The notes beneath the pieces are model-generated. The model worked only from the letters and a program-made list of their open reading frames with translations. It was not told where the DNA came from and made no database searches. The position numbers and the translations under genes were made by a program. This document shows positions 1-64,000 of a stretch of 64,000 nucleotides of DNA, in pieces. The stretch is from a virus. The DNA is taken from the IMG/VR virus record IMGVR_UViG_3300029489_000102; one strand, 5' to 3'. The stretch's first letter is position 1. The number at the start of each line of letters is the position of its first letter.

Positions 1-8904: not shown

Positions 8905-9170
8905 ACCAGCAACATCGGCAACAGACCGGCAACGGAAAAACGCTGATATATCGGCGTTTTTGGACGTGTTGCTGATGTTGCGACTCAAAACCCTATTTTT
9001 TTATTATTCTTTTCTTTTATATGCGATTTACTTTTTACCAGCAACATTAGCAACAAAAGATAAAAAGAGTAGAATGAAATCCTTAAAAACATCGTAATAA
9101 CAATGCTTTTTAAGAATCTGACCCCTCATTTTGTGAGGGAAGAACCGGCAACAGACCAGCAACAGAAAAA
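8905..9170. other. candidate origin of replication: GCAACA/CGGCAACAGACC iterons flanking an AT-rich segment
   Basis: Iteron-like repeats at 8905-8935, 9038-9058 and 9145-9165, with a >100-bp AT-rich stretch (8991-9120) in an otherwise 57% GC genome. Immediately downstream of the primase-helicase gene. Confidence 0.4.
8934..8963 (+). terminator. near-perfect palindrome AAAAACGCTGATATATCGGCGTTTTT (bidirectional terminator-like)
   Basis: Stem-loop flanked by A-run and T-run, directly after the primase gene. Confidence 0.55.
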
Positions 9171-9273
9171 TGGAAGCCACACGATACTTAGCTGGCAGCT
9201 TTTGTGGGAGCCTACGTCTGTGGGCAACGGCAAAGGCGGCCTACTTTGTGATACATGAAAGCGAGGAACAGCT

Positions 9274-10341
9274 ATGAGCAAGATTATCACCTGTGAGCAG
9301 GTCAGCAATGGTCATCCGGACAAAATCTGTGATCAGATCGCAGACGCCATTGTGACCGACATCCTCCAGCACGACAAGAACGCCCGTGTGGCAATCGAGT
9401 GTCTGCTGAAACGCAGCCAGCTCTTTATTGCCGGCGAGGTCACCACCGATTACCAGCCCAACTACCAGCAGATCGTCCATGAGGTCATCACCCGCATTGG
9501 TGCTGACAAGATGGGCTTTGATTTCCGGGAGCTGCTCCGCATCGGCATCCTGGTCGATAAGCAGTCGCCGGATATTGCACTGGGCGTGGATAAGGGCGGT
9601 GCTGGTGATCAGGGCATCATGTACGGCTACGCCACCAACGAGACCGCCGAACAGATGCCAATCCCCTACATGGTCGCCACCAAGTTCCTGCAACTGCTGA
9701 AGAACCATCCGAGCAAGATGTTCCGGGCAGATGCCAAGGCGCAGGTCAGCTACGACTACGACACCGGCCGAATCACTACGTTCCTCTGCTCTGTGCAGCA
9801 CAGCCCGGACGTGGAGGTCAGCGATTTCCGCCACATCATCGAATCCATGATGGTGCTGGCTGCCTGTGAGTACGGTCTGGACGGGAACTTCCAGAAACTG
9901 GTGAACCCCACCGGCCGGTTCGTGCTGGGCGGCAGCTATGCCGACTGTGGTGTCACCGGCCGTAAGCTGGCGTGCGATACCTACGGGGGCATCGGTCGAA
10001 TGGGCGGCGGTGCCCTCAGCGGCAAAGACCCCACCAAGGTAGACCGCTCCGCTGCATACATGGCGCGGAAGATCGCCAAGGATATCGTGCAGGCCGGCTA
10101 CGCTGACAAGTGCGAAGTCCAGCTGGCGTATGCCATCGGGGTGGTACAGCCGGTGGGTGTGGCGGTGGAGTGCTTCGGCACGGAACACCAGCCGCTGGAC
10201 TTCATCCAGGCTTACGTCAAGGACAGCTACGACCTGACCCCGCAGGGTATCATCCAGCGTCTGGGTCTGCTGGACGTGGACTACAACAAGGTCAGTGCCT
10301 ACGGTCACTTCGGAAAGCCCGGCCTGCCGTGGGAGGAATGA
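9274..10341 (+). CDS. metK: S-adenosylmethionine synthetase (methionine adenosyltransferase), phage-encoded
   Basis: GHPDKICDQIADA, GGAGDQGIMYGYA, NPTGRFVLGG, DTYGG, SGKDPTKVDRSAAYMAR: a near-complete set of MetK signature motifs. 355 aa is slightly shorter than bacterial MetK. Confidence 0.9.
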   Translation: MSKIITCEQVSNGHPDKICDQIADAIVTDILQHDKNARVAIECLLKRSQLFIAGEVTTDYQPNYQQIVHEVITRIGADKMGFDFRELLRIGILVDKQSPDIALGVDKGGAGDQGIMYGYATNETAEQMPIPYMVATKFLQLLKNHPSKMFRADAKAQVSYDYDTGRITTFLCSVQHSPDVEVSDFRHIIESMMVLAACEYGLDGNFQKLVNPTGRFVLGGSYADCGVTGRKLACDTYGGIGRMGGGALSGKDPTKVDRSAAYMARKIAKDIVQAGYADKCEVQLAYAIGVVQPVGVAVECFGTEHQPLDFIQAYVKDSYDLTPQGIIQRLGLLDVDYNKVSAYGHFGKPGLPWEE

Positions 10342-10344
10342 CCC

Positions 10345-10704
10345 GTGCCCCGCAGACCCAAGGTGCCGTGCCGACACCCCGGTTGCCCGGAGCTGGTTGA
10401 GCCGGGCAGCCTTTACTGTGCAATGCACCTGCCGCTGCACCCGGAAGTCACACGCCCAGCGGGTAAGCGTGGCTATACACGGCAGTGGCAAAAAATAAGC
10501 AGGCAGTACCTCCAAGCCCATCCGCTCTGCGCCGAGTGCATGAGGCAGGGGAGATACACGAAAGCCACCGTGGTAGACCATATCACACCGCACCGTGGTG
10601 ATCCCGGACTTTTCTGGGACGAAGCCAACTGGCAGCCGATGTGTAAACAGTGCCACGACCGCAAGACTTTGACCAAAGACATCCACCCGGTGTACCGCTA
10701 CTGA
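10345..10704 (+). CDS. HNH endonuclease
   Basis: GTG start after GGGAGGAA. Motif VDHITPHRGD...NWQPMCKQCHDRKT (HNH with Zn-binding Cys pairs). Confidence 0.85.
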   Translation: MPRRPKVPCRHPGCPELVEPGSLYCAMHLPLHPEVTRPAGKRGYTRQWQKISRQYLQAHPLCAECMRQGRYTKATVVDHITPHRGDPGLFWDEANWQPMCKQCHDRKTLTKDIHPVYRY

Positions 10705-11104
10705 CCCCCACCGGGGGCCGGGGTCACTTCTCTGTGGTGAAGTCAACAGAAGACCGGTGGCCCCTTTCGTGTGAAAAAACGCAAAATTCATAGGCCGGGG
10801 GTCCCGGCAATATCGGCGCAAAATGAACAAGGTGAAGATGAGGGCATCGGGGTGAACGCTCCGGTGCCTTTTGTTTTCCCCCGAAACAAACCAAAGCGTG
10901 TGAAAACCCTTGCAACATGGGACTTTTCGCACGTTTTAGCTTGTTCCGGGACAAGGAGAAGCAAGCAGCAGCCGGACGCCGCAAAAACAAACTAACCCGG
11001 CGGGGCAGTGCCGGCTGCCGCTTCGCTTCTTTTCGTATGCTTTTTGAGATTTTCCACTGGAACTGACATAGAAACGGCGAAAAATGAGGACGGGGTGAGG
11101 ATGG

Positions 11105-11407
11105 ATGGAAGATTACACAGCCGAGATGATCAAGGACATGGCGTTTTCCTTCTGTCCGCAGTGTGGCGCAGCCATCGTTCCGAACCATCGGGGACGACCG
11201 AGAAAATTCTGTTCCCCGGAATGTCGATCCAAGTGGAACAACACCCACCCAAGACCGCAGAACTGGAAGACCGTGCGGTCAAAGGTCTGCCCGGTGTGCG
11301 GCAGGGAGTTCTCCTACCGCCACCAGTATGGACTTCCAAGAAAATATTGCAGTCGAGCCTGTGCCAATAAGGGCAGGGCGAAGGGAGAGAGCAGCATTGG
11401 AAAATAA
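11105..11407 (+). CDS. zinc-ribbon protein (two CxxC...CxxC motifs), hypothetical
   Basis: CPQCG...CSPEC and CPVCG...CSRAC motifs. Confidence 0.45.
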   Translation: MEDYTAEMIKDMAFSFCPQCGAAIVPNHRGRPRKFCSPECRSKWNNTHPRPQNWKTVRSKVCPVCGREFSYRHQYGLPRKYCSRACANKGRAKGESSIGK

Positions 11408-11630
11408 AGTGATCGGTGTATTTGCAGTCTGCAACACCGCAGGCATCTGTGTACATGAGATTGACCATGCAGAGAACAGAGTCCTTGCTTCCATGAACGG
11501 GACAGACCCGGAATGGTATCCGATTACGGAAAAACCGCAGTCGGAGATGGGCGGGGACAGCGATGAACTGGAGTCGGGCTTTAAGTTCGGCTCCTTTTTT
11601 GTACCGTTCTCTGAGGTCATGCGTGTGTGA
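11397..11630 (+). CDS. small hypothetical protein (TTG start?)
   Basis: C-terminal half of ORF 11163-11630 looks protein-like; the N-terminal half is an alternate-frame artefact. AGGGAGAG RBS before the TTG. Confidence 0.3.
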   Translation: MENKVIGVFAVCNTAGICVHEIDHAENRVLASMNGTDPEWYPITEKPQSEMGGDSDELESGFKFGSFFVPFSEVMRV

Positions 11631-11651
11631 ATCTGAACTGGGAGGAGCTAC

Positions 11652-12920
11652 ATGAAAGCAACTGCTGAACTGAAAATGCTGCCGGTGACCGTACTCAAGC
11701 CGGCTGCATACAATCCCCGAAAAAAGCTGAAGCCGGGGGACAAGGAGTACGAGAAGATTAAGAACTCCATTGAGGAGTTTGGTTTTGCCGATCCGCTGGT
11801 GGTCAATGCCGATATGACGATCATCGGCGGCCATCAACGCCTGACCGTTGCGATGGCACTGGGTTATACCGAAGTGCCTTGTGCGGTGGTGGACATCGAC
11901 AAGACCCGAGAAAAAGCTCTGAACATTGCGCTCAACAAGATCACCGGCTCGTGGGATGATTCCCTGCTGGCTGACCTGCTGAAGGATATCGAGAACTCCA
12001 ACTTCGACCTGGGCAAGACGGGCTTTGAGCCGCCTGAGATCGAGACGCTGTTCAACAAGGTCCACGACAAGGACATCAAGGAAGATGACTTCGATGTGGA
12101 ATCTGAGATGAAGCAGCCGACCTTCTCGCAGGCAGGTGACCTTTGGATGCTGGGCCGGCACCGTGTTCTGTGCGGTGATTCTACGAAGGCGGAGTGCTAC
12201 GATACCCTGATGGACGGCGTGAAGGCCAACCTTGTGCTTTCCGATCCCCCGTACAATGTAGATGTGGAAGAAACGGCCGGTAAGATCATGAACGACAACA
12301 TGGGCGACTCGGAATTCTACGAGTTCCTGCTGGCGGCGTTTAAACAGATGCACGGTCATCTGGCGGATGACGGTTCCATCTACATCTTCCACGCCGATAC
12401 GGAAGGTCTGAATTTCCGAAAGGCGTTCAAGGATGCGGGATTCTATCTGTCCGGGTGCTGTATCTGGAAAAAGAATGCTCTGGTGCTGGGTCGCAGTCCC
12501 TATCAGTGGCAGCATGAACCCTGCCTCTATGGGTGGAAACTGAAGGGCAAGCACCAGTGGTACTCCGACCGTAAGCAGACCACCATCTGGGAGTACGACC
12601 GTCCCAAAGCAAACAAAGACCACCCGACCATGAAGCCCATCGGCCTGATGAGCTATCCCATCCGCAACTCTACCATGACCAACGGCATCGTCCTGGACCC
12701 CTTCCTCGGCAGCGGCTCGACCCTGATCGCCTGTGAGGAGACTGACCGGGCGTGCCGGGGCATTGAGCTTGACCCCAAATTCGTGGATGTTATCGTCAAG
12801 CGCTATATCGAGCACAGCGAAGGTCGCTACGAGGATGTGTATGTCCTCCGTGGCGGTCAAAAGTTGAAGTTCGATGAGGTGGCATCTTTCCAGCCGGAAC
12901 AGGAGGGCGCAGATGACTGA
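11652..12920 (+). CDS. ParB-like nuclease domain fused to N6-adenine/N4-cytosine DNA methyltransferase (beta class, PF01555-like)
   Basis: N-terminal ParB/Srx motif (GGHQRL), motif IV SDPPYN, C-terminal FLGSGST AdoMet-binding motif. Confidence 0.85.
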   Translation: MKATAELKMLPVTVLKPAAYNPRKKLKPGDKEYEKIKNSIEEFGFADPLVVNADMTIIGGHQRLTVAMALGYTEVPCAVVDIDKTREKALNIALNKITGSWDDSLLADLLKDIENSNFDLGKTGFEPPEIETLFNKVHDKDIKEDDFDVESEMKQPTFSQAGDLWMLGRHRVLCGDSTKAECYDTLMDGVKANLVLSDPPYNVDVEETAGKIMNDNMGDSEFYEFLLAAFKQMHGHLADDGSIYIFHADTEGLNFRKAFKDAGFYLSGCCIWKKNALVLGRSPYQWQHEPCLYGWKLKGKHQWYSDRKQTTIWEYDRPKANKDHPTMKPIGLMSYPIRNSTMTNGIVLDPFLGSGSTLIACEETDRACRGIELDPKFVDVIVKRYIEHSEGRYEDVYVLRGGQKLKFDEVASFQPEQEGADD

Positions 12921-13683
12921 ACCCAGATGTGTCCTGTTCCATGACAACTTCCAGAACTTCAAGTCCTACAACATTCCCAAGGCACAGCTGGTGATCGCCG
13001 ACATCCCGTATAACATCGGGTCGGACTTCTACGCCAGCCGCCCGGATTGGTATGTGGACGGAGATAACCGGAACGGAGAGAGCGATAAGGCCCGGAAAGC
13101 GGCATTCAATACCGACTTCACTTTCAATATCGCAGAATACTTCCATTTCTGTAACCGGCTGCTGAAGAAAGAACCCATGAAAGGGGAAAAAGGCGCACCG
13201 TGTATGATCGTGTTCTGTGCGTTCCAGCAGATCCCCAAGGTCATCACGGAAGCTGAGAAGTACGGGTTCAAAAATTATATCCCGCTGACCTTCTGTAAGA
13301 ACTACAGCCCGCAGGTCTTGAAAGCCAACATGAAGATCGTGGGTGCAACGGAGTATGCGCTGGTCCTCTACCGGGGCAAGCTCCCGAAGTTCAACAACGT
13401 CGGTAAGGACGGCAAGTCCCACATGATCTTCAATTGGTTTGACTGGAAACGAGATGGCAAGGACTATCCAAAGATCCATCCGTCCCAGAAACCGGTGTCC
13501 GTGCTGAAACGCCTGATCGAGATCTTTACCGATCCCGGAGATGTGGTCATCGACCCTTGCGCCGGCAGCGGAGCAACGCTCCGGGCAGCCAGAGAACTGG
13601 GACGTGACAGCTACGGATTTGAAGTGTCCAGGGATTTCTACCTGAAAGCCAAAGAGCAGATGGTCGGAGAGGAGGCTGTATGA
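12913..13683 (+). CDS. DNA methyltransferase (N6A/N4C type, DIPYN motif)
   Basis: ATG overlaps the previous stop. ADIPYN motif IV and C-terminal DPCAGSGAT motif I (beta-class order). Confidence 0.85.
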   Translation: MTEPRCVLFHDNFQNFKSYNIPKAQLVIADIPYNIGSDFYASRPDWYVDGDNRNGESDKARKAAFNTDFTFNIAEYFHFCNRLLKKEPMKGEKGAPCMIVFCAFQQIPKVITEAEKYGFKNYIPLTFCKNYSPQVLKANMKIVGATEYALVLYRGKLPKFNNVGKDGKSHMIFNWFDWKRDGKDYPKIHPSQKPVSVLKRLIEIFTDPGDVVIDPCAGSGATLRAARELGRDSYGFEVSRDFYLKAKEQMVGEEAV

Positions 13684-16151
13684 GCACCGAATCGAATATC
13701 CAACTGACCCTCGGCAGCCTCTTTGATGGCTCCGGGGGTTTTCCTTTGGGCGGTTTACTGACAGGCTGCATCACGCCGCTGTGGAGCAGCGAAGTGGAGC
13801 CCTTCGCCATCCGGGTCACGACCAAGCGTCTGCCCGAGGTGAAGCACTACGGGGATGTGTCCGCCATCAACGGCGCAGACTTGCCGCCGGTGGACATCAT
13901 CACCTTTGGCAGTCCTTGCCAGGACATGTCCATTGCCGGTAAACGAGACGGTCTGGATGGTTCACGGTCCAGCCTGTTCTATGAAGCGATTCGCATCGTG
14001 AAGGAAATGAGGTGTAAGACCAATGGAGCAAAACCAAGATTTATCGTATGGGAGAATGTGCCGGGGGCCTTCTCCTCAAACAAAGGGCAGGACTTCAAAG
14101 CAGTCCTCGAAGCCGTCATCGGTGTTAAGGAACCGTCCGCCGAGGTGCCTGCGCCTGACAAAAAAGGCTGGCCCGATGCTGATTACTATCTGGGAGACGG
14201 ATGGAGCGTCGCGTATCGAGTTCTTGACGCTCAATGGTGGGGCGTACCCCAAAGGAGAAAACGCATCTACCTTGTCGCAGATTTTGCAGACCACGGTGCC
14301 CCAAAAGTATTATTTGAGTCCGAAGGCGTGTCTGGGTATTCTGCGGAGGGCTTCCGTGCGTGGCAAAGAACTGCCTCCGGTGCTGAAAGCGGCGCTGGAA
14401 CGGCAGGCTGCTGCGGAAGACTCTGCCTGAACGACCAGGGCGGGGAGAGGATGGATGTGACCGAGGAGGTGACCGGAACACTCCGGGCACAAGAGCATGG
14501 GCATCAGCCGTGCGTCCTTGAAGCGGCCGGTTTCTGCACAGAACATTCCGCCAACGCGAGGAGCATCGGATATGAGGCAGAACGTTCTCCCACCCTCCGG
14601 GCCGGAGTCGTGCCTGCTGCCATCGCTCTGGAAAATCACCCGACTGATTGCCGGGTGAAGATCGCAAAGGACGGCAAGGTACAGACGCTGACCAGTCGGT
14701 GCGGTACGGGCGGTGGCAATGTCCCGTTGGTCATGGATGGCGTGGAAAACAGCGGGGAAGAGGTGGAAAACTCACCTGCAGTCACACTGAAAATTCGTTC
14801 TGGATGCGAGGGTGGCGGCAAAGGTGCTATCTGGCAGGAAGAAAAATCTGCTACCCTCGGCTGCAACAACGACCAGACCGTGTTCATCCCTTTTATGAAA
14901 GGAACGAGACCGCACTCACAGAGTGAAGCACCGACATGGAAACAGGGTGAAGTCGCAAATACACTCAATACGTTTGATGTCGGAGAACAGCGATGCAATG
15001 AACTGGCGATTAAAGCCTACGGTATCTGCTCCAAGGCCAGCCATTCCATGATGTCGGATAACCCCCATAGCGGTTTCTATGAAGCCAGTACCTCTCGGAC
15101 GTTGGATCGCAGCGGCGGTGACCCGACCTGTAACCAGGGTGGGCTGTGTATCTGTGAACCTGTTGTCTGCGTGGATCAGGGTGGAGGCAAGTCGAACTGT
15201 ACGGTGGACGAACAGGTGGCACCGCCTCTGGCCTGCACCCATGGCGGGGCTCCGGCAGTAGCCTTTACCCAGAACCAGCGGGATGAAGTCCGGGATCTGG
15301 GCGAGACGGCGGGTTCGCTGTCTGCACAGCCGGGAATGAAACAGCAGACCTTTGTGGCGCAGCCGGATGACGTGACGGCATTCCATGTGAATCAGCGCAA
15401 TGAGCTGATCGACCTGCATGGAAAGTCCGGTGCGCTCATGGCGACCCGAAGCGACCAGATGCAGACCTTCGTGCTGCAGGGCAACATAATCGGCCGCAAA
15501 GACGAGAATGGTCCGCAAGGTGACGGCATCAACGAAGATGTCTGCTTTACGCTGGATGCCACTGACCGTCACGCAGTCTGCGCACCGGAAGATGTCTACG
15601 CCATGACCACCGGCTCCTTCATGAGGGTGGAGGAGAATGTATCTCCCACCCTTATGGCCCGGGACTTTAAAGACCCTGCCACCATTGCACCGGTGCCACA
15701 CCTGAACGATGGCGTGTCGGGAACGGTGGCGACCGGGGCGCATCCCAGCGGATTCAATGGTCAGGACGCTTTCAATGACCGACTGGTCATCGATAACCCG
15801 GAGGCACAGCCGATCCCCGTGTCCTATACGGTTCGCCGTCTGACCCCGACCGAGTGCGCTCGGCTGCAAGGCTTTCCCGATTGGTGGTGCCGTGACCTCG
15901 AAACTGAGAATCCCACGGAAGAAGAAATCTCTTTCTGGCAGGATGTGTTTGAAACGCACCGCAGACTTGTGACTCAGGCCAAGAAGCCGAAGACGGAAAA
16001 GCAGATCCGAAAATGGCTGGCAGACCCGTATTCGGATGCCGCAGAGTATAAGCTCTGGGGCAATGGTGTCGCACTGCCGTGTGTCTTTTTTGTACTGTCC
16101 GGCATCGTCTGGGTAGCCGGATCGCCTGAGAATGGGAGTGAATCGGAGTGA
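13680..16151 (+). CDS. DNA (cytosine-5)-methyltransferase, large (823 aa, extended target-recognition region; possibly multispecific)
   Basis: Motif I FDGSGG, motif IV GSPCQDMSIAG, motif VI ENVPG, C-terminal RRLTPTECARLQGFPDWW. Long variable region between motifs VIII and IX. Confidence 0.9.
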   Translation: MSTESNIQLTLGSLFDGSGGFPLGGLLTGCITPLWSSEVEPFAIRVTTKRLPEVKHYGDVSAINGADLPPVDIITFGSPCQDMSIAGKRDGLDGSRSSLFYEAIRIVKEMRCKTNGAKPRFIVWENVPGAFSSNKGQDFKAVLEAVIGVKEPSAEVPAPDKKGWPDADYYLGDGWSVAYRVLDAQWWGVPQRRKRIYLVADFADHGAPKVLFESEGVSGYSAEGFRAWQRTASGAESGAGTAGCCGRLCLNDQGGERMDVTEEVTGTLRAQEHGHQPCVLEAAGFCTEHSANARSIGYEAERSPTLRAGVVPAAIALENHPTDCRVKIAKDGKVQTLTSRCGTGGGNVPLVMDGVENSGEEVENSPAVTLKIRSGCEGGGKGAIWQEEKSATLGCNNDQTVFIPFMKGTRPHSQSEAPTWKQGEVANTLNTFDVGEQRCNELAIKAYGICSKASHSMMSDNPHSGFYEASTSRTLDRSGGDPTCNQGGLCICEPVVCVDQGGGKSNCTVDEQVAPPLACTHGGAPAVAFTQNQRDEVRDLGETAGSLSAQPGMKQQTFVAQPDDVTAFHVNQRNELIDLHGKSGALMATRSDQMQTFVLQGNIIGRKDENGPQGDGINEDVCFTLDATDRHAVCAPEDVYAMTTGSFMRVEENVSPTLMARDFKDPATIAPVPHLNDGVSGTVATGAHPSGFNGQDAFNDRLVIDNPEAQPIPVSYTVRRLTPTECARLQGFPDWWCRDLETENPTEEEISFWQDVFETHRRLVTQAKKPKTEKQIRKWLADPYSDAAEYKLWGNGVALPCVFFVLSGIVWVAGSPENGSESE

Positions 16152-16957
16152 GCATCACCCTGACTGCTTTTCTTGAGCAGCTCGAAACCATCTGTGCCAC
16201 GAAACCGGACTATCGCATCGGCGGCAGCGGTACGGATGGAACCTGTGACTGCATTGGTCTTATCATCGGCGCAGTCCGCAGGGCTGGTGGAGGCTGGAAT
16301 GGCATCCACGGCAGTAACTACGCAGCCCGGAAACAGATGACGGACTTTGCAGAGATCAAATCCGCTGATCTGTTTGTGGGTGAGATCGTCTACAAAGCCC
16401 GAAAACCGGGAGACAGCAGCTACAATCTGCCGGACCGCTACAAGGCGAATGGCGGCGATTTGCTGGACTACTATCATGTAGGCGTCGTCACCAAGGTGCG
16501 TCCGCTGGAGATCACCCACTGTTCCACTACGGTGAACGGTAACAGCATCCACCGGGATGCAACGCTCGGCAAGTGGAAATACGGTGGCCGGCTGAAGGGC
16601 ATCGACTATGGAACGACTCAGGAGGAAACAGAGATGAGCGAAGTCAAGATGCAGGAGACCCAAAACAAGGCAACCGTTACGGGCGGAAGATTGAGTCTGC
16701 GCCAAGCTCCGTCCAAGACCGCAGACCGGCTGGCATGGATTCCCAATGGTACCCGGCTGGATGTGACCGGGCAAGGAGACGGCTGGTGTGCTGTAACCTA
16801 CGACACCATTCCCGGCTACGTCATGGAACGCTACCTGATCCTTGACGGAGAAACCGAGGAAAAGCCCAAGACGGATGCCGAGAGACTCGAAGCACTGGAA
16901 AACCAGGCGGCAGAGTTTGAGCGTCGTATCGCTGTGCTGGAGGGCGGAGCTGGCTGA
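16148..16957 (+). CDS. NlpC/P60-like peptidase with C-terminal SH3b domain and coiled-coil tail
   Basis: GTG overlaps the methylase stop. Cys (DCIGLI) and His (YHVGVV, ITHCST) spacing typical of NlpC/P60. SH3b-like GGRLSLRQAPS...GWCAVTYD. Confidence 0.5.
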   Translation: MSITLTAFLEQLETICATKPDYRIGGSGTDGTCDCIGLIIGAVRRAGGGWNGIHGSNYAARKQMTDFAEIKSADLFVGEIVYKARKPGDSSYNLPDRYKANGGDLLDYYHVGVVTKVRPLEITHCSTTVNGNSIHRDATLGKWKYGGRLKGIDYGTTQEETEMSEVKMQETQNKATVTGGRLSLRQAPSKTADRLAWIPNGTRLDVTGQGDGWCAVTYDTIPGYVMERYLILDGETEEKPKTDAERLEALENQAAEFERRIAVLEGGAG

Positions 16958-17026
16958 ATCCTATAAAACAGCCCACTGTATTACGAGGTAAAGGCTACCC
17001 CGTGATATCGTGGGCGTACATATCGG

Positions 17027-17160
17027 ATGATCTTGCACAGTCGTGTTTTGCACGAATCGTGTAAAAGGTCGAATATGAAGAATGTCGAGAAATGGCCTTG
17101 CTATTTCATCGATTCAGAGCGATATATGTGCTACCGAAAACAAAGAAAGGGGCACAAAGC
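17027..17160 (+). promoter_or_regulatory. conserved promoter/leader element, copy h (degenerate; ATGATC box 17027, -35 TTGCTA 17098-17103, -10 ATATAT 17122-17127)
   Basis: Member of a 9-copy family sharing upstream box, GGCCTTGCTAT, -10 region and transcribed leader GTGCTACCGAAA. Confidence 0.5.
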
Positions 17161-17161
17161 C

Positions 17162-18313
17162 ATGAAAAAGTACGCACTGAATATTGATGACCGCAAGGTT
17201 CTGGTAAGCCGCCTGATGGAGTTGACCGGGCTTCATTCCCGGTACACTTTCATGCCGCGCTGCGCTTACATCGTCGGCAGCTTCACCGTAGAAAAGGAGG
17301 GAACGCTTGTGATCGAAGACAGCGCTGCGCCGGAGATCATCCGGACGCTGCTGGACGAGGGCATCATCCGTGAGGAAGGTGCGGAAACCCCGGGGACTCC
17401 GGAAACGGAAGCCACCTGTGGGGAGGCCACGGAATCGGAGTGTGAAGAGTCAGATGAGACTGTGGACGGCACCGAAGATACCCAGCCCACCGTGGAACCG
17501 GGCGCAACTGCCGAGGAATCCCCGGAAGCTCAGGAACCGATGGACGTAGATGAGCCGATGGACACTGTGAATGACACCGATGCGGATGAGGCACCTGCTC
17601 CGACCGAACAGCCGACCTTGCAGGATGTGGATGAGCTGACCATCAGCCTGCCGATGTCCGGGCATACCGCCCAGAGCCTGCGGAATTTCCTGAACCTCAT
17701 GTACAGCCGAGGCCCTCTGCTGAACAAAGCGATGGGTACGAACTTCACGGTGTCGCAGGGACTTCTGGACGCACTGGAACAGGCAACGCCCCATACGATG
17801 AGCGAGATGCTGGATGAGCTGGAAGAATACCGCCTGGGTGCCGGTACCACCGGCATGACCGGCATCCAGATCACGGCGGAGAAGATCAGCCTGGCTTTTG
17901 CCGGTCCGCTGACGCAGGAGAAGGTCCGTGCCTACACGGAACTCTGCGCCGCCATGAACCGGATGGCAATCGCTCAGAAGCGGATCCAGGCAAAGACCGT
18001 CAACGATGCCAATGAGAAGTACGCACTCCGCATCTGGCTGATCCGACTGGGTCTGAATGGAGATGAACACAAGACCATCCGCAAACTCCTGATGCAGAAC
18101 CTTTCCGGTCATGCGGCATTCCGCACCGAGGAAGATGCCGAAAAGTTCCGGGTCAAGGAAAAGGCAAAGCGGGATGCGCTGAAAGCCGCAAAACAGGCGG
18201 CACACGGCGGCGTTTCTGCCGCCGAGGAAACGGCCGAAGCGGCAGCGGAAGCCCCCACACAGCCCGACTGTGGGGCAGACGGCGCACCCCAGGCGCAGGA
18301 GACGGGAGCGTAA
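17162..18313 (+). CDS. hypothetical protein with long acidic low-complexity insert; C-terminal ~80 aa homologous to the C-terminus of the downstream amidoligase-like protein
   Basis: Shared motif NEKYALRIWLIRLGLNGDEHKTIRKLLMQNLSGHAAFR versus NEKYAMRCWMLRLGFIGDEFKTAREILLRNMEGNASWR. D/E/T/P-rich region about aa 95-190. Confidence 0.5.
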   Translation: MKKYALNIDDRKVLVSRLMELTGLHSRYTFMPRCAYIVGSFTVEKEGTLVIEDSAAPEIIRTLLDEGIIREEGAETPGTPETEATCGEATESECEESDETVDGTEDTQPTVEPGATAEESPEAQEPMDVDEPMDTVNDTDADEAPAPTEQPTLQDVDELTISLPMSGHTAQSLRNFLNLMYSRGPLLNKAMGTNFTVSQGLLDALEQATPHTMSEMLDELEEYRLGAGTTGMTGIQITAEKISLAFAGPLTQEKVRAYTELCAAMNRMAIAQKRIQAKTVNDANEKYALRIWLIRLGLNGDEHKTIRKLLMQNLSGHAAFRTEEDAEKFRVKEKAKRDALKAAKQAAHGGVSAAEETAEAAAEAPTQPDCGADGAPQAQETGA

Positions 18314-18437
18314 GCTCCTGACCCCTTATGTGGGCCGCCGGATAAGAGAGAGCTTCTTCCATTGTACCGATATTAACTCTGAAAATGTACAGTATCAAGT
18401 GTGTTTTTTGCCATAATGTACACGATCTTTGTCCTGA

Positions 18438-18544
18438 ATGATCGGTGATTATTTGACCCTTTATGGCCTTGCTATCCTCCCCACATGACGGTAATATGCA
18501 CATACCGCAAGGGGAACAGAACAAGACAAAAGGAGATAAACACC
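18438..18544 (+). promoter_or_regulatory. conserved promoter/leader element, copy a (ATGATCGGTGA 18438; -35 TTGCTA 18469-18474; -10 TAATAT 18492-18497)
   Basis: Same architecture as the other copies. An inverted copy of the upstream box (TGTACACGATC) lies at 18417-18427. Confidence 0.6.
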
Positions 18545-19480
18545 ATGAACGATAAGACCAGAGAGCAGATCGAAGCCATGAAGATGCAGACCATCGGGGT
18601 CGAGGTTGAGATGAACAACATCACCCGCGAGAAAGCCGCCAGAAAGGTTGCCGAGTTCTTCGGGACGACCGCATGGTACGCAGCCAGCGAGTACGGGTAC
18701 ATGAGCTGGGCTTGCAAGGACCAGCAGGGCAGGGTTTGGAAATTCCAGCGAGACATCAGCATCCACGGACCGGAAGCTGAAAAGTGCGAGATGGTGACCC
18801 CCATCCTTACCTACGAGGACATCGAGACCTTGCAGGCAATCATCCGACTGCTCCGCAAGGCTGGCGCAAAGTCCAGCCCCAGTCGGGGATGCGGCGTTCA
18901 CATCCACATCGGCAAGGGCAACCACACCCCCAAGACCCTGCGGAATCTGGTCAACATCATGGCTGCCCACGAAGAACAGATCGGCAGAGCGATTCGCATC
19001 GATGCAGGCAGAACCGGACAGTATTGCCGAGTGGTCGACCCCCGATTCCTTGACCAGCTGAACAAGAGAAAGCCGACGACCATGACTGAGCTTGCCGACA
19101 TCTGGTACGCCAGCAACCACGCAAACTACGGCAGAACGGCACATTACAATGAAAGCCGATACCATATGCTGAACCTCCACGCCACCTTCACCAAGGGCAC
19201 GATTGAATTCCGGCTTTTCCAGTTTGCCGACCCCAGCGACGGCAAGCAGAACGGACTTCACGCCGGTGAGCTGAAAGCCTACATCCAGCTTTGCCTCGCA
19301 ATGAGCCAGCTTGCCAAGATGGTGAAGACCGCAAGCCCCAAGCCCCAGCAGACCGACAACGAGAAATATGCAATGCGGTGCTGGATGCTTCGGCTGGGCT
19401 TCATCGGGGACGAGTTCAAAACAGCACGGGAGATCCTTCTGCGGAATATGGAGGGCAACGCAAGCTGGCGCAACGCATAA
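18545..19480 (+). CDS. putative amidoligase (Amidoligase_2 / GS-like carboxylate-amine ligase family)
   Basis: IGVEVEM N-terminal strand and GCGVHIHIG motif are reminiscent of the phage amidoligase family. Genomic association with GGCT-like genes. Assignment from recalled family features, not a search. Confidence 0.55.
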   Translation: MNDKTREQIEAMKMQTIGVEVEMNNITREKAARKVAEFFGTTAWYAASEYGYMSWACKDQQGRVWKFQRDISIHGPEAEKCEMVTPILTYEDIETLQAIIRLLRKAGAKSSPSRGCGVHIHIGKGNHTPKTLRNLVNIMAAHEEQIGRAIRIDAGRTGQYCRVVDPRFLDQLNKRKPTTMTELADIWYASNHANYGRTAHYNESRYHMLNLHATFTKGTIEFRLFQFADPSDGKQNGLHAGELKAYIQLCLAMSQLAKMVKTASPKPQQTDNEKYAMRCWMLRLGFIGDEFKTAREILLRNMEGNASWRNA

Positions 19481-19504
19481 GCGCCGACTTGCACGGGCAC
19501 CTAT

Positions 19505-19526
19505 CGGGCGGGCAACCGCCCTTTAG
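19505..19526 (+). terminator. hairpin GGGCGGGCAACCGCCC + TTTA
   Basis: GC stem directly after the amidoligase-like gene. Confidence 0.45.
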
Positions 19527-19550
19527 GCGGTAGAAGGAGGGCGATACGCC

Positions 19551-19781
19551 ATGAAAAATGAAACCAGAGAAACCGCACCCGGCAGAACGTTCCGGGTGGT
19601 CATCACCGAGACCCTCAAACGGGTGGTCGAGGTCAACGAATCCGAGATCAAGGAACCCACGATGGATGAGGCCGTCCAGGCGGTCAGCGACTGGTGGCAC
19701 AACGGACAGATCATTTTGGAAGCCGAGGACTTTGACGGCGTGGACTTTTCCGCAGCGGAAGGCGGTGAGGTCGGTGATTGA
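19551..19781 (+). CDS. small acidic hypothetical protein
   Basis: 76-aa ORF with GGAGG RBS. Confidence 0.4.
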   Translation: MKNETRETAPGRTFRVVITETLKRVVEVNESEIKEPTMDEAVQAVSDWWHNGQIILEAEDFDGVDFSAAEGGEVGD

Positions 19782-20310
19782 TCGCTTCCGGTTCGACAAG
19801 GGCGGGATCAGCAGAAAGCCGTCCCGGTACTATCTTGCATACGGCAGCAACCTTGACATGGAACGGATGGAACACAGATGCCCCTATGCGGTGCCGGTCG
19901 GTGTTACCGAGATCTACGGATACCGACTCCTGTTCAAGAAAAGTAAGACCGGGTGCTACGCCACCATCGAGCAGGACGCCAATGAAAGCGTTCCAGCTGT
20001 GGTCTGGTTGCTTTCCGAGTTTGATGAACTGCTGCTGGACCGGTACGAAGGCTGCCCTCGGTACTATTACAAGAAGCAGTTCCAGCTTCCCGTCTGGAAT
20101 CTGGATGGGCATCGGATGAAGAAGTTGAAAACCTGCATGGCATACATCCTGCACGAAGAACGGCAGCTCGGCTGCCCCAGCCATGAGTACTTCGACCTGC
20201 TGGCAGACGGGTATACGGGGTGGGGATTCCCGACAGATACATTGCACAGCGGGCTGTCTTCCAGCATCGGAAAGGCGGCAGCGGTGGAGTTCCTCAAAGA
20301 AATCGACTGA
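19765..20310 (+). CDS. gamma-glutamyl cyclotransferase-like (GGCT/AIG2 family) protein 1
   Basis: YYLAYGSNLDMERMEHRCP motif. GTG start overlapping the upstream small ORF; the first ~70 codons of ORF 19558 are an alternate-frame artefact. Confidence 0.65.
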   Translation: MRSVIDRFRFDKGGISRKPSRYYLAYGSNLDMERMEHRCPYAVPVGVTEIYGYRLLFKKSKTGCYATIEQDANESVPAVVWLLSEFDELLLDRYEGCPRYYYKKQFQLPVWNLDGHRMKKLKTCMAYILHEERQLGCPSHEYFDLLADGYTGWGFPTDTLHSGLSSSIGKAAAVEFLKEID

Positions 20311-20350
20311 GTACAATTTTGACGATTCTGTGAGGAAATCATTGTGCAGG

Positions 20351-20442
20351 ATATGATGCACATTGGCCTTGCTATTCGGGCAAAACAGAGGCATATATAG
20401 CATACCGCCAGACAACAGCGGAAACGAAAGGAGCAAGCAACT
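20351..20442 (+). promoter_or_regulatory. conserved promoter/leader element, copy i (degenerate; -35 TTGCTA 20369-20374; -10 ATATAT about 20393-20399)
   Basis: GGCCTTGCTATT ... GCATATATAGCATACCGCC matches the family consensus. Confidence 0.5.
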
Positions 20443-20925
20443 ATGAACGAAAAGAAGTATTACATCGCATACGGCAGCAACCTATCGGTGGAGCAGATGG
20501 CACAGCGGTGCCCGGATGCCCGCATTGTGGGTCAGGCTGTTCTGGAAGACTGGGAGCTGGCCTTCCACGGCTGTGCGACCATCCTGCCGAACAAGGGAAA
20601 GAACACGCCGGTTCTGGTGTGGGAGATCTCCGCTGGCGATGAGAAGAACCTCGACATCTACGAAGGTTATCCGAACTTCTATCGCAAGGAAAACATGACG
20701 GTCGAGGTGGTGAGCAAAGATGCAGAGCCCATGACCGTCACCGCAATGGTCTACATCATGGAAGACACCTACGGCGAGCGGATGCCGAGCCGGTACTACT
20801 ATCGGGTCCTTCACGATGGCTATAAGGCATTTCATTTCCCGATGCACATTCTGGAAGGTGCACTGAAGAAGTGTACCAGCAACAAGAAACTCGCGGAGAA
20901 TATGATCAAGGAGGTGCAGGGATGA
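20443..20925 (+). CDS. gamma-glutamyl cyclotransferase-like (GGCT/AIG2 family) protein 2
   Basis: YYIAYGSNLSVEQMAQRCP, LEDWELAF, VLVWEI, LDIYEGYP motifs. Confidence 0.75.
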   Translation: MNEKKYYIAYGSNLSVEQMAQRCPDARIVGQAVLEDWELAFHGCATILPNKGKNTPVLVWEISAGDEKNLDIYEGYPNFYRKENMTVEVVSKDAEPMTVTAMVYIMEDTYGERMPSRYYYRVLHDGYKAFHFPMHILEGALKKCTSNKKLAENMIKEVQG

Positions 20926-21380
20926 GATTTCCGGATAGAAAGACCGTGGAATACCTGCGGACACAGTTTCCGGTCGGCTGCCGTGTGGTGCTGGACCGAA
21001 TGGACGATGCTCAGGCACCGGCCTTGGGTACGCAGGGGACCTGCCGGGGCGTGGACGATGCAGGCAACGTGATGGTTTCGTGGGATACGGGCGGCAGCCT
21101 GAACGTTGCCTACGGCGCGGACAGTTGCCACCGTGTGGCGTCCGAGGTCGAGGTAAAGAAATCGCTCGACCACCTCGGTAAGACGCGACACGCGGGCCCA
21201 CGTTGCCCACGGTGCGGCGCTGAGCCGGACTGTTACGACCACCAGCAGCAAGCCCTCAGCCGCTACGCAGAGATCATGGTGTGCAACGCCTGCGGAACGA
21301 TAGAGGCGATGGAAGACTTTCTTGGGCAAGCAACACCGCTGACTGACTGGGCGATCGTGAAAGCGGGGTGGGTCGAATGA
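20922..21380 (+). CDS. DUF4314-like protein with C-terminal zinc ribbon
   Basis: ATGA overlap with the previous gene. CPRCG...CNACG motif. N-terminal domain resembles DUF4314 of Firmicutes mobile elements (from memory). Confidence 0.45.
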   Translation: MRFPDRKTVEYLRTQFPVGCRVVLDRMDDAQAPALGTQGTCRGVDDAGNVMVSWDTGGSLNVAYGADSCHRVASEVEVKKSLDHLGKTRHAGPRCPRCGAEPDCYDHQQQALSRYAEIMVCNACGTIEAMEDFLGQATPLTDWAIVKAGWVE

Positions 21381-21748
21381 AGGTGCTTTTGATCGAGCCG
21401 ATGGAACATCCGAAGGAGATCGATATCCAGCCCACGCTGGAAGAGTACTATAAGGTGCTGGACTGCGACTGCATCACGGCAACCTACCCGTGGCCGGAAC
21501 CGGTCGCTCTGGTCACGGACGACAACGGACTGTTTACGGACAAACTGTTCAGCCGGTATATCCGGGAACTGAAACAGCCGATCCGAGGCGGCTTCTTCCT
21601 CTGTGGGTTGGGCGAGGAAGACTTCACAGACTTGCCGCCGGAACTCATGGACAAGTTCAGGAAACGGTTCTGGAATCCGGAACTCTTCGTTCGCACCGCA
21701 TCGGGACTCGCGGCCATCCAAACCAGCGACGGCACACAGCCCGAATAA
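21377..21748 (+). CDS. DUF3846 domain protein
   Basis: MKVLLIEPMEHPKEIDI...LEEYYKVLDCDCITATYPWPEPVALVTDDNGLF matches the DUF3846 pattern (MKvl.iEP.k.P...I...LE.....VGG.I....P..D.vaLicNEEGKL). ATGA overlap. Confidence 0.6.
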   Translation: MKVLLIEPMEHPKEIDIQPTLEEYYKVLDCDCITATYPWPEPVALVTDDNGLFTDKLFSRYIRELKQPIRGGFFLCGLGEEDFTDLPPELMDKFRKRFWNPELFVRTASGLAAIQTSDGTQPE

Positions 21749-21756
21749 AGAAAACG

Positions 21757-21790
21757 GCCCCTTCTGCCTAGGCAGGAGGGGTTGGCTTGT
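21757..21790. terminator. 11-bp stem hairpin CCCCTTCTGCC-TA-GGCAGGAGGGG
   Basis: Strong GC hairpin after DUF3846. May terminate both convergent transcripts. Confidence 0.5.
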
Positions 21791-21945
21791 GGCTGGTGGG
21801 GGCTTCGGATCATCGAGAACCCTTTCCCAGTTTACTGTATATTAGCTCTGGTTTGCAAGAATAGCAAGCCGGGAAAGAGCAGGATCTTCCACGATCTTTA
21901 GGCGGCAGAACTGTGTATATGGTCAACGGAAAACGGGGACAACGA

Positions 21946-21974
21946 GGAACAGCCCCAGCCTTGCTGGGGGTTCC
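21946..21974 (-). terminator. hairpin GGAACAGCCCCAGC/GCTGGGGGTTCC downstream (minus strand) of the 21988-22236 gene
   Basis: Inverted repeat read in the sequence. Confidence 0.45.
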
Positions 21975-21987
21975 TTGGCGGATTCCC

Positions 21988-22236
21988 TTAAAGGAAATCC
22001 CGCATGCTCATGCCGACTTCGTAGAGTTGCTGCTCAAGGCTCATGTAATGCCATTCTTCTTCTTCGTCCTCTTCCTCCTCCAGTTCTTCGGGGAAAGGGT
22101 CGTGTTTCCAACCGCCCTTGCGGTATTCTTCTTCCCGGATGTCGTTGCGGTCGAAAATGTCCAGCTCGTATTCTTCTTCAAGCTCTGCAATGCGGTCCTC
22201 GATGATGCTTTCGATCTCGCTGATGGTCTTTTTCAT
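21988..22236 (-). CDS. small highly acidic protein (minus strand), hypothetical
   Basis: MKKTISEIESIIEDRIAELEEEYELD...EELEEEEDEEEEWHYMSLEQQLYE. The only convincing minus-strand gene inside the cassette region. RBS GGAGG. Confidence 0.45.
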   Translation of the reverse strand: MKKTISEIESIIEDRIAELEEEYELDIFDRNDIREEEYRKGGWKHDPFPEELEEEEDEEEEWHYMSLEQQLYEVGMSMRDFL

Positions 22237-22350
22237 GGTGGTTGCCTCCGTTTTCCGTGTGTGTTTTCCTTTCGGTGTCTGTATATTCGCTCTAAAATAC
22301 ATATTTATCAAGGCCATTTATCGATATAGATCCACCAAAGATATGGGCAG

Positions 22351-22442
22351 ATGATCGTCGATAATATGACGTTTTATGGCCTTGCTATTATGCCGAAACG
22401 ACGGTAATATGCACATACCGAAACGGAAAGGAAGGAAAAAAC
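22351..22442 (+). promoter_or_regulatory. conserved promoter/leader element, copy b (ATGATCGTCGA 22351; -35 TTGCTA 22383-22388; -10 TAATAT 22405-22410)
   Basis: Family consensus. Confidence 0.6.
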
Positions 22443-22649
22443 ATGGAACGCTACACCTACGAAATCACCTTCACCCGGCTGGACGGCCAGCCCGACGAGA
22501 CTCAGCAGTACACCGACGAGGGGTTTGCCAGAGAATGCTTCCGACTTTTCGATGAGCCGGACAGCGCCGAGCTGTACAGCCGCATCCGCCTGACCCGCCA
22601 CGACTGGGAGACCGGCACGGACGAGGTTCTGGAGACCTTAGAATTCTGA
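22443..22649 (+). CDS. small hypothetical protein (68 aa)
   Basis: ORF following the conserved leader and RBS. Confidence 0.45.
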   Translation: MERYTYEITFTRLDGQPDETQQYTDEGFARECFRLFDEPDSAELYSRIRLTRHDWETGTDEVLETLEF

Positions 22650-22664
22650 AAGGGGAGAACGAAC

Positions 22665-23219
22665 ATGAAAATGGAACTGGACAAGAAGCTGGACACAATC
22701 CGGCTCAATGTATTGGCCGCCAATTTTGGCGACCTTGCCACTCGCCGTCAGATGATTCAGGAGTTCGGGGATTACCCGGATGCCCTGTGGGGTGTCAATG
22801 AAAATGGGGAGAAGGTGATGCTCAGCATCCAGAAAAACGGCATCACGGAGCGTGTGTTCCAGTCGAACCGGTGGGTTCGGGTCAACGAATACGACGCCGA
22901 CGGCTGTGAGGCCGGCGAGACCTACGAAGGGCGCTGGGCAGAGTGCCCGAAACCCACGGCGACGGATACGGATGAGGAACTGGAGCTTTCGGATGCCCAG
23001 AGTGCCCGCAACGATGAAATCTACAACGCTGCGTATGAATTCTGCAAGGTCATGGCGGAGGATGACCGCCTCGAGTGGAACATGGAGATTCTCGGAGAAC
23101 TGGCAGACCTTGCCGCCGAGCTCCTGACCCGGCACGGCAGCCGTGTGCGCTACCCTGCGGTGGTCACCGAACCGGACGGAAGGCAGTATATCGAGGAATA
23201 CCACGGCGGCATAAAGTGA
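22665..23219 (+). CDS. hypothetical protein (184 aa)
   Basis: ORF with GGGGAG RBS. Confidence 0.5.
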   Translation: MKMELDKKLDTIRLNVLAANFGDLATRRQMIQEFGDYPDALWGVNENGEKVMLSIQKNGITERVFQSNRWVRVNEYDADGCEAGETYEGRWAECPKPTATDTDEELELSDAQSARNDEIYNAAYEFCKVMAEDDRLEWNMEILGELADLAAELLTRHGSRVRYPAVVTEPDGRQYIEEYHGGIK

Positions 23220-23244
23220 CACATTTTCCGGAGTGAAGAGCCAG

Positions 23245-23325
23245 ATGATCGTGTACATTAGCCGCTTGCTATCAGCCCTGAGTGACGGTAATATACAGTC
23301 ACAAAAACGAAGGGAGATAAACACC
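23245..23325 (+). promoter_or_regulatory. conserved promoter/leader element, copy c (ATGATCGTGTACA 23245; -35 TTGCTA 23266-23271; -10 TAATAT 23289-23294)
   Basis: Family consensus with leader ACAGTCACAAAAACGAAGGGAGA. Confidence 0.65.
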
Positions 23326-23586
23326 ATGACCTATACGAACATCCGACTTTTCACTGCCAACGGCATTCCGGAGGCAGTCAGCAACCTTTGGTACGGTACC
23401 GACTGCTCGGTGGTCGAGATCCAAGACGCCATTGAAGATGCCAAGAACGCAGCAGACCTTCTGCGGCGCATCCAGAAGATGAAACTTCTGAGGAAGGTAG
23501 CCCTCGACCGGGAAACCGAACAGAAGGTGCGGTTCAAGACCACCGATTGCTGGGGCAATATAAGCTACCTCGAAATCCGCAAATAA
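23326..23586 (+). CDS. small hypothetical protein (86 aa)
   Basis: ATG after GGGAGA RBS of the conserved leader. Confidence 0.5.
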   Translation: MTYTNIRLFTANGIPEAVSNLWYGTDCSVVEIQDAIEDAKNAADLLRRIQKMKLLRKVALDRETEQKVRFKTTDCWGNISYLEIRK

Positions 23587-23680
23587 ACCGGATGGATAGG
23601 GGCAAGGGGCTGGGAAACCGGCCCTTTGCTCGTGTCCATCCAATGTCATACCGCCCGAATGTACACAAATCTAGGGGCGA

Positions 23681-23790
23681 ATGATCGTGTATCATAGCCG
23701 CTTGATAGTGTGCGAAAGTGACGGTAATATGTGCATACCGAAAGGGAAAACCCCACGGAAAACACAAAAAACACGCTGGAGGATACAAAA
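23681..23790 (+). promoter_or_regulatory. conserved promoter/leader element, copy d (ATGATCGTGTA 23681; -35 TTGATA 23702-23707; -10 TAATAT 23725-23730; extended leader CCCCACGGAAAACA...GGAGGA)
   Basis: Family consensus. Shares the leader insert with copies f and g. Confidence 0.65.
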
Positions 23791-24240
23791 ATGACGAAGA
23801 ATGAAAACCGCATCAATAAGCTTTTCGAGGAACTGGTTCCCACGAGCGGCAAGGCGGATAGCCTCGCCGGAGAACTGGTCAGAGCCACCGCACGGATCGG
23901 GTACCGATTCTTCAACGACGGCGACATGGTCAACCAGGGCTACGGCAAAGAAACCTGCAACCCCGCGGCCCGGTTCCTGATCGCCAAGGGCAACGCAGAG
24001 ATCAGCAGCCTGACCGTAGCCCTTTGGGAGATCTTCAGCGAGGATGCCTACGAAAAGGTTCTGGATACCCTTGAGGGTGCGGTTGCCGACTACATCAAGA
24101 AGAACCCCGACCTTCGCAGCCAGCCCACCAAGGATATGTGGGATTACCGCGATATGGCGGAAGACTGGGACGACAGCTGCGATGAGGAAGAGGACTACGA
24201 CGACTGCGAAGATGACTACGATGAGGAAGAAGACTACTGA
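23791..24240 (+). CDS. hypothetical protein with poly-acidic C-terminal tail (DSCDEEEDYDDCEDDYDEEEDY)
   Basis: 149-aa ORF with GGAGGA RBS. Confidence 0.5.
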   Translation: MTKNENRINKLFEELVPTSGKADSLAGELVRATARIGYRFFNDGDMVNQGYGKETCNPAARFLIAKGNAEISSLTVALWEIFSEDAYEKVLDTLEGAVADYIKKNPDLRSQPTKDMWDYRDMAEDWDDSCDEEEDYDDCEDDYDEEEDY

Positions 24241-24252
24241 GCAGAAAACGGC

Positions 24253-24284
24253 GGGGGCTTGCCTGAAAGGGCAGCCCCTTTTCC
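24253..24284 (+). terminator. hairpin GGGGCTTGCC-TGAAA-GGGCAGCCCC + TTTTCC
   Basis: GC stem plus T-run after the acidic-tail gene. Confidence 0.5.
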
Positions 24285-24323
24285 TGTGCCTGGACTCTCA
24301 AATATACACCGATCCTGGCGTGA

Positions 24324-24406
24324 ATGATCGTGTAATCTGCGGCCTTGCTATCTGCGGGACGTGACGGTAATATACAGTCACAAAAACGAAAGCGAGGTAC
24401 ATAGAC
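24324..24406 (+). promoter_or_regulatory. conserved promoter/leader element, copy e (ATGATCGTGTA 24324; -35 TTGCTA 24345-24350; -10 TAATAT 24368-24373)
   Basis: Family consensus. Confidence 0.65.
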
Positions 24407-24601
24407 ATGAAAAAGCAGACCCTGACCAGGAAGCAGCAGAAAGCCCTGCTGGACATCGCAAAGCGCCTGATGGTGGAGGTGGAAAACCGAGGCGACCTTG
24501 AAGCGCGCGGCTGCGACAGCGAGGATTTCATCGAGGTTCCCGTCTGGGGCATCCAGAAAGCCATGGAGGAAGCCTACCTTCTGGGCAAGGCGGAGAAGTA
24601 A
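24407..24601 (+). CDS. small hypothetical protein (64 aa)
   Basis: ORF after the conserved leader. Confidence 0.45.
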   Translation: MKKQTLTRKQQKALLDIAKRLMVEVENRGDLEARGCDSEDFIEVPVWGIQKAMEEAYLLGKAEK

Positions 24602-24721
24602 GCCCGACACAGCCCCCACAAAGGGGGGCGCAGATGCAAGCCAACAAACTCCCCCAACCAAACCGCACAAGCCCCACACAGGGGCTGTGTGGCGAGGTGG
24701 TGGGGCAACGGAGGAATGAGT

Positions 24722-24940
24722 ATGAACGACGAAAGAGTCATGGACCTTATCGTGGACATCTACAACAATATGAATGACGAGGATAAGGCTGGCTTCACGC
24801 TGGAAGCTGCCAAGGAGATGGTCAAGGACCAGATTGAAATTGATTTTTCCCAAGGTCGTTGGCCGCTGGAATACGACCCCCAGCTCTTTTATGAAGTAAT
24901 CCGGGAATTCATTGAACAGGATGCCGAGGACGGAGAGTGA
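24722..24940 (+). CDS. small acidic hypothetical protein (~72 aa)
   Basis: ATG 7 nt after GGAGGA. Upstream part of ORF 24689 is probably not translated. Preceded by hairpin CCACACAGGGGCTGTGTGG (24674-24692). Confidence 0.4.
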   Translation: MNDERVMDLIVDIYNNMNDEDKAGFTLEAAKEMVKDQIEIDFSQGRWPLEYDPQLFYEVIREFIEQDAEDGE

Positions 24941-24968
24941 TGTACATTCTGCCCGGTATTCCGGGCGG

Positions 24969-25073
24969 ATGATCGTGCAGCATAGCCGCTTGCTATCCTC
25001 CCCACATGACGGTAATATGTGCATACCGAAAGGGGAAGACCCTACGGAATGAAAAAACACGGAGGATTTCACC
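24969..25073 (+). promoter_or_regulatory. conserved promoter/leader element, copy f (ATGATCGTG 24969; -35 TTGCTA 24990-24995; -10 TAATAT 25013-25018; extended leader)
   Basis: Family consensus. Confidence 0.65.
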
Positions 25074-25358
25074 ATGAAGAAGCATCTGAACAACTTCCCG
25101 GAACACAGCATCAGCATCGAGAGCTACTACGACCTGCTCAGTCCCTGCAACGACAGCATCCTGCAGTTTGGCGACCGGGTTCTGGTTGCCAAAACGAACT
25201 GGAAGGGCGGCGTGGAGGCTGCGGTTTACGGATTCGCCGAGGACCCCAAGGAAGGGCTTTCATCGATCGAGTGCCGACTGGAACTGCTGAAGATTTCGGA
25301 TGAGGTCTTCTCGGATGCCGGACACGCCATCGAATGGTGCATCCGGAACGCACACTGA
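25074..25358 (+). CDS. hypothetical protein (94 aa)
   Basis: ORF after the conserved leader with GGAGGA RBS. Confidence 0.5.
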   Translation: MKKHLNNFPEHSISIESYYDLLSPCNDSILQFGDRVLVAKTNWKGGVEAAVYGFAEDPKEGLSSIECRLELLKISDEVFSDAGHAIEWCIRNAH

Positions 25359-25452
25359 GATATGGGCGGGGGCTCCCTGCGGGGGGCTTTTGCTCGTTGC
25401 GGCAGATCTTCCGTGCGCAGGATATACACATATCCGACAAGACTGTGGGCGA

Positions 25453-25561
25453 ATGATCGTGTATCATAGCCGCTTGATATACTTCCCCAGTGACGGTAAT
25501 ATACAGTCACACCGAAGGGGAGAAGCCCCACGGAAAACAAAGCATACGGAGGATACAGACC
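25453..25561 (+). promoter_or_regulatory. conserved promoter/leader element, copy g (ATGATCGTGTA 25453; -35 TTGATA 25474-25479; -10 TAATAT 25497-25502; extended leader)
   Basis: Family consensus. Confidence 0.65.
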
Positions 25562-25939
25562 ATGATGAAGAAAGCCAAAACCTACCTTGCCAGCATTCAG
25601 GCGGCTGCCACCGAGCGAGAGCTGACCGGCATTGAGCTCATGTTCAAGCAGGACATGAGCATCAACTGCGATGACCTTGGCAAACTTTGCCGGGCAGCCG
25701 AGGACAAGCGGTACACCCTGCGGAACAACGCCGAAACCCTGCAGCTCAAGGACATCCTTTTCCAGCGGACGAGAGCCGAGATGGATGCCTACCACGACAT
25801 GAGCCACAAGCCGGAGAGCTGGACGGCCGAGGACATAGAACGCCAGCGCATCCGATTCTGCGCGGTCTGGCAGGTCATCGAGGAGGCAGAGCTGGTCGAT
25901 GAGTACGAGGCTTGGAAAGAAGCCAACCCCAACGCATAA
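25562..25939 (+). CDS. hypothetical protein (126 aa)
   Basis: ORF after the conserved leader with GGAGGA RBS. Confidence 0.5.
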   Translation: MMKKAKTYLASIQAAATERELTGIELMFKQDMSINCDDLGKLCRAAEDKRYTLRNNAETLQLKDILFQRTRAEMDAYHDMSHKPESWTAEDIERQRIRFCAVWQVIEEAELVDEYEAWKEANPNA

Positions 25940-26002
25940 CCAATAAAGGACACACGCCCCGCAGGGGGCTGTGTCTCGTATCCGCCGTGTTTGATATACA
26001 AA

Positions 26003-26030
26003 GGACTTCTTCGGAGGTCCTTTTTCTTTT
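26003..26030 (+). terminator. intrinsic terminator GGACTTC-TTCG-GAGGTCC + TTTTTCTTTT
   Basis: 7-bp stem (one G-U pair) plus T-run. Separates the cassette region from the packaging module. Confidence 0.6.
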
Positions 26031-26060
26031 GCCCATTTTTACAGAAGGGAGGGATAGCCA

Positions 26061-26537
26061 ATGGCTACCAGAGGCAGAAAACCGAAGCCGACCGCCATGA
26101 AGGAACTGGAAGGCAATCCGGGCAAGCATCCGCTGAATACCAGCGAACCGAAGCCCACAAAGAAAGCACCGGCGTGTCCGAAATGGCTGGAGCCGGAAGC
26201 AAAAAAAGAATGGCGGCGTCTTGCCAAGCAGATGGAAGCCATCGGCATCCTGACCGAAGTGGACATGGCTGCCTTCGCCGGCTATTGTCAGGCATACGCA
26301 CGATGGAAAGAAGCAGAAGAATTCATCACCCAGCACGGCACCATCGTCAAAACGCCCTCCGGCTATTGGCAGCAGGTGCCGCAGGTCTCCATTGCACAGA
26401 CCTATCTGAAAATCATGAACCGCTTTGCCGAGCAGTTCGGTCTGACCCCATCCTCCCGAAGTCGGATCATTGCCTCGGATTGCAGCCCTGCGGATGCTGC
26501 TGATGAGATGGAAAACCTGCTGGGAGGTGGCGGATGA
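26061..26537 (+). CDS. terS: terminase small subunit (P27 family)
   Basis: MATRGRKPKPTAMKELEGNPGKHPLN...GILTEVD...FAEQFGLTPSSRSRI: typical P27-family TerS pattern. Confidence 0.85.
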   Translation: MATRGRKPKPTAMKELEGNPGKHPLNTSEPKPTKKAPACPKWLEPEAKKEWRRLAKQMEAIGILTEVDMAAFAGYCQAYARWKEAEEFITQHGTIVKTPSGYWQQVPQVSIAQTYLKIMNRFAEQFGLTPSSRSRIIASDCSPADAADEMENLLGGGG

Positions 26538-28159
26538 TGGAGAGCAGACCGAAGAACTACCCAAAACTCAAAGACTACAAGCCCAGCCGCTTCATGCTGC
26601 CGACCTGTCACTACGATAAAGCCAAGGCCGACCGCGCCGTGCGCTTTATCGAAAACCTCCGACACACCAAAGGCAAGTGGGCGGGCAAGCGGTTCTGGCT
26701 GCTCCCTTGGCAGGAGCAGATCATCCGGGATGTTTTCGGTATTGTGGATGAGCGCGGAAACAGACAGTTCCGCACAGCTTATGTCGAAATCGGAAAGAAG
26801 AACGGCAAGTCGGAGCTGGCCGCTGCGGTGGCATTGTATCTGCTGTTTGCCGATAACGAGCCCTCCGCAGAAGTCTATGGCGCTGCCGCCGACCGGCAGC
26901 AGGCATCCATCGTCTTTGACGTTGCCAACCAGATGGTGCAGATGACGCCGGCACTCATGAAACGCTGCAAGATTATGGCGGCAACCAAACGCATTGTGAA
27001 TTACAGCAACGCCGGGTTCTATCAGGTGTTGTCAGCGGAAGTTGGCACGAAGCACGGCTTGAATGTGTCCGGTCTGGTGCTGGATGAGGTCCATGCCCAG
27101 CCCAACCGCAAGCTCTACGATGTCCTGACCAAAGGTTCCGGTGACGCCCGTGAACAGCCGCTGTTCTTCCTGATTACCACGGCCGGCACGGACAAGGAGA
27201 GTATCTGCTATGAGCTGCACATGAAAGCCCTTGACCTGCTGAACGGTCGGAAAATTGACCACACCTTTTACCCGGTGGTCTATGGTCTGACCGATGAGGA
27301 TGACTGGCACGATGAAGTCAACTGGTATAAGGCCAACCCCTCACTGGGACAGACCATCCAGATCCAGCGCGTCCGGGATGCTTACCAAGAGGCACTGGAC
27401 AACCCAGCAGAGGAGAATGTATTCAAGCAGCTCCGTCTGAATATGTGGGTGTCCTCTCTGACCCGATTTATCCCGGAACACATCTATGACCTCGGCAACC
27501 AGCCAATCGATATGGAAGCCCTCAAAGGCCGTGACTGTTACGGTGGACTGGACTTGTCCAGCACCGGTGACATCACGGCTTTTGTGCTGATGTTCCCGCC
27601 CAGAACCCCGGAGGAAAAGTACATCATGCTGCCGTTCTTCTGGATTCCGGAGGATACGATTCCCCAGCGTGTGCGCAGGGCATCTGTGCCCTATGACATT
27701 TGGTTCCAGCAGGGCTACCTGATGGCGACCGAGGGCAATGTCATCCATTACGGGTTCATAGAGAAGATCATTGAGGAACTTGGAAACACATACCACATTA
27801 GGGAAATCGCCTTCGACCGATGGGGAGCGGTGCAGATGACCCAGAACTTAGAGGGGATGGGATTCACGGTCGTGCCTTTCGGACAAGGGTTTAAGGATAT
27901 GAGCCCGCCCACCAAGGAGTTCTATAAGCTCCTGATGGAAGGACGTATCGTTCACAGCGGCAACCCCATCATGGCATGGATGGCCGGCAATGTGGTCGTG
28001 GACACTGATCCGGCCGGCAATATTAAGCCTACCAAGGCAAAGTCGCCGGAGAAAATCGACGGTATCGTCGCTGCGATCATGGCACTGGACCGCTGCATCC
28101 GAAATGAAGGACAGCAGCAGGGCAGCATCTACGATGAACGTGACATGATCGTTTTTTGA
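26534..28159 (+). CDS. terL: terminase large subunit
   Basis: Terminase_1-like ATPase (GKKNGKS Walker A, LVLDEVH) and nuclease C-domain. Overlaps terS by 4 nt. Confidence 0.9.
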   Translation: MMESRPKNYPKLKDYKPSRFMLPTCHYDKAKADRAVRFIENLRHTKGKWAGKRFWLLPWQEQIIRDVFGIVDERGNRQFRTAYVEIGKKNGKSELAAAVALYLLFADNEPSAEVYGAAADRQQASIVFDVANQMVQMTPALMKRCKIMAATKRIVNYSNAGFYQVLSAEVGTKHGLNVSGLVLDEVHAQPNRKLYDVLTKGSGDAREQPLFFLITTAGTDKESICYELHMKALDLLNGRKIDHTFYPVVYGLTDEDDWHDEVNWYKANPSLGQTIQIQRVRDAYQEALDNPAEENVFKQLRLNMWVSSLTRFIPEHIYDLGNQPIDMEALKGRDCYGGLDLSSTGDITAFVLMFPPRTPEEKYIMLPFFWIPEDTIPQRVRRASVPYDIWFQQGYLMATEGNVIHYGFIEKIIEELGNTYHIREIAFDRWGAVQMTQNLEGMGFTVVPFGQGFKDMSPPTKEFYKLLMEGRIVHSGNPIMAWMAGNVVVDTDPAGNIKPTKAKSPEKIDGIVAAIMALDRCIRNEGQQQGSIYDERDMIVF

Positions 28160-28185
28160 TACACAAAATCATGGAGGATAAGATT

Positions 28186-28401
28186 ATGAAGTATCTGATG
28201 AGTGCAGATTGGTGGCGCGCAGCAAGTATCCGCGCCGCAAAGACCATGTTCCAGACCGGTGCAGCACTGGTTGTGACCCAGATGCCCAGCGGCACGGTGG
28301 ACTGGATGGCGGTAGGCAGCGCAGCGATCGTGGCGGGCGTGGCCTCCCTCGGCACCAGTCTGGCCGGTCTGCCGGAGCTGGAGAAGGAGGATAACGCCTG
28401 A
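28186..28401 (+). CDS. phiLC3/Phage_holin_1-like small membrane protein (putative holin or holin-like)
   Basis: MKYLMSADWWRAASIRAAKTMFQTGAALVV...VDWMAVGSAAIVAGVASLGTSLAGLPE follows the phiLC3-family holin pattern. Located between terL and portal; lower GC. Confidence 0.45.
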   Translation: MKYLMSADWWRAASIRAAKTMFQTGAALVVTQMPSGTVDWMAVGSAAIVAGVASLGTSLAGLPELEKEDNA

Positions 28402-29801
28402 TGACATTCTGGGAATGGCTGGGTTTTGAAAACCCAAGAGACTCTCCCCAATCTGAAACCCCACCACCGAAAGAAGGTCTGCCCCAGGTTACGGATAATG
28501 TCCGTGATTCCGGGCAGACCTTTGTGTTTGGCAGATCCAATGCCGGGGAACAGGTGGATGAAAAGGCAGCCATGCAGATCCCGACCGTGTATGCCTGTGT
28601 CCGACTGCTGGCAGAGTCCATTGCGGCATTGCCGCTGCACTTGTACCGGGTAACGGACGAGAACGGCAACAAGGAAAAGGCAAGGGATCATCCGCTGTAC
28701 AAGATTCTGTACAGACAGCCTAACCCGGAAATGACGTCCTTTGTGTTCTGGGAGACCCTGATGACCCATCTGCTCCTGTGGGGCAATGCCTACGCACAGA
28801 TCGTCCGGGATGGCAAGAACACAGTGCTGGGTCTGTATCCGCTGCTGCCGGAAAACGTCGAAGTGGATCGCGATGAAAGCGGCGAGCTGTACTACATCTA
28901 CCACGCCTATACGGATGAAGTTCCGGGAGAGCAGAACAAGGATATCTACTTTCGCCGGGATGAGATATTCCATGTGCCGGGGTTGGGCTTCAATGGTCTG
29001 ATCGGTTTTTCACCGATCGCTATGATGAAGAACAGCCTCGGCACTTCCATTGCGGTGGACAAGTACGGCTCGGCGTTCTTCAAGAACGGCGCACAACCCA
29101 GCGGTGTGTTGGAACATCCCGGCGTCATGAAAGACCCGAACCGTGTCCGGGACAACTGGGAAGCAGCTTACGGCGGTGCGGCAAATGCGCATCGGGTGGC
29201 TGTTCTCGAAGAGGGCATGACCTACAAGCCTGTGTCGCTGCCGCCGGAGGACAGTCAGTTCCTTGAATCCAAGCAGTTCTCTGTGACGGAAATCTGCCGT
29301 ATCTTTCGTGTGCCGCCGCATCTGGTAGCGGATCTGTCCCATGCGACCTTCTCCAACATCGAATACCAGTCGCTGAACTTCGTGATGCATTCCCTGACTC
29401 CGTGGCTCGTCCGCATTGAGCAGGGCATTATCAAGGATCTGCTGCTGGAGGACGAGCAGGATACCTACTTTCCGAAGTTCAATGTGGACGGTCTGCTGCG
29501 CGGCGACTACCAGAGCCGGATGAACGGCTATGCCACCGGCATCAGCAACGGTTTTCTGTCTCCCAATGATATCCATCGTCTGGAAAACATGGATCTGATC
29601 CCGGCTGACCAGGGAGGTGACGACTACTACCTCAACGGTGGCTATGTGAAGTTGAAAGACGCAGGACTGGCGCAGCAGAACAAGGCTGCCGCTGCCCAGC
29701 AGAATCAGCCTCAGCAGACACAGCCGGAGGAAGAAAACCCTGACAGCGATAACCGGCAGAGTGAGAGTATGCCGAAGAAAAGTGAAAGGAGAAGTAGATG
29801 A
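28401..29801 (+). CDS. portal protein (HK97 family)
   Basis: Length, position and conserved HK97-portal motifs (VYACVRLLAE, LLWGNAY, SPIAMM). Confidence 0.9.
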   Translation: MTFWEWLGFENPRDSPQSETPPPKEGLPQVTDNVRDSGQTFVFGRSNAGEQVDEKAAMQIPTVYACVRLLAESIAALPLHLYRVTDENGNKEKARDHPLYKILYRQPNPEMTSFVFWETLMTHLLLWGNAYAQIVRDGKNTVLGLYPLLPENVEVDRDESGELYYIYHAYTDEVPGEQNKDIYFRRDEIFHVPGLGFNGLIGFSPIAMMKNSLGTSIAVDKYGSAFFKNGAQPSGVLEHPGVMKDPNRVRDNWEAAYGGAANAHRVAVLEEGMTYKPVSLPPEDSQFLESKQFSVTEICRIFRVPPHLVADLSHATFSNIEYQSLNFVMHSLTPWLVRIEQGIIKDLLLEDEQDTYFPKFNVDGLLRGDYQSRMNGYATGISNGFLSPNDIHRLENMDLIPADQGGDDYYLNGGYVKLKDAGLAQQNKAAAAQQNQPQQTQPEEENPDSDNRQSESMPKKSERRSR

Positions 29802-30649
29802 AAAAGTTCTGGAACTGGATCAAGGACAGTGACGAGACCAGAACTCTCCGGCTGGAAGGCCCCATCGACGAGGAATCTTTCTGGGGTGATGAAATTACAC
29901 CGCAGATGTTCCGGGATGAGCTGAATGCCGGTGAGGGTGATGTGACCGTCTGGATCAACAGCCCGGGCGGCAATGTGTTTGCTGCTGCCGAGATCTATAC
30001 CATGCTCAAGGACTACAAGGGCAGCATCACGGTCAAGATCGATGCGATTGCTGCATCTGCGGCGTCCGTTGTTGCCATGGCCGGAGATACCGTCCAGATG
30101 AGCCCGGTTGCTATGCTGATGATCCATGACCCCAGTACCGTTGCGATGGGGAACACCAAGGATATGGAGAAAGCTATCGAGGTGTTGAACGAGGTCAAGG
30201 AGAGCATCATCAACGCCTACGCATCCAAGAGTGGCCTGTCCCATGCCCGAATCGCAAACCTCATGTCCAACGAAACGTGGATGAATGCGAAGAAAGCCGT
30301 GGAATTGGGCTTTGCGGATGAAATCCTTTTCTCAAAGAAAGAGGATGAACCTGACAGTGACCCGGCGAACCCCGATAAGCCGGAGAAGACTCCCGATGAA
30401 GAACCGGGCGAGGGCGAAGAAAAGAAGCCGTTCCAACAGGATACGGCAGGGCACCTTTTCTCCAGCCGTCAGATGGATCTAATCGTCCTGAATCGTCTGG
30501 GAGTCAAGCCTGATACCCCTGCGGCTCAAACGGAGCCGCCCAGTGATCTCCCTGCGGAAGCCGGTCCTGTCCTTGACATGGACGGAAAGACGGAGGAAGG
30601 GGATTACTCCTATAACGTCCTGATGAAACAGCTGGAGTGCATGAAATGA
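29798..30649 (+). CDS. prohead maturation protease (ClpP/S14-like)
   Basis: TVWINSPGGNVFAAAEIY, AASAASVVAMAGD, MIHDPST: ClpP-like catalytic region. Confidence 0.85.
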   Translation: MKKFWNWIKDSDETRTLRLEGPIDEESFWGDEITPQMFRDELNAGEGDVTVWINSPGGNVFAAAEIYTMLKDYKGSITVKIDAIAASAASVVAMAGDTVQMSPVAMLMIHDPSTVAMGNTKDMEKAIEVLNEVKESIINAYASKSGLSHARIANLMSNETWMNAKKAVELGFADEILFSKKEDEPDSDPANPDKPEKTPDEEPGEGEEKKPFQQDTAGHLFSSRQMDLIVLNRLGVKPDTPAAQTEPPSDLPAEAGPVLDMDGKTEEGDYSYNVLMKQLECMK

Positions 30650-30703
30650 TGCGCCCCGGCTTTTTTCATGCCGAAAACACGAAATTCATGGAGGTACAAC
30701 ACT

Positions 30704-31909
30704 ATGAGTAAGATTCTGGAACTGCGCACCAAGCGCAATACCCTCTGGGAGCAGACCAAGGATTTCCTGGAAAAGAACCGCGGCGATAACGGTCTGGTCA
30801 AGGCCGAGGCTGTGGAGCAGTACAACAAGATGGCACAGGAGGTCAAGGACCTGGGTACTGAGATCGAGCGGCTGGAACAGCAGGCACAGATCGAGGCACA
30901 GCTGTCTGCGCCCACTTCCAACCCCGTCCATGCCGATCCTAAGAACGGTGCAAAGAAGGATGTAAAGCCGACTGCCACTGCCGAGTACGCCGAGAACTTC
31001 TGGAACATGATCCGCAACCGTGGTCACTACGGCGAGGTCCGCAACGCTCTGTCTGTGGGCGAGGATACCGAGGGCGGCTTTACCGTTCCCGATGAGTTCG
31101 AAAAGAAGCTGGTGGAGGCACTGGAGGAGAACAACATCTTCCGTGGCATGGCGACTGTCATCCGTACCAGCTCCGGCACCCGCAAGATTCCCATTGCAGA
31201 GGATACCGGCGAGGCAAGCTGGATCGATGAGGGCGAGGAGATCCCCGAAAGCGATGCGACCTTCGGTCAGACCATGCTGTCCGCTTACAAGCTGGGTACC
31301 ATGATCAAGATCTCCAACGAGCTGCTGAACGACTCCGCCTTTGACCTCGCCACCTATATTGCCCGCCGTTTCGGTGTGCGTATGGGCAATGCGGAGGAGC
31401 GCGCCTTCATCACCGGTGACGGTGTTGGTAAGCCTCTGGGTCTGCTGGCTGAGACCGGCGGCGCAAAGGTCGGTGTCAAGGCTGCCAAGCAGGATGCTGT
31501 CACCTTTGATGAGATCTTCAAGCTGTACTATGCGCTGAAGGCTCCTTACCGCAAGAAGGCGCAGTTCCTCTGCAATGAGGCACTGGTGCTGCAGCTGATG
31601 ACCATCAAGGACAACAACGGCAACTATATCTGGAAGCCGGGTCTGGAGATCGGCAAGCCCGATACTCTGCTGAACCGTCCTCTGAAGACCTCCGCCTTCA
31701 TGCCGGAGATCAAGGGCGGCAACAAGGTCATGGCCTTTGGTGACTACAGCTACTACTGGGTGGCTGACCGCCAGAACCGCACTTTCCGTCGCCTGAACGA
31801 GCTGTATGCCCGCACGGATCAGGTCGGCTTCCTGACCACTCAGCGTGTCGATGGCAAGCTGATCCTGCCCGAGTCCGTGCAGCTCCTCCAGATGGCTGCC
31901 GGCGGCTGA
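30704..31909 (+). CDS. major capsid protein (HK97 family)
   Basis: ATG after GGAGG. N-terminal coiled-coil delta-domain-like region followed by HK97-fold motifs (GEDTEGGFTVPDEF, ITGDGVGKPLGLL). Confidence 0.9.
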   Translation: MSKILELRTKRNTLWEQTKDFLEKNRGDNGLVKAEAVEQYNKMAQEVKDLGTEIERLEQQAQIEAQLSAPTSNPVHADPKNGAKKDVKPTATAEYAENFWNMIRNRGHYGEVRNALSVGEDTEGGFTVPDEFEKKLVEALEENNIFRGMATVIRTSSGTRKIPIAEDTGEASWIDEGEEIPESDATFGQTMLSAYKLGTMIKISNELLNDSAFDLATYIARRFGVRMGNAEERAFITGDGVGKPLGLLAETGGAKVGVKAAKQDAVTFDEIFKLYYALKAPYRKKAQFLCNEALVLQLMTIKDNNGNYIWKPGLEIGKPDTLLNRPLKTSAFMPEIKGGNKVMAFGDYSYYWVADRQNRTFRRLNELYARTDQVGFLTTQRVDGKLILPESVQLLQMAAGG

Positions 31910-31931
31910 TAAGAGAGGGGGATGACCGATC

Positions 31932-32270
31932 ATGGCACTGATCCCGCTTTTTGAAGCGAAGACCTATCTGCGCGTGGACAGCGGGGATGAAGATGCCCTG
32001 ATCGGTATCCTGCTTTCCTCGGCCGAGCAGATGTGCAAGGATGTGGGCCGGCTTTCAGATGACCAGTGGGAGGCAGTCAATGCCGCTGACCGGGATGCCG
32101 AGAACGGGGTCACACCGACGAGGGAGCAGGAAGCCCTCCGCAGCACTTGCCGTGTGGCAATTCTGTATGCACTGGGCTATTTGTACGAGCACCGGGACGA
32201 AGCGGACCATAAGCAGTTGATGCTGACGCTTCGTTCCATTCTGTTCGCTGTGAGGGAGGGGGTGTTCTGA
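31932..32270 (+). CDS. head-tail connector protein (gp6-like / DNA-packaging family)
   Basis: LFEAKTYLRVDSGDEDALIGILLSSAEQ pattern of Phage_connect_1. Confidence 0.75.
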   Translation: MALIPLFEAKTYLRVDSGDEDALIGILLSSAEQMCKDVGRLSDDQWEAVNAADRDAENGVTPTREQEALRSTCRVAILYALGYLYEHRDEADHKQLMLTLRSILFAVREGVF

Positions 32271-32602
32271 TGATCGATAAGCTGAACGAGAGGATCACGA
32301 TCCAGCAAAGTAAGCACATGACCGATAAGGTCGGAAATCATCGGAACGCATGGGTGGATTATTACACCTGCTTCGCCTACGCTTCGACCTTTGAGGCGCA
32401 GGAGGATGAAGGTGAAGTCACGGCCGAACAGAAAAGCGTTGTGTTCACAGTACGTTGGTGTAGCGAGGTCAATAAGCTGACCTCCACCGGTTTCCGGATC
32501 CTGTTCCGTGGGGAGCTTTACGACATCACGTCCGTGGACCCGATGAACTATGATAAAAAGACCATCAAGCTGCATTGTCGGCTGGAACGGAGGCAGAAAT
32601 GA
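32270..32602 (+). CDS. head closure / head-tail adaptor protein (SPP1 gp16-like)
   Basis: Size, position and pattern (ITIQ...VVFTVRW...YDITSVD). Confidence 0.7.
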   Translation: MIDKLNERITIQQSKHMTDKVGNHRNAWVDYYTCFAYASTFEAQEDEGEVTAEQKSVVFTVRWCSEVNKLTSTGFRILFRGELYDITSVDPMNYDKKTIKLHCRLERRQK

Positions 32603-32976
32603 GCAAGACCGTGAGTATCGACGGAATGGCAGAAGCCATCAACGAGGGCTTGCAGGAATATGCGAAGCTGGCATCCTCCGAGGTCAAACGAGCGGTTCGG
32701 AAATCGGCAAAGACGGTCAAGGAGGAAATCGAGGCCGGCGCGCCATCCCGGACCGGTCGGTATAAGTCGAGCTGGGTGGCGACCAAGCAGGAGGAATCCA
32801 GTCAGAGCCTTCAGATGGTCGTCCATTCCAAAGACCGATACCAGCTGACGCATCTTTTGGAAAAGGGCCACGCCAAGCGCGGCGGTGGGCGTGTGGCGGC
32901 AAGACCGCACATTGCTCCTGCCGAGCAGGAGGGGGTCGAGCTGCTCCAAAGCCTCATCGAGAAAGCACTGAAGTAG
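32599..32976 (+). CDS. HK97 gp10-family tail component
   Basis: ATGA overlap. ARPHIAPA motif and size. Ends with TAG used as a true stop. Confidence 0.65.
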   Translation: MSKTVSIDGMAEAINEGLQEYAKLASSEVKRAVRKSAKTVKEEIEAGAPSRTGRYKSSWVATKQEESSQSLQMVVHSKDRYQLTHLLEKGHAKRGGGRVAARPHIAPAEQEGVELLQSLIEKALK

Positions 32977-32985
32977 GAGGATGCC

Positions 32986-33303
32986 ATGACCCACGCAGAA
33001 GTCAAAGCGATGGTGGAAGAAATGGGGCTGCCCTATGCGTATGACCATTTTGCAGAAGGGGAAAGCCCTGATCCGCCATTCATCTGTTTTCTGTATCCGA
33101 AAGCCGCAAATTTTAGTGCGGACGGCATCGTGTACCACCACTTCAATCGGCTGGACATTGAGGTGTACACCGATTACAAAGATCCGGATACGGAGGCAGC
33201 AATCGAAGAAGTCCTGACCGCCCACGAGCTTTTCTATGAAAAGAGCGAGGCTTGGATCGAGACGGAAAAGATGTATGAAGTCCTGTATGAGTTGACCGTC
33301 TGA
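32986..33303 (+). CDS. hypothetical structural protein (tail-completion position)
   Basis: Gene-order inference only. Confidence 0.4.
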   Translation: MTHAEVKAMVEEMGLPYAYDHFAEGESPDPPFICFLYPKAANFSADGIVYHHFNRLDIEVYTDYKDPDTEAAIEEVLTAHELFYEKSEAWIETEKMYEVLYELTV

Positions 33304-33340
33304 GTCAGCCGCAGGGCTTTTTTCACGAGAGGAGAAAGCA

Positions 33341-33949
33341 ATGGGTAAGAAAAGCAACAAGGTCAAGTACGGCCTGAAAAACTGCCATTACGCCAAGGCA
33401 ACCTTTGACGAGGACGGCGGCGTTACCTACGATACCCCGGTACGCATCCCTGGTGCGGTCAGTCTGTCCCTGGATGCCAATGGTGATATTGAGCCGTTCT
33501 ATGCGGACAATATCGCCTACTATGTCGTGAATAACAACTCCGGCTATGAGGGTGATCTGGAAATCGCCCTGATTCCGGAGTCCTTCCTCACAGATATCAT
33601 GCACGAGGAACTGGATGGCAACGGCGTTCTGGCGGAAAACGCCAACGCAGAACTGGAGCATTTCGCGTTCCTGTTCGAGTTCGATGGCGACCAGCGGCAT
33701 ATCCGCCACGTTATGTACAACTGTGTGGCAAGCCGTCCGTCCATCGAAGGTGATACCAACGAGGACAGCAAGGAGGTCAAGACCGACACCCTGACCTTGC
33801 AGGCAACGCCGCTGGCAAACGGTTATGTCAAGGCCAAGACCGGCACCAACACCAGCGACGATGTCTACAACAAGTGGTACGAGAAGGTCTATGAGCCGCA
33901 GGCAGAGGCCTCCAGTGTGGTGACTGAGGAGACTGATCCTCAGGGCTGA
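33341..33949 (+). CDS. major tail protein (phi13/TP901-1-like)
   Basis: VKYGLKNCHYA...TYDTPVRIPGAVSLSL...FYADNIAYY...SGYEGDLEIALIPESF pattern. Confidence 0.8.
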   Translation: MGKKSNKVKYGLKNCHYAKATFDEDGGVTYDTPVRIPGAVSLSLDANGDIEPFYADNIAYYVVNNNSGYEGDLEIALIPESFLTDIMHEELDGNGVLAENANAELEHFAFLFEFDGDQRHIRHVMYNCVASRPSIEGDTNEDSKEVKTDTLTLQATPLANGYVKAKTGTNTSDDVYNKWYEKVYEPQAEASSVVTEETDPQG

Positions 33950-34008
33950 TAAACCGAGGCAGGGCTTCGGCTCTGCTTTCTACATTATTGTATAAGGAGA
34001 TTTTCAAT

Positions 34009-34842
34009 ATGAAAAAGCATCGTGTATTTTCCCTGTTCACTGTCATCTTCGTGGCCTTCCTGCTGTTCCAGTCGGTGACCATCGTGCCAACCGGCTACAC
34101 GGGCGTGAAGACCAGCTTCGGCCAGATTCAGGAGGCCACCATCCAGAGCGGCAAGCTCAACTTCACCATTCCGTTTGTCCAGAGCATCCATACCGTGTCC
34201 AACAAGCAGCAGGACAAGCACATCGAGGCACAGATCTGGGGCGAAGCCTCCGACAAGACTCCTGTGTATGCCGCAGATGTAATCGTGACCTATCAGGTGC
34301 TCCCGGAAAAGAGTGCATGGCTGTATGCCAATGTATCCGACACCAAGAATCTGGTCGGTGACGAGTTGGTGGCATCTGCCATCAAGTCCGCCATGGCCGA
34401 GCTTGGCCCCAATGAGGTCACCAACCGCACCAAGATCGAGCCGCTGGCACAGCAGAAGCTGGCAGAGTCCCTGAACCAGAAGTATGGCGAGGGTGCTGTG
34501 TTCATCAATAAGGTGGTCATCAACAACATGGATTTTGAAGAGGCGTATAACACTGCCATCCAGCAGAAGTCCATTGCCCAGCAAAACGCCGACAAGCAGA
34601 AGATCGAGAACGAAGCCGCCATTGCCAAGGCTGAGGCCGACAAGCAAGTGGCGATCACCAATGCCGAGGCGGAGGCACAGAAGACCTCCATTGCCGCAGA
34701 TGCTCAGGCTGAAGCCAACCGCAAGATTGCAGAAAGCCTGTCTGATACCCTGATCGAGTACCAGAAGATTCAGAAGTGGGATGGCAAGCTGCCCACCGTC
34801 AGCGGCAGCAATGCACTGGTCAGCATCGACCCGGCAGAGTAA
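34009..34842 (+). CDS. SPFH/band-7 (prohibitin/stomatin-like) membrane-anchored protein
   Basis: N-terminal TM segment (VFSLFTVIFVAFLLF), then TIVPTGYTGVKTSFGQI...LNFTIPFVQSIHTVS (SPFH core) and an Ala/Gln/Glu-rich coiled-coil C-terminus. Confidence 0.7.
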   Translation: MKKHRVFSLFTVIFVAFLLFQSVTIVPTGYTGVKTSFGQIQEATIQSGKLNFTIPFVQSIHTVSNKQQDKHIEAQIWGEASDKTPVYAADVIVTYQVLPEKSAWLYANVSDTKNLVGDELVASAIKSAMAELGPNEVTNRTKIEPLAQQKLAESLNQKYGEGAVFINKVVINNMDFEEAYNTAIQQKSIAQQNADKQKIENEAAIAKAEADKQVAITNAEAEAQKTSIAADAQAEANRKIAESLSDTLIEYQKIQKWDGKLPTVSGSNALVSIDPAE

Positions 34843-34909
34843 GCAAGTACACAAACCGAGGGCGGGGCGGAGACTCTGCCCTTTCTACATGAAATGGAGG
34901 ATAAAGACT

Positions 34910-35287
34910 ATGGCAGTTACAAAGAAAATCGAGATCGATGGTCAGATGGTGGAGTTCCGTGCCAGCGCAGCCGTGCCGAGGCTGTATCGCATTAAGTTCG
35001 GCCGGGATATCTACAAAGACCTGCGTTCTCTGGAAAAGAGCGTGGGGGATAACGATGAGGAAAGCTCCAGCCTTGACCTGTTTAGTCTGGAGATGTTCGA
35101 GAATATCGCCTATATTATGGCAAAGCACGCCCATCCTGATCAGGTGCCGGACACCCCGGATGAGTGGCTGGAAAACTTCAACACCTTCTCCATATACCAG
35201 ATTCTGCCCCAGCTCATCGAACTGTGGGGTCTGAACGTCCAGACGGAGGTGGAAGCAAGAAAAAACCTCGCAAAAGTGAGCGGGTAA
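34910..35287 (+). CDS. tail assembly chaperone (gpG-like)
   Basis: Position between major tail protein and tape-measure genes. Ends next to slippery heptamer AAAAAAC (35260-35266). Confidence 0.6.
   Translation: MAVTKKIEIDGQMVEFRASAAVPRLYRIKFGRDIYKDLRSLEKSVGDNDEESSSLDLFSLEMFENIAYIMAKHAHPDQVPDTPDEWLENFNTFSIYQILPQLIELWGLNVQTEVEARKNLAKVSG
35260..35266 (+). promoter_or_regulatory. programmed -1 ribosomal frameshift slippery heptamer A_AAA_AAC
   Basis: In zero frame AGA|AAA|AAC. A -1 shift reads KKPRKSERV... and continues into ORF 35164-35451. Confidence 0.55.
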
Positions 35288-35451
35288 TGACCACCCCACT
35301 CTTCATGCTGCGCTGTGTGCAGCTCGGTATCAGCATCGCCGACCTCGACTTGCTGACCATCGGGTTGGTCAATGACATGTTCACAGAGCGGCAGAACGAT
35401 GAGTATCCGTATCAGGAGCTGGCATCGCAGGCAGACTTTGACCGGTTCTGA
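35287..35451 (+). CDS. tail assembly chaperone -1 frame extension (gpT-like); probably expressed as a G-T fusion by -1 frameshift
   Basis: -1 frame remains open from the slippery site through 35451; ATG at 35287 overlaps the gpG stop. Confidence 0.45.
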   Translation: MTTPLFMLRCVQLGISIADLDLLTIGLVNDMFTERQNDEYPYQELASQADFDRF

Positions 35452-35505
35452 CCAAACTTTCGTGCTTATATTGATTGCAAAATAAGCACGAAAGTCTGCG
35501 AGGAT

Positions 35506-35540
35506 AAAGAAAAATCCCCCAGCCGTGCACAGCTGGGGGA
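35506..35540 (-). terminator. intrinsic terminator for the minus-strand TA operon (CCCCCAGC/GCTGGGGG stem + U-run on minus strand)
   Basis: Inverted repeat 35516-35539 followed on the minus strand by TTTTTCTTT. A second 13-bp perfect IR CTTTCGTGCTTAT/ATAAGCACGAAAG lies at 35457-35494. Confidence 0.55.
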
Positions 35541-35638
35541 GAAAGAAGGTGGCCCGGAGGTCATCTTCCCGGTCTCAGACCTCGCAAGGTTACCGAAACC
35601 TGATCACTATTGAATTATAGCTGATTGGGTGAAGATAG

Positions 35639-35974
35639 TCAACCGAGTATATCGTGTTTACGAACCCTCTTCTGGGCAAGTTCATAAACTTCTTCATCTG
35701 CACGAACTCCGATGACAATTATCATCATGGATGTTTCAGTACGACGAAGTTGGTAAACAATGCGCAGACCAGCGGAGCGAAGTTTGATTTTCATTAAACC
35801 TGCAAGACTGGTGCTGCTATGATTGCCGAGAGGTTTTCCGTAGCCATTCTCATCGACAGGAAGAGGATTCTGCTGAACTTTCTTGATTGCTTTTAGAACA
35901 AGATTGCGCTGACTTCCATCTAAACCTTTGAGGTCTTTTTCCGCTTCTGGGAGGTATTCGACTTTCCAACTCAT
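35639..35974 (-). CDS. relE: type II toxin RelE/ParE family
   Basis: MSWKVEYLPEAEKDLKGLD...IKLRSAGLRIVYQLRRTETSMMIIVIGVRADEEVY: canonical RelE/ParE pattern. 4-bp overlap with the upstream antitoxin. Confidence 0.8.
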   Translation of the reverse strand: MSWKVEYLPEAEKDLKGLDGSQRNLVLKAIKKVQQNPLPVDENGYGKPLGNHSSTSLAGLMKIKLRSAGLRIVYQLRRTETSMMIIVIGVRADEEVYELAQKRVRKHDILG

Positions 35975-36303
35975 TCGATTTCTACCTCGTCAAAACCGGA
36001 GAGGTCGTCTTCAGTGACACCGAGCCGACGGTTCATTTCCTCTTCGGAAATCAAGGTAGAAGGGTCAAAGTGCGCCATACGTTCAGAGGCGACCGCCAAA
36101 AGGCGAGCGTCATTCAGTTCGTCCATCAGGCGGACATACTCGTCAGGAGAGATAAGGACACACTCCGCAGTGTTGTTCTTCATGACAACCTTTGCACCAC
36201 ACTGCTTAACCTCATCAAAAATCTTGCCGGCAAGCCCTCGATTAAACTGGGTGATAGGAACGGTATTGGTGATTGCACTCATAACAGATGCCATAATTGT
36301 CAA
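35971..36303 (-). CDS. phd: type II antitoxin Phd/YefM family
   Basis: Upstream partner of relE. NNTAECVLISPDEYVRLMDELNDARL matches the Phd/YefM core. Confidence 0.7.
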   Translation of the reverse strand: MTIMASVMSAITNTVPITQFNRGLAGKIFDEVKQCGAKVVMKNNTAECVLISPDEYVRLMDELNDARLLAVASERMAHFDPSTLISEEEMNRRLGVTEDDLSGFDEVEIE

Positions 36304-36487
36304 CTCCTTTCTTCACTTGCATTATAGCATGGGTTTGCGAAAACGTCAACAAGAACATCGACTTATTTGTTTACAAATATATTATATGCAAGTCGGTCGG
36401 ATTTGATACTGACTATAATATTTCTTTGGCCTATTCGCCTTGTGCGGATGGGCCTTTACTTATGCCCCGAAGGAGGTGGTTATCCGC

Positions 36488-39400
36488 ATGGCATCCAGAA
36501 TCGCAGGCATTACCGTTGAGATCGGCGGCGATACTACAAAACTTTCCAAGGCACTGGAAAGCGTCAACAAAACCATCAAAACAACGCAGTCTGAGCTGAA
36601 GGATGTCAACAAGCTCCTGAAACTGGACCCCTCCAACACCGAGGCTGTCACCCAGAAGCAGAGGATGCTGAAGGAGGCTATCGAAGCCACCAAGGAGAAG
36701 CTCACCACCTTAAAGACGGCGGCAGAGCAGGCCAACCAGCAGCTTGCAGATGGCAAGATCACGCAGGACCAGTACGATGCACTCCAGCGTGAGATCGTGG
36801 AGACGGAGCAGAACCTCAAATCCCTGCAGGAACAGGCGGCGGTAACCAATACGACCCTTGCCAAGATCGATGCGGTGGGGGAAAAGCTCCAGACGGTCGG
36901 CTCTCAGGTCGAGGGTGTGGGTAAGAAGTTCCTGCCGGTCACAGCGGCGGTTACTGGCTTAGGCACAGCGGCGGTGAAGACCGCAGCAGACTTCGACCAG
37001 GAGATGAGTAAGGTCGCCGCCATTTCCGGCGCGACTGGCTCTGACTTTGATTCCCTGCGTGAAAAAGCCCGTGAGATGGGTGCCAAGACTAAGTTTTCAG
37101 CCTCCGAAGCAGCCTCCGCTATGGAATACATGGCGATGGCCGGCTGGAAGACCGGGGATATGCTGGATGGTATCGAGGGCATCATGAACCTTGCTGCTGC
37201 ATCCGGTGAGGACTTGGCGACCACCTCGGATATTGTCACGGATGCCTTGACCGCCTTTGGTCTGTCGGCTGCGGATTCCGGTCACTTTGCGGACATCCTT
37301 GCGGCGGCATCGTCCAATGCAAACACCAACGTCAGCATGATGGGCGAGACCTTCAAGTACTGTGCGCCTATCGCCGGTGCGCTGGGTTTCAGCGCAGAGG
37401 ACACCGCAGAAGCCATCGGCCTCATGGCAAACAGCGGTATCAAGGCATCACAGGCAGGTACTTCGCTGCGATCCATCATGAACAACCTTGCTGGCGAAGT
37501 GACATTTGCAGGCAAGAACATCGGCGAGGTCACTATCGCCACCAGCAATGCGGACGGCAGCATGAGAAGCCTGAACGATATCCTTGCGGACTGCCGTGTG
37601 GCGTTCTCCGGTCTGACCGAATCCGAAAAGGCAGCCAATGCCGAATCGCTGGTCGGCAAGAACGCCATGTCCGGTTTCCTTGCCCTGATGAATGCCGGCG
37701 AAGGTGACATCGACAAGCTCCGTGGTGCCATCGAGAACTGTGACGGTTCTGCGGAGAGCATGGCAGAAACCATGCAGGACAACTTAAATGGTCAGCTCAC
37801 CATTCTGAAATCTCAGTTGGAAGAGCTGGCTATTTCTTTTGGCGACCTCCTGATGCCCACCATCCGCAAGATCGTGTCGGCGGTGCAGGCATTCGTGGAC
37901 AAGCTCAACAGCATGGATGACAGCACCAGAGAAACCATCCTCAAGGTGGCGGCTCTGGCTGCGGCCATCGGTCCGCTGCTCATTGTACTGGGAAAGACCA
38001 TATCGACAGTTGGTACGGCTCTGCGAGGATTCAGTTCGCTGGCAAAGGGCATCCGACTGCTCTCCACCCGGGTGGGCGGTGCAACCGGACTGTTCGGTAA
38101 GCTGGGCGCAGCACTCGGTGGGGTCTCGGCGCCGGTTATGGCGGTCGTAGCCGTCATCGGTACGCTGGTCGCTGCCTTCATGCACCTCTGGAACACCAAT
38201 GAGGAGTTCCGCACCGCCATCACCAACATCTGGAACGGAATCGTCGAAAAGGTGCGCGGCTTCTGCGACCAACTGACCCAGCGGCTCAATGCCCTCGGCT
38301 TTGACTTCAAGGATATCGTCGAGGTGCTGAAAGCAGTCTGGGATGGATTCTGTCAGGTGTTGGCTCCTGTGTTCGAGGGTGCCTTTCAGGTCGTGTCCAC
38401 TGTACTGGGAACGGTCCTCGATACCCTTATTGGTCTGTTCGATGTTTTCTCCAATCTGTTCCAGGGCAACTGGAGCGGCGCATGGGAGGCAGTCAAGGGC
38501 ATTTTCTCCGGCATCTGGAACGGCATCAAGTCTATCTTCTCTACGGTGCTGAACACCTTGAAGGGTGTAGCAGATGTGTTCCTCGGCTGGTTCGGTACGG
38601 ACTGGAACACCGTTTGGGAAAGCGTCAAGGGCTTCTTTGAGGGGATCTGGACAGGAATCAGCGATTTCTTCTCCGGCATCCTGACGGGCATCCAGACCAC
38701 AGCATCTACCGTCTGGAATGGAATCTCGGCATTTTTCACGGGCGTTTGGACGGGGATCAAGGATTTCTTCGAGGGTATCTGGAACGGCATCGTCTCGTTC
38801 TTCACGGGTAAAACCGGTGAGATGGACGAGAACGCACAGTCGACATTCACCGGAATCTCGGATTTCCTTGGCGGTATCCTGACCGGCTTGCAGACGGTAT
38901 TCTCTACGGTCTGGGAGGCAATCTCCGGCGTGGTCAGCGGGGTTATGGATGCAATCTCGGCCGTCATCTCGACGGTCATGAGCGTGATCTCCGGCGACTG
39001 GTCTACAGCCTGGGAGAACATCAAGTCGGCGGCATCGACTGTGTGGGAGGGCATTTCGGGTGTCATTTCCGGCGCGTGGGAGGGAATCTCCTCCTTTGTG
39101 TCCAGCGCGGTTGAGACGCTCGGCTCTGGGCTTTCGACTGCATGGACGGGCATCCAGACAACTGCCTCATCTGCGTGGGATGGCATCAAGGGTGCGATCT
39201 CTACAGTTTGGGACGGTATCCAGTCCGGCGTGACCTCGGCGGTAGAAACGGTGGCCACCGGGCTGTCTGGGGCATGGGAAGGCATCCAGTCTACGGCAAG
39301 CACTGCGTGGGAGGGTATCAAGTCCGGCATCTCTAGCGCATGGGAAGGAATCTCCGGATTCTTTGGTGGTATCTGGGATGCCATCACCGGCAAGACCAGT

Positions 39401-42313
39401 GACTCTACCACCCAGATGAAAACGGATACCTCTAACGCATGGTCCGGTGTGGAGGCGGAAGCCCAGACCGCATGGTCGGGTGTGTCTACCTCCGTATCGA
39501 CTGCCTGTACTGGCATGGCACAGTCTGTGACGACCCAGATCGACAGCATCAAGGCATCCATGTCGGCAGCGTGGTCCGGCATCGCTTCGGATACCACTAC
39601 GGCATGGAATGCGGTCAAGACCAACCTCACTACGGCATGGACCGGAATTACGACTTTCGTGACAACCAGCCTGAACAGTGTGAAGACCGCAGTGACGAAC
39701 GGCTGGACACAGCTTCGTTCCCTGACGGTATCCAGCTGGTCCAGCATCCAGTCGAGCCTGACGGCAAGCTGGAATTCCATTAAAACGGCAAGCACCACAG
39801 CCGTGAACGCAGTGAAGACTTCCGTTACCAATGGATGGACAAACCTGCGCACGTTGACAACATCCAGTTGGAGTTCCATCCAAACGGCACTGAACACGAG
39901 CTGGAACAGCATCAAGAGTGCGACAACAGCATCGGTCAACGCAGTGAAAACTTCCGTCACGACCGGGTGGACGAATCTGCGAAGTTTGACAACGTCCAGT
40001 TGGAATTCCATCCAGACCGTGCTGATTACGAGCTGGAACAGCATCAAGAGTGCAACCACCAGCTCAGTCAATGCGGTCAAGAGTTCCGTCACGGCGGGAT
40101 GGAACAACCTCCGCAGCCTGACCAGCAGCAGTTGGTCGAGCATCCAGTCGGTACTCAGTTCCAGCTGGAACACCATCCGCAGCACGGCATCTTCGGCTGT
40201 GAACGCAGTGAAGTCTACGGTTTCTTCGGGCTGGAACGGCGTGAAGTCCACGACTAGCTCTACCTTCTCCGGCGTGCAGTCGGTGGTGTCCGGTGCCATG
40301 TCCAATCTGCGCTCCACGGTCTCTTCCGGTGTGTCCAGCATCAAGAGCAACTTCAACTCTCTCAGCTCCATTGCTTCTTCGGCATACAGCTGGGGCAGTG
40401 ACATCTGCTCCCAGATGGCGGCCGGTGTTCGTGCGGCGGCAGGCTCGGTCGTCCGGGCCGCAGAGAACGTGGCAAGCAAAGTCAGAAGTCTGCTGCACTT
40501 CTCTGTGCCTGACACTGGCCCTCTGTCTGATGCGGACGAGTATATGCCTGACTTCATGAAGCTGCTGGCAAGCGGCATCAAGAAGAATCAAGACAAGGTC
40601 GTCAAGGCCGTCAAGACATTGTCTGGCTCCATGAAGACCAACCTGAACACGCCCGTGGGAGACATGGGCGACAAGGTGAAGTCGGTGGTGAGTGGCTTTG
40701 CCTCTACGATCAGCGGCAGCACAAGTAGAGTTCGGTCGGCTGCAAGCGGGCTGGCATCCGGCATCCGAACTGGGCTTATGAATGGTCTGGACGGCATGAC
40801 CAGCGAGTTTAGGTCTGTCTGGAGTGACCTTGAAAAGATCACCAAAACATCGGTTAGCAGCATGAGCGATGAAGTGAAGCAGGGATTCTCCGACATGAAG
40901 ACCTCTATCGGAGACTTGAGCGACCAGACCAGTTCTCTGGGCAACGCGATCCGCAGCCTCGGTGACACCTTCAACTCGGATTTCCTGAAAGGTCTGGGTG
41001 AGGGTATCAGTAAGGTGGGCGATACGGTCAGTACTGTCACCGGAATCGTGGACAAGCTCGGCTCCATGAAGAGTACCTTCGGCAGCTTGGGCGAGACGCT
41101 CACGAACCTCGGCAATGCACTGGGAACGGATGGCGGCGGTGGTCTGCTGTCGAAGATGGGGAGTTTCCTGTCGAAAATCGGCAACGCCGATGGCGGACAG
41201 ATCGTCTCGAACTTCGGCAATCTGATCTCCGGGCTGACCTCCAAGATGGGTGGTCTGGGACAAGGTGTCACCGGTGTCATCTCGAAGCTGGGCAGCCTTG
41301 GCAGCAGCGGAACCGGCATCTTGTCGAACCTCGGCAGCGTTGCGACTGGTGTTCTCTCCAAGCTCGGCGGTGTTGGCAGCAGCCTGTCCGGGCTGCTCTC
41401 CGGTGTAGGCTCCACGCTGGGCGGCATCGCTGGCTCAGCTGGTTCTGCGATTGCGGGGCTGTTCGGTTCTGTTGGAACAACGGTGTCTGGTCTTGCAGCC
41501 GGTGCAGGCAGTGCATTGGCTGGTATCGCTTCTTCGGCTGGCGGTGTGCTTGCCTCGGCAGGTACAGCACTGGCTGGTCTTGCTGGCCCTGCTGGTATTG
41601 CGGTGGCCGCAGTCGGCGGTGTCGGCCTTGGGCTGACCGCTCTCTGGAAGAACTGCGATGGTTTCCGTGAGGGCGTGACCAACATCTGGAATAAAGTCAC
41701 TTCTGTGTTCTCCAATGGTGTGACTGCCATTAAGAATGGCATCTCCAATGCGGCGTCTGCCATCGGCAATGTGGCATCCTCCATCTGGAGCGGCGTCAAG
41801 AACGTGGCTTCCTCGGCGGTGAACTGGGGCAAGGATGTGGTCAGCGGTATCGCTGGAGGCATCAAGAAAGGCGTGTCGTGGGTCGGCAATGCCGCCAAGA
41901 GCGTTGCAAACGGCATCCGCAGTTTCCTGCACTTCTCGGTGCCGGACGAAGGACCGCTGGCCGATGCCGACACCTATATGCCTGACTTCATGAAGCTGCT
42001 GACTGGAGGCATCAGGGACAGCGAGGGTGGTCTGCTGAAGCAGATCCGGTCTATGGCCTCTAAGGTTCAGCAGGGGATGGCGGGAATCTGCTCCTTCAGC
42101 CTGCCGGAGATCAATATGCCCCGGCTGAACACAAGCGGTTGGAATCTTCCGCAGGCTGCTCTGGCCGGCGGCGGAACAACAAAGAACACGAATCTGGGTG
42201 GCGTTCACATCACAGTGAACGGCTACAACGCCCGGAACGATAACGAACTGGCACAGATCGTGGCTGACAAGATCAATGAGATGATCGACCAGGACGATTC
42301 GGTCTATAAGTAA
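36488..42313 (+). CDS. tail tape measure protein (1,942 aa)
   Basis: ATG after GAAGGAGGTG. N-terminal coiled-coil, internal TM/Gly-rich segments, long tandem repeats, duplicated RSLLHFSVPDxGPL(S/A)DADxYMPDFMKLL motif. Confidence 0.9.
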   Translation: MASRIAGITVEIGGDTTKLSKALESVNKTIKTTQSELKDVNKLLKLDPSNTEAVTQKQRMLKEAIEATKEKLTTLKTAAEQANQQLADGKITQDQYDALQREIVETEQNLKSLQEQAAVTNTTLAKIDAVGEKLQTVGSQVEGVGKKFLPVTAAVTGLGTAAVKTAADFDQEMSKVAAISGATGSDFDSLREKAREMGAKTKFSASEAASAMEYMAMAGWKTGDMLDGIEGIMNLAAASGEDLATTSDIVTDALTAFGLSAADSGHFADILAAASSNANTNVSMMGETFKYCAPIAGALGFSAEDTAEAIGLMANSGIKASQAGTSLRSIMNNLAGEVTFAGKNIGEVTIATSNADGSMRSLNDILADCRVAFSGLTESEKAANAESLVGKNAMSGFLALMNAGEGDIDKLRGAIENCDGSAESMAETMQDNLNGQLTILKSQLEELAISFGDLLMPTIRKIVSAVQAFVDKLNSMDDSTRETILKVAALAAAIGPLLIVLGKTISTVGTALRGFSSLAKGIRLLSTRVGGATGLFGKLGAALGGVSAPVMAVVAVIGTLVAAFMHLWNTNEEFRTAITNIWNGIVEKVRGFCDQLTQRLNALGFDFKDIVEVLKAVWDGFCQVLAPVFEGAFQVVSTVLGTVLDTLIGLFDVFSNLFQGNWSGAWEAVKGIFSGIWNGIKSIFSTVLNTLKGVADVFLGWFGTDWNTVWESVKGFFEGIWTGISDFFSGILTGIQTTASTVWNGISAFFTGVWTGIKDFFEGIWNGIVSFFTGKTGEMDENAQSTFTGISDFLGGILTGLQTVFSTVWEAISGVVSGVMDAISAVISTVMSVISGDWSTAWENIKSAASTVWEGISGVISGAWEGISSFVSSAVETLGSGLSTAWTGIQTTASSAWDGIKGAISTVWDGIQSGVTSAVETVATGLSGAWEGIQSTASTAWEGIKSGISSAWEGISGFFGGIWDAITGKTSDSTTQMKTDTSNAWSGVEAEAQTAWSGVSTSVSTACTGMAQSVTTQIDSIKASMSAAWSGIASDTTTAWNAVKTNLTTAWTGITTFVTTSLNSVKTAVTNGWTQLRSLTVSSWSSIQSSLTASWNSIKTASTTAVNAVKTSVTNGWTNLRTLTTSSWSSIQTALNTSWNSIKSATTASVNAVKTSVTTGWTNLRSLTTSSWNSIQTVLITSWNSIKSATTSSVNAVKSSVTAGWNNLRSLTSSSWSSIQSVLSSSWNTIRSTASSAVNAVKSTVSSGWNGVKSTTSSTFSGVQSVVSGAMSNLRSTVSSGVSSIKSNFNSLSSIASSAYSWGSDICSQMAAGVRAAAGSVVRAAENVASKVRSLLHFSVPDTGPLSDADEYMPDFMKLLASGIKKNQDKVVKAVKTLSGSMKTNLNTPVGDMGDKVKSVVSGFASTISGSTSRVRSAASGLASGIRTGLMNGLDGMTSEFRSVWSDLEKITKTSVSSMSDEVKQGFSDMKTSIGDLSDQTSSLGNAIRSLGDTFNSDFLKGLGEGISKVGDTVSTVTGIVDKLGSMKSTFGSLGETLTNLGNALGTDGGGGLLSKMGSFLSKIGNADGGQIVSNFGNLISGLTSKMGGLGQGVTGVISKLGSLGSSGTGILSNLGSVATGVLSKLGGVGSSLSGLLSGVGSTLGGIAGSAGSAIAGLFGSVGTTVSGLAAGAGSALAGIASSAGGVLASAGTALAGLAGPAGIAVAAVGGVGLGLTALWKNCDGFREGVTNIWNKVTSVFSNGVTAIKNGISNAASAIGNVASSIWSGVKNVASSAVNWGKDVVSGIAGGIKKGVSWVGNAAKSVANGIRSFLHFSVPDEGPLADADTYMPDFMKLLTGGIRDSEGGLLKQIRSMASKVQQGMAGICSFSLPEINMPRLNTSGWNLPQAALAGGGTTKNTNLGGVHITVNGYNARNDNELAQIVADKINEMIDQDDSVYK
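39611..40290 (+). repeat. tandem 132-bp (44-aa) repeats inside the tape-measure gene (~5 copies; unit AVNAVKTSVTNGWTNLRTLTTSSWSSIQTALNTSWNSIKSATT)
   Basis: Read directly from the translation. Preceded by shorter 11-aa WxGI-type repeats (~38600-39400). Confidence 0.8.
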
Positions 42314-42317
42314 GAAG

Positions 42318-43103
42318 GTGATGCGTATGGGCTATTTGCCTGAGAAAAAGACAGTATCCCAGTTTGATTTGAAGGGCAGGTTTGCACGGCAGTATCTGTC
42401 CTTTGCCGGGAAGTCCAGCAAGGACTTCCTTTTATATTTGTCTGGACCCAGTGTGTACGATTCTCCGGCAGCGGATGTAGAAAGCACATCGGTCCCCGGC
42501 AGAAACGGAGACATCATCAGCGAGAATGCAAGGGCAGGTCGGCGGCGGTATCAGAATGTGGATATCAAGTATGAAGCGTTCTTCTTTAACGGTCTGCCCG
42601 CTAAGACCGCAACGGTCAAGTCGTGGCTGCTGTCTCCGGTCGGCTACCAGAAATTGCAGGATACCTATGACCCAGATTTCTTCCGGATGGCAGTTTGCAC
42701 CGAAGCGATGGAGTTCGATGTAACGGCGCAGAAAGCCGCAAAGATGGATCTGGTGTTCAATTGCAAGCCTCAGCGGTGGAGTGTGGAAGGACAGAGGACG
42801 GTACGGCTGGAAAGCCGGAGCAACCTCATGAACCCCTTCGCATTCCCGGCACAGCCCGTCTTCAAGGTCTACGGAGATTCGGGCGGTGTGCTGTATGTGG
42901 GCGATGAATCAATTACCATCCACAGCATTAAGGATTATGTCCTGCTGAACTGTGAGACGCACAATGCCTACAATGCGGGCGGCTTCTGCAATGAGACCAT
43001 CCTCTCGGATGATTTCCCGGAACTGCCGGCCGGAAAGACACAGATCGCATGGACGGGCGGTATCACAGCGGTGGAGGTGACTCCGCGCTGGTGGACGCTG
43101 TGA
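42318..43103 (+). CDS. distal tail protein (Dit)
   Basis: Position right after the tape-measure gene and size typical for siphovirus Dit. Confidence 0.65.
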   Translation: MMRMGYLPEKKTVSQFDLKGRFARQYLSFAGKSSKDFLLYLSGPSVYDSPAADVESTSVPGRNGDIISENARAGRRRYQNVDIKYEAFFFNGLPAKTATVKSWLLSPVGYQKLQDTYDPDFFRMAVCTEAMEFDVTAQKAAKMDLVFNCKPQRWSVEGQRTVRLESRSNLMNPFAFPAQPVFKVYGDSGGVLYVGDESITIHSIKDYVLLNCETHNAYNAGGFCNETILSDDFPELPAGKTQIAWTGGITAVEVTPRWWTL

Positions 43104-43121
43104 GGAAGGAGGTGGAGCGGG

Positions 43122-45062
43122 ATGATCCCTTGTCTGTATGCATCCATGGAGTCTAAGTTTGACAACAATGGCATCGGCAAGATGGCAGATGCACAGTCCT
43201 GCATCGTGACGGAAAAACGAAACGGCAGCTTTGAGCTGGAGATGGTCTACCCAGCAGATGGTATCCATGCGGATCAGCTGGAAGAAGGGAGCATCATCCT
43301 TGCAAAGCCATCCGACACAGGCAGATCGCAGCCGTTCCGTATCTACAAAATCGCAACGCCGATTGATGGCAAGCTGACTGTCAAGGCAAGGCACATCTCG
43401 TATCAGCTAAACTTTATTACGGTTTCTCCTTTTGCCACGACCGGCTGCACCGGTGCGCTGGCGGGGCTGGGAAACCACGCGGCATCCGAGTGCCCCTTTG
43501 AGGTCTGGACGGATATCTCCTCCAGCGCCTCTTTTCGGCTCTCGGTGCCGTCCTCTTTTCGGAACTGCCTCGGCGGTATCGACGGCTCGGTGCTGGACAC
43601 CTTTGGCGGAGAGTACGAGTGGGACCGATACACGGTCAAGCTCCATCATCACCGGGGCTCAGACCACGGCGTGCATATCGTTTACGGCAAAAACCTCATC
43701 GACTTCAAGATGGAGAAGAACATTGAGAGCGTCATCACGGGTGTACATCCGTACTGGCAGAATTCCGAGACCGGCGAGGTGACGGAGTTGCCGGAGAAGG
43801 TGGTGCTGGTGGAGCAGCGGTCAGTTCCGTACCAGAAGATCACGGTACTAGATTGCACTAGTGGATTTCAGGATAAGCCCACGGATGAGATGATGCGCTC
43901 TTTTGCACAGGATTATCTGAAGAACACCAGCCTGACCGAGCCGCAGGTGGATATCGACATCGACTTTATCCAGCTCTGGAATACCCCGGACTATGAGGAT
44001 GTGGTGGAAGCGGAGCAGGTGAGTCTGTGCGATACCGTCCATGTGTTTATTTCCAAGCTCGGCATCGAGGTCAGCTCCAAGGTGACCGAAACACAATACG
44101 ACTGTCTGCTGGAACGGTACGATGGCATTACGCTGTCGAACTCTACGGTCAGCAGCCGGAACTCGTCTTTGACTACAGCACTGAGCAACATCCGAAACAC
44201 AGCCAATGAAGCCTACAACACCGCGCTCCGTGTGGAAACCAGCATGGGTGAGCAGATCGGCGGCATTTCCGTGTCGATGGTCTATGACGGCACCCTGCTG
44301 GCCGGCCTGTTCGGTCTGCACTACCAGAACGTGACCGAGGTGAACGGCGAAACCGTGCGGTATGCCTTCAATGCCGGGTCACTGGCAAAGTCTACCTTTG
44401 CGTGGAAAAACAGCCCAGCGGGATTTTTCATTTCCACGGACGGCGGAAAAACATGGGGCTATGGCTGGGAAAAAGACGATTCCCCGGTCAAGACGGCGTT
44501 GCTGCTGGAGAACACTCTGCAGGAGCTGGATGAACGCTATAAGAAAGCCGGAGAACTGACTGAAGAACTGCTCGACCAGTTGGATGAGCGGTATAAGACG
44601 GCATCCGCCTTGTCGGAAGAACTCATCAAAAGCCTGGACGCACGCTACGGTACGGCAGATAAGCTGTCCGAGGTGCTGCTTGCACAGTTGGATGAACGAT
44701 ATAAAACCGCGTCTGCCTTGTCAGAAGAGCTGATTAAAAAGCTGGACGAGCGGTACGGAACAGCGGATAAGCTGTCCGAAACGTTGCTTGCGAAACTGGA
44801 TGAGCGGTATGCTCCGCCCATCTGTGCGCAGGAGGCAGCACCAAAGAATCCGAAAACGAATGCACTCTGGATCGATACAACCGCCCTGCGGCTGAAGCTG
44901 TGGGACGGAGAAATTTGGCAGACGGTAGGCTATGAGCCGACAACGCCTGAGCCCGATCCGGATACCCCGACAGAGGGAGGAGGCGAAGAAGATGGCAAAC
45001 AGGAAGGCGAAAGCAGTGGTACAGACAGCGGAGGAACCGGCGCAGGAGGCACTGGTGACTAA
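43122..45062 (+). CDS. tail-associated lysin / tail tip protein (Tal, prophage-tail endopeptidase family) with C-terminal heptad/20-aa repeats
   Basis: N-terminal gp27-like region conserved in Tal proteins. C-terminal LDERYKTASALSEELIKxLDxRYGTADKLSE repeats (44524-44815). Confidence 0.7.
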   Translation: MIPCLYASMESKFDNNGIGKMADAQSCIVTEKRNGSFELEMVYPADGIHADQLEEGSIILAKPSDTGRSQPFRIYKIATPIDGKLTVKARHISYQLNFITVSPFATTGCTGALAGLGNHAASECPFEVWTDISSSASFRLSVPSSFRNCLGGIDGSVLDTFGGEYEWDRYTVKLHHHRGSDHGVHIVYGKNLIDFKMEKNIESVITGVHPYWQNSETGEVTELPEKVVLVEQRSVPYQKITVLDCTSGFQDKPTDEMMRSFAQDYLKNTSLTEPQVDIDIDFIQLWNTPDYEDVVEAEQVSLCDTVHVFISKLGIEVSSKVTETQYDCLLERYDGITLSNSTVSSRNSSLTTALSNIRNTANEAYNTALRVETSMGEQIGGISVSMVYDGTLLAGLFGLHYQNVTEVNGETVRYAFNAGSLAKSTFAWKNSPAGFFISTDGGKTWGYGWEKDDSPVKTALLLENTLQELDERYKKAGELTEELLDQLDERYKTASALSEELIKSLDARYGTADKLSEVLLAQLDERYKTASALSEELIKKLDERYGTADKLSETLLAKLDERYAPPICAQEAAPKNPKTNALWIDTTALRLKLWDGEIWQTVGYEPTTPEPDPDTPTEGGGEEDGKQEGESSGTDSGGTGAGGTGD

Positions 45063-45741
45063 GTCGTTCACGGTGTTTCAGGACGTGGAACTGTCATTCA
45101 CAGAGAATCTGATCCCGACCCACATCCCGGTCAAGCAGTACGACAACCAAGCCCGAAAAGTGCGGTGTCGGCTGTATCAGAACTCGCTGGAGTATAAGGT
45201 CAGTAAGGACACCATCGTCAGCTACTCGGCTACTCGGCCGGACGGTGCAGTGTTTCAGTATTCCAGTGAGACCCGCCCGGACCTTGTGTTCGTAGATGAC
45301 GGTGCGGTCATCCTGACGGTCACATCCTTTATGACCGAAGTATACGGCAGGTTCCCGATTGACATCTACCTTCTGTCCGATGAGGGAGATGTGATCGGTT
45401 CGTTCAGTCTGGTGCTGAATGTGGCTCGTGCAGCGGTCAAGAACGGCAAGATCGCCACGCTGACCTATAAGCAGGCGTTGGATGCTGCCGCCAAGGGCAT
45501 CCTGGAATTCCTCATCACCGATGACGGATACCTCGTGATGCGCTCGGACGATAAGCTTGGACTGGCGCAGGGGTCTGTGTCCAGCACCATTGATAAAGTG
45601 GCGAAGGATATCGCGGAAGGCATGGTCACCTCGTCCATCAATATGGATGGACATTTGGTGTTCCAGAGCTGGGATGCGCTGGGTCTGATTTTTGAGATGG
45701 ACGATGAGGGACACCTCATCGTGAGATACAACGAGGCGTAA
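44992..45741 (+). CDS. hypothetical tail/baseplate protein
   Basis: ORF overlapping the Tal 3' end in another frame. Beta-rich composition. Confidence 0.45.
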   Translation: MANRKAKAVVQTAEEPAQEALVTKSFTVFQDVELSFTENLIPTHIPVKQYDNQARKVRCRLYQNSLEYKVSKDTIVSYSATRPDGAVFQYSSETRPDLVFVDDGAVILTVTSFMTEVYGRFPIDIYLLSDEGDVIGSFSLVLNVARAAVKNGKIATLTYKQALDAAAKGILEFLITDDGYLVMRSDDKLGLAQGSVSSTIDKVAKDIAEGMVTSSINMDGHLVFQSWDALGLIFEMDDEGHLIVRYNEA

Positions 45742-45758
45742 GCCGGAAAGGAACTAGA

Positions 45759-48700
45759 ATGGGAGAGTTTGTTGGCAAGCGAGTGGTACCGGACCATGTG
45801 GGTGTCTGGGACCAGAAGAAGACCTATGAACCCTTGATGATCATGCTGGACGGCGAGACCGGTGACAGCTATATCAGCCGTAAGGCTGTGCCTATCGGTA
45901 TTTCTCTGTCGGATGAGAGCTACTGGTCGCTGTGTGCTCATTATTCCGCACAGATGCGGAAGCTGGAACAGGATGTAGATGTGGATGTCCAGCAGATGCA
46001 CAGTGATGTTACGGCTGTCAAAAATGCCATGAGTCAGGAGTTCCAGGAGACCCATACGGCAATCAGCAAGGAACTGGATGATACGCACAAGGCAATCAGT
46101 CAGGAGCTGTCGGAAACGGAACAGCGTGTCAATGAGAATCTGGAGCAGACCAGTTCGGAGTTGACTGGCAAGGTCGAACAAGCCAAGTCCGACCTGAACA
46201 CCGGCCGGCAGGAACTGAAGGATGCCAAGGATACGCTGAACAAACGGATGGACAGCATTGCCGGGGGAAAGACCTCGGATGCGGAGATTCTGGATGCTCG
46301 CGTGGATGCGGACGGCAACACGCATGAGAATCTGGGTGCGCATATCCGCAGCGGTTTCGAGAGCGCACGGACAGACCAGGAAGAGGCTGTGAACCACATT
46401 GGGCGGATGGCTGCTGTCAGTGATGCCATGCGCACTGCGAATATGGTACACACGGTGGACTTCAGTGCCAGCAATACCTCTGGAGATGTCAAGGCAACAG
46501 CAGTTTCGCTGGGACATGGCGACCGGGCTGGTGTCATCATCAACGGTGCCTTGAAGGAAGGTGAGAATGATGTAAGTGTCCTGCGCTTTACGGAGCCCAT
46601 GGCATTCAAAGCGGGCACGCCATACACCGTTTTCATTGATGAGACTACCCCCAAGGTGGGGTATGGCATCTACTTCTATGAGGTGGGCACGGGAAACTGT
46701 CTGCAGGTTGGCGGTATCAACCGCGGCTTTACGCCGGCAAACACGAAGATTGCAACGGCTGTGTTCGACAACGGCGGTATGTTCCGTGCAGGCATCTATT
46801 CGACCAACTGTGAATTCGAGAATCATGAACTTCACCTGTACGTTGTGGAGGGCGAGTATACTCAGAGAGATTTCTTTGGGCTTTCTACAGTTGCTGATGT
46901 GTCGGGAAATGTAGCAGAAATCGCCTCTGTTCGAGATGAAGTGAGAAAAAACAATCTCATTGTCATGAAACAGGTGATTCTGAAAAATGAAGAAAATGAA
47001 CCCCTTTGGACATCGACTCCAGTTGGTGCGTTGAACCTCGGTGCAACCGTGCTGAACGGACAACTGGGACCGACTGCTGGAACCTATGCAGTCCAGATTT
47101 CCAGCCCGTTTATGCTGGATAAAGAGAAGGACTATACGCTCTTCCTGTTGGATGAGCGTAAGGATCTGGAATACTCCGTCTATCTGTTGGATGAGACCAC
47201 ATGGAAAGATGTCATGGAAAACGGCGCGACCCGTGCATTCAATGTCATTCACAGCCCGTGTGGTTTGATTCCGGCGCATCAGACCGGTAAGCATCAGCTG
47301 CGGATCTGGGTGCAGCAGGATACGGTGTTTGACAATCGTGCGATTCAGGTCTATCTGGTGGAAGGACGTTATTCGGAGAGCGAACTCCGCACCTATCTTC
47401 CGGCAAAAGAGGCATCCGCGGCCACGAAAGGCTTGATTGGTAATCTGAACGCACTCAACCGTATCAGTGATCCGCTGCGCCGGAACAACATGATCCGCAC
47501 CATCGATTTTCAGGCAAGCGCCTCTGACGGACAGGTTTGTGCAACGGCTGTGAGTTCGGGGGTTGCCTCCGGTACGGTCATCAATGGAAGCCTTGGTCCC
47601 AAGCAGGGAAGAAATACCCTGTATTTCGGAGAGTCCATCTGGCTCGACAGAACAAAAAAGTATACGCTGTACGTCCGGAGCGATGAAAGTATGCCATCTT
47701 GTGAGGTTTATCTCTATGGCAATAGCAAGAGTGGCTGTATGCAGGTGGATGGCCTCAATAAGGGCTTTAGTGTTCACGGAATTATCCCGGTGACGTTTAC
47801 TCCGGATGAAAGCGGTTACTATCGTCCGGGTATCTATACCAGCCAGGATTTGAATTTTCCAAATTGCGAGATGCACCTGTTTGTTCTGGAAGGAGTCTAC
47901 GCCTACGACACAGTTCGTGGCCTTGTGGAGTTCAACGACCTCAACGGGAGCTTTACGAGTCTGGCCGCTGTGCATGACAATGTCCGGAGCAAGAATCTGT
48001 TCCGAACGATCAACTATGGAGACTCGAATCCGCAGACAAATGCTAAGATTCAGATGATTGCGGACAGCGATATCGATCAGGCATCCGTGAAGATCGTGGG
48101 CAATATGGGTGGTACTCTGGCTCTGAACAGCATTCGCTGCACAACCCTTGTGCCGCTGACTTCCGGAAAAACCTATACGTTGCTTGTGCGTGAGGATGAA
48201 GATTGTCCCGCCCTTACGGTATTCCTCGGTGATGAAGTGACCTACGGCTCCATTCAGATCAATGGTGCAACAGTGTCCGTGAATACGAAGAACCGCCATG
48301 TGTACACCTTTACTGCTGATAAGGACTACTCCTGCCGTGCGCGTGTCGTATGCGATACGGCTACGACTTTTGACGGGCAGCATATCCGTGTATATTTGGT
48401 GGAGGGGGCCTATACCGAGCAGCAGATGCGCTCGTGGGCAGAGTATTCTGAACTCCTGCAGGTCAAGGTGGATGCAGACCAGAGGGTCCAGGTATTGTCT
48501 GACCGCGAGGATGCTCGATGGATTTCCACGCACAATGGCTTGGAAAATATCTTGACGGTGTCTGATCGAGCACGGATGAACAATATGGTGAAGACCATTG
48601 ATTCGGTGGTTCGCAGCAATGCCGGCGATGTGTCGGCAACGGCAACTGCCCTCGGCGTTTTGGATGGAGCGGGTATCATTGTCAATGGCCTGATGTCCAG

Positions 48701-50723
48701 TGAGTTGAATGCGACCATCCTTCGCATCTCCGAGCCGATGCATCTGGAAAAGGGAAAGGCCTACACAGTGCATATCGTGGACGATGACCCACCCGCGCCT
48801 TATTCCATGTTCTTCTATAGAACCACTTCCAGTGCCTGTTTGCAGCAGGGTGGTACGAACCGTGGTGTCTCTGCAATCGGCGGACGCTTTGAACAGGTTA
48901 TCCCGGATACGACAGGCGACTACCAAATGGGCATCTATGCTACCGGCGCTGTGTTCAGCAACCACCTGATCCATGCCTATATGTACGAGGGTCAGGATTG
49001 GAGTGCAGATGACTTCTACGCCTATCCCAAGAGCGATACGCTTGCAGCGGTCATTTCCGAGATGGCAGCTGTCAAGGATGATGTCCGCAAGAAGAATCTT
49101 GTGCGGATGCTCGGCAATAAGGGATTCTTGGATGGTACGGGAGTTTACCGCTTGAATTCGATTGGTATGCCGGACCCGGCGGGCATCATGTTGAACGGTA
49201 CCTTTGGTACGGCAAGCACCACGACCTATACCAACATCAGCGAGGTTTTCCATCTGGAGGCAGGGCAGTCCTACACCATTCTTGTCCGGGATACCGATAA
49301 GACGGTGGACTACAACATGACGCTGGTGGACAAGACCACCGGCGCGGCCGTCAAGCAGAATGGTATGGGCCTTGCTTTCAATGTGCAGAAGTCTCCGTTT
49401 GGGACCTTTGCGCCGGATGCCTCGATGGATGTCCGGCTGCGTATCAACTACCGCAAGGAAATGACGCTGGAGGATCATATCCTGCACGTCTATGTGGTCG
49501 AGGGCAAGCTCAGTCAGACAGATATGCTGGCCTTTGCACAGGAGAAAGAGGAAGAACCGGAGGAGGACATCGGGTTTCCGTATGAAAGCTACAACCTGCC
49601 TCTCCTGAAACTGACCGGCTCCATGAAGGGAATCAGCAAGGAGAACAAGGTCAAGCTGACCTACACCTATGGTGAACTCACTGGCAACTGTACGCTGAAA
49701 TGGCAAGGCGCTTCCAGCCTCGCATACGATAAGAAGAACTTCACGATCACCTTCGATGAAAAGCGAACGATCGTTGAGAAGTGGGGTGCTCAGAAGAAGT
49801 ACTGCCTGAAAGCCAATTATATCGATTTCAGCCATTGCCGAAACATCGTTGCGGCCAAACTGTGGGGTCAGGCGGTGCGTACTCGCCCGAAACGCAACGA
49901 AAAGCTGTACGATCTGCCCAACGGCGGCGCCATTGACGGGTTCCCTATCATGGTGGCGATCAATGAGGAGTATCAGGGCATCTACACGCTGAACATTCCG
50001 AAGGATAAGTGGATGTTCGGCATGACCGATGGAGCCAAGGAGTGTATCCTGACGGCCGAAACGCACGCCAAGGGAACGCAGTTTGCTGAGGAAGCTAAGG
50101 TGGATAAGACCGACTTCGAGATGGAGTATGTGCCGGACGAATCCAATACCCAGTGGGTCAAGGACAGCGTGAATACCCTGATTCGTGCTGTTATGAACTT
50201 CAGCGGCACTACCGCAGCAGATGTGGAGTCGGCACTCAGTCCGTATCTGGATCTTGACAGCGCCGTGGACTACTTTATAATCACATCCATGTTCGCACTG
50301 ACTGATAACCTAGACAAGAACTATATCCTGATGACCTTTGATGGCGTGAAGTGGGCGTTCTCCGAGTACGATCTTGACACCGCATTCGGCAACTGCTGGA
50401 ACGGTAAGGTCTACTATAACCCGGATACCGTCACGACGCTCAAAGGGTTTGCCGGCAGCCACAAATTGATGGGAATCCTGTACAACTGCTACAGAGCTAA
50501 GATCAAGTCCCGGTATGCCTCACTCCGAAAGAACGTTCTGAGCGAGGGTAATGTTCAGACGGTGGTTTCCAACTTTCTTGTGGACATCCCGAAGGGGCTG
50601 CTGGATCATGAAGTGGTGTTGTGGCCGAAGATTCCCGGAACGAACACTAATAATATGAGCCAGATTATCAACTGGTATCGTCTGAAGTGTATCGCTATGG
50701 ACGCAGAGGTAAATGCCCTCTGA
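45759..50723 (+). CDS. tail fiber / receptor-binding protein 1 (1,654 aa): conserved N-terminal anchor, ~7 repeated beta-sandwich modules, C-terminal CotH-like domain
   Basis: N-terminal 190 aa about 65% identical to the next fiber. Repeating ~200-aa units (...ATAVS.G...INGxLG...YTL.VR.D...YxYxYE...CLQxGGxNRGF...GIYxT...HLYVVEGxY). C-terminus KKNFTITFDEKRTIVEKWGAQKKYCLKANYIDFSHCRN...INEEYQGIYTL resembles CotH. Confidence 0.7.
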   Translation: MGEFVGKRVVPDHVGVWDQKKTYEPLMIMLDGETGDSYISRKAVPIGISLSDESYWSLCAHYSAQMRKLEQDVDVDVQQMHSDVTAVKNAMSQEFQETHTAISKELDDTHKAISQELSETEQRVNENLEQTSSELTGKVEQAKSDLNTGRQELKDAKDTLNKRMDSIAGGKTSDAEILDARVDADGNTHENLGAHIRSGFESARTDQEEAVNHIGRMAAVSDAMRTANMVHTVDFSASNTSGDVKATAVSLGHGDRAGVIINGALKEGENDVSVLRFTEPMAFKAGTPYTVFIDETTPKVGYGIYFYEVGTGNCLQVGGINRGFTPANTKIATAVFDNGGMFRAGIYSTNCEFENHELHLYVVEGEYTQRDFFGLSTVADVSGNVAEIASVRDEVRKNNLIVMKQVILKNEENEPLWTSTPVGALNLGATVLNGQLGPTAGTYAVQISSPFMLDKEKDYTLFLLDERKDLEYSVYLLDETTWKDVMENGATRAFNVIHSPCGLIPAHQTGKHQLRIWVQQDTVFDNRAIQVYLVEGRYSESELRTYLPAKEASAATKGLIGNLNALNRISDPLRRNNMIRTIDFQASASDGQVCATAVSSGVASGTVINGSLGPKQGRNTLYFGESIWLDRTKKYTLYVRSDESMPSCEVYLYGNSKSGCMQVDGLNKGFSVHGIIPVTFTPDESGYYRPGIYTSQDLNFPNCEMHLFVLEGVYAYDTVRGLVEFNDLNGSFTSLAAVHDNVRSKNLFRTINYGDSNPQTNAKIQMIADSDIDQASVKIVGNMGGTLALNSIRCTTLVPLTSGKTYTLLVREDEDCPALTVFLGDEVTYGSIQINGATVSVNTKNRHVYTFTADKDYSCRARVVCDTATTFDGQHIRVYLVEGAYTEQQMRSWAEYSELLQVKVDADQRVQVLSDREDARWISTHNGLENILTVSDRARMNNMVKTIDSVVRSNAGDVSATATALGVLDGAGIIVNGLMSSELNATILRISEPMHLEKGKAYTVHIVDDDPPAPYSMFFYRTTSSACLQQGGTNRGVSAIGGRFEQVIPDTTGDYQMGIYATGAVFSNHLIHAYMYEGQDWSADDFYAYPKSDTLAAVISEMAAVKDDVRKKNLVRMLGNKGFLDGTGVYRLNSIGMPDPAGIMLNGTFGTASTTTYTNISEVFHLEAGQSYTILVRDTDKTVDYNMTLVDKTTGAAVKQNGMGLAFNVQKSPFGTFAPDASMDVRLRINYRKEMTLEDHILHVYVVEGKLSQTDMLAFAQEKEEEPEEDIGFPYESYNLPLLKLTGSMKGISKENKVKLTYTYGELTGNCTLKWQGASSLAYDKKNFTITFDEKRTIVEKWGAQKKYCLKANYIDFSHCRNIVAAKLWGQAVRTRPKRNEKLYDLPNGGAIDGFPIMVAINEEYQGIYTLNIPKDKWMFGMTDGAKECILTAETHAKGTQFAEEAKVDKTDFEMEYVPDESNTQWVKDSVNTLIRAVMNFSGTTAADVESALSPYLDLDSAVDYFIITSMFALTDNLDKNYILMTFDGVKWAFSEYDLDTAFGNCWNGKVYYNPDTVTTLKGFAGSHKLMGILYNCYRAKIKSRYASLRKNVLSEGNVQTVVSNFLVDIPKGLLDHEVVLWPKIPGTNTNNMSQIINWYRLKCIAMDAEVNAL

Positions 50724-50735
50724 GAAAGGAGAATT

Positions 50736-50795
50736 ATGAATAAAAACGATAATATGAAAGAAATTTTCGGGGGGGGGGGTACTCCTGAAAGCTGA
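50736..50795 (+). other. mini-ORF (19 codons, MNKNDNMKEFSGGGGTPES) with GAAAGGAG RBS containing a G12 homopolymer
   Basis: Located in the AT-rich spacer between the two fiber genes. Confidence 0.3.
50768..50779 (+). repeat. homopolymeric G tract (12 G)
   Basis: cggggggggggggt read directly from the sequence. Potential slipped-strand length variation or a sequencing hotspot. Confidence 0.8.
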
Positions 50796-50866
50796 TTTTC
50801 ATCCTCCCCCTGCTTGCAAAAAGGACGTTGGTAAGCCTTTGAGTAAGCAGAAGGGAGAATGAAGTC

Positions 50867-53485
50867 ATGGGTGAATTCGTAGGTGGACGCATTGTGCCAA
50901 AGCATTGCGGCGCATGGAATAAGAACAGCAAGTATGAGATGCTCAGTATCGTGTATCAGCCGGAGACGGGCGACAGCTATATCAGCCGCAAGTCCGTCCC
51001 GGCGGGTACTGCTTTGAACAGCGAGGAATACTGGGCAATCTGCTCGGAGTATTCCGCACAGGTCCGTAAGCTGGAACAGGATGTTGATGCTGATGTCGAG
51101 CAGATGCACACTGATCTTGCACAGACTAAGGCAGACATGAGCAAGGAGTTTTCCGAAACTCATGTAGCCATGAGCAAAGAACTGACGGATACGCATACGG
51201 CTATCAGTCAGGAGCTCACAGAAACGGAAAGCCGTATGCAGGAGAGCCTGCAGCAGACTACAGAAACTCTTTCCGGCAAGGTCGAACAGGCCCAAACTGA
51301 TTTGAATACCGGCCGTAAGGAACTGAACGATGCTAAGACCACGCTGAATAAGCGGATGGACAGTATCGCCGGAGGCATGACCGCTGACAGTGAGATTCTG
51401 GATGCCCGCGTGGACAACCAGGGTACGACCCATGCCTCACTAGGCGAAGCAATGCGCTCGGCGGAAAAGACACGCGGTCTGTGGGATGATTGGCTTACTA
51501 CAATCGTGTCCCAGCTTCTGGATGAGGCGACTGGTCGTGAGACAAAGGAATTGACCTTTGATTTCACGATTCGGACCTTCATCAATCTGAACGGCACGGT
51601 GGGTACGCTGGCGAATGAAAGCGACAGTCACTGGCACACCTCGGAGATGATCCCTGTTGTGGCAGGCCATGTGTATATTATCACTGCATCTAGTGGCTGG
51701 AAAAAATACTACTATGCTTTCTATGACAGCGACGAGAATGTTCTTGCTGGTGAGATCGCGCCGGATAACAAGTCCGGTAAAATCGAGAATCGAATCGTAA
51801 TCGCGCCGGTTGGGGCGGTCAGTATGCGTATCACCTGGATTCAGGTTTCGAATTTTATGGGTAAGGTGGAGGAAGTGACTCGATTCCTTTTCCCGACAAA
51901 TGAGCTGAACGAGAAACCTGAATCCCGGATGGTTGCGGTGGAGACTGGTCTGGAAAAGGCGAAGGCCGATCTGATTGCAGCGGCAACCGGGGAGCAGAAT
52001 ACGCTTCTGAGTGCTGCGGTCGTGGAAGGGGAAGCAGTTGAGTTCACCTATACTGCCAACCGGTGCATCAATGAAAAAGCAGGAGAGGTTGTGCCACTGT
52101 CGAGTGAGAACACGGCATTCCGTGTATCCGAGCCGATTCCGGTCAGCCCTGGTGAATTGTATGCATTTACGGTATCCGGCGGCTGGAGTAAGTACCTGTA
52201 TGCCTTTTATGATGAGAATGATAAGGTGGTAGGAGGGTTCCAGCAGAAGACCGATATGATTCGAACCTACTACGACCGCATTTCTCCTGTTCCGGCAACT
52301 GCTGCAACGGTACGTATCGCATGGGTGGAGAACAACCATTTCACGGGTGTAATCAAAAAGGTTACACGAATCAGCTATCCTTCGGCAGAGTTGGTCGGCA
52401 CAGCAGCAGAACAGGCGGCAGAACGCGATAGCAGAATCTCCGGCTTGGAAAACTATCTGGCAAGCAAGATCGTGGACGAGAACTACGAATATGCTATTGG
52501 AGAAGCTGTCAAAGTTACCGAAAACAACGGAATGCTCCTGAATCCGACAACAGGTGCCATAGTGAAAGAGCCGACTGGTAACACGAATTACCGGTTGTCC
52601 GAGCCTATCACTGTGGAACCGTATACCCCGTACTGCATCAGCGCAGCCGGAAAAGCCGGGTACGGCCTCTATGCATTTTACGATGTGAACGGAAATCGGG
52701 TCGGCGGCGAAAACAACACAGGCAATACTGATCGCAAGATTGAGAATAAGGTTGTGACTTCTCCGGCACGAGCAGTTTCTATTCGGGTTGCATGCATCAA
52801 CGGTATGCAGAGTTGCGGCATCCAGCCTATGACTCGTGGCTATTTTATCGGCATGAAACCTAAGTGGTATGGCCGCACATGGGTGTGCCTTGGTGACAGC
52901 TTGACGGAAAGCAATAGCCGTACTACGAAGCACTACTTCGACTATATCGCCGAAAAGACAGGCATTAAGACCGTGAACCTCGGTGTCAGTGGAACTGGTT
53001 ATATGCGGCGGAAGGATATCAACCGAGCATTTTACCAGCGCGTCAGTGATATCCAGGAGGATGCCGATGTGATCACCATCTTCGGCAGCGGCAACGATCT
53101 CTCGTCTGACCAGACGCTGGGAACTGTCACGGATACGGGTACCGATACAATCTGTGGCTGCATCAACGCAACTATTGACGCCATCTACGAACGCATCCCT
53201 CTGGCTCGGCTGGGTATCGTGACCCCGACTCCGTGGGTCGGCAGTATGCCTTCTAAGACAACCTGCGGTATGGCGAAGTACTCGGAGGCAATCGTTGAGA
53301 TCTGCAAGCGGCGCAGCATCCCGTGCCTGGATCTGTACCACGAATCCAACCTGCGACCTGATGATGAGAATTTCCGCAAGCTCGCATTCTCTAAGGACGG
53401 CGGCAATGGCGTGCATCCCGATGAAAAGGGGCATGAGATCATCGCTGCGTCCTTCCAGAGCTTGCTGGAACGGCTCATCCTTTAA
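50867..53485 (+). CDS. tail fiber / receptor-binding protein 2 (872 aa) with C-terminal SGNH/GDSL hydrolase (esterase) domain
   Basis: Shared N-terminal anchor with fiber 1. C-terminal blocks VCLGDSLTE (block I), FGSGNDL (block III), DGGNGVHPDEKGH (block V). Confidence 0.75.
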   Translation: MGEFVGGRIVPKHCGAWNKNSKYEMLSIVYQPETGDSYISRKSVPAGTALNSEEYWAICSEYSAQVRKLEQDVDADVEQMHTDLAQTKADMSKEFSETHVAMSKELTDTHTAISQELTETESRMQESLQQTTETLSGKVEQAQTDLNTGRKELNDAKTTLNKRMDSIAGGMTADSEILDARVDNQGTTHASLGEAMRSAEKTRGLWDDWLTTIVSQLLDEATGRETKELTFDFTIRTFINLNGTVGTLANESDSHWHTSEMIPVVAGHVYIITASSGWKKYYYAFYDSDENVLAGEIAPDNKSGKIENRIVIAPVGAVSMRITWIQVSNFMGKVEEVTRFLFPTNELNEKPESRMVAVETGLEKAKADLIAAATGEQNTLLSAAVVEGEAVEFTYTANRCINEKAGEVVPLSSENTAFRVSEPIPVSPGELYAFTVSGGWSKYLYAFYDENDKVVGGFQQKTDMIRTYYDRISPVPATAATVRIAWVENNHFTGVIKKVTRISYPSAELVGTAAEQAAERDSRISGLENYLASKIVDENYEYAIGEAVKVTENNGMLLNPTTGAIVKEPTGNTNYRLSEPITVEPYTPYCISAAGKAGYGLYAFYDVNGNRVGGENNTGNTDRKIENKVVTSPARAVSIRVACINGMQSCGIQPMTRGYFIGMKPKWYGRTWVCLGDSLTESNSRTTKHYFDYIAEKTGIKTVNLGVSGTGYMRRKDINRAFYQRVSDIQEDADVITIFGSGNDLSSDQTLGTVTDTGTDTICGCINATIDAIYERIPLARLGIVTPTPWVGSMPSKTTCGMAKYSEAIVEICKRRSIPCLDLYHESNLRPDDENFRKLAFSKDGGNGVHPDEKGHEIIAASFQSLLERLIL

Positions 53486-53489
53486 TACC

Positions 53490-53516
53490 CCACAGCCACA
53501 CGGCTGTGTTTATATA
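53490..53516 (+). terminator. hairpin CACAGCC-ACAC-GGCTGTG + TTTATAT
   Basis: After fiber 2. Confidence 0.5.
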
Positions 53517-53532
53517 GAACACCATTACACAA

Positions 53533-53557
53533 GGACGGAGCACCGTCCTATTTTTTA
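53533..53557 (+). terminator. intrinsic terminator GGACGG-AGCA-CCGTCC + TATTTTTTA
   Basis: 6-bp GC stem plus T-run. Confidence 0.65.
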
Positions 53558-53592
53558 TGCCCTGCAAAGGGCAGGAAAGGCAAGGTACAAGT

Positions 53593-54024
53593 ATGCAGAA
53601 TGTAATCGACAAACTCCAGTTTGCTTTTGCGGCACTGGGCGGTTTTCTCGGCTGGTTCTTCGGAGGCTTTGATGGCTTCCTCTACGCACTCATCATCTTT
53701 GTGGTGACCGACTACTTCACCGGTATCCTTGCGGCGGGCATCCGCAAGGAGCTGTCCAGCGAGGTGGGCTTTAAGGGCATTGCCAAGAAGGTGTGCATCT
53801 TCCTGTTGGTGGGCGTGGCGAATGTTATCGATACGCAGGTGCTTCAGAACGGCGCAGCGATTCGCACCGCTGTGATTTTCTTCTACCTGTCCAATGAAGG
53901 CCTGTCCATCCTGGAGAACTCTGCCGTAATCGGCATTCCCATCCCGGAGAAGCTGAAGGATATGCTGATCCAGCTGACCAACGAGAAGCATATCCCGGAG
54001 AAAGATGACGAAAAAGAAGGGTAA
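53593..54024 (+). CDS. holin (Phage_holin_4_1 / TcdE-like family)
   Basis: MQNVIDKL...LYALIIFVVTDYFTGILAAGIRKELSSEVGFKGIAKKVCIFLLVGVANVID: typical family pattern with two TM helices. Directly upstream of the lysin genes. Confidence 0.75.
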   Translation: MQNVIDKLQFAFAALGGFLGWFFGGFDGFLYALIIFVVTDYFTGILAAGIRKELSSEVGFKGIAKKVCIFLLVGVANVIDTQVLQNGAAIRTAVIFFYLSNEGLSILENSAVIGIPIPEKLKDMLIQLTNEKHIPEKDDEKEG

Positions 54025-54223
54025 CTATACAACTTTTCGCCATTTTCATTGTGTTTTATGAGAGGGAAATTTGGAGAACTGGGTACCAAATGCTGAATTT
54101 CAGTAAGCATAATAAGAGAAGTTTTCTGAAAAGTACCTCCCCAAAGCCAAAAAATCGTGCGCTTTATGAAGGAGTCTATTGGGAGAGGGCGACCTCTCCC
54201 TAATTTTAGATGGAGGAACGACT

Positions 54224-54883
54224 ATGAATGAATATCCTGCAAAGCTGAACACCGGCTATTATCGTGTTCGGACCGATTGGAACGATGACGCATCCCAGCT
54301 CGGTGCATATAAGCTGCTGGCAAATGCCAAGGCGAAGTGTGACGAGAACCCCGGCAGCCATGTTTTTGCCGAGGACGGCACGGTCATCTATCCGGCGGAT
54401 GAGCCCACGACCCGGGAAGAAACCGCTGAGGAGAAGCCTGTAATGGATCTCCCGGAAGAGGACAAGCCCAGCGATGATGCACCCGGCGATGGCGAAGAGG
54501 ACTTCCCGTCCGCAGAGCCACAGCCGGATGCCGTTGCTTTCGGTAAGCTGAAGACCCTGATGAACATCCGCAAGGAACCCAGTCTCGAAGCAGAGGTCGT
54601 GACTGTGTACCCGATGAACACCATCGTGGAGGTGCTGGAGGTCTGCGACAACTGGCTGAAGATCAAGTGCCCGGAGGCGGAGGACGGCATTGCCTATGTG
54701 CTGAACGAGGATGATGCCTATGTCTTTGTCGGCAGAGATGTGTACGAAGTCGTAGCAGGGGACAACCTGTGGCGCATCGCAGAGCGTAAGCTCGGCAGCG
54801 GTACCCACTACACGGACATCCGTGAGCTGAACGGCCTGACTTCCAATGCCATCCGAATCGGCATGAAGCTGCTTCTGCCCTGA
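54224..54883 (+). CDS. LysM-domain protein with N-terminal cell-wall-binding repeat shared with the endolysin
   Basis: C-terminal LysM (YEVVAGDNLWRIAERKLG...LNGLTSNAIRIGMKLLLP). N-terminal YYRVRTDWNDDASQLGAYKLLANAKAKCDENPGSHVF repeat also present twice in the 55750 ORF. Confidence 0.6.
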   Translation: MNEYPAKLNTGYYRVRTDWNDDASQLGAYKLLANAKAKCDENPGSHVFAEDGTVIYPADEPTTREETAEEKPVMDLPEEDKPSDDAPGDGEEDFPSAEPQPDAVAFGKLKTLMNIRKEPSLEAEVVTVYPMNTIVEVLEVCDNWLKIKCPEAEDGIAYVLNEDDAYVFVGRDVYEVVAGDNLWRIAERKLGSGTHYTDIRELNGLTSNAIRIGMKLLLP

Positions 54884-54908
54884 CCAAAAACCAAATCAAC
54901 ACAGTCTG

Positions 54909-54934
54909 GCCCGGAGCAATCCGGGCTTTTTTCT
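54909..54934 (+). terminator. intrinsic terminator GCCCGG-AGCAAT-CCGGGC + TTTTTTCT
   Basis: Read directly from the sequence. Confidence 0.7.
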
Positions 54935-54951
54935 ATTGGGAGGAATCTTCT

Positions 54952-55737
54952 ATGGCATACACTAACAGTCCCTTAGTGGTTTATACGAACCTCAGCCCGA
55001 ACCATTCTGGGCAGCGGACACACAGCATCGACCGCATCACCCCGCACTGTGTGGTGGGGCAGTTGTCTGCGGAAAGTATCTGTGGCTGCTTCATCAGCCC
55101 GAGTCGTCAGGCAAGTTGTAACTACGGCATCGGCAAGGACGGCCGTGTGTCGCTCTGTGTCGAAGAAAAGAACCGGAGCTGGTGCTCTTCCAGTGCAGCA
55201 AACGATCAGCGGGCTATCACTATCGAGTGCGCCAGTGACCTGACCCACCCATACGCCATGAACAGTGCCGTCTACACTTCGCTTATCAAGCTCTGTACCG
55301 ACATCTGCAAGCGGAACGGTAAGACCAAGCTGCTCTGGCTGGGGGACAAGAACAAGACGCTGAACTATGCGCCGGCATCGGATGAGATGGTTCTGACCGT
55401 CCACCGCTGGTATGCGAACAAAGCCTGCCCCGGCGACTGGCTGTACAGCCGCCTCAGTGATCTGGCGGCCAAGGTAACGGCGGCACTGGGCACTCCTGTT
55501 GAATCCACTGGCTTACAGGCAGCTTCTTTGAAGGATATGGAGTCCGCAGAGGTTGTGACAAAGGTGGCCACGCTGTTTACCGCAAACCAGAAGCAGTCCG
55601 GCATCCTTGCCAGCGTGTCCATGGCGCAGTTCATTCTGGAATCCGGCTACGGCAAGTCCGAGCTGGCACAGAATGCCAATAACTGCTTTGGCATGAAGGC
55701 ATCACTTTCCGGGAACACCTGGTCGGGTTTTGCCTAG
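54952..55737 (+). CDS. endolysin part 1: N-acetylmuramoyl-L-alanine amidase (Amidase_2/PGRP) plus start of glucosaminidase domain, ending at in-frame TAG
   Basis: Amidase_2 motifs (ITPHCVV, AITIECA, HRWYANKACPGDW). Glucosaminidase start SMAQFILESGYGKSELAQNANNCFGMKA. Stop TAG 55735-55737. Confidence 0.8.
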   Translation: MAYTNSPLVVYTNLSPNHSGQRTHSIDRITPHCVVGQLSAESICGCFISPSRQASCNYGIGKDGRVSLCVEEKNRSWCSSSAANDQRAITIECASDLTHPYAMNSAVYTSLIKLCTDICKRNGKTKLLWLGDKNKTLNYAPASDEMVLTVHRWYANKACPGDWLYSRLSDLAAKVTAALGTPVESTGLQAASLKDMESAEVVTKVATLFTANQKQSGILASVSMAQFILESGYGKSELAQNANNCFGMKASLSGNTWSGFA

Positions 55738-55749
55738 GATGGGCATTCC

Positions 55750-56424
55750 GTGTATTCGATGAAAACCGGGGAGCAGAACACGGACGGCAGCTATGTAAGC
55801 ATTACGGCAGACTTCCGAAAGTACAGTTCCATTGAGGACTCTATCAACGACCATTCCGCTTACCTGCTGGGAGCTATGAACGGCAGCCAAAAGCGGTACG
55901 AAGGACTGGCAGGCTGCACTGACTACAAGAAAGCCGTGCAGATCATCAAGGACGGCGGTTACGCGACGAGCCTTGACTATGTACAGAACCTTTGCCGGAT
56001 CATTGAGCAGTGGAACCTGACCCAGTACGATGCGGCGGTAGCCACTACGCCCACTACGGCCTTGTACCGTGTGCGCAAGAATTGGCCGGATGCCGCATCC
56101 CAGAAGGGTGCGTTCCGTGACCTCGGTAACGCAAAAGCGTGTGCGGACAAGAACCCTGGCTATTCTGTGTTCGATGAGAACGGCAAGGTCGTCTATCCCA
56201 CCAGCACGGTGTTTCAGCCCTACACGGTCCGGGTGTCCATCTCTGACCTGCACATCCGCAAGGGCCCCGGCACGAACTACGGTTCCCGTGGTTTTACTGG
56301 CAAGGGTGTGTTCACCATTGTTTCGGAGGCAACAGGCAAGGGCGCATCCAAGTGGGGCTTGCTGAAATCCTATGCCAGCAAGCGTAACGGCTGGATCAGC
56401 CTCGATTACGTCAAGAAGGTCTAA
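55750..56424 (+). CDS. endolysin part 2: remainder of glucosaminidase domain + two cell-wall-binding repeats + SH3b-like domain (same frame as part 1)
   Basis: DGHSVYSMKTGEQNTDGSYVSITADFRKYSSIEDSINDHSAYLL continues the glucosaminidase fold. 55750 and 54952 share the reading frame; only the TAG separates them. Confidence 0.7.
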   Translation: MYSMKTGEQNTDGSYVSITADFRKYSSIEDSINDHSAYLLGAMNGSQKRYEGLAGCTDYKKAVQIIKDGGYATSLDYVQNLCRIIEQWNLTQYDAAVATTPTTALYRVRKNWPDAASQKGAFRDLGNAKACADKNPGYSVFDENGKVVYPTSTVFQPYTVRVSISDLHIRKGPGTNYGSRGFTGKGVFTIVSEATGKGASKWGLLKSYASKRNGWISLDYVKKV

Positions 56425-56495
56425 TATCACCTCGTTGCGATGACACAAAAGCACTCTCTGGCACATAGACCGGGCTGATTCAAACGTCGCACTCT

Positions 56496-56530
56496 GGGCT
56501 TCCCAATTTGACCGGGAAGCCCTTTACATT
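56496..56530 (+). terminator. hairpin GGGCTTCCC-AATTTGACC-GGGAAGCCC + TTTACATTT
   Basis: 9-bp stem after the endolysin. Confidence 0.55.
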
Positions 56531-56665
56531 TGTCATATATGCTGCAATTCAGGCGTTCTGTCAGGCAGATAGTTTGTCGGTAATATGCCGATTTATCTGG
56601 GCGACAGAACTTGCTATTCAGCCATACATGCGGCATTATACGACTACCCCAAGGAGGATGACGCA

Positions 56666-57607
56666 ATGGAAATTGTAGTGAAACAGAAAAGGGCGGCGGC
56701 CTATTGCAGAGTCAGCACCGGCATGGAGTGTCAGGAAGGTTCCTATGAGATTCAGAAAAGCTACTTCACAGAGCTGCTCTCCAATAACCCCGATGAGGAA
56801 CTCGTAAAGGTCTATGCGGATGAAGGCAGCGGACGCAGTACGCAGGGTCGGCCGGAATTCCGACAGATGATTCAAGATTGCATGGATGGCAAAATCGACA
56901 TCATCTATACCAAGTCCATCTCCCGTTTCTCCCGAAATATGCTTGACTGTGTGACCGTGGTGCGTCAGCTGAAAGAGCTGGGCATCCCGGTCATTTTTGA
57001 AAAAGAGGGCATTAACACGATGGATGGCCAGAGCGAGCTGTTCTTCCACATCCTTGCCATCATTGCCGAGGAGGAGTCCAAGAGCATCGGTGAGAATGTT
57101 CGAGCAGGCATCGCCTATCTCCATGACCAGGGCATTCCGACCGGCCGTGTGACCTACGGCTTTCGCAGGGTCAACAAGCAGGGTGAATGGAGAATTGAAG
57201 AATCCGATGCCCGCCGTGTCCGCTATGCCTTTGACCAAGCGGCAAAAGGAGTCTGCTACGCAGATATCCGAGCTTGCTTGGATAAGATGGAGGATGAGGA
57301 AAATACCGGTGTGTCATGGTCTCAGAATCGAAATCGGCTACCCAATATGCTGAAAAATGTCGCATACATGGGGGATTACTGGACGGATTGCTACTACACG
57401 GCCTACGGCAAGAACGGCCACCGATACAGCAAGCGGAACAGGGGAGAACGCGCCCAAGTTCATCTGGAGGACCATCATGAAGGCATTGTCAGCAGAGAGC
57501 AGTTCGAGCGTGTGCAGACCATGATTCAGATGGGCTTGCTCCACTCCGGACGAAAAAAATACAATGATGAACAGCAGAAGGTCCTGAACGACCCCAAATG
57601 GCAATAA
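56666..57607 (+). CDS. serine recombinase (short, 313 aa; resolvase catalytic domain + recombinase domain, lacks long C-terminal zinc-ribbon/coiled-coil)
   Basis: AAYCRVSTGMECQEGSYEIQ (catalytic Ser), SISRFSRN, recombinase-domain motifs. ATG after AAGGAGGA. Confidence 0.8.
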   Translation: MEIVVKQKRAAAYCRVSTGMECQEGSYEIQKSYFTELLSNNPDEELVKVYADEGSGRSTQGRPEFRQMIQDCMDGKIDIIYTKSISRFSRNMLDCVTVVRQLKELGIPVIFEKEGINTMDGQSELFFHILAIIAEEESKSIGENVRAGIAYLHDQGIPTGRVTYGFRRVNKQGEWRIEESDARRVRYAFDQAAKGVCYADIRACLDKMEDEENTGVSWSQNRNRLPNMLKNVAYMGDYWTDCYYTAYGKNGHRYSKRNRGERAQVHLEDHHEGIVSREQFERVQTMIQMGLLHSGRKKYNDEQQKVLNDPKWQ

Positions 57608-57619
57608 GGAGAAAAGTAC

Positions 57620-59131
57620 ATGGAAATTACAGTAGAAAAGGTAGACACTGGGGTACAGAAGCTCGGCTTTCAGGCACTTAGCACCTTGAAAACAGTCCGC
57701 GTTGCAGTCTATGCCCGTGTCAGCACGGACCAGGAGATTCAGCTCCACAGCTTGGAGGAGCAGATGAAAGCCTTCCGCGCTAAGATTGCCCAGCACCCTG
57801 GCTGGATGTTGGTGGATGTCTACGCCGATGAGGGCATCAGCGGAACCAGCGTGAAAAAGCGTAAAGAGTTCTTGCGGATGATGGAGGATTGCGAGGCAGG
57901 CAAGGTCGATTATATCATGGCAAAAAGTATCTCTCGATTTGCCCGCAACACGGTCGAATGTCTGTCCTATGTGCGCCATCTTCAGAGCATCGGTGTCCAG
58001 CTTTACTTTGAAAAGGAAGGACTGGATACGGCAACGTCGGTGTCCGAACTGATTCTGACGGTCATGGCGGCTTTTGCACAGGAGGAAAGCCGTTCCATCT
58101 CCGAAAACCTGAAATGGGGCATTCGCAAGCGGTTTGAAAGTGGTGAGTCGCGCTGGACCAAGACCTATGGCTATCGGAAGACCAAGGACGGTGAAATTGT
58201 CATTGAACCGGACGAAGCTGCCATTGTGCGGATGATTTTCAAAATGTACCAGTACGGCATCCCCATGACGGACATTCTGGATGAGCTGACCTTTATACAG
58301 GCTCCTTCCGCAAGGGGCAAGCAGACGTGGAACAAGACCGCCCTTAAGTATCTCCTTGAGAACGAGAAGTACATTGGTGATATGCGGCTTCAGAAATGGG
58401 TCAGTGTTGACCATATTTCCCATAGGAGTGTCCGGAACGACTCGACTGTGATTCCGGTCTACAACGTCAGGAACCACCATGTTCCTATTATCGACCGCCA
58501 TACCTACCAGCAGGTACAGCGCATTATGGAACTGAAATCTCCGCATGGGGAGTACAGCCGGTATCCCTACTTCGATACAAACATTGTCTGCCCGCTGTGT
58601 GGGAAGAAGATGATTCCGAGGGTCATGAAAGTGAACAGCCACAAGCGCATCCTTGGCTGCTTTGATGTGGACGGCTGCCGTGGGTATGCGGTCAAAGGGT
58701 ATCTTGTGGATGCTGCCCTGCTGGAAGCCTACAACACCCTTGAAATCAAGGAAAAGAAGCGGACGGTAGCTATGCAGAGGATGCTGGAAATCAAGGCAGA
58801 GAGCCCGAAACTGGACACCGTCCAGTATTACTGGCTGGATGACTTGGTGGGGCACATTGAATTTAAACAGGACACCATGCGGGTGTTCTGGAAATGTGGT
58901 CTGGAGAGCGAGGTTGCTTTGAATGCATCCAAGGTTGAGGAACCGACCCATGTGGCGGAGCTTTATCGGAACTCGCTGGACCGTGCGCAGCGGAGCGAGA
59001 ACAAGCCGGTGAGCGTGGTGCGGGCTGATAAGAAGTCAGTGAATACGCGGGAGGCACAGCGTAATGCTGCCATGCAGACGGCAAAGAACCTCCGTGCCAA
59101 GGAGAATGGAGTAGCAGCAAATGATTATTAA
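57620..59131 (+). CDS. large serine recombinase (integrase-type, 503 aa)
   Basis: VAVYARVSTDQE (catalytic Ser), SISRFARN, recombinase domain, Zn-ribbon CPLCGKK...C, C-terminal coiled-coil. Confidence 0.9.
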   Translation: MEITVEKVDTGVQKLGFQALSTLKTVRVAVYARVSTDQEIQLHSLEEQMKAFRAKIAQHPGWMLVDVYADEGISGTSVKKRKEFLRMMEDCEAGKVDYIMAKSISRFARNTVECLSYVRHLQSIGVQLYFEKEGLDTATSVSELILTVMAAFAQEESRSISENLKWGIRKRFESGESRWTKTYGYRKTKDGEIVIEPDEAAIVRMIFKMYQYGIPMTDILDELTFIQAPSARGKQTWNKTALKYLLENEKYIGDMRLQKWVSVDHISHRSVRNDSTVIPVYNVRNHHVPIIDRHTYQQVQRIMELKSPHGEYSRYPYFDTNIVCPLCGKKMIPRVMKVNSHKRILGCFDVDGCRGYAVKGYLVDAALLEAYNTLEIKEKKRTVAMQRMLEIKAESPKLDTVQYYWLDDLVGHIEFKQDTMRVFWKCGLESEVALNASKVEEPTHVAELYRNSLDRAQRSENKPVSVVRADKKSVNTREAQRNAAMQTAKNLRAKENGVAANDY

Positions 59132-60335
59132 AAAGGTAATGCCAAAAATCCCAGTGGCAAAGAAACGTGTGGCCGCGTATTGCCGTGTCAGCACTTTTCG
59201 CAACGAGCAGGATGAAAGCTTTGAAACTCAGCAGAAGTATTACGAGGAGCTGATCCAAAGTCATCCCGACTGGGAACTGGTTAAGGTATATGCTGACCGG
59301 CATTCTGCTACACGAGTGAAAAATCGACCGGGCTTTCAGGAAATGGCGGCGGCCGCCGAAGCCAAGAAGCTGGATATTATCATTTGCAAGAGTATTTCCC
59401 GGTTTTCTCGGAACATGGTGGATTGCCAGCAGTATGCCAAATGGTTTAGAACGCTGGGGGTTACAATCATTTTTGAGGAACAAAATATCCGCACAGATGA
59501 TCCAACCTGTGATTTCGTCCTATCCATCTTGGCAGCAGTGGCACAGGATGAAAGTCATTCTATCAGTGAAAATGAAAAGGCTGCTTATGCAAGCCGATTT
59601 GCACGAGGTGAGTACAATCTCGGCAATAATCGTATTCTCGGCTACGACTGTGTGGATGGCGAGCTGGTTCCCAACAAGGACGCTTGGATTGTAAAGGAAG
59701 TATTCCGCAGATTCATCGAAGGCGAGAGCTATAGGCAAATCGCTAAAGGTTTGGAAGAGCTGGGGGCTCAATCGTTGCACAGTAAAAAGGGGTTTGGAGT
59801 AGAAACTCTCCGGTACATGGTTTCAAATGAAACCTATGTGGGTGACAAGCGGTTGCAGAAGAAAGCTCCGTTGGACTACCTGACCAAGAAGCCCAATCCG
59901 AATCAGAAGGTGGAATCCAATTATCTGTGGGATGACCATGAAGCAATCATAGATCGGGAGACATGGGATAAGGCACAGGAAATTCTGGAAAAACGAAAAG
60001 AACTGGCAAAGGTCGGTATTCATAAAACGAACAGGGAGCATCACTTCCTCTACGGCAAAGTATTCTGTGGAGAATGTGGTGCTCCCTTTTTGCGCCGGAC
60101 TTTGAAAGCTGCTGGCGGTTTCAAGACGCAAAGCACCTATAAAGCGTGGAACTGCCGAAACCGGCAAAAAGGAAAAGGCAATGAGCGATGCGGCAACCGC
60201 TTTATTAAGGAAGAAGAACTTATCGATGCAATCCTGCGAGAACTTGAGTGGCTGAACATGGATCAGGAACGGTTTGAAAAGGAAGTATCGAAGGTACTGG
60301 TATATCCAGACCATATTGAAGTTGAGAAAAACTGA
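59121..60335 (+). CDS. large serine recombinase (404 aa)
   Basis: VAAYCRVSTFRNEQ, SISRFSRN, recombinase domain, CGECG...C Zn ribbon. Confidence 0.9.
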   Translation: MIIKKVMPKIPVAKKRVAAYCRVSTFRNEQDESFETQQKYYEELIQSHPDWELVKVYADRHSATRVKNRPGFQEMAAAAEAKKLDIIICKSISRFSRNMVDCQQYAKWFRTLGVTIIFEEQNIRTDDPTCDFVLSILAAVAQDESHSISENEKAAYASRFARGEYNLGNNRILGYDCVDGELVPNKDAWIVKEVFRRFIEGESYRQIAKGLEELGAQSLHSKKGFGVETLRYMVSNETYVGDKRLQKKAPLDYLTKKPNPNQKVESNYLWDDHEAIIDRETWDKAQEILEKRKELAKVGIHKTNREHHFLYGKVFCGECGAPFLRRTLKAAGGFKTQSTYKAWNCRNRQKGKGNERCGNRFIKEEELIDAILRELEWLNMDQERFEKEVSKVLVYPDHIEVEKN

Positions 60336-60340
60336 TACAG

Positions 60341-60398
60341 CCCACCGGGTCACTTTCTGGCTTTGCGAATAAGCAAAAGAAGATGGTGACCCGGTGGG
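60341..60398. repeat. perfect 13-bp inverted repeat CCCACCGGGTCAC / GTGACCCGGTGGG with 32-bp spacer containing nested CTTTGC/GCAAAG repeat, followed by T-run
   Basis: Read directly from the sequence, 6 bp after the last recombinase stop. Terminator or recombination-site candidate. Confidence 0.5.
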
Positions 60399-60481
60399 CC
60401 TTTTTGTTTTGGATGGGATTGCTATGTATAGAGTTTTTCTTTTTGCTGGGTGCCAGAGACACACGATTGGGAGGAACTTGT

Positions 60482-60850
60482 ATGAAGCATGAACTTGAAC
60501 AGGTACATATTGAATCCTATGGATTGACTGGGCCAGAAGTGGTAGTTGCCGCAGCAATCAAAGTTTACTTGATGAATTTGCCATGGTCCGACGCGAAAAA
60601 GAAAATGGATGCAGTGATAAGCTTGGAGAGAGGGGCAGTGACGGTCGATGGGAGAACCCTGTCTGGTTTGGTGAACGATTCGGTAGAATACGCTCTGGGA
60701 GCAGTAGGCCAGAAAACTGAGCTTGCGCCAGAATTATGGCAGACAATGGAGGCCCAGCTTAAGTCGGTGAACGGATCGGTTACAGTTCAAACAGTAGCCA
60801 CAGGGCTGTTAGATTTCCTGTACGATTGCTGGACTTCAACTAAAAGGTAG
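60482..60850 (+). CDS. hypothetical protein
   Basis: ATG after GGGAGG. Upstream part of ORF 60383 looks non-coding. GC drops here. Confidence 0.4.
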   Translation: MKHELEQVHIESYGLTGPEVVVAAAIKVYLMNLPWSDAKKKMDAVISLERGAVTVDGRTLSGLVNDSVEYALGAVGQKTELAPELWQTMEAQLKSVNGSVTVQTVATGLLDFLYDCWTSTKR

Positions 60851-60936
60851 ACCTTGGTTACATACAGCCTGCATAGACCACAGAAGCACCCTCTGGAAAA
60901 GAAGGTGCAGCGGTGGCTTATGCGGGCAATTTTTGT

Positions 60937-61278
60937 TTATACGCCGAGGCTGTAAAGGATGGCGCGTAATTCTTTCAAGGTACGAGTGAGAATTTCAGCT
61001 TCGAGTTCGTTGCAGTCAATCAGAAGCCGATGAACTTCGGTGTCTGCTGTGGAAACGGAGTGGGTCAGACTATCGACAAGCAAGTCATCTGTAGAAACGC
61101 CGAGAGTGTTTGCAATCTCTACGATTGTTTCAAGACTTGGTCGGCAGGCAGCGGTTTCGAGCTGACTGATGTATTGACGGGAAAGATGAACCTCGTATGC
61201 AAAGTCTTCTTGCGTGAGGTGAGACTGGTTCCGAAAAAACGCTATACGTTTTCCGAGCGCAGGGTAGTCTATAGGCAT
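60937..61278 (-). CDS. XRE-family helix-turn-helix transcriptional regulator (repressor-like)
   Basis: IAFFRNQSHLTQEDFAYEVHLSRQYISQLETAACRPSLETIVEIANTLGVS: canonical Cro/C1-type HTH. Confidence 0.75.
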   Translation of the reverse strand: MPIDYPALGKRIAFFRNQSHLTQEDFAYEVHLSRQYISQLETAACRPSLETIVEIANTLGVSTDDLLVDSLTHSVSTADTEVHRLLIDCNELEAEILTRTLKELRAILYSLGV

Positions 61279-61357
61279 GGCTTTACCTCCAAACTGGCCC
61301 GCATAAGAACAAGACAATTATTGCGCCGAACAAAACACATAGCAAATTAATGCGGTA

Positions 61358-61396
61358 AGGATGCAACCTTCCTCCCCTTACGGTGTTGCATCCTTA
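61358..61396. repeat. 11-bp perfect inverted repeat AAGGATGCAAC/GTTGCATCCTT with 17-bp spacer
   Basis: Read directly from the sequence, in the XRE upstream region. Confidence 0.5.
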
Positions 61397-61410
61397 GAGA
61401 ATATTTTCTA

Positions 61411-61495
61411 TCAAATGTCAAGCAGTAGTTGACATTTAGAAAAAAGTGTCGTCTACTGCTTGACAGTCAACTCGCCAGTGCAGATGTATAATAAA
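61411..61495. promoter_or_regulatory. divergent promoter/operator region: inverted repeat TCAAGCAGTA...TACTGCTTGA overlapping two TTGACA hexamers and a TGTATAAT extended -10 (61485-61492)
   Basis: Operator-like dyad between the divergent XRE regulator (-) and AAA ATPase (+) genes. Confidence 0.45.
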
Positions 61496-61536
61496 ACTGA
61501 AGAACTCTAAGGGTTATACAATGCGGGAACGGGGGA

Positions 61537-62085
61537 TTGGGACGAGTGCAAGAAGGACTTTTGACGCTGTATAGTGAGGTCGAATCATCGCCAGTCCGCT
61601 GGCTCTGGTATCCATATATTGCAATTGGAAAAATAACCTTGCTACAGGGAGACCCCGGTGATGGCAAGTCTACAATGATGATGAATCTGATTGCTGAAAT
61701 AACCACAGGAGGTGCCTTTCCTGACGGAAAACCATTGGAGCAACCACAGAGGGTTATCTACCAATGCTCAGAAGACGGGGTTGCGGATACGATAAAACCC
61801 CGTCTGGAAGAACAGGGCGCAGACTGCAGCAAAGTGGCATTTATCAATGAAGAAGTCAACAGTGGGCTGACACTCGATGATGAACGCATTAGGGATGCAA
61901 TCGTTGCGTTTCGACCGAGGCTTGTTGTGATTGACCCAATTCAAGCATACCTCTCCAGTGACTCCGATTTGCAGATTGCTGGAAAAGCAAGGCGGCTGAT
62001 GCAGCACCTTGGAATGTGGGCGGCTACCTATGATTGCGCCATTGTGCTGATAGGGCACTTGAACAAAAAGGAAGGCATATATCTT
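61537..62085 (+). CDS. AAA_25/RecA-like ATPase (RepA/primase-associated type), apparently 3'-truncated at ~62085
   Basis: WLWYPYIAIGKITLLQGDPGDGKST Walker A, LVVIDPIQ Walker B, GHLNKK. Past ~62085 the frame is antisense to the convergent paralogue. TTG/GTG start. Confidence 0.55.
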
Positions 62086-62744
62086 GCCGCCGGTGCTTCT
62101 TTGTTCGGTGTGCGTGTGATTGCAAGAATACTTCTTGCAGCACCCGCAATATCAATAGAACCGTTGGTACGATAAAGAGGGTTGGTATCTCTCATCTTGT
62201 TCATATGAGCGATAATCACGATGGCACAGCCTGTATTTTTTGCAACTGCAATCAAGTGATTAAACTCTGCCCTTGTTTCGTTGGCATTGTTCATTGAACA
62301 GTTCTCTCCGATATAGAAACTCATCGGGTCAAGAATTAAAAGTTTTGCGTGATACCTTTCGATTGCTTCAGCAATACGGTTATCTCCAAAGGATAAAGAT
62401 TTTTCATCTTCTTTGATGAAGATAAGATTTTCTCCGTTCCCACCGGCAGAGTTAAAACGGGGGACTACCGTATCGTCTGCATCATCTTCCGTTGTCTGAT
62501 AGATGACTGTCATAGGCTCTGTTTCTTCTTCGGTAAAGGGGAGAGGTTCTCCCTTTGAGAGCAGGGCGGCTATGGAAAGCATTAACTTGCTTTTCCCATC
62601 GCCAGGATCGCCCTGCAAGAGCGTAACCTTGCCGAACGGAATATACGGATACCACAGCCATTTCACTTCTTTCGGTTCAATCTCACTTGCCTTGATAACT
62701 TCAAGAGGTACATTTACATTCATTTCATTTTCCATCTGCTTCAT
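62028..62744 (-). CDS. AAA_25/RecA-like ATPase paralogue (minus strand)
   Basis: KWLWYPYIPFGKVTLLQGDPGDGKSK, LLILDPMS, AHMNKMRDTNPLYRTNGSIDIAGAARS. About 40% GC. Confidence 0.65.
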   Translation of the reverse strand: MKQMENEMNVNVPLEVIKASEIEPKEVKWLWYPYIPFGKVTLLQGDPGDGKSKLMLSIAALLSKGEPLPFTEEETEPMTVIYQTTEDDADDTVVPRFNSAGGNGENLIFIKEDEKSLSFGDNRIAEAIERYHAKLLILDPMSFYIGENCSMNNANETRAEFNHLIAVAKNTGCAIVIIAHMNKMRDTNPLYRTNGSIDIAGAARSILAITRTPNKEAPAARYMPSFLFKCPISTMAQS

Positions 62745-62916
62745 CTTTCTTCGTTCTCCTTTTCGATAAATACTTAGGGCAAAGCACCACAATACAGCGG
62801 AAACTCTGCTTACAATCATTACTACATTTTCTGCAAGGTTCGTTGTAGGTAATGCGATTTCTTTCATTCAGAAACAATGCCCACTCTTGTTTCCGCTTCT
62901 TGCTCATTCTCGGCAT
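62725..62916 (-). CDS. small zinc-finger protein (CxxC...C...C), hypothetical
   Basis: MPRMSKKRKQEWALFLNERNRITYNEPCRKCSNDCKQSFRC. The ORF's upstream extension is probably not coding. Confidence 0.35.
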   Translation of the reverse strand: MPRMSKKRKQEWALFLNERNRITYNEPCRKCSNDCKQSFRCIVVLCPKYLSKRRTKKDEADGK

Positions 62917-63170
62917 ATCAATCCACCTTTCCGTCTGAAAATAAAAAAACACAGGAAAGATACTTGCTGCCCTGTTCCTGTCATTTTTCGGGGCGAAAAT
63001 CGGGCAAAATTGCCTTTCTAAGCCTTTCAAAAAATCACACAAGGTATTTGTACTAACCTGTGGTTATGTATGAAATTGTAGGGTTTAGGGTAACAAAAAA
63101 CACCGTATTTCTACGAGGTTTTCTGCGTTCAATTATTTGTTTTATGAATAACGACAAACGAATTGGAATT

Positions 63171-63731
63171 TTATTGATAGCCAATTTCCTCAATAATATC
63201 TTTAACTAATTTGTTTGAGTCAGCATCGGCTTCTGCATATATTACAGTATTTCCTACCCTCGTGCATACTGTATAATAATTATCGTGCTTTACCCAATAA
63301 ACAGTATAATTCGAGGCAGAGGAAGAATATTCTTGGTTTGTTGTTCTGCTCCCAAATCGGTCGCTATCGTATCTTACATAATGATAATAAGAAACTCGTG
63401 CAGCGTGTGCAGATTTATCATCATCAAAAATGAAGAAATTAAAATTAATACCACTATCTGGATTTATGAAAGTTAATGCTTTTTGGAGATGTTCACCCTT
63501 GCTATCGTTATTCTCTTTCAGTTTTTCCTTAAACATTTCGGTTGTATCGGTGGGAACAATTCCTTGATTTTCAACCGCTGCCCAAACTTGCTCATAAGTC
63601 GCAACGATTTTTGGCTGCCCATTTATAGCAAAATAAATCAAAATAGCACCTAAAAGCAAAACCACTACTACTGGAATTAAAATCAATTTCAGATTTGTTT
63701 TAATCAACTCAAAATTTATCTTCTTTCCCAT
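63171..63731 (-). CDS. membrane-anchored hypothetical protein (N-terminal TM helix)
   Basis: LILIPVVVVLLLGAILIYFAI TM segment. AT-rich codon usage consistent with the low-GC neighbourhood. Confidence 0.5.
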   Translation of the reverse strand: MGKKINFELIKTNLKLILIPVVVVLLLGAILIYFAINGQPKIVATYEQVWAAVENQGIVPTDTTEMFKEKLKENNDSKGEHLQKALTFINPDSGINFNFFIFDDDKSAHAARVSYYHYVRYDSDRFGSRTTNQEYSSSASNYTVYWVKHDNYYTVCTRVGNTVIYAEADADSNKLVKDIIEEIGYQ

Positions 63732-64000
63732 TAGATAATTACCTCTCCAAATTCAAATTTTCGCTCACTTTTATTATACTGCATTTTTGTGAACTTTTCA
63801 ACATAGCCACTTCCACTATGCTCACAACTTAATGACTTCTTGAATACTTCCCGAAAAAGAAAACTGCCATCAGTAAAGACAGCAGTTCCTTTTCGGTTGG
63901 TATGCTATTAGGAATACACAATATCGTTCAATACAATCTCATCTGCACAGGCTCGGATATTATTCATCAATCCGACCCATCTCATCATATCCTCCGCTTT

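Follow-up and report, generated by a model that had tools for sequence, protein, structure and literature searches.

The window, a 64,000-nucleotide stretch of viral DNA (IMG/VR record IMGVR_UViG_3300029489_000102), carries a methionine adenosyltransferase gene (metK) followed by three DNA methylase genes, a module that is real yet widespread and known from earlier work on this phage group. It is probably the accessory 'self-methylation' block of a Ca. Heliusvirales-type temperate siphovirus in Gemmiger formicilis. The best explanation for MetK, argued from the sequence, is an unregulated supply of S-adenosylmethionine (SAM) for anti-restriction self-methylation, a role that we regard as reasonably likely. 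A more interesting detail than MetK is the C5-cytosine methylase, in which TRD-like cassettes appear to be gained and lost. All of the module ORFs were found on the plus strand at the following positions.

8802-9273, plus strand: intergenic region from the primase/helicase gene to metK (sequence, repeat, promoter and Rfam scans)
9274-10341, plus strand: compact MetK (methionine adenosyltransferase), 355 aa (Pfam, NCBIfam, structure match, phrog_1569)
10345-10704, plus strand: small HNH endonuclease, 119 aa (PF01844; phrog_144)
11105-11407, plus strand: conserved zinc-ribbon protein, 100 aa (weak zinc-ribbon Pfam match; phrog_2308; zinc-finger part of phrog_1271)
11400-11630, plus strand: possible small ORF with a putative start codon, ~75 aa (conservation just 5' of the ParB methylase)
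11652-12920, plus strand: ParB_N-fused beta-class DNA methylase, N6-adenine or N4-cytosine, 422 aa (Pfam, phrog_498, PADLOC)
12913-13683, plus strand: second N6/N4 methylase of the beta class, 256 aa when read from the ATG at 12913, ORF from 12874 (Pfam; phrog_67)
13680-16151, plus strand: C5-cytosine methylase with a complete catalytic core, 823 aa (PF00145; PADLOC PDLC03715)
14265-15833, plus strand: variable region of the C5 methylase, aa 196-718 (tandem 'x-T-L-x-A' anchored units)
16148-16957, plus strand: SH3-domain protein, 269 aa (PF08239; start overlaps the C5 methylase stop)

A full MetK homologue had been recognised in the preliminary description and profile searches bore this out. 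The three MetK domains (PF00438, PF02772, PF02773) together spanned aa 4-354 with scores well over the cut-offs (97.5, 87.5 and 186.9 bits for S-AdoMet_synt_N, _M and _C), the NCBIfam metK equivalog TIGR01034 was matched at 402.8 bits relative to a cut-off of 309.4, and the E. coli enzyme (7ll3) aligned end to end over E. coli residues 5-369 (E=5.5e-97). The quoted motifs GHPDKICDQ, GAGDQG, DTYGG and SGKDPTKVDRSAAY were all present. Every one of the E. coli residues that we take to be catalytic or ligand-binding (H14, D16, K17, E42, D118, K165, F230, D238, R244, K245, K265, K269 and D271) was kept in the window MetK. Thirteen of fourteen such residues were invariant across 90 compact-clade MetKs, with the fourteenth showing a single D-to-H exception (D238), and the metK dN/dS of 0.04-0.10 points to strong purifying selection. 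Judged by its domains, the equivalog cut-off and its catalytic residues, the window MetK is intact. The full-length match to phrog_1569 (453 bits) is labelled 'unknown function' in PHROGs, and several deposited relatives carry MetK mislabelled as 'peptidase'.

The phage MetKs formed a compact clade of 345-359 aa while cellular MetKs had 378-419 aa, and a check for truncation relative to host-type enzymes placed the difference at ~40 aa, with the C-terminal tail gone and the loop before GAGDQG shortened. This clade was monophyletic in a neighbour-joining tree without bootstrap support, and the length classes agreed. The SAM riboswitch RF00162 was located upstream of metK at five of six non-phage loci and at none of nine phage loci including the window, where an Rfam scan of the metK upstream region returned no match and no riboswitch. 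These patterns support the proposal that phage metK would escape host SAM-riboswitch regulation. A compact-clade MetK from Oribacterium parvum had a SAM-I riboswitch upstream and housekeeping genes as neighbours, a setting that would fit the compact clade being a working SAM synthetase.

Gene order was conserved from Streptococcus to Clostridia phages. The order primase, MetK, HNH, zinc ribbon, ParB methylase and C5 methylase was found in Streptococcus Javan55, an Evtepia phage and a Clostridium fessum prophage, and also in ~140 IMG/VR loci. After clustering of MetKs at 90% identity, a DNA methylase was located within 6-10 kb of MetK in 19 of 24 viral clusters versus 0 of 34 cellular clusters, and the other five of the 24 viral clusters had no methylase detectable nearby. 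Non-compact viral MetKs (43-47% identity) also adjoined a ParB methylase. The view that a phage-encoded MetK is unusual did not stand, as 138 phage records with MetK were found and, among 1032 Ca. Heliusvirales genomes, K00789 (MetK) occurs in 58.9% and K00558 (C5 methylase) in 67% (PMC11283538). In some digesters K00789 is the most abundant viral AMG.

The HNH endonuclease reported after MetK was matched by PF01844 and started 3 nt past the metK stop in the window and 5-9 nt past metK in most lineages; no other adjacency in the module is as well conserved as this pairing. PADLOC matched no restriction-endonuclease model to the HNH protein or the module, giving the former weak domain-level matches only. 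A Type II restriction-modification system was considered for the region and rejected, with the 119-aa HNH protein and its generic phage matches as the sole nuclease. The zinc-ribbon ORF (11105-11407), overlooked in the preliminary description, was kept between the HNH and ParB methylase genes with 31-99% identity across phage lineages. For the ORF at 11163-11630, which had only a faint PHROG match, relatives conserved the C-terminal half just 5' of the ParB methylase gene. The SH3 gene is a doubtful member of the module, being missing from many relatives.

Pfam matches to ParB_N and N6_N4_Mtase confirmed the two N6A/N4C methylases, one ParB-fused, that had been read from the sequence. The ParB methylase, identical to RefSeq WP_349183425.1, matched ParB_N (35.6 bits), N6_N4_Mtase (PF01555, 99.4 bits), phrog_498 (621 bits) and the PADLOC MTase_II model PDLC03229 (567 bits), and has ParB_N at its N-terminus and 'SDPPYN' (motif IV) preceding 'DPFLGSGST' (FxGxG, motif I). 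The second enzyme is without a ParB domain and has 'ADIPYN' (DIPY motif) before 'DPCAGSGAT'. Its start is most likely the ATG at 12913 that overlaps the upstream stop codon, a start that had been overlooked. Of 63 related loci, 42 had this second methylase, which makes it an accessory cassette.

The 823-aa C5 methylase and its enlarged target-recognition region were likewise upheld (PF00145). Motifs I, IV, VI and VIII were located within aa 15-195 and motifs IX and X within aa 719-796, in the order FxGxG (15), PCQ (79), ENV (125), QxRxR (191), IX (719) and X (794) when aligned to M.HhaI. Between them the variable region measured ~520 aa, as against ~100 aa in M.HhaI, and held about 10-13 TRD-like 'x-T-L-x-A' anchored units of ~25-55 aa each. 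The unit pattern was as in the SPR, rho11s and H2 methylases; similarity from unit to unit was weak and self-BLAST found no internal repeats in the enzyme. Homologues of 726-825 aa numbered >8000. Relatives that were 76-96% identical differed by block indels of 32-40 aa, one unit per block, and it is from these that gain and loss of cassettes among close relatives is read. The module methylases are orphan enzymes, probably of the anti-restriction type, because the best match of the C5 methylase was the PADLOC orphan-methylase (oMTase) model PDLC03715 (906 bits), no restriction-endonuclease model was matched and the neighbours are phage genes. By themselves, the five classical Bacillus-phage target sequences occurred 1183 times in the 60-kb phage, which together with about 13 TRD-like units would make the SAM demand plausibly high.

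The gene set was that of a temperate siphovirus and included TerS, TerL, portal, major capsid protein, tape measure and three serine recombinases. TerL was 81-84% identical to those of Javan55 and the Evtepia phage over the TerL part present per locus, and assignment to the Ca. Heliusvirales or phi1207.3-like type was made from this homology, the order of replication, MetK/methylase and packaging genes, and the serine recombinases. The exact module proteins are present in RefSeq under Gemmiger formicilis. The module was placed within the replication-to-packaging block, away from the attachment-site moron position, with amidoligase/GGCT genes located between it and the terminase in this phage.

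Upstream of metK, the 8802-9273 region included a hairpin with a T-run after it (8936-8961), two weak promoter-like sites (8978-9007 and 9047-9075) from a promoter scan whose count was at chance level, and several RGCAACA repeats in both orientations flanking an AT-rich stretch. As promoter- and terminator-like sites in the region occurred at chance frequency, the operon structure is only putative. Overlapping starts and stops chained the ParB methylase, second methylase, C5 methylase and SH3 genes, which would fit their co-translation.

During lytic growth the compact MetK would turn ATP and methionine into SAM, with phage transcription driving metK outside host SAM-riboswitch feedback. The supply of methyl donor would be kept high while the orphan methylases (ParB-fused beta-class, an optional second beta-class and the C5 enzyme with its many TRD-like cassettes) modify replicating phage DNA before packaging, and progeny DNA would already be shielded from many restriction systems on entering a new host. 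For this role we infer that the enzyme would be active in vivo, that its expression would be suitably timed, that SAM would be limiting and that methylation would protect. The preliminary description had proposed that MetK boosts SAM for the methylases, and the conserved order, the methylase linkage and the missing riboswitch speak for it. Its novelty did not hold, as MetK supplying phage methylases is not a new idea; it was put forward for phi1207.3 in 2014 (Iannelli et al., PMC4260502) and also for Heliusvirales (PMC11283538).

Several observations count against this explanation. The literature search turned up no experiment in which SAM levels or phage methylation gain from a phage MetK, and the module showed no recognisable gene for SAH removal. 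Many palindromes are still avoided in the phage genome (CGCG 0.37, GGCC 0.47, CCWGG 0.31 and several 6-mers <0.2), so that methylation would give no blanket protection, and extra SAM would equally benefit the host systems that depend on it (Type I/III restriction and BREX). A single genetic study was found, a knockout in 12/111phiA of S. agalactiae; it reported biofilm and aggregation phenotypes in lysogens (PMC8223999), which would point to an effect on the host and to expression beyond the lytic phase.

Those phenotypes fit lysogenic conversion, whereby MetK would alter SAM-dependent physiology of the lysogen (AI-2, polyamines, cell-surface traits) and be kept for host benefit with the methylases incidental, a reading that we consider unlikely though worth weighing. 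When metK was deleted, biofilm, glycocalyx and aggregation were all reduced, and a plasmid copy of the gene gave partial rescue, but most complemented strains in the same study were without phenotype rescue and secondary mutations were present (PMC8223999). The intergenic region of its own with promoter-like sites would suit such a gene, whereas its position within the replication-to-packaging block, rather than at the moron position, and a methylase linkage kept across very different hosts and recurring with non-compact MetKs would not. A prophage restriction-modification or addiction system, in which the HNH protein is the nuclease, the methylases are the antidote and MetK secures host DNA methylation, is improbable. 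Renard 2021 took the equivalent 12/111phiA region as a putative restriction-modification system aiding prophage maintenance and the HNH gene is always adjacent, yet no specificity domain could be recognised in the HNH protein, its matches are to generic phage HNH families and to no restriction-endonuclease model, and it makes a poor cognate partner as one tiny nuclease for three methylases, one of them with many TRD-like units and an orphan-methylase model as its best match.

Two further readings concern the form of MetK itself. A divergent enzyme might sustain the SAM supply once host MetK is disabled, for example by a defence system that consumes SAM or by the SAM lyase or MetK inhibitor of a superinfecting phage, which we hold to be a slim prospect, marginally better than that of the addiction system. 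T3 SAMase is described as both cleaving SAM and inactivating host MetK via joint polymers, and a MetK without the C-terminal tail and with a short loop could conceivably escape inhibitors. However, the literature search returned no description of a SAM-depleting defence and neither a SAM lyase gene nor a related one was noticed in the window, so the earlier suggestion that MetK resists such defences found no support; the tight methylase linkage would also be left unexplained. Least probable is a catalytically dead or repurposed homologue with a misleading link to SAM. The ~40 missing residues, the altered loop and tail and the PHROGs label would be compatible with it, but the catalytic residues were all kept, the equivalog cut-off was passed, purifying selection was strong and one clade member has a SAM riboswitch ahead of it and housekeeping genes around it.

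Among the closest known systems is Streptococcus pyogenes prophage phi1207.3. Its orf29-orf33 have an order in common with the window and include MetK (353 aa), HNH (121 aa), a ParB-like protein and methylase (410 aa) and a C5 methylase, and DNA primase, helicase and three serine recombinase genes are present as in the window element (PMC4260502). The phi1207.3 C5 methylase is of an ordinary 388 aa rather than 823 aa and a second beta-class methylase is absent, while amidoligase/GGCT genes, which the window phage has, are not listed in the excerpt of the phi1207.3 gene table covered; the hosts also differ, Streptococcus for phi1207.3 and Gemmiger for the window phage. Heliusvirales gut phages and the Javan and 12/111phiA prophages have the same module order (PMC11283538, PMC8223999), while the window lineage is set apart by a C5 methylase of 700-825 aa and a variable third methylase. 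Cellular Firmicutes MetKs (378-419 aa) have the fold, motifs and catalytic residues in common with the phage enzyme at 44-50% identity, but all retain the C-terminal tail that the phage enzyme is without, and in Bacillaceae the loop before GAGDQG is ~16 aa longer. Their genes have an S-box (SAM-I) riboswitch upstream and no methylases nearby, the opposite of the phage arrangement.

Multispecific C5 methylases are expressed by temperate phages and evade many restriction-modification systems (review PMC12707154). M.SPRI, M.Rho11sI and M.H2I of Bacillus temperate phages likewise place tandem 'S-P-T-L-T-T ... G ... hydrophobic strand' TRD units between motifs VIII and IX of a single catalytic core (motifs I-VIII and IX-X), but in 439-503 aa with 3-4 recognisable units as against 823 aa and about 13 here. 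Similarity between the two sets of units was weak (best 36% over 33 aa, E=0.19), and multispecificity of the window enzyme is putative. The phage SAM lyases T3 SAMase and Svi3-3 also manipulate the host SAM pool in restriction-modification conflict. The phages encoding them destroy SAM, disable SAM-dependent restriction and stay unmethylated, whereas the window phage is proposed to do the opposite, making SAM and methylating itself.

The open reading frames listed in the preliminary description were all present on the + strand at 9274-16151, together with a conserved zinc-ribbon protein that was absent from its list. Start and stop codons overlapped successively from the ParB methylase through to the SH3 gene at 16148.

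Genes of the module and its flanks in the window (coordinates, strand, description)
Upstream of the module: helicase, VRR-NUC-like endonuclease, MazF-like gene and D5/NrS-1-type primase-helicase
9274-10341, +, MetK, 355 aa (three Pfam domains, NCBIfam equivalog, alignment with E. coli MetK)
Starts 3 nt past metK, +, HNH protein, 119 aa
11105-11407, +, zinc-ribbon protein, 100 aa, conserved
11652-12920, +, ParB_N domain and N6_N4 methylase
12913-13683, +, second N6_N4 methylase (ATG at 12913 the most likely start, overlapping the upstream stop codon)
13680-16151, +, C5 methylase, 823 aa
Starts at 16148, +, SH3 gene
Downstream of the module: amidoligase/GGCT cluster, TerS, TerL, portal, major capsid protein, 1957-aa tape measure, endolysin and three serine recombinases

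The first gene had been read as a SAM synthetase, and this assignment held, as all three MetK Pfam domains scored above their cut-offs, the NCBIfam metK equivalog was matched at 402.8 bits (cut-off 309.4) and residues 4-354 aligned with E. coli MetK (E=5.5e-97). On the accompanying question of truncation, the protein was approximately 40 aa shorter than cellular enzymes with the catalytic residues kept. MetKs at least 53% identical to that of the window were 345-359 aa in length (n=88), the rest were 378-419 aa except for one of 356 aa, and the compact enzymes formed a single clade in a neighbour-joining tree without bootstrap values. Compact MetKs ended without a C-terminal tail (about 13 aa) and had lost stretches of 4 and 3 aa from the central domain. 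The loop that precedes the GAGDQG motif and gates the active site of MetK was reduced by 5 aa relative to E. coli and by about 16 aa relative to Bacillaceae. Thirteen of fourteen catalytic or ligand residues were invariant in 90 compact-clade sequences, with one D-to-H exception at the fourteenth, and dN/dS for metK was 0.04-0.10 against relatives 77-99% identical.

A compact-clade MetK of 352 aa was also encoded in Oribacterium parvum ACB1 (comparison locus L087, 9787-11056), where it is located among TrkH/TrkA and PGK genes and 3' of a SAM-I riboswitch. The compact form is therefore a cellular housekeeping enzyme as well in at least one member of the Lachnospiraceae, a context consistent with the compact clade being a working SAM synthetase, and a Lachnospiraceae compact metK may be the source of the phage gene. 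The PHROGs family of compact MetK, phrog_1569, is marked as 'unknown function', which is probably why MetK is erroneously labelled 'peptidase' in several deposited 'NatCom' Heliusvirales phages (PV036427-PV036448).

No riboswitch was identified by Rfam in the window, in the S. cristatus prophage (L089) or at seven further phage loci, while RF00162 was located 100-550 nt 5' of metK in Acetivibrio, Bacillus haynesii, Niallia, Faecalibacterium and Oribacterium. At the RNA level the phage copy therefore stands outside host SAM feedback. Within the 472 bp 5' of metK there were two promoter-like sites, repeats of RGCAACA and a hairpin with a T-run after it; in a promoter and terminator scan, promoter-like and terminator-like matches occurred at chance frequency, not above shuffled sequence. 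Direct and inverted copies of RGCAACA were arranged around an AT-rich stretch in the primase-metK intergenic region (8900-9235), including the RGCAACA-bearing CGGCAACAGACCGGCAACGGAAAAA at 8916, which is repeated at 9146. This array is a candidate that could represent a replication origin (iterons) or regulator-binding sites. At one comparison locus (L067), an insertion of approximately 900 nt between metK and the HNH gene included a 93-bit match to the Rfam 'Fusobacteriales-1 RNA' (11650-11767, - strand), a motif not found in the window.

The window is a temperate siphovirus. Its TerL shared 81-84% identity, over the portion of TerL present at each locus, with the TerL proteins of two phages, Streptococcus Javan55 and an Evtepia phage assigned to Ca. 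Heliusvirales. Proteins identical to MetK and the ParB methylase are present in RefSeq from Gemmiger formicilis (WP_349183429.1 and WP_349183425.1, respectively), the exact sequences were found in 233 public contigs for MetK, 178 for the ParB methylase and 147 for the C5 methylase, and a prophage of Clostridium fessum SNUG30386 encodes a MetK 94% identical to that of the window.

Other features of interest included a MazF-like growth-inhibitor homologue (phrog_1936, 5689-6399) directly upstream of and overlapping the primase-helicase gene, with an equivalent in the Evtepia phage. A second conserved accessory cluster (17027-20925), common to the Evtepia phage and most relatives, is located 3' of the methylases and comprises an amidoligase-like protein (17027-18313), an Amidoligase_2 enzyme (18485-19480) and two gamma-glutamyl cyclotransferase-like proteins (19558-20310 and 20443-20925). 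The endolysin was apparently split at 54952-56424, with one frame (54952-55737) matching Amidase_2 and positions 1-44 of the Glucosaminidase domain and the next (55750-56424) positions 55-123, which could reflect a frameshift, a pseudogene or a sequencing error. Past the serine recombinases, AAA_25 was matched by two overlapping opposite-strand frames, 61537-62175 (+) and 62028-62867 (-), and GC content drops from about 55% to 39% across 62-64 kb; the region 61537-64000 may be a prophage/host junction or another inserted element.

The association of MetK with methylases proposed in the preliminary description was borne out by recurring gene order and by cluster counts. The order MetK, HNH, zinc ribbon, ParB methylase, C5 methylase was also seen in Javan55, the Evtepia phage and genomic prophages, among them that of S. 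cristatus, and it recurred in two scans of IMG/VR. With MetK clustered at 90% identity and at least 6 kb demanded on each flank, a homologue of a module methylase was located near MetK in 19 of 24 viral clusters and in three of 37 genomic clusters; all three were prophages, so that the cellular count was 0 of 34. Two compact-clade loci (L087 and L090) were discounted as exceptions to the linkage, both being in non-phage contexts. A ParB methylase likewise adjoined non-compact viral MetKs (identity 43-47% over aligned spans of 331-376 aa), which suggests that the pairing may have been assembled more than once. Four IMG/VR contigs (L234, L236, L237 and L239) had a MetK about 43% identical over a span of about 370 aa with the ParB methylase 74 nt 3'.

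The assumption that a MetK is out of the ordinary in a phage was wrong, given its earlier publication, its abundance in digesters and its presence in RefSeq. The module and the methyl-donor hypothesis were published for phi1207.3 in 2014 and again in 2024 for Heliusvirales, with MetK in 58.9% and a C5 methylase in 67% of the genomes, and phage MetK ranks with the most abundant viral AMGs of anaerobic digesters. Phage-borne SAM synthetase belongs to the commonest 'auxiliary metabolic genes' of gut and digester viromes, and its role was called undetermined in a 2026 paper. The finding is accordingly an ordinary one and no new system. The present analysis adds the recognition of a compact clade, the contrast in riboswitches, the statistics on linkage and the variation of the large C5 methylase by cassettes, the last being the one part that we would pursue. 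The first three sharpen the hypothesis to a SAM synthetase of a distinct compact clade that escapes riboswitch feedback and has a statistical link with orphan DNA methylases.

Under the proposed mechanism, SAM made under phage control and free of feedback would keep up heavy methylation of phage DNA as it replicates, and the orphan methylases would modify this DNA ahead of packaging as an anti-restriction pre-protection. Pre-protective methylation has been described as a 'Trojan horse' strategy (review PMC12707154). The five classical Bacillus-phage targets alone amount to 1183 sites in the 60-kb phage. Counting both strands, this gives an illustrative load of about 2400 methyl groups for each genome, and a burst of 100 genomes would call for a number in the order of 10^5. 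Such a demand, we infer, would be comparable to a bacterial SAM pool. Counting against the mechanism, the phage avoids many palindromes all the same. Observed/expected ratios (maximal-order Markov, window 1-60400) were 0.26 for CTAG, 0.37 for CGCG, 0.45 for ACGT, 0.47 for GGCC, 0.31 for CCWGG and 0.35 for GGWCC, and many 6-mers were avoided in the same region (CGTACG 0 against 9 expected, CTCGAG 1 against 11 expected). CCGG, GCGC, AGCT, TCGA and GCSGC were not avoided there, and with host composition uncorrected these might be the sites methylated by the phage.

Among the alternatives, lysogenic conversion is kept alive by the sole knockout study found, in which phenotypes were seen in the lysogen, and we regard it as unlikely. 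No experiment tying phage MetK to phage methylation or to counter-defence was found in the literature, and use of the gene in counter-defence has little or no support. The same is the case for a restriction-modification or addiction system, a reading dropped as no PADLOC restriction-endonuclease model matched and the best PADLOC match of the C5 methylase was an orphan-methylase model. A dead enzyme or pseudogene likewise has next to no support, given the residue conservation and dN/dS of metK. Cultured lysogens are available in Clostridium fessum SNUG30386 and in streptococci.

Both beta-class methylases had motif IV ahead of motif I (DPPY and DIPY), and the second is an accessory cassette that 42 of the 63 related loci carry. 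The C5 methylase had a normal core aligning to motifs I-VI, VIII and IX of M.HhaI, with motifs VIII and IX about 516-520 aa apart compared to about 100 aa in M.HhaI, and approximately 13 'T-L'-anchored units in this region. More than 8000 homologues of 726-825 aa were found. Relatives 76-96% identical differed by block indels of 32-40 aa, one unit each; for example, the window blocks at aa 405-444, 495-526 and 675-712 were present in 27%, 82% and 65%, respectively. Natural variants lacking aa 527-594 also exist, and two additional cassettes are not found in the window. Lengths among the 63 related loci took 17 distinct values from 696 to 824 aa, two shorter and probably truncated frames being set aside. 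Such variation is as would be expected of exchangeable target-recognition units (TRDs). Self-BLAST of the C5 methylase detected no internal repeats, these being visible solely as anchored motifs and block indels in relatives, and an AlphaFold2 model from a 20-sequence alignment was unusable (mean pLDDT 27.4).

A tentative and somewhat doubtful reading is that the 823-aa enzyme would be 'hyper-multispecific', with one core serving about ten exchangeable TRD cassettes. Near-identical phages would gain or lose these cassettes in step with changes in the restriction systems of their Gemmiger and Clostridia hosts, and the always-linked, riboswitch-less compact MetK would exist because methylation of the genome on this scale outruns the feedback-limited SAM supply of the host. 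If true, such enzymes would be useful to mine for new m5C specificities and would provide a gauge of restriction pressure in gut Firmicutes. Natural variants that differ by single cassettes provide a ready-made deletion series for mapping TRDs to targets. When the variable region was compared by BLAST with SPR, rho11s and H2, the multispecific C5 methylases of temperate Bacillus phages, the best E was 0.19, too weak for target assignment. In pattern the units resemble the TRDs of these enzymes, which have three to four recognisable units, whereas the proposed array would have about ten, or approximately three times as many.

Follow-up and report, generated by a model that had tools for sequence, protein, structure and literature searches.

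A repeated promoter-like module precedes variable accessory genes in a prophage of Ca. Heliusvirales

In T4-type phages, promoter-early stem-loops (PeSLs) combine a terminator stem-loop with a sigma-70-like promoter and are repeated in hyperplastic regions (Arbiol et al. 2010, PMC2839356; Comeau et al. 2014, PMC4122927). These regions contain many small non-essential ORFs of unknown function, and recombination between copies inserts, deletes, and replaces genes (PMC2839356; PMC4122927). Plasmid p576 of the pLS20 family carries the EGeRS2 regions, several conserved stretches of ~140 bp that lie ahead of variable "establishment" operons (Val-Calvo et al. 2021, PMC8708921). In each, a repeat that binds a protein lies immediately ahead of the -35 of a strong sigma-A promoter, and the leader contains short inverted repeats that are thought to prolong RNA half-life (PMC8708921). 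The EGeRS2 operator is a direct heptamer repeat and is bound by the RHH repressor Reg, which is encoded within the regulon (PMC8708921). Plasmid leading regions carry anti-defence islands at the first-entering end, with single-strand (Frpo) promoters (Samuel et al. 2024, PMC11541004).

The array described here may work like the PeSLs of T4 and the EGeRS2 regions of p576. The window, meaning the whole stretch of 64,000 nucleotides that was analyzed, is a prophage of Ca. Heliusvirales. This phage group is very common in the human gut. We consider it likely that 17.0-25.9 kb is a hyperplastic accessory-gene region of this temperate prophage, made up of independent units that use one expression module of ~100-130 bp. 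The module was found in 12 copies between 17.0 and 25.6 kb, nine on the plus strand and three on the minus strand. A first-pass annotation had counted nine; all nine are present on the plus strand at the coordinates it gave, and its count lacked the minus-strand copies with -35 hexamers at 22311, 21867, and 18398. By sequence, the copies look like the promoters and leaders ahead of an RBS and ATG that the annotation had proposed. The common plan consists of an upstream box, a -35 (TTGMTA), a 17-bp spacer, a TAATAT-type -10, a purine-rich leader, an RBS, and an ATG. The RBS and ATG lie 20-80 nt downstream in 10 of the 12 copies, and the genes concerned were also called by an independent gene caller. 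No ORF lies behind the other two (18398 and 21867, both on the minus strand), so not every copy can be described as a "promoter for a cassette".

The loose pattern TTG[ACT]TA-N16-19-(-10-like) gave 12 matches on the two strands of the 64-kb window, all between 17098 and 25474, and 0 matches in the rest of the window. TGACGGTAATAT was exact at 18486, 23283, 23719, 24362, 25007, and 25491 and had one mismatch at 22399. When up to two mismatches were allowed, it matched 12 times in 64 kb compared to 2.3 ± 1.7 expected, and 0 of 100 shuffles reached 12. ATGATCGTGTA was exact at 23245, 23681, 24324, and 25453, with one mismatch at 24969 and two at 22351 and 17027. Such a scan had been proposed in the first-pass annotation; the matches were confined to the array, and 12 of 12 copies were located in intergenic gaps. 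The annotation had also described one uniform element. The shared module held up and the uniformity did not, given the two promoter-only copies and two sub-types: seven copies (sub-type A) carry nGACGG and TAATAT, and five (sub-type B; 17098, 20369, and the three minus-strand copies) carry nAGAGn and (G/T)AATAT, GATATA, or CATATA.

The predicted core promoter has a G at -14 and scores 8-9 of 12 as a generic sigma-70 match. A generic sigma-70 scan of the region showed no enrichment (6 found vs 5.7 expected). The spacer end, nGACGG or nAGAGn, is near-invariant, which ordinary sigma-A recognition does not explain; it could reflect a different or additional factor. Downstream, the purine fraction is 0.8-0.93 at nucleotides 10-20 after the -10. 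Of 149 leaders, 58 have an RRARGGR that begins 9-10 nt past the -10, and 56 have a small GC hairpin, compared to 17 ± 3.7 in shuffles. The leader stems differ in sequence and occupy the same place, and RNAalifold found no consensus leader structure. An additional leader insert reported earlier does exist, with its carriers corrected to copies 23681, 24969, and 25453 (family D2).

The box has the core TGTGTA, often with an inverted partner, TACACA, 24-26 bp upstream (36 of 67 copies vs 3.3 ± 1.9 in shuffles). It had been placed at about -55; the distance from its start down to the -35 is 21 nt in five copies and ~31 nt in 18438 and 22351, and it is greater in 17027. The right half-site is found at -15/-16 or -25/-26 relative to the -35. 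Since these two positions are 10 bp apart, the dyad centre would fall ~60 or ~70 bp upstream of the inferred start. The box was also considered as an immunity operator. This was rejected because the same box is common to phages with different CI operators.

The left neighbours of the array (11652-16957, + strand) encode a ParB-N6/N4 MTase, an N6/N4 MTase, a C5 MTase, and an SH3-domain protein. Module 1 (sub-type B, 17027-17161, +; -35 TTGCTA 17098-17103, -10 GATATA 17121-17126), with two direct GCAC..TCGTGT repeats in its upstream region, would drive P1 (17162-18313, +), an acidic protein (383 aa, pI 4.5) that is a paralogue of the C-terminal part of amidoligase-type proteins (PHROG 2443). Module 2 ("orph1", sub-type B, no ORF, 18270-18429, -; box 18429-18419, -35 18398-18393, -10 18375-18370) probably gives an RNA that begins near 18363 and extends, in antisense orientation, into the 3' end of P1. 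An inverted box at 18417-18427, previously taken as an extra of the neighbouring plus-strand copy, is actually the box of module 2. That neighbour, module 3 (sub-type A, 18438-18544, +; box 18438-18448, -35 18469-18474, -10 18492-18497), is divergent from module 2, and the two have one common dyad centred ~70 bp from both inferred starts. It is followed by an operon (18545-20310, +) of an amidoligase (18545-19480), a DpnD/PcfM-like (19551-19781), and a GGACT/GGCT-like gene (19774-20310). Module 4 (sub-type B, 20351-20442, +; -35 20369-20374, -10 near 20392-20398), with a CCGC...GCGG leader hairpin, precedes a second operon (20443-21748, +) of GGACT/GGCT-like (20443-20925), DUF4314 (20922-21380), and DUF3846 (21377-21748) genes. 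Module 5 ("orph2", sub-type B, no ORF, 21745-21900, -; -35 21867-21862, -10 21844-21839) is predicted to give an RNA of ~85 nt, with a 5' hairpin and a bidirectional terminator (21755-21783) followed by a U run. Module 6 (sub-type B, -; -35 22311-22306, -10 22288-22283) with the gene that it would drive, P8 (22236-21988, -; 82 aa, acidic, pI 4.1), fills 21988-22345.

The remaining modules are all of sub-type A and on the plus strand. Module 7 (-35 22382, -10 22405-22410) precedes P9 (22443-22649, 68 aa) and P10 (22665-23219, 184 aa), the unit covering 22351-23219. Module 8 (-35 23266, -10 23289-23294) and P11 (23326-23586, 86 aa) make up 23245-23586, and module 9 (-35 23702, -10 23725-23730), with a long leader and a GGG..CCC hairpin, is joined in 23681-24240 to P12 (23791-24240, 149 aa, acidic tail). 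Behind module 10 (-35 24345, -10 24368-24373; unit 24324-24940) are P13 (DUF6900, 24407-24601) and P14 (24716-24940). Long leaders are also seen in module 11 (-35 24990, -10 25013-25018), which precedes P15 (Nmad4, 25074-25358; unit 24969-25358), and in module 12 (-35 25474, -10 25497-25502), which precedes P16 (25562-25939, 125 aa; unit 25453-25939). The right boundary (25940-26537, +) consists of terminator hairpins at 25948-25975 and 26000-26023 and terS (Terminase_4, 26061-26537). GC hairpins had been claimed at most unit ends, and they close seven of nine units (after SH3, P7, P11, P12, P14, P15, and P16); after P4 the hairpin was weak only, and after P10 none was found.

The independent gene caller returned the same 16 cassette genes. 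The amidoligase-like, GGCT-like, and DUF4314/DUF3846 proteins named earlier were confirmed and DpnD/PcfM, DUF6900, and Nmad4 added, so that the families are Amidoligase_2, two GGACT, DUF4314, DUF3846, DpnD/PcfM, DUF6900, and Nmad4. Eight of the 16 proteins have a pI of 4.0-4.6. None of the cassette proteins matched a known anti-defence protein or family, and no structural relative was found for P12, the most conserved unknown protein. The earlier reading of an anti-defence or take-over arsenal, based only on gene-family reputation and acidity, is not supported.

The module is conserved as a unit across the whole phage order. Multi-copy arrays of the pattern occur in >80 IMG/VR contigs, and the module is present in prophages of Blautia, Lawsonibacter, Faecalibacterium, Wujia, Mediterraneibacter, Eubacterium, Ruminococcus, Acutalibacteraceae, and Hominilimicola. 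The order MTases, array, terS/terL/portal is constant at TerL identities of 59-97%, and the three MTases and SH3-domain protein are kept together with the array across the phage group. NatCom genomes, retrieved through amidoligase-gene similarity and not through the promoter motif, hold 1-4 copies each. Among 25 non-redundant lineages, the region upstream of the amidoligase gene keeps TACAC, TTGTGTA, the -35, the spacer end with the -10, ACCGAAAGG, GGAGG, and ATG; the remainder is variable, with a 10-nt indel between box and -35. Nucleotide identity among relatives is 87-93% at 25992-26598, compared to ~74% in the array.

Comparison with related prophages, another check proposed in the first-pass annotation, revealed cassette insertions, deletions, and swaps. 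Three relatives (L196, L230, and L145) have one extra cassette, with 22400-22432 (-10 to leader) matched twice. L172 is without exactly 24290-24960 (module 10, P13, and P14), L153 has an additional promoter-led cassette at 24288-24413, and in L037 22432-23242 is swapped. In L171, promoter-led cassettes separate terL from portal. Cassette content varies widely between genera, and a strict promoter pattern overstates the variation in cassette order because it misses mutated copies. Several of the whole-cassette differences break inside a module or at its border, as the proposed recombination at modules predicts; several other junctions lie outside modules, at RBSs or gene ends (22668/23313, 24615/24934).

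If the array is a hyperplastic region of this kind, each module would usually begin with the GC hairpin that terminates the preceding unit. The TGTGTA box would bind a protein, its dyad ~60/70 bp upstream of the start being placed as is typical of an activator or co-regulator. TTGMTA, 17 bp, and TAATAT would form a host sigma-A-type promoter in every unit, so that host RNA polymerase could transcribe, in parallel and in coordination, ~ten short units of one to three genes each. The transcript would open with a purine-rich Shine-Dalgarno-like tract (ACCGAAAGGGAAAAC), to which ~40% of copies add a short GC hairpin; this leader may shield the 5' end and raise expression ahead of what appears to be a strong GGAGG RBS and the ATG. 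Our best guess for the timing is the lytic or entry phase, and not immunity control. With 70-85% identity to one another, the modules could serve as portable homology, with unequal or inter-phage recombination adding, deleting, and swapping cassettes.

Tentatively, the modules could instead be phage-specific (middle or late) promoters that are active only with a phage-encoded factor, whether an activator bound at the dyad or a protein resembling sigma region 4 and recognizing the -35 in place of sigma. The spacer end would then belong to the site for this factor or for a modified polymerase. The dyad does sit at activator-like, helically phased positions, and the near-invariance of the spacer end in two forms is unlike ordinary sigma-A spacers. 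Among the early-operon products of the phage is a 248-aa protein in which region 4 is the only part of sigma-70 present, a DUF1492/Sigma70_r4 protein occurs in NatCom_991, and one exact box lies in an early control region (L244:1724). However, the 248-aa protein, an HTH_26 protein, and window positions 4558-5169 have no detectable homologue in the NatCom phages that carry the element, and these three candidate regulators of this phage are thus not conserved with it. The -35 variants (TTGMTA vs TGGATA/TGGCTA) are mixed inside single genomes, so genome-wide co-variation with a factor is absent, and the hexamers and the 17-bp spacing are those of ordinary sigma-A promoters. Co-regulation by a dedicated factor had been proposed earlier; the phased box or dyad and the leader, both conserved, fit a factor and/or a leader function, and no binding protein for the box was identified.

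It is doubtful that the units are morons, expressed constitutively from the resident prophage and benefiting the lysogen (exclusion, defence, physiology) and not infection. Each unit does have its own predicted promoter and terminator, and relatives either carry a given unit or lack it. That morons do occur in this prophage is clear from a Phd/ParE-like pair at another site, and as the box differs from the CI operator, nothing visible links the units to immunity repression. Against this, cassette GC3 (0.63-0.77) is like that of the rest of the phage, the array is ancestral and fixed beside the methylases with no scattered insertions, and the amidoligase, GGCT, DUF4314, DUF3846, Nmad4, and DpnD/PcfM families are associated with incoming mobile DNA. 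It is very improbable that the repeats are chiefly scars of recombination or duplication (linkers or phage-recombinase targets) with a secondary promoter look. The breakpoints of several indels fall in modules and the phage has three serine recombinases, but the repeats bear no likeness to serine-recombinase crossover sites, every module is co-oriented with its downstream gene, and conservation coincides exactly with the positions of a promoter, leader, and RBS, which variable spacers separate. Their conservation also persists where TerL is only ~60% identical, which excludes recent duplication.

Compared with the known systems, the array resembles PeSLs in its small repeated composite motifs, its hyperplastic region rich in small ORFs, and the turnover of genes between copies. 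There is no sequence relationship, and the carrier is a temperate siphovirus-like Clostridia prophage of a different order, whereas PeSLs belong to lytic T4-like myoviruses. The module here adds an upstream dyad/box and a conserved putative transcribed leader, and it forms a single array fixed beside terS, in contrast to PeSLs, which occur in several regions. EGeRS2 shares the repeated regions ahead of variable genes split into many operons on a Gram-positive mobile element, and also the plan of a sigma-A promoter (predicted here), a protein-binding repeat upstream of the -35 (putative here), and short inverted repeats in the leader. It belongs to a conjugative plasmid and not to a phage; the site here is an inverted repeat and further upstream, and no DNA-binding protein was seen among the cassette products.

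Phage morons are reportedly, after Hendrix and colleagues, independent promoter-gene-terminator units between conserved phage genes. The cassettes are likewise autonomous predicted transcription units that are present or absent among relatives, and they differ in having one common promoter module, a single ancestral array, and phage-like base composition. The 5' mRNA stabilisers of Firmicutes include STAB-SD of cryIIIA and the SP82 polypurine stabiliser. In the leader, a putative stabiliser, a comparable Shine-Dalgarno-like polypurine tract lies a few nucleotides from the predicted 5' end and well ahead of the real RBS, but the sequences show no homology. The T5 pre-early and T7 early regions are further anti-defence islands, located at the end of the mobile DNA that enters first. 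Plasmid leading regions differ from the array in their single-strand (Frpo) promoters. Unlike in such islands, the cassette proteins match no known anti-defence family. The array is similar to them in its small, variable, often acidic proteins adjoining DNA methylases, its dedicated putative strong promoters, and its position abutting a probable cos/pac end.

The array at 17.0-25.6 kb contains 12 promoter-leader modules. The first-pass annotation had counted nine, all on the plus strand, and every one of these is present, but three further copies lie on the minus strand. A loose promoter pattern, TTG[ACT]TA-N16-19 followed by a -10-like hexamer, was deliberately chosen to be permissive. It matched 12 times on both strands of the 64 kb, and 12/12 matches fell within 17098-25474. 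The 12-mer TGACGGTAATAT and the 11-mer ATGATCGTGTA, which is the box, were strongly over-represented and clustered within the array. One of the new minus-strand copies has its -35 at 22311 and is followed by an ORF for an acidic 82-aa protein (22236..21988), while those with their -35 at 18398 and 21867 have no downstream ORF. A box at 18417-18427, described earlier as an inverted copy preceding a plus-strand unit, does exist, but it belongs to the minus-strand 18398 copy. All 12 copies have TTGMTA-17 bp-TAATAT, scoring 8-9 of 12 against the sigma-70 consensus, and are predicted promoters. When classified by the last six spacer bases and the -10, seven of the 12 copies were nGACGG+TAATAT (sub-type A) and five were nAGAGn followed by (G/T)AATAT, GATATA or CATATA (sub-type B). 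A spacer-free pattern gave 655 unique matches in all fetched loci, with 423 nGACGG and 149 nAGAG[CGT], proportions that are biased because the loci were fetched partly with those motifs.

The genes named in the first-pass annotation were confirmed and the list was extended, and the 16 array genes agree with an independent gene caller. Half of their products, P1-P16, are very acidic (8/16 with pI 4.0-4.6), in keeping with the earlier description. Most units were also said to end in GC hairpins, and strong ones close 7/9 plus-strand units, where they adjoin the next module from upstream; the P10 unit has none and that of P4 is weak. Against Rfam, 16-27 kb yielded by E-value nothing but a sub-threshold match to ctRNA_p42d, which is the terminator at 25998-26032. 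The ~70 bp 5' of terS (25992-26060) are 87-93% identical in nucleotide sequence among relatives, compared to about 74% for the adjoining array. This conservation would fit a cis-acting packaging site or a late control site.

Many human-gut assemblies hold this same prophage, whose GenBank relatives are classified as Ca. Heliusvirales. Its terminase and portal are HK97-type, its recombinases are serine recombinases, and the plus strand carries nearly all genes of the window. In Pfam terms, a replication/modification block (DUF932, SNF2 helicase, MazF-like, D5-type primase-polymerase, SAM synthetase, HNH, ParB-MTase fusion, N6/N4 MTase, C5 MTase and SH3 protein) is followed by the array and then by the packaging and head genes, namely terS (Terminase_4) at 26061, terL, portal and head genes. 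The tail region has a 1957-aa ORF (36440-42313), a CotH-domain protein and a GDSL lipase, and the lysis and integration region has a holin, lysins and three serine recombinases at 56.6-60.3 kb. The part of the prophage that precedes the window encodes an ImmA/CI module, a Cro-like gene, an HTH_26 protein, a sigma-70-region-4-only protein, a PD-(D/E)XK exonuclease, an ssDNA-binding protein and PolA.

Several other features of this prophage were recorded. A MazF/PemK-like toxin domain with an extra N-terminal part of ~100 aa is encoded at 5689-6399 (+), directly upstream of the primase-polymerase gene and overlapping it. No obvious antitoxin gene for this ORF was found, and the NatCom phages, which are also Heliusvirales, have MazF-like genes at the same place. 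Within the tail module, two adjacent low-GC3 genes in the opposite orientation (35642-36303, -) gave weak matches to a Phd/YefM antitoxin and a ParE toxin and looks like a toxin-antitoxin moron just 5' of the 1957-aa ORF at 36440. Two very large tail-region proteins are encoded at 45759-53485 (+): one of 1654 aa with a terminal CotH kinase-like domain and a second of 872 aa with a GDSL lipase/acylhydrolase domain at its end. The tandem large serine recombinases (340, 503 and 404 aa) are located at the prophage end, 56585-60335 (+).

The module is widespread among relatives of this phage. An exact-pattern scan of IMG/VR found at least 119 loci. Most of these have 2-5 exact matches, and the number of pattern hits per locus reaches 11. 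In a scan with TTGMTA-N11-TGACGGTAATAT using one genome per species, multi-copy matches occurred in many Clostridia, and unrelated phyla gave single matches at about the chance level, roughly 35, which is our own estimate and was not computed by a tool. By tblastn, the multi-copy loci are one phage group with TerL identities of 59-97% and a common layout: methylases, the array (amidoligase, GGCT, DUF4314, Nmad4 and others), and terS/terL/portal. Four NatCom genomes were retrieved by amidoligase DNA similarity and are therefore unbiased for the promoter. Each has 1-4 modules, one of which always precedes the amidoligase, with TTGMTA, TGGATA or TGGCTA as the -35. The window lineage is, therefore, an expanded version of an ancestral feature. 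The structural reading in the first-pass annotation was largely right: the module is a real, conserved, order-wide element with a predicted regulatory and recombination role, and its promoter activity is predicted from sequence.

A footprint of conserved blocks emerged when the amidoligase upstream regions of 25 non-redundant lineages, with 59-100% identity at the protein level, were aligned. These blocks comprise TACAC(A), TTGTGTA, the -35, the spacer end with the -10, (A/C)C(G/A)AAAGG, GGAGG and the ATG, and the sequence between them is variable. The 25 lineages fall into two classes of box-to--35 distance, differing by a 10-nt indel. The box/dyad is located 9 or 19 nt 5' of the -35. Across the non-redundant copies, the right half-site begins 15-16 or 25-26 nt before the -35, at positions separated by one turn of the helix. 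In 36/67 copies there is an inverted partner another 24-26 bp upstream (3.3 +/- 1.9 in shuffles), making the dyad TACACAAT-N14-ATTGTGTA, centered near -60 or -70 if the start is assumed to be 7 nt after the -10. The divergent pair 18398/18469 has one common dyad about 70 bp from both inferred starts. From these sequences, we infer a putative DNA-binding protein that would need a defined helix face, like class I activators.

Various candidates for the factor behind this regulation were considered. A sporulation-sigma reading of GGTAATAT was dropped since the GG is missing from sub-type B and the two hexamers are compatible with sigma-A, and readings of the modules as ssDNA promoters or recombinase sites were also rejected. 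The CI immunity repressor was ruled out as the box binder since phages with the same box have different CI operators: between CI and Cro, the window phage has CAACTTGCG-like repeats and NatCom_991 has AACTTCA-like ones, and the box is common to both. No homologue of the sigma-region-4 protein, the HTH_26 protein or the product of window 4558-5169 could be detected in other phages with the element, and all three were rejected as array regulators on this ground. Therefore, the factor is either a host protein or an unrecognized core phage protein. Pfam and PHROG gave no DNA-binding match for any of the 16 cassette proteins.

Two observations come from L244, a locus of the same phage that covers the stretch upstream of the window. 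An exact box copy, ATGATCGTGTA, is present in the early control region at L244:1724-1734, about 7.8 kb before the window begins. On one side of this copy is the terminator that follows the Cro-like gene, and on the other is a long stretch free of ORFs that precedes the HTH_26 gene. The copy is not followed by an array-type promoter. The early operon also encodes a 248-aa protein (L244:3410-4156) that has sigma-70 region 4 only (Pfam 6e-12). Its PDB matches are limited to region 4 of WhiG/FliA, its N-terminal 180 aa have no known relation, and it is not conserved in other GenBank Heliusvirales.

Leader statistics were calculated for 149 non-redundant leaders. The purine fraction is 0.8-0.93 over nt 10-20 after the -10, and in 58/149 leaders a Shine-Dalgarno-like RRARGGR begins 9-10 nt past the -10. 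A short GC-rich hairpin comes next in 56/149 leaders, compared to 17 +/- 3.7 in shuffles. This count against shuffles was used in place of RNAalifold, which gave no consensus structure on 32 leaders because the short stems shift register; stems at the same position vary among GGGG/CCCC, GGGC/GCCC, CCGCC/GGCGG and CGCTT/AAGCG. The Bacillus STAB-SD and the SP82 polypurine stabilizer are known 5' mRNA stabilizers. By analogy, we infer that the array leader may act as a 5' stabilizer or expression enhancer. The leaders of p576 EGeRS2 contain inverted repeats for which the same role was proposed (PMC8708921).

The two copies without an ORF, 18270-18398 (-) and 21745-21867 (-), are both kept across host genera together with their first 40-60 transcribed bases. 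The predicted RNA of the 21867 copy has a 5' hairpin, with folding z-scores of -2.4 to -3.2. In the window its predicted end is a bidirectional terminator (21755-21783); in relatives the hairpin has different inner stems and a U run directly after it. The hairpin plus terminator is a candidate RNA of about 45-90 nt. The predicted RNA of the 18398 copy is antisense to the end of P1, and its folding is not distinguished from that of shuffled sequences (z -1.0 to -1.5). Possible roles for the ORF-less copies are a small regulator, a read-through insulator or a relic.

Amidoligase plus GGCT, DUF4314, DUF3846, Nmad4 and DpnD/PcfM are families typical of incoming mobile DNA. An anti-defense role of the cassettes, as suggested in the first-pass annotation, is a hypothesis. 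PHROG searches of the cassette proteins gave nothing beyond P1 resembling part of the amidoligase family, sequence searches of the PDB with P10, P12 and P16 gave no matches, and a literature search on DUF4314/DUF3846 gave nothing useful. P12 is found in most arrays and has 951 homologues, all unnamed. Its AlphaFold model (pLDDT 77.7) consists of a bundle of helices and an acidic tail that is disordered, and a Foldseek search of this model against the PDB gave no match below E = 0.9. P1 (17162-18313; 383 aa, acidic, with a low-complexity middle) has a C-terminal part in common with the adjacent amidoligase (18545-19480). The two match one PHROG amidoligase family, direct repeats D9 and D15 link both genes, and P1 looks like a non-catalytic paralogue.

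Identical promoters had been expected to permit cassette gain or loss by recombination, and a comparison among relatives found whole-cassette gains, losses and swaps, with four junction sets in or at modules. Since the strict pattern missed mutated copies and cassette orders derived from it exaggerated variation, events were taken from nucleotide alignments. Four loci (L045, L085, L079 and L052) were rejected as cassette-order variants, being collinear with the window at 94-95%. Related loci L196, L230 and L145 have an extra promoter-led cassette, and window 22400-22432 (-10 to leader) aligns to them twice; window module 7 is therefore a recombinant of two modules. Locus L172 lacks exactly 24290-24960 (module 10, P13 and P14), with junctions just 5' of two consecutive boxes. 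L153 has an additional promoter-led cassette at 24288-24413, and in L037 the segment 22432-23242 (P9 and P10) is replaced from a leader end to the next box start. P10 and module 8 were lost in one event (22668/23313) and P14 was swapped in another (24615/24934), both with ends at an RBS or gene end. Four events thus have breakpoints in or at modules, compared to two at RBSs or gene ends. Therefore, modules delimit exchangeable units, and in at least some cases the exchange took place inside a module. On a wider scale, conserved MTase and terS flanks enclose variable content, which differs widely among genera, and the order differs in some. Mediterraneibacter-type phages have DUF6900 before P11, and in L164 the array is down to one or two cassettes. 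A distant relative, L171 (Hominilimicola MAG), has same-type promoter-led cassettes between terL and portal (3428 and 4263), which suggests that units are able to settle outside the main array.

A joint reading, which we consider unlikely as a whole, is that the array is the first-entering cos-type end, with one dyad protein switching the regulon and promoter-only copies serving as regulators or insulators. The first-entering position is proposed because the array is immediately 5' of terS in a phage with HNH, a P27-type terS and an HK97-type terL. The genes point towards the terS-side end and, therefore, each would enter 3' end first. With its own short module, a gene would be open to expression once a few hundred base pairs were inside. 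Such an array would be, by analogy, the phage counterpart of plasmid leading regions. The whole regulon may be switched by one conserved, dyad-bound putative protein, and the promoter-only copies (hairpin RNAs of about 45-90 nt, conserved across host genera) may be regulators or transcription insulators.

Ca. Heliusvirales belong to the most prevalent phages of the human gut and, to our knowledge, almost nothing is known of their gene regulation. The paper defining the order makes no mention of promoters, of the array region or of the array genes, and a full-text literature search for the motif string found no relevant paper. The module is a precise sequence signature of an order-wide accessory, possibly host-takeover, regulon that identifies regulon genes in any new genome, and a concrete mechanism for accessory-gene exchange within the order. 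It is also a source of candidate strong promoter/5'-UTR parts for use in Clostridia, where engineering is difficult.

Integron cassettes are promoterless, carry attC sites and adjoin an IntI tyrosine integrase and a single Pc promoter. An integron reading of the array was ruled out since every unit has its own predicted promoter and the recombinases found, at 56.6-60.3 kb, are serine only. No attC-like imperfect palindromes were found at unit ends, only terminator hairpins. The units resemble morons in having a predicted promoter and terminator of their own, in lying between conserved genes and in being present or absent among relatives. However, morons differ in base composition from surrounding phage genes, whereas the GC3 of the array (0.63-0.77) matches that of neighboring phage genes (0.63-0.79). 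The closest Gram-positive regulatory parallel is EGeRS2/Reg of p576 (PMC8708921), which likewise has multiple conserved regulatory regions, each 5' of a variable operon. There, an operator repeat by the -35 is served by an element-encoded repressor, compared to a conserved box/dyad, a putative protein-binding site, at 9 or 19 nt from the -35 on its upstream side in the window array. The repressor gene lies inside its own regulon, but none is visible among the 16 cassette proteins here. In T4-type PeSLs, a stem-loop plus a promoter motif flanks variable small ORFs, and copies recombine with each other (PMC2839356, PMC4122927). The array shares a predicted sigma-70-like promoter motif in each copy (12/12), a stem-loop terminator adjoining the promoter (7/9 plus-strand modules), a hyperplastic region of small ORFs that differ among relatives, and indel or replacement breakpoints in or at the motif (four events). 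Unlike the T4-like myovirus motif, the module belongs to an unrelated order and has an unrelated sequence. The idea of a mobile regulatory cassette, which comes from lytic T4-like phages, is thereby extended to temperate phages that infect Gram-positive anaerobes.

Follow-up and report, generated by a model that had tools for sequence, protein, structure and literature searches.

A prophage amidoligase and cyclotransferase cassette with a conserved pseudo-enzyme paralogue and predicted gamma-glutamyl chemistry

Introduction

A system in which mobile elements encode an amidoligase together with a cyclotransferase was reportedly predicted by computation in 2009 by Iyer, Abhiman, Burroughs and Aravind. 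Enzymes with comparable chemistry are better known from cellular metabolism. In the PuuA/PuuD (putrescine) and BtrJ/BtrG (butirosin) pairs, an amine first receives a gamma-glutamyl group from a ligase and is afterwards freed of it by a partner enzyme. Of these enzymes, BtrJ belongs to the ATP-grasp class, BtrG has the cyclotransferase fold and releases 5-oxoproline, and PuuD is a hydrolase of the class-I amidotransferase type. In protein tagging, PafA couples a C-terminal glutamate, activated at the gamma-carboxylate, to lysine, and both PafA and its paralogue Dop are active enzymes. Opposed enzyme pairs carried by mobile elements often act as modules of the toxin-antidote type.

Here, we describe a cassette of this kind in a window of 64,000 nucleotides, the whole stretch of viral DNA that was analysed. 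The element, a temperate prophage, comes from a Clostridia bacterium of the human gut and is kin to Ca. Heliusvirales, which its published description ranks among the most prevalent lineages of human gut phages. The cassette encodes a ligase predicted to be ATP-dependent and of the glutamate type, along with a catalytically dead copy of this ligase and two enzymes predicted to remove gamma-glutamyl groups. It shares with the system of Iyer and colleagues both protein families, their adjacency and the kind of host element, and nothing essential differs. It is thus an ordinary representative of a gene set that is very common among gut phages, known but experimentally uncharacterised. In the searched literature, the amidoligase family had no experimental characterisation and no PF12224 protein had an enzyme assay or other biochemical data, in line with the original prediction of largely uncharacterised biochemistry. 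The novelty implied by that prediction was nevertheless overstated, as PHROGs already names both families (phrog_2443, amidoligase; phrog_2520, cyclotransferase) and an identical trio of two 'amidoligase' ORFs and one cyclotransferase has been tabulated for prophages of Clostridium clostridioforme LM41 (PMC11318856). A Klebsiella paper on fimbrial modification by an 'amidoligase' concerns an unrelated ATP-grasp enzyme and was set aside. Compared with the LM41 trio and the earlier predicted system, the window carries a second cyclotransferase copy and a DpnD/PcfM-like gene interspersed among the others; it is a clean and complete example with this duplication, and otherwise nothing in it is unique. 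Two points are new: the gene upstream of the amidoligase is a conserved pseudo-enzyme partner, and the structural and sequence neighbours of the cassette proteins favour a chemistry of gamma-glutamyl amino acids, not of DNA.

The Amidoligase and Its Dead Paralogue

All features described here lie on the + strand. The amidoligase (18545-19480, 311 aa) had been recognised in the original prediction by its IGVEVEM and GCGVHIHIG motifs, which occupy residues 17-23 and 115-123. Its assignment is secure, with residues 14-253 matching positions 2-244 of the 245 in Pfam Amidoligase_2 (PF12224; E 1.1e-54, 186.3 bits, cut-off 22). The active-site signatures G-x-E-x-E, D-x-S, H-x-H and E-x-R are all kept. 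In an alignment of 67 sequences with 38-98% identity, the window protein matches every column that is invariant or at least 90% conserved, and all near-invariant residues are present (G18, E20, E22, D70, S72, E82, H119, H121, R156, R205, H212, E221 and R223). A promoter-like element (18438-18516; repeat families D1 and D3, alignment A5) precedes the gene.

Structural comparison places the protein in the glutamine synthetase and glutamate-cysteine ligase fold as a carboxylate-amine ligase, with glutamate-cysteine ligases outscoring PafA. A search by sequence for solved structures returned a single match for the ligase, to a plasmid recombination enzyme, which was spurious (0.23). The cassette ligase is only 10-13% identical to glutamate-cysteine ligases and shorter (about 310 aa as opposed to 350-500 aa), and its C-terminus carries an additional two-helix module. 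This module was considered as an independent domain and the idea was dropped, since Pfam gave no match for it with a threshold as lax as E 10; an isolated copy in a Corynebacterium phage-plasmid resembles a gene remnant. With identity this low (10-13%), a shared fold is no guide to the exact substrate, and a carboxylate other than glutamate may be the one activated. It is therefore conceivable, albeit quite improbable, that some other carboxylate is amidated or ligated and that the cyclotransferase-fold proteins are not gamma-glutamyl removers. Such a scheme would fit the class-II GATase-like protein, a possible supplier of ammonia, whose gene neighbours the ligase gene in another phage (L084), but a further phage (L082) has a GATase-like gene and a cyclotransferase together with the ligase, and the cassette cyclotransferases retain the complete catalytic signature of gamma-glutamyl cyclotransferases.

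Upstream of the ligase gene lies ORF-A (17162-18313, 383 aa). A promoter-like element at 17093-17136 (cTTGcTA, about 17 nt, TATAT), one of nine aligned copies of a repeated intergenic element, falls within the longer reading frame that begins at ATG 17027, and the start at 17162 is favoured for this reason. An NlpC/P60-like SH3 protein is encoded just upstream in the window. ORF-A had been noted as a paralogue sharing the C-terminal 80 aa of the amidoligase. The paralogy itself is evident from BLASTP (E 1e-21), but it extends over the full length: hhalign against the amidoligase family aligns ORF-A residues 4-327 with amidoligase residues 21-311 (probability 99.9, E 1.6e-34). ORF-A also matches phrog_2443 (E 1.8e-38) and has no match in Pfam. 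Its E-x-E, H-x-H and E-x-R motifs are lost, with substitutions at the equivalents of E20/E22, H119/H121 and E221/R223, so that the PF12224 active-site residues are missing. Judged from its sequence, ORF-A is thus a whole but catalytically dead enzyme. In the AF2 model, for which the prediction was run with database proteins, residues 1-72 and 156-320 are confident and residues 75-152 are disordered. The disordered part corresponds to an acidic linker (approximately residues 73-155) with 28 D/E and 0 K/R in 83 aa. The LM41 prophage survey labels both ORFs 'amidoligase', and a description of the first as a dead paralogue was not found there (PMC11318856).

The Cyclotransferases and the DpnD/PcfM-Like Protein

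The two AIG2/GGCT-like genes of the original prediction are likewise borne out by Pfam. Cyclotransferase 1 (19774-20310, 178 aa) matches PF06094 with 33.7 bits (E 5.9e-8) and cyclotransferase 2 (20443-20925, 160 aa) with 50.1 bits (E 5.1e-13), against a cut-off of 22.8. Copy 2 also exceeds the cut-off of 27 bits for PF13772 (AIG2_2; 31.4 bits) while copy 1 falls below it (25.3 bits), and both match phrog_2520 (E 2.6e-34 and 1e-43, respectively). The two proteins are 37% identical to one another. Cyclotransferase 1 begins with a GTG at 19774, which overlaps the stop codon of the preceding gene and was taken as the start because it aligns to the ATG of relatives. Cyclotransferase 2 is preceded by a promoter-like element at 20364-20407 (repeat family D16, alignment A5).

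Both proteins are closest to human GGCT. In the alignment of cyclotransferase 1 with the human enzyme (2pn7, E 1e-5), YGSNL and the catalytic Glu coincide. The same holds for cyclotransferase 2 (E 7e-7), in which Glu74 falls opposite human Glu98. The latter is mutated in 3cry, and the sequence of that entry differs at this column. YGSNL and the catalytic Glu both show little or no variation across 96 cassette homologues. The nearest solved relatives of the ligase and the cyclotransferases are small-molecule gamma-glutamyl enzymes that act on free amino acids. The predicted chemistry is that of the first half of the gamma-glutamyl cycle, as represented by GshA, YbdK and plant GCL together with human GGCT (C7orf24). 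Unlike that cycle, the cassette contains no recognisable glutathione synthetase gene and pairs its ligase with a pseudo-enzyme. It also shows no candidates for the intermediate tailoring steps that are part of the PuuA/PuuD and BtrJ/BtrG systems.

The cyclotransferase genes follow the ligase gene as had been stated, but the statement passed over an intervening gene for a small acidic DpnD/PcfM-like protein (19551-19781, 76 aa; PF14207, E 3.4e-12), located between the ligase and cyclotransferase 1. This is an optional cassette member found in a minority of loci (54 ORFs over the first 81 loci and, by architecture, 6 of 80 later genome loci). Its C-terminal tail is a variable Gly-Gly-acidic sequence, ending in GGEVGD in the window and in GEADV in the largest group. 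The protein invites comparison with Pup, as the ligase could attach glutamate or an acidic tail such as this one to lysines of host or phage proteins, with ORF-A as an adaptor and the cyclotransferases as erasers. ORF-A does resemble a non-catalytic adaptor, the cassette encodes a paralogous pair as PafA/Dop does, and the tails are flexible, with one ending in GGE and several in Glu. Reversible tagging of this kind is nonetheless unlikely. The last residue varies, being D in the window but V in the largest group, and among small proteins the DpnD/PcfM-like one is the sole candidate, so that the cassette shows no conserved Pup-like tag with a C-terminal Gly-Gly-Gln/Glu. In addition, one cassette paralogue is dead, the Glu-Cys ligases score above PafA, and removal is predicted to proceed through a cyclotransferase rather than a ligase paralogue. 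The substrates of the nearest solved cyclotransferase are gamma-glutamyl amino acids and not protein-bound lysine. Judging by family chemistry, a cyclotransferase requires a free alpha-amine on the glutamyl group, and consequently mono-glutamyl marks would be erasable while a protein tag would not.

Genomic Contexts of the Cassette

Ligase relatives were sampled in scans of genomes, with a 12-sequence alignment, and of viral contigs, the latter giving at least 599 matches. The pairing proved to be tight: a cyclotransferase is encoded no more than 2 kb downstream of the ligase in 136 of 147 loci, although one prophage lineage dominates the sampled loci and the linkage counts are therefore not independent events. 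The remaining 11 loci lack a cyclotransferase by a custom HMM, and at least one of them (L165) has one by Pfam. An ORF-A-like gene precedes the ligase gene in 125 of 143 loci. In most loci the cassette is accompanied by genes for DUF4314 and DUF3846, which in the window span 20871-21748 (PF14192, E 9e-26; PF12957, E 5e-23); DUF4314 is often encoded upstream of the ligase instead. One protein (P0379), the sole fusion found, joins the amidoligase and cyclotransferase folds. Its cyclotransferase part is degenerate (YGSNL to YGIEM and Glu to Ser), which weakens the fusion as proof of sequential catalysis and leaves it as support for physical association.

Adjacent ligase and cyclotransferase genes occur in prophages, in an unrelated phage and in a conjugative element. 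In the unrelated phage (L165), they form a lone two-gene cassette adjoining a lysogeny module. In the conjugative element (L083), the ligase gene is flanked by genes for a VirB4-like ATPase and an M23 peptidase, and DUF4314 and DUF3846 are fused together beside it. A link to the leading region of conjugative plasmids was rejected, as relatives occur in only 7 of 72,556 plasmid records, none typed as mobilisable. None of the cassette proteins matched an NCBIfam model.

These contexts bear on a proposal, repeated in the secondary literature, that phage amidoligases act in cell-wall modification and superinfection. A modification by the ligase, whether harmful or protective, for example of the peptidoglycan stem peptide or an essential metabolite, would be reversed or limited by the cyclotransferase, resulting in addiction, abortive infection or superinfection exclusion. 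The self-contained pair in L165, the peptidase and ATPase neighbours in L083, the upstream NlpC/P60-like SH3 protein of the window and the general tendency of opposed enzyme pairs on mobile elements all fit this scheme. We regard it as unlikely, since no more than 8 of the first 81 loci have a cell-wall hydrolase gene beside the cassette, inspection of the translations by eye revealed no apparent signal peptide or membrane segment, and the scheme leaves ORF-A without a role. The PADLOC-DB 2.0 defence models matched none of the eight proteins submitted, and a known anti-phage defence system was dropped as an explanation.

The cassette is always downstream of DNA methyltransferase genes, with MetK further upstream. 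This placement, correctly described in the original prediction, had been taken to favour a role in DNA modification, in which the ligase would couple an amino acid to a base that is carboxylated or aminated and the cyclotransferase would trim it. Uncharacterised amidoligase genes are indeed present in some hypermodification clusters, as reported in a paper on thymidine hypermodification. Apart from MetK, however, the scanned ORFs of the window gave just ordinary methyltransferases of the N6/N4 and C5 types, and none encoded a dUMP/dCMP hydroxymethylase, 5-hmdU kinase or other base kinase, aGPT-Pplase, TET/JBP or deazaguanine enzyme. No nucleic-acid-binding domain was detected, and free amino acids are the substrates of the nearest enzymes. 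Because precursor-pathway genes are missing from these ORFs and the pair occurs outside phages (L083) as well as in a lone cassette (L165), hypermodification was rejected as the leading idea and is very improbable.

A Predicted Attach-and-Remove Module

Family membership, fold, intact catalytic motifs, the catalytic loss in ORF-A and tight linkage across many elements are established. We propose, with a probability of about one half, that the cassette is a gamma-glutamyl 'attach and remove' module on Firmicutes mobile elements. At the expense of ATP, the amidoligase would convert a carboxylate into an acyl-phosphate and then join it to an amine of a small molecule, peptide or protein; the likeliest carboxylate is the gamma one of L-glutamate. 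The ligase probably partners with ORF-A, which would most likely serve as a scaffold or specificity subunit by binding the ligase or its target, with the acidic linker as a flexible tether. From family chemistry, the one or two cyclotransferases would use the free alpha-amine of the glutamyl group to attack the gamma-glutamyl amide, releasing 5-oxoproline and regenerating the amine. On balance, either a target would be modified transiently or glutamate would be turned into 5-oxoproline in a process driven by ATP. If both enzymes act on the same bond, a futile cycle results unless they are kept apart in time or space. The biological role is probably in host takeover or establishment of the element rather than in virion structure or DNA chemistry.

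A more specific and rather speculative version, which we consider improbable, is a three-part reversible gamma-glutamylation used by phages and conjugative elements of gut Firmicutes. The dead paralogue would steer the ligase to a host protein or signalling amine, the target being chosen by its fast-evolving acidic linker and N-terminal domain, and the cyclotransferases would reset the modification. This may disable a host function, such as defence, during establishment. In a variant, the activated carboxylate would be that of the Gly-Gly-acidic tail of the DpnD/PcfM-like protein.

With 4400 clusters at 50% identity, the ligase family is a large one. If the chemistry of the cassette were solved, thousands of genes annotated 'amidoligase' or 'gamma-glutamyl cyclotransferase', which are now filed under auxiliary metabolism or suspected of serving in defence, would gain a function. 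Ultimately, it could uncover a new route by which mobile elements change the metabolites or proteins of their hosts.

The amidoligase–cyclotransferase cassette

Five genes, all on the plus strand, occupy 17.1-21.0 kb of the window. They encode ORF-A, a paralogue of the ligase (17162-18313, 383 aa), the amidoligase itself (18545-19480, 311 aa), a DpnD/PcfM-like protein (19551-19781, 76 aa), cyclotransferase 1 (19774-20310, with a GTG start), and cyclotransferase 2 (20443-20925). Pfam places the ligase in Amidoligase_2 (E = 1.1e-54), the DpnD/PcfM-like protein in DpnD-PcfM (E = 3.4e-12), and cyclotransferases 1 and 2 in the GGACT/AIG2-like family (E = 5.9e-8 and 5.1e-13, respectively). In PHROGs, phrog_2443 (“amidoligase enzyme”) is matched by the ligase at 8e-107 and also by ORF-A at 1.8e-38, and phrog_2520 (“gamma-glutamyl cyclotransferase”) is matched by both cyclotransferases. 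The original prediction of an amidoligase accompanied by two GGCT-like proteins was right in its coordinates and motifs, as the ORFs and the Pfam and PHROGs matches indicate, and right in its family assignments, with the Pfam profile search matching both families.

The DpnD/PcfM-like proteins end in flexible, acidic tails with Gly-Gly that are variable, reading GGEVGD in the window and GEADV, EMEGGE, KGGGGDE, and KGGELCE in other loci. These faintly recall the tails of Pup or LysW-type carriers, and their last residue varies between homologues.

Active sites and proposed chemistry

The amidoligase family is large, comprising 4400 clusters at 50% identity (E <= 1e-3). In an alignment of 67 relatives sharing 38-98% identity, every residue that is invariant or at least 90% conserved is kept in the window ligase, including G18, E20, E22, R63, W65, D70, S72, E82, P86, D92, H119, H121, R156, R205, H212, E221, and R223, among others. 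Comparison of the ligase with solved structures by sequence detected no relative; its AlphaFold model is excellent (pLDDT 95.9, pTM 0.94). Solved relatives of the fold activate the gamma-carboxylate of glutamate with ATP, and the ligase is closest in likeness to the Glu-Cys ligases. A rival reading is that the enzyme acts on a carboxylate other than that of glutamate.

The two cyclotransferases share 37% identity, and for both the only solved relatives found by sequence are entries for human gamma-glutamyl cyclotransferase (E = 7e-7 and 1e-5). Their YGSNL motif and the Glu of “YEG” match up with YGSNL and Glu98 in the human protein (Gln occupies the Glu98 column in the 3cry sequence), and both features are conserved among 96 non-redundant cassette homologues. 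Overall, the pair most resembles the amino-acid-specific human enzyme.

ORF-A is 30% identical to the ligase across 193 residues (BLASTP), and when the two families are compared profile to profile, ORF-A residues 4-327 align to ligase residues 21-311 with a probability of 99.9 (E = 1.6e-34). The catalytic positions are nonetheless replaced. E22 of the ligase is Ala in ORF-A and E20, by extension of the alignment register, is Lys; H119/H121 become Thr/Ser and E221/R223 become Ser/Ala, and the segments of the ligase carrying R156 and HYNxSRYHxLNLH are missing altogether. In the structural model, residues 1-72 and 156-320 form a confident core, residues 75-152 are disordered, and this linker is acidic (28 Asp/Glu and 0 Lys/Arg in 83 residues). 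ORF-A evolves much faster than its neighbor, retaining 26-45% identity where the ligase retains 68-87%, and yet it keeps invariant residues of its own. Its sequence marks it as a genuine and conserved pseudo-enzyme.

In the chemistry best supported by these sequence comparisons, the ligase would use ATP to form a gamma-glutamyl amide, the cyclotransferases would then resolve it to 5-oxoproline and the amine, and ORF-A would serve as a non-catalytic partner. For the amine substrate we lean towards an amino acid or peptide, without fixing it, because the ligase is Glu-Cys-ligase-like and the cyclotransferases are like the amino-acid-specific human enzyme. Set against this chemistry are readings of the cassette as a protein tagging system, or as having a toxin-antidote or cell-wall role. 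The DNA modification role that the original prediction had found attractive fares worst, being in the form of DNA hypermodification the weakest of the four rivals.

Linkage across related loci

The comparison covered 80 loci from IMG/VR (among the matches listed), 80 from bacterial genomes, and one from an annotated NatCom phage. Methylases usually come first, followed by ORF-A, the ligase, an optional DpnD gene, one or two cyclotransferase genes, DUF3846, and TerL, with DUF4314 positioned by locus either after the cyclotransferases or directly before the ligase. Custom HMMs detected an ORF-A-like gene no more than 2 kb upstream of the ligase in 125 of 143 loci and a cyclotransferase no more than 2 kb downstream in 136 of 147, counts that are not independent because the loci belong mostly to one prophage lineage. 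Four distant relatives are independent cases. L165 is an unrelated phage that has a Mu-type portal and a MuF gene, and its ligase and GGACT gene form a lone pair. The L082 phage carries the ligase, an unassigned gene, a GATase_6/7-like gene, and GGACT; L084 encodes a 956-aa ligase with an adjoining GATase-like gene and a MuF protein gene two genes upstream. The L083 locus has a conjugative-element setting that includes a VirB4-like ATPase, a ligase fusion protein, an M23 peptidase, a DUF4314-DUF3846 fusion, and RadC. The domain fused to this ligase has the cyclotransferase fold and is homologous (E = 2e-12) but has lost both YGSNL and the Glu.

Two further loci were noted. The actinobacterial Corynebacterium atypicum phage-plasmid phiCATYP2070I (NZ_CP008945.1) has the order TerS, MetK, DNA methylase, C5 methylase, small ORFs, TerL, portal, ClpP, and capsid; the match of the small ORFs is confined to the C-terminal 70 residues of the amidoligase/ORF-A module, and they are probably a decayed cassette remnant. 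A Logan contig (SRR12268554) encodes a 474-aa amidoligase whose 175-aa N-terminal extension has no assigned fold. Beside it, on the opposite strand, are genes for a TIR_2 protein, a KptA/Tpt1-like RNA 2'-phosphotransferase, and a RyR-domain protein; farther along on the same strand lies a gene for an RNase T-like exonuclease. This neighborhood resembles a conflict system and has no cyclotransferase.

A repeated promoter-like element

An intergenic element of 80-100 nt occurs in nine copies within 17060-25550, near 17093, 18438-18516, 20364, 22351-22429, 23245, 23675-23772, 24324, 24963-25060, and 25447-25544. An upstream GATGATCGT box, which is degenerate in certain copies, is followed by CTTG-TA (invariant), a spacer of ~17 nt, TAATAT or TATAT, and then CATACCGAAAGGGGAA ahead of the ribosome-binding site. 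The element reads as a single shared promoter type that drives numerous small genes in the stretch from methylases to terminase. Separate copies precede ORF-A, the ligase (followed by DpnD and cyclotransferase 1), and cyclotransferase 2 (followed by DUF4314 and DUF3846), so differential timing of these units is possible. The promoter-rich region downstream of the cassette also encodes small proteins with extremely acidic tails (e.g., DWDDSCDEEEDYDDCEDDYDEEEDY) at 23731-24240 and 21988-22317 (minus strand), which have no family match and could be DNA-mimic-type early proteins.

The host prophage

The window is a temperate siphovirus-type prophage. Its early genes encode, in order, DUF932, an SNF2 helicase, a MazF-like toxin, a primase/D5 helicase, and MetK, followed by a ParB-N6/N4 methylase, a second N6/N4 methylase, and an 823-aa C5 methylase. 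An NlpC/P60-like SH3 protein, the cassette, DUF4314, and DUF3846 come next, and then TerL, portal, ClpP protease, major capsid, tape measure, tail proteins, and an amidase. Three tandem large serine recombinases (56585-60335) follow the lysis genes. This order bears out the noted placement of the cassette among methylases and MetK. Past about 61 kb, G+C drops from ~0.53 to 0.39 and GC skew reverses; 61000-64000 is probably the prophage end with flanking host or other DNA, and an AAA_25 ATPase gene lies there at 62028-62867 (minus strand). Of the named bacteria that carry the ligase, Blautia faecis and Coprococcus comes are closest (86% each); among annotated phages, the PV0364xx “NatCom” gut phages, classed as Ca. 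Heliusvirales, come nearest. The Heliusvirales lineage is reported to be ubiquitous in the human gut, and 67% of its genomes are reported to carry a C5 methylase and 58.9% MetK (PMC11283538).

Other genes of the prophage were noted as well. The C5 cytosine methylase (13680-16151) matches Pfam in three stretches parted by a long insert, and the internally repeated segments seen by eye in this insert suggest a multispecific methylase. Upstream are the two N6/N4 methylases (11652-12920 and 12874-13683, one fused to ParB-N) and the phage MetK (9274-10341). Directly 5' of ORF-A, in the early region, the 16148-16957 protein combines an N-terminal half that by eye is NlpC/P60-like in its Cys/His residues with an SH3_3 domain; its gene is present in only 8 of the 81 first related loci and therefore falls outside the conserved cassette. 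The MazF/PemK-like gene (5689-6399) encodes a toxin domain at residues 105-220 behind an N-terminal extension of 100 aa. The end of this gene and the beginning of the primase/D5 helicase gene overlap, and none of the annotated genes is an obvious antitoxin. An SPFH/Band 7 family gene (33988-34842, E = 7e-17) sits inside the head-tail structural module. Two giant late proteins, of 1654 aa (45759-50723) and 872 aa (50867-53485), carry a C-terminal CotH kinase-like domain and a C-terminal GDSL lipase/esterase domain, respectively; because their coiled N-termini are alike, they may be tail fibers with enzymatic tips.

Standing of the cassette

Both cassette families are already named in PHROGs, and the Pfam Amidoligase_2 entry reportedly mentions a neighborhood with Aig2-type cyclotransferases in Firmicutes. 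The LM41 prophage survey tabulates the same trio (PMC11318856), and phage papers up to 2023-2024 still cite the 2009 computational prediction only and state that the function has yet to be explored (PMC10580990). No experimental paper on the cassette enzymes was found in the literature searched, in keeping with their original description as largely uncharacterized biochemistry. The window cassette is an ordinary example of a gene set that is very common, catalogued before, and still uncharacterized, and the amidoligase–cyclotransferase class overall is still a worthwhile biochemical target.

Follow-up and report, generated by a model that had tools for sequence, protein, structure and literature searches.

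An amber allele in the endolysin of a widespread gut phage clone and a candidate stop-hop in the helicase of the same element

Introduction

Several lysins from phages of Gram-positive bacteria remain lytic when the catalytic domain is deprived of its binding domain, e.g., CD27L 1-179 and CHAPk, while others such as the Listeria lysins Ply118 and Ply500 require it. Free binding domains are known as well, being produced from internal starts in CTP1L, CD27L, and Lys170. In-frame stop codons in lysis genes of gut phages have a further precedent in stop-codon-recoded phages, which reportedly read TAG as Gln. Late genes and lysis genes are reported to be enriched in such codons, and in the published cases of TAG recoding the TAG stands at Gln positions. 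In respect to hopping over a stop codon, a review of recoding from 2016 (PMC5009743) described "stop-hops" only in synthetic constructs (Weiss et al. 1987), with no natural case known.

We analyzed 64,000 nucleotides of the virus record IMGVR_UViG_3300029489_000102, the whole stretch being referred to as the window in the following. Two of its genes, an endolysin and an SNF2 helicase, are interrupted by an in-frame stop codon. The lysin stop is a nonsense allele and as such nothing out of the ordinary; what is unusual is its dominance in a very widespread phage clone. The helicase stop is of a different nature and bears directly on how the lysin stop is to be understood.

The element and its lysis cassette

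The structural genes of the element encode TerS/TerL, portal, a ClpP-type protease, capsid, tape measure, and tail proteins, and its late and integration genes comprise a CotH-like protein, a GDSL lipase, a holin, an SH3-LysM protein, the lysin, and three tandem serine recombinases. This gene content fits the marker set of Candidatus Heliusvirales, an order found in 95% of gut metagenomes according to one preprint. One contig carrying the element, "vOTU_11881", has a length of 87,055 bp. The whole element, ~87 kb long, is a Ca. Heliusvirales-type temperate phage, with Faecalibacterium or a close relative probably being the host; one of the lysin homologues (P0023) is named in NCBI as a Faecalibacterium prausnitzii protein. 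No close deposited phage was found, the best INPHARED matches to the lysis region being 70-75% identical on nucleotide level. The genes around the lysin are arranged as follows.

53557..54024, + strand: holin (Phage_holin_4_1, Pfam E 9.1e-44), gene 1 of the lysis cassette; start set at 53593 by gene callers
54179..54883, + strand: wall-binding protein with SH3_3 (Pfam E 6.5e-8) and LysM (Pfam E 4.5e-11)
54952..55737, + strand: truncated endolysin ORF of 261 aa, with Amidase_2 (nt 55021-55437), a linker, and the start of GH73 (nt 55573-55698)
55735..55737, + strand: amber TAG, formerly TGG (Trp262) and changed by G>A at 55736, as judged from homologues, orthologous loci, and loci L011-L016
55738..56424, + strand: in-frame continuation of 228 codons, with the GH73 remainder (nt 55756-56019), a SPOR-like repeat, and a weak SH3_3 match (nt 56245-56415)
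56585..60335, + strand: three tandem large serine recombinases (integration/inversion module; Pfam Resolvase and Recombinase, plus Zn_ribbon_recom), directly after the lysin

The lysin adjoins the holin within the cassette and has the same orientation. No recognisable catalytic domain was detected by Pfam in the wall-binding protein encoded at 54179..54883. The translations further show a motif, YRVR..W.DA.SQ.GA...NAK..CD, that occurs both at the N-terminus of this protein and at the C-terminus of the lysin.

The amber codon lies in frame within the GH73 (glucosaminidase) domain of the Amidase_2+GH73 endolysin, in the context AAC ACC TGG TCG GGT TTT GCC TAG GAT GGG CAT TCC GTG TAT TCG ATG, and the continuation ends with TAA at 56422-56424. 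In the list of open reading frames the downstream ORF (55750-56424) begins with a GTG start, and gene callers place a gene of 224 aa from 55750 in every TAG carrier. According to Pfam, Amidase_2 is complete in the upstream part (residues 24-162, profile positions 3-131 of 131, E 2.9e-15), followed by positions 3-44 of the Glucosaminidase profile (E 5.2e-12). The downstream part hosts positions 50-123 of the same profile (E 1.8e-15) together with the weak SH3_3 match. An earlier note, made from the letters of the window, had described the TAG as dividing the endolysin inside its glucosaminidase domain and the downstream ORF as a continuation in frame and fold; the break of the profile between positions 44 and 50 agrees with both statements.

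Alignment to Listeria Auto (3fi7), FlgJ (2zyc), and other solved GH73 structures showed the domain to span approximately residues 205-362. Within it, Glu230 of ILESGYG (nt 55639-55641) precedes the stop, and Glu274 of KTGEQ (nt 55771-55773), aligning to the beta-hairpin KTWEY of Auto, follows it. In line with the papers on Auto and FlgJ, E230 and E274 are the two putative catalytic residues. A contiguous GH73 domain with both acidic residues on one chain is present in the TGG allele (protein P0121) and absent in the TAG allele, where neither half of the lysin has the full GH73 active site and the amidase domain is whole. The 261-aa product consists of this amidase domain and a GH73 stub of 57 residues, with no wall-binding modules. 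Under standard decoding, an amidase-only enzyme is thus predicted, lacking GH73 activity as well as the modules for wall binding.

Origin and frequency of the amber allele

The column of residue 262 is occupied by Trp in all of the 120 best homologues (75-96% identity, 490-493 aa), and the codon is TGG in 80/80 orthologous loci from species-representative genomes of Clostridia. Six loci of what is otherwise the same element (L011-L016) carry G at 55736. Based on the invariant Trp and TGG in these relatives, the lesion is to be read as a derived single G>A transition at 55736, turning TGG into TAG (W262*). The earlier note had proposed aligning intact orthologues in order to identify the replaced residue, which is Trp in 200/200 relatives, and had considered that orthologous endolysins might naturally be split at this position. 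In none of the 200 orthologues examined (120 proteins and 80 genomic loci) is codon 262 a stop or the border between two genes, and the cut falls inside a domain; a natural split of the gene in orthologues was rejected. The suggestion of a pseudogene points to the right class of lesion, i.e., a nonsense or pseudogene-type change. Other internal stops were found in 5/80 of the orthologous prophage lysins, showing that decay of this kind is common.

Regarding its distribution, 873 index blocks of the assembly collection contain the exact 261-aa product, and the two halves of the lysin are recorded on ~480 and ~530 contigs (NCBI, JGI, ENA, Logan). L001-L010 and L191-L194 were reached via the truncated product or via the adjacent GDSL gene, and all of these loci have the gene pair of 261 and 224 aa; they represent 13 different contigs, each from its own sample (L191 and L001 are one contig). 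In comparison to the window, TAG-carrier loci are 99.755-99.971% identical over 17,128 bp, which indicates one young clone. The Trp-restored, otherwise identical protein P0121 of the same element was listed for four contigs and read on only eight. Most TGG carriers share linked synonymous differences at 55953, 55962, and 55986 in the SNP table. In L013, TGG resides on a local haplotype resembling the amber one, as would be predicted for a recent origin of TAG on this background. Within 55738-56424, a site by site comparison of ten amber loci (L001-L010) revealed zero substitutions, the clone being too young for selection to be gauged. In total, the derived TAG is carried by nearly all sampled copies of the clone, with TGG persisting at low frequency.

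The TAG-bearing segment also sits on two mosaic backbones, either of which may be a chimera produced by assembly. The identity of L195 to the window is 77-97% up to ~55,400 and rises to 100% between this point and 62,079, and L024, at ~3x coverage, contains a 530-bp block identical to the clone inside a lysin of ~78% identity. Since these blocks match the clone at 100% within diverged sequence, they represent recombinants or chimeras, and an independent recurrence of TAG in L024 and L195 was rejected. An exact 25-mer scan gave no matches in GTDB species representatives, three in IMG/VR, all of them TGG and from relatives of 91-95% identity, and three in JGI metagenomes. Sporadic lesions occur in TAG and TGG carriers alike, with the GDSL gene being split in L007 and L012 and a recombinase in L005, L013, and L193.

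The helicase stop and its spacing variants

A second interruption affects the SNF2 helicase at the left side of the window.

2113..2208, + strand: SNF2 helicase ORF 1, 31 codons, MKFIPHDYQ...LDMGLG, with GGC (2203-2205) followed by TGA (2206-2208) within Walker A
2209..3495, + strand: helicase body, beginning with GGA (2209-2211) and AAA ACC (K T), with SNF2-rel_dom and Helicase_C; next ATG at 2248

The 31-codon ORF, MKFIPHDYQRYCTEYIKTHPIAALFLDMGLG, ends with GGC TGA, and directly after the stop the same frame continues with GGA AAA ACC GTC (GKTVITL...), the start of the remaining SNF2 helicase. Canonical relatives have GLGKT as Walker A. A frameshift between genes of 415 aa and 238 aa had also been considered and was discarded, as the 415-aa protein already has Helicase_C and the true interruption lies upstream, at 2206-2208.

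All five other carriers examined have the helicase stop. Of 80 relatives from IMG/VR, with 61-99% identity in the first 96 residues, 44 carry a stop at the exact site (37 TAA, 7 TGA) and 35 a plain GLGKT, whereas a single one (L184) has Leu (CTC) at the aligned position, without the expected motif. Every one of the 45 interrupted genes, the window's included, contains exactly one internal stop, and their total length (449-461 codons) corresponds to that of uninterrupted ones (448-464 codons). Interrupted and plain forms are interspersed in the helicase tree, the interrupted forms reaching down to 59% mutual identity. For codons 33-45, i.e., the 13 codons from the stop to the next ATG, we calculated a pN/pS of 0.12 at a pS of 0.57, compared with 0.155 before the stop. 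By this measure the 13 codons are under strong purifying selection, and the coding character of both ORFs is conserved.

Extension of the search toward other spacings was performed by pattern scans of IMG/VR, keeping cases in which the take-off frame has an upstream ORF of >=28 codons and the landing frame a body of >=350 codons. At least 287 related phage SNF2 genes were verified to have a Gly codon, a stop, 0-6 nt, and a Gly codon at the same site, corresponding to at least 215 unique sequences and at least 114 clusters at 90% or at least 33 at 70% identity. Sorted by shift, there were at least 106 genes with +5, 140 with +6, 21 with +7, four with +8, ten with +9, five with +10, and one with +12. 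Named examples are the Ruminococcus phage NatCom_38182 (GGT TGA AAA GGC AAA ACA, shift +9), the Erysipelothrix phage phi1605 (GGT TA GGA AAG ACA, shift +5), and the Streptococcus phage Javan422 (GGC TGA G GGC AAA ACA, shift +7), the two ORFs being in different frames in the latter two. Within the +5, +7, +8, and +10 classes both ORFs are intact and in different frames, ruling out read-through as the general mechanism. A simple tandem duplication of TTAGG or DNA slippage was rejected as a general origin of the +5 class, as the Leu codon varies (TTA 64, TTG 20, CTC 4, and CTT 1 among the listed matches).

Codon usage at the site is uneven. The take-off codon among the 215 unique genes listed is GGT in 180 and GGC in 33, and the landing codon in the same set is GGA in 117, GGC in 64, and GGT in 34. 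In uninterrupted genes the equivalent of the take-off codon is GGC in 27/34 and GGT in 1/34, a difference in GGT/GGC usage with a Fisher p of 5e-21, uncorrected for phylogeny. The codon preceding AAR ACN is always GGN. A hop is the one mechanism that would join both ORFs in every class, and it would also restore the canonical GLGKT in every class: peptidyl-tRNA-Gly would detach at GGY with the stop in the A site and re-pair at the next GGN. From these comparative data we infer a candidate for a natural, widespread short translational stop-hop. No prior or later description of this helicase site was found in the literature.

Explanations for the amber allele

On balance, we lean toward a tolerated truncation of the lysin in a phage that is still functional. 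A recent G>A transition converted Trp262 (TGG) of an endolysin composed of amidase, GH73, and C-terminal wall-binding parts into an amber codon, leaving a product of 261 aa with a complete N-acetylmuramoyl-L-alanine amidase domain and an unusable GH73 stub. The remaining half of GH73, along with the modules for wall binding, would stay unmade or be made at low level via re-initiation at GTG 55750. Such a restart is conceivable, as the G>A change at 55736 itself makes AGGA (55736-55739), 10 nt before this GTG. The allele originated on one phage haplotype and has come to occupy nearly all sampled copies of the young clone. Presumably the amidase domain by itself is still able to open the wall once the holin has acted; the allele would for this reason be tolerated and the phage be attenuated rather than dead. 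This reading is supported by the lack of any other clone-wide lesion, given that the helicase stop is a conserved feature, by the near-identity of the clone across many unrelated cohorts, and by the occurrence of the TAG segment on the mosaic backbones of L195 and L024, possible chimeras as they are. The invariance of Trp262 in 200 relatives suggests in turn that loss of everything downstream should carry a fitness cost.

It is possible, though we regard it as doubtful, that the element is a lysis-defective prophage. No useful lysin would be made and virions would be released inefficiently, the allele owing its frequency to descent or selection within a successful host lineage, be it by domestication or by protection from induction-triggered lysis. 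The loss of an invariant Trp, the split GH73 active site, and a truncated product without any wall-binding module are consistent with this, as are the internal stops in orthologous prophage lysins (5/80). Rare variants of the GH73 stub hit E230 and G234 (P0148, P0149), which is anecdotal only. The sporadic GDSL and recombinase lesions (L007, L012 and L005, L013, L193) could be added to this list; however, they are equally present in TGG carriers. Moreover, the amidase domain is intact, and an identity of >=99.75% in many unrelated cohorts fits recent horizontal spread more easily than descent within a host lineage. The earlier note had combined the lysin stop with a helicase lesion as signs of a defective prophage. 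This second leg is lost: the helicase TGA is a conserved and selected feature of a large family of phage helicases and does not speak for decay, and no damage was seen in the other 64 called genes.

The amber allele may, in an unlikely case, even have been favoured instead of representing neutral decay, with the change from a three-module to an amidase-only lysin (with or without a separate binding fragment) or damped lysis having raised the fitness of phage and host. A favoured allele would account for TAG nearly replacing TGG in a gut phage clone that ranks among the most widespread and for its presence on mosaic backbones.

Considerably less probable is a two-component lysin, in which the amidase fragment would be complemented by a C-terminal fragment, started separately at GTG 55750 or ATG 55759 and supplying wall binding. 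The AGGA made by the mutation 10 nt upstream of GTG 55750 and the 224-aa gene called at this position in every carrier are in line with it, and free binding domains from internal starts exist, as in CTP1L, CD27L, and Lys170. Those known free binding domains, however, pair with a full-length chain carrying the same domain, which is absent here. The C-terminal fragment would furthermore start inside a folded domain, and the arrangement is absent from all orthologues examined.

We give very little credence to a decoding of the TAG into a full-length enzyme, whether by a suppressor tRNA, by natural read-through, or by a recoding that delays lysin synthesis. Within the window, 64/65 called genes (gene calls of the collection mapped onto it) are well formed in the standard code, the stop codons being TGA in 43, TAA in 17, and TAG in four cases with the lysin included. 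TAG is hence a rare terminator, ending 3/63 other genes, which could speak for decoding, as could the apparently non-standard decoding of the helicase stop in the same genome. Against it, the lysin has the only in-frame TAG of the whole element, the coding density in code 11 is normal, and TAG terminates three other genes, namely a PemK-like one (6399), the HK97-gp10-like one ending at 32976, and one at 60850. This matches the view of the earlier note that TAG is a genuine stop elsewhere and that global recoding is unlikely; a global or late-gene recoding was rejected, since the standard code leaves the other genes intact. The same note had raised amber suppression, which found no support: ARAGORN detected no tRNA gene in the window or in nine loci that reach ~7.7 kb beyond its left end and ~2.4 kb beyond its right end, a search over ~73 kb of the phage element, all but ~12 kb at its left end, and the codon replaces an invariant Trp. 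A phage-encoded suppressor tRNA was rejected for the same ~73 kb. The codon is also unconserved, with TGG in relatives and both alleles segregating within the clone. A hop comparable with that proposed for the helicase would require a matched take-off/landing pair, but the flanks in GCC-TAG-GAT are unmatched and the nearest GCN lands out of frame. We conclude that the lysin TAG is read as an ordinary stop and that no alternative genetic code is in use.

For a single codon chance is irrelevant and the deciding question is error or reality; a sequencing or assembly artefact, for which no supporting point was found, can be dismissed, since hundreds of independent assemblies, from different projects and assemblers, have the same TAG in place of a sense codon.

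Comparison with known systems

For annotation these data call for caution: across hundreds of assemblies the endolysin of this very prevalent phage is annotated as a pair of genes, the split being due to a genuine nonsense allele. Should the phage still be active, its amidase domain alone suffices to lyse the host; should it be inactive, a prophage unable to lyse its host has become remarkably widespread. More is to be gained from the helicase stop-hop candidate, which would also mean that the helicase, a hallmark gene of Ca. Heliusvirales-type phages, is routinely mis-annotated as fragments.

Among described systems, the lysin allele resembles amber alleles and pseudogenes of prophage lysis genes in being a one-base premature stop in a conserved lysin with intact relatives. 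It differs from those in not being private to one genome, as it dominates a widespread, near-identical clone, and in leaving the upstream amidase whole. With CD27L 1-179 and CHAPk of LysK, it shares a complete N-terminal catalytic domain without binding modules. Those truncations were engineered and assayed, whereas the present one is natural, carries the 57-residue GH73 stub, and is known from sequence. Stop-codon-recoded gut phages likewise have in-frame TAG in a lysis gene; here, in contrast, a single TAG is found instead of many, at a Trp instead of a Gln position, with the stop being unconserved, no suppressor tRNA found over ~73 kb, and a normal code 11 coding density.

The helicase site finds its closest counterparts in the bypassing of T4 gene 60 and in synthetic stop-hops, with which it shares a Gly take-off codon, a stop directly following it, and a Gly landing codon downstream. 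In contrast to T4 gene 60, the gap amounts to 2-9 nt instead of 50, no conserved RNA structure was found flanking the +6 helicase site, and the site is placed within Walker A of an SNF2 helicase. As in bypassing, one canonical protein would result from two ORFs, which in the helicase frequently lie in different frames.

A stop codon inside the helicase Walker A motif

The SNF2 helicase gene is broken by a stop codon located within the Walker A motif, which reads GLG*GKT in the window (* denoting the stop). The site is composed as follows:

2113-3495, SNF2 helicase
2203-2205, take-off Gly codon GGC
2206-2208, stop codon TGA
2209-2211, landing Gly codon GGA

The arrangement of a Gly codon, a stop, 0-6 nt, and a second Gly codon was found at the same site in at least 287 verified phage helicase genes, across which the shift (the distance from the take-off to the landing Gly codon) ranges from +5 to +12 nt. 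Many of the interrupted genes consist of two ORFs in differing frames, and purifying selection acts on both. The site is a candidate for a natural translational stop-hop, in which a hop across the stop would restore GLGKT; no prior report of such a site was found in the literature searched.

The lysin and its upstream neighbor

The C-terminus of the lysin has a SPOR-like repeat (YRVR..W.DA.SQ.GAF/Y...NAK..CD.NPG..VF.E.G.V.YP) in common with the SH3-LysM protein encoded directly upstream:

54179-54883, SH3-LysM protein with SPOR-like repeat
56050-56200, SPOR-like repeat in the lysin C-terminus

Three wall-binding modules were assigned to the SH3-LysM protein, within which (54179-54883) a catalytic domain was not detectable.

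Mosaic and rearranged copies

Two contigs are mosaic relatives, either recombinants or chimeras. In a 24-kb Logan contig (ERR13958171, L195), the region comprising tail, GDSL, holin, and SH3-LysM genes is diverged (77-97% identity) up to a switch point inside the amidase domain of the lysin, beyond which the sequence matches the amber clone at 100% identity up to and including the recombinase module. In ERZ1027273 NODE-5306 (L024), an identical 530-bp block containing the TAG lies within a lysin of ~78% identity. A third contig, ERZ1309553 NODE_223 (L009), carries the amber element itself in rearranged form, lacking an equivalent of 39440-45995 and continuing past 59589 into plasmid-like genes (RepA_N, ParA, ParB, DUF3991).

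The window in turn differs from every other carrier from ~62079 onward, within a region of two tail-to-tail AAA_25 genes:

61537-62867, AAA_25 junction region, breakpoint near 62079
62028-62867, minus strand, second AAA_25 gene

The plus-strand AAA_25 gene encodes 212 aa in the window vs. 289-320 aa elsewhere, and both genes share the same profile end position. The junction may have arisen by inversion or by recombination of homologous copies, possibly with the adjacent serine recombinases as agent, or it may be an assembly chimera.

Local variation among carriers

About 25 SNPs are densely clustered at 45894-46565, the N-terminal part of a 1654-aa CotH-like gene that is probably receptor-binding or tail-fibre-like. 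This cluster, which looks like a recombination tract, is common to the carrier loci L006, L011, L012, and part of L008, and absent from the others. The length of a G-run between the CotH-like and GDSL genes (50769-50771) also differs among carriers, with L001 matching the window and the remaining covered loci being 1-3 G shorter. Gene splits occur sporadically in TAG and TGG carriers alike: the 872-aa GDSL gene is divided into ~451 and ~428 aa in L007 and L012, the middle serine recombinase (503 aa) into 259 and 227 or 259 and 201 aa in L005, L013, and L193, and the ends of the Amidoligase_2 gene (18485-19519) differ between the window, L017, and L018.
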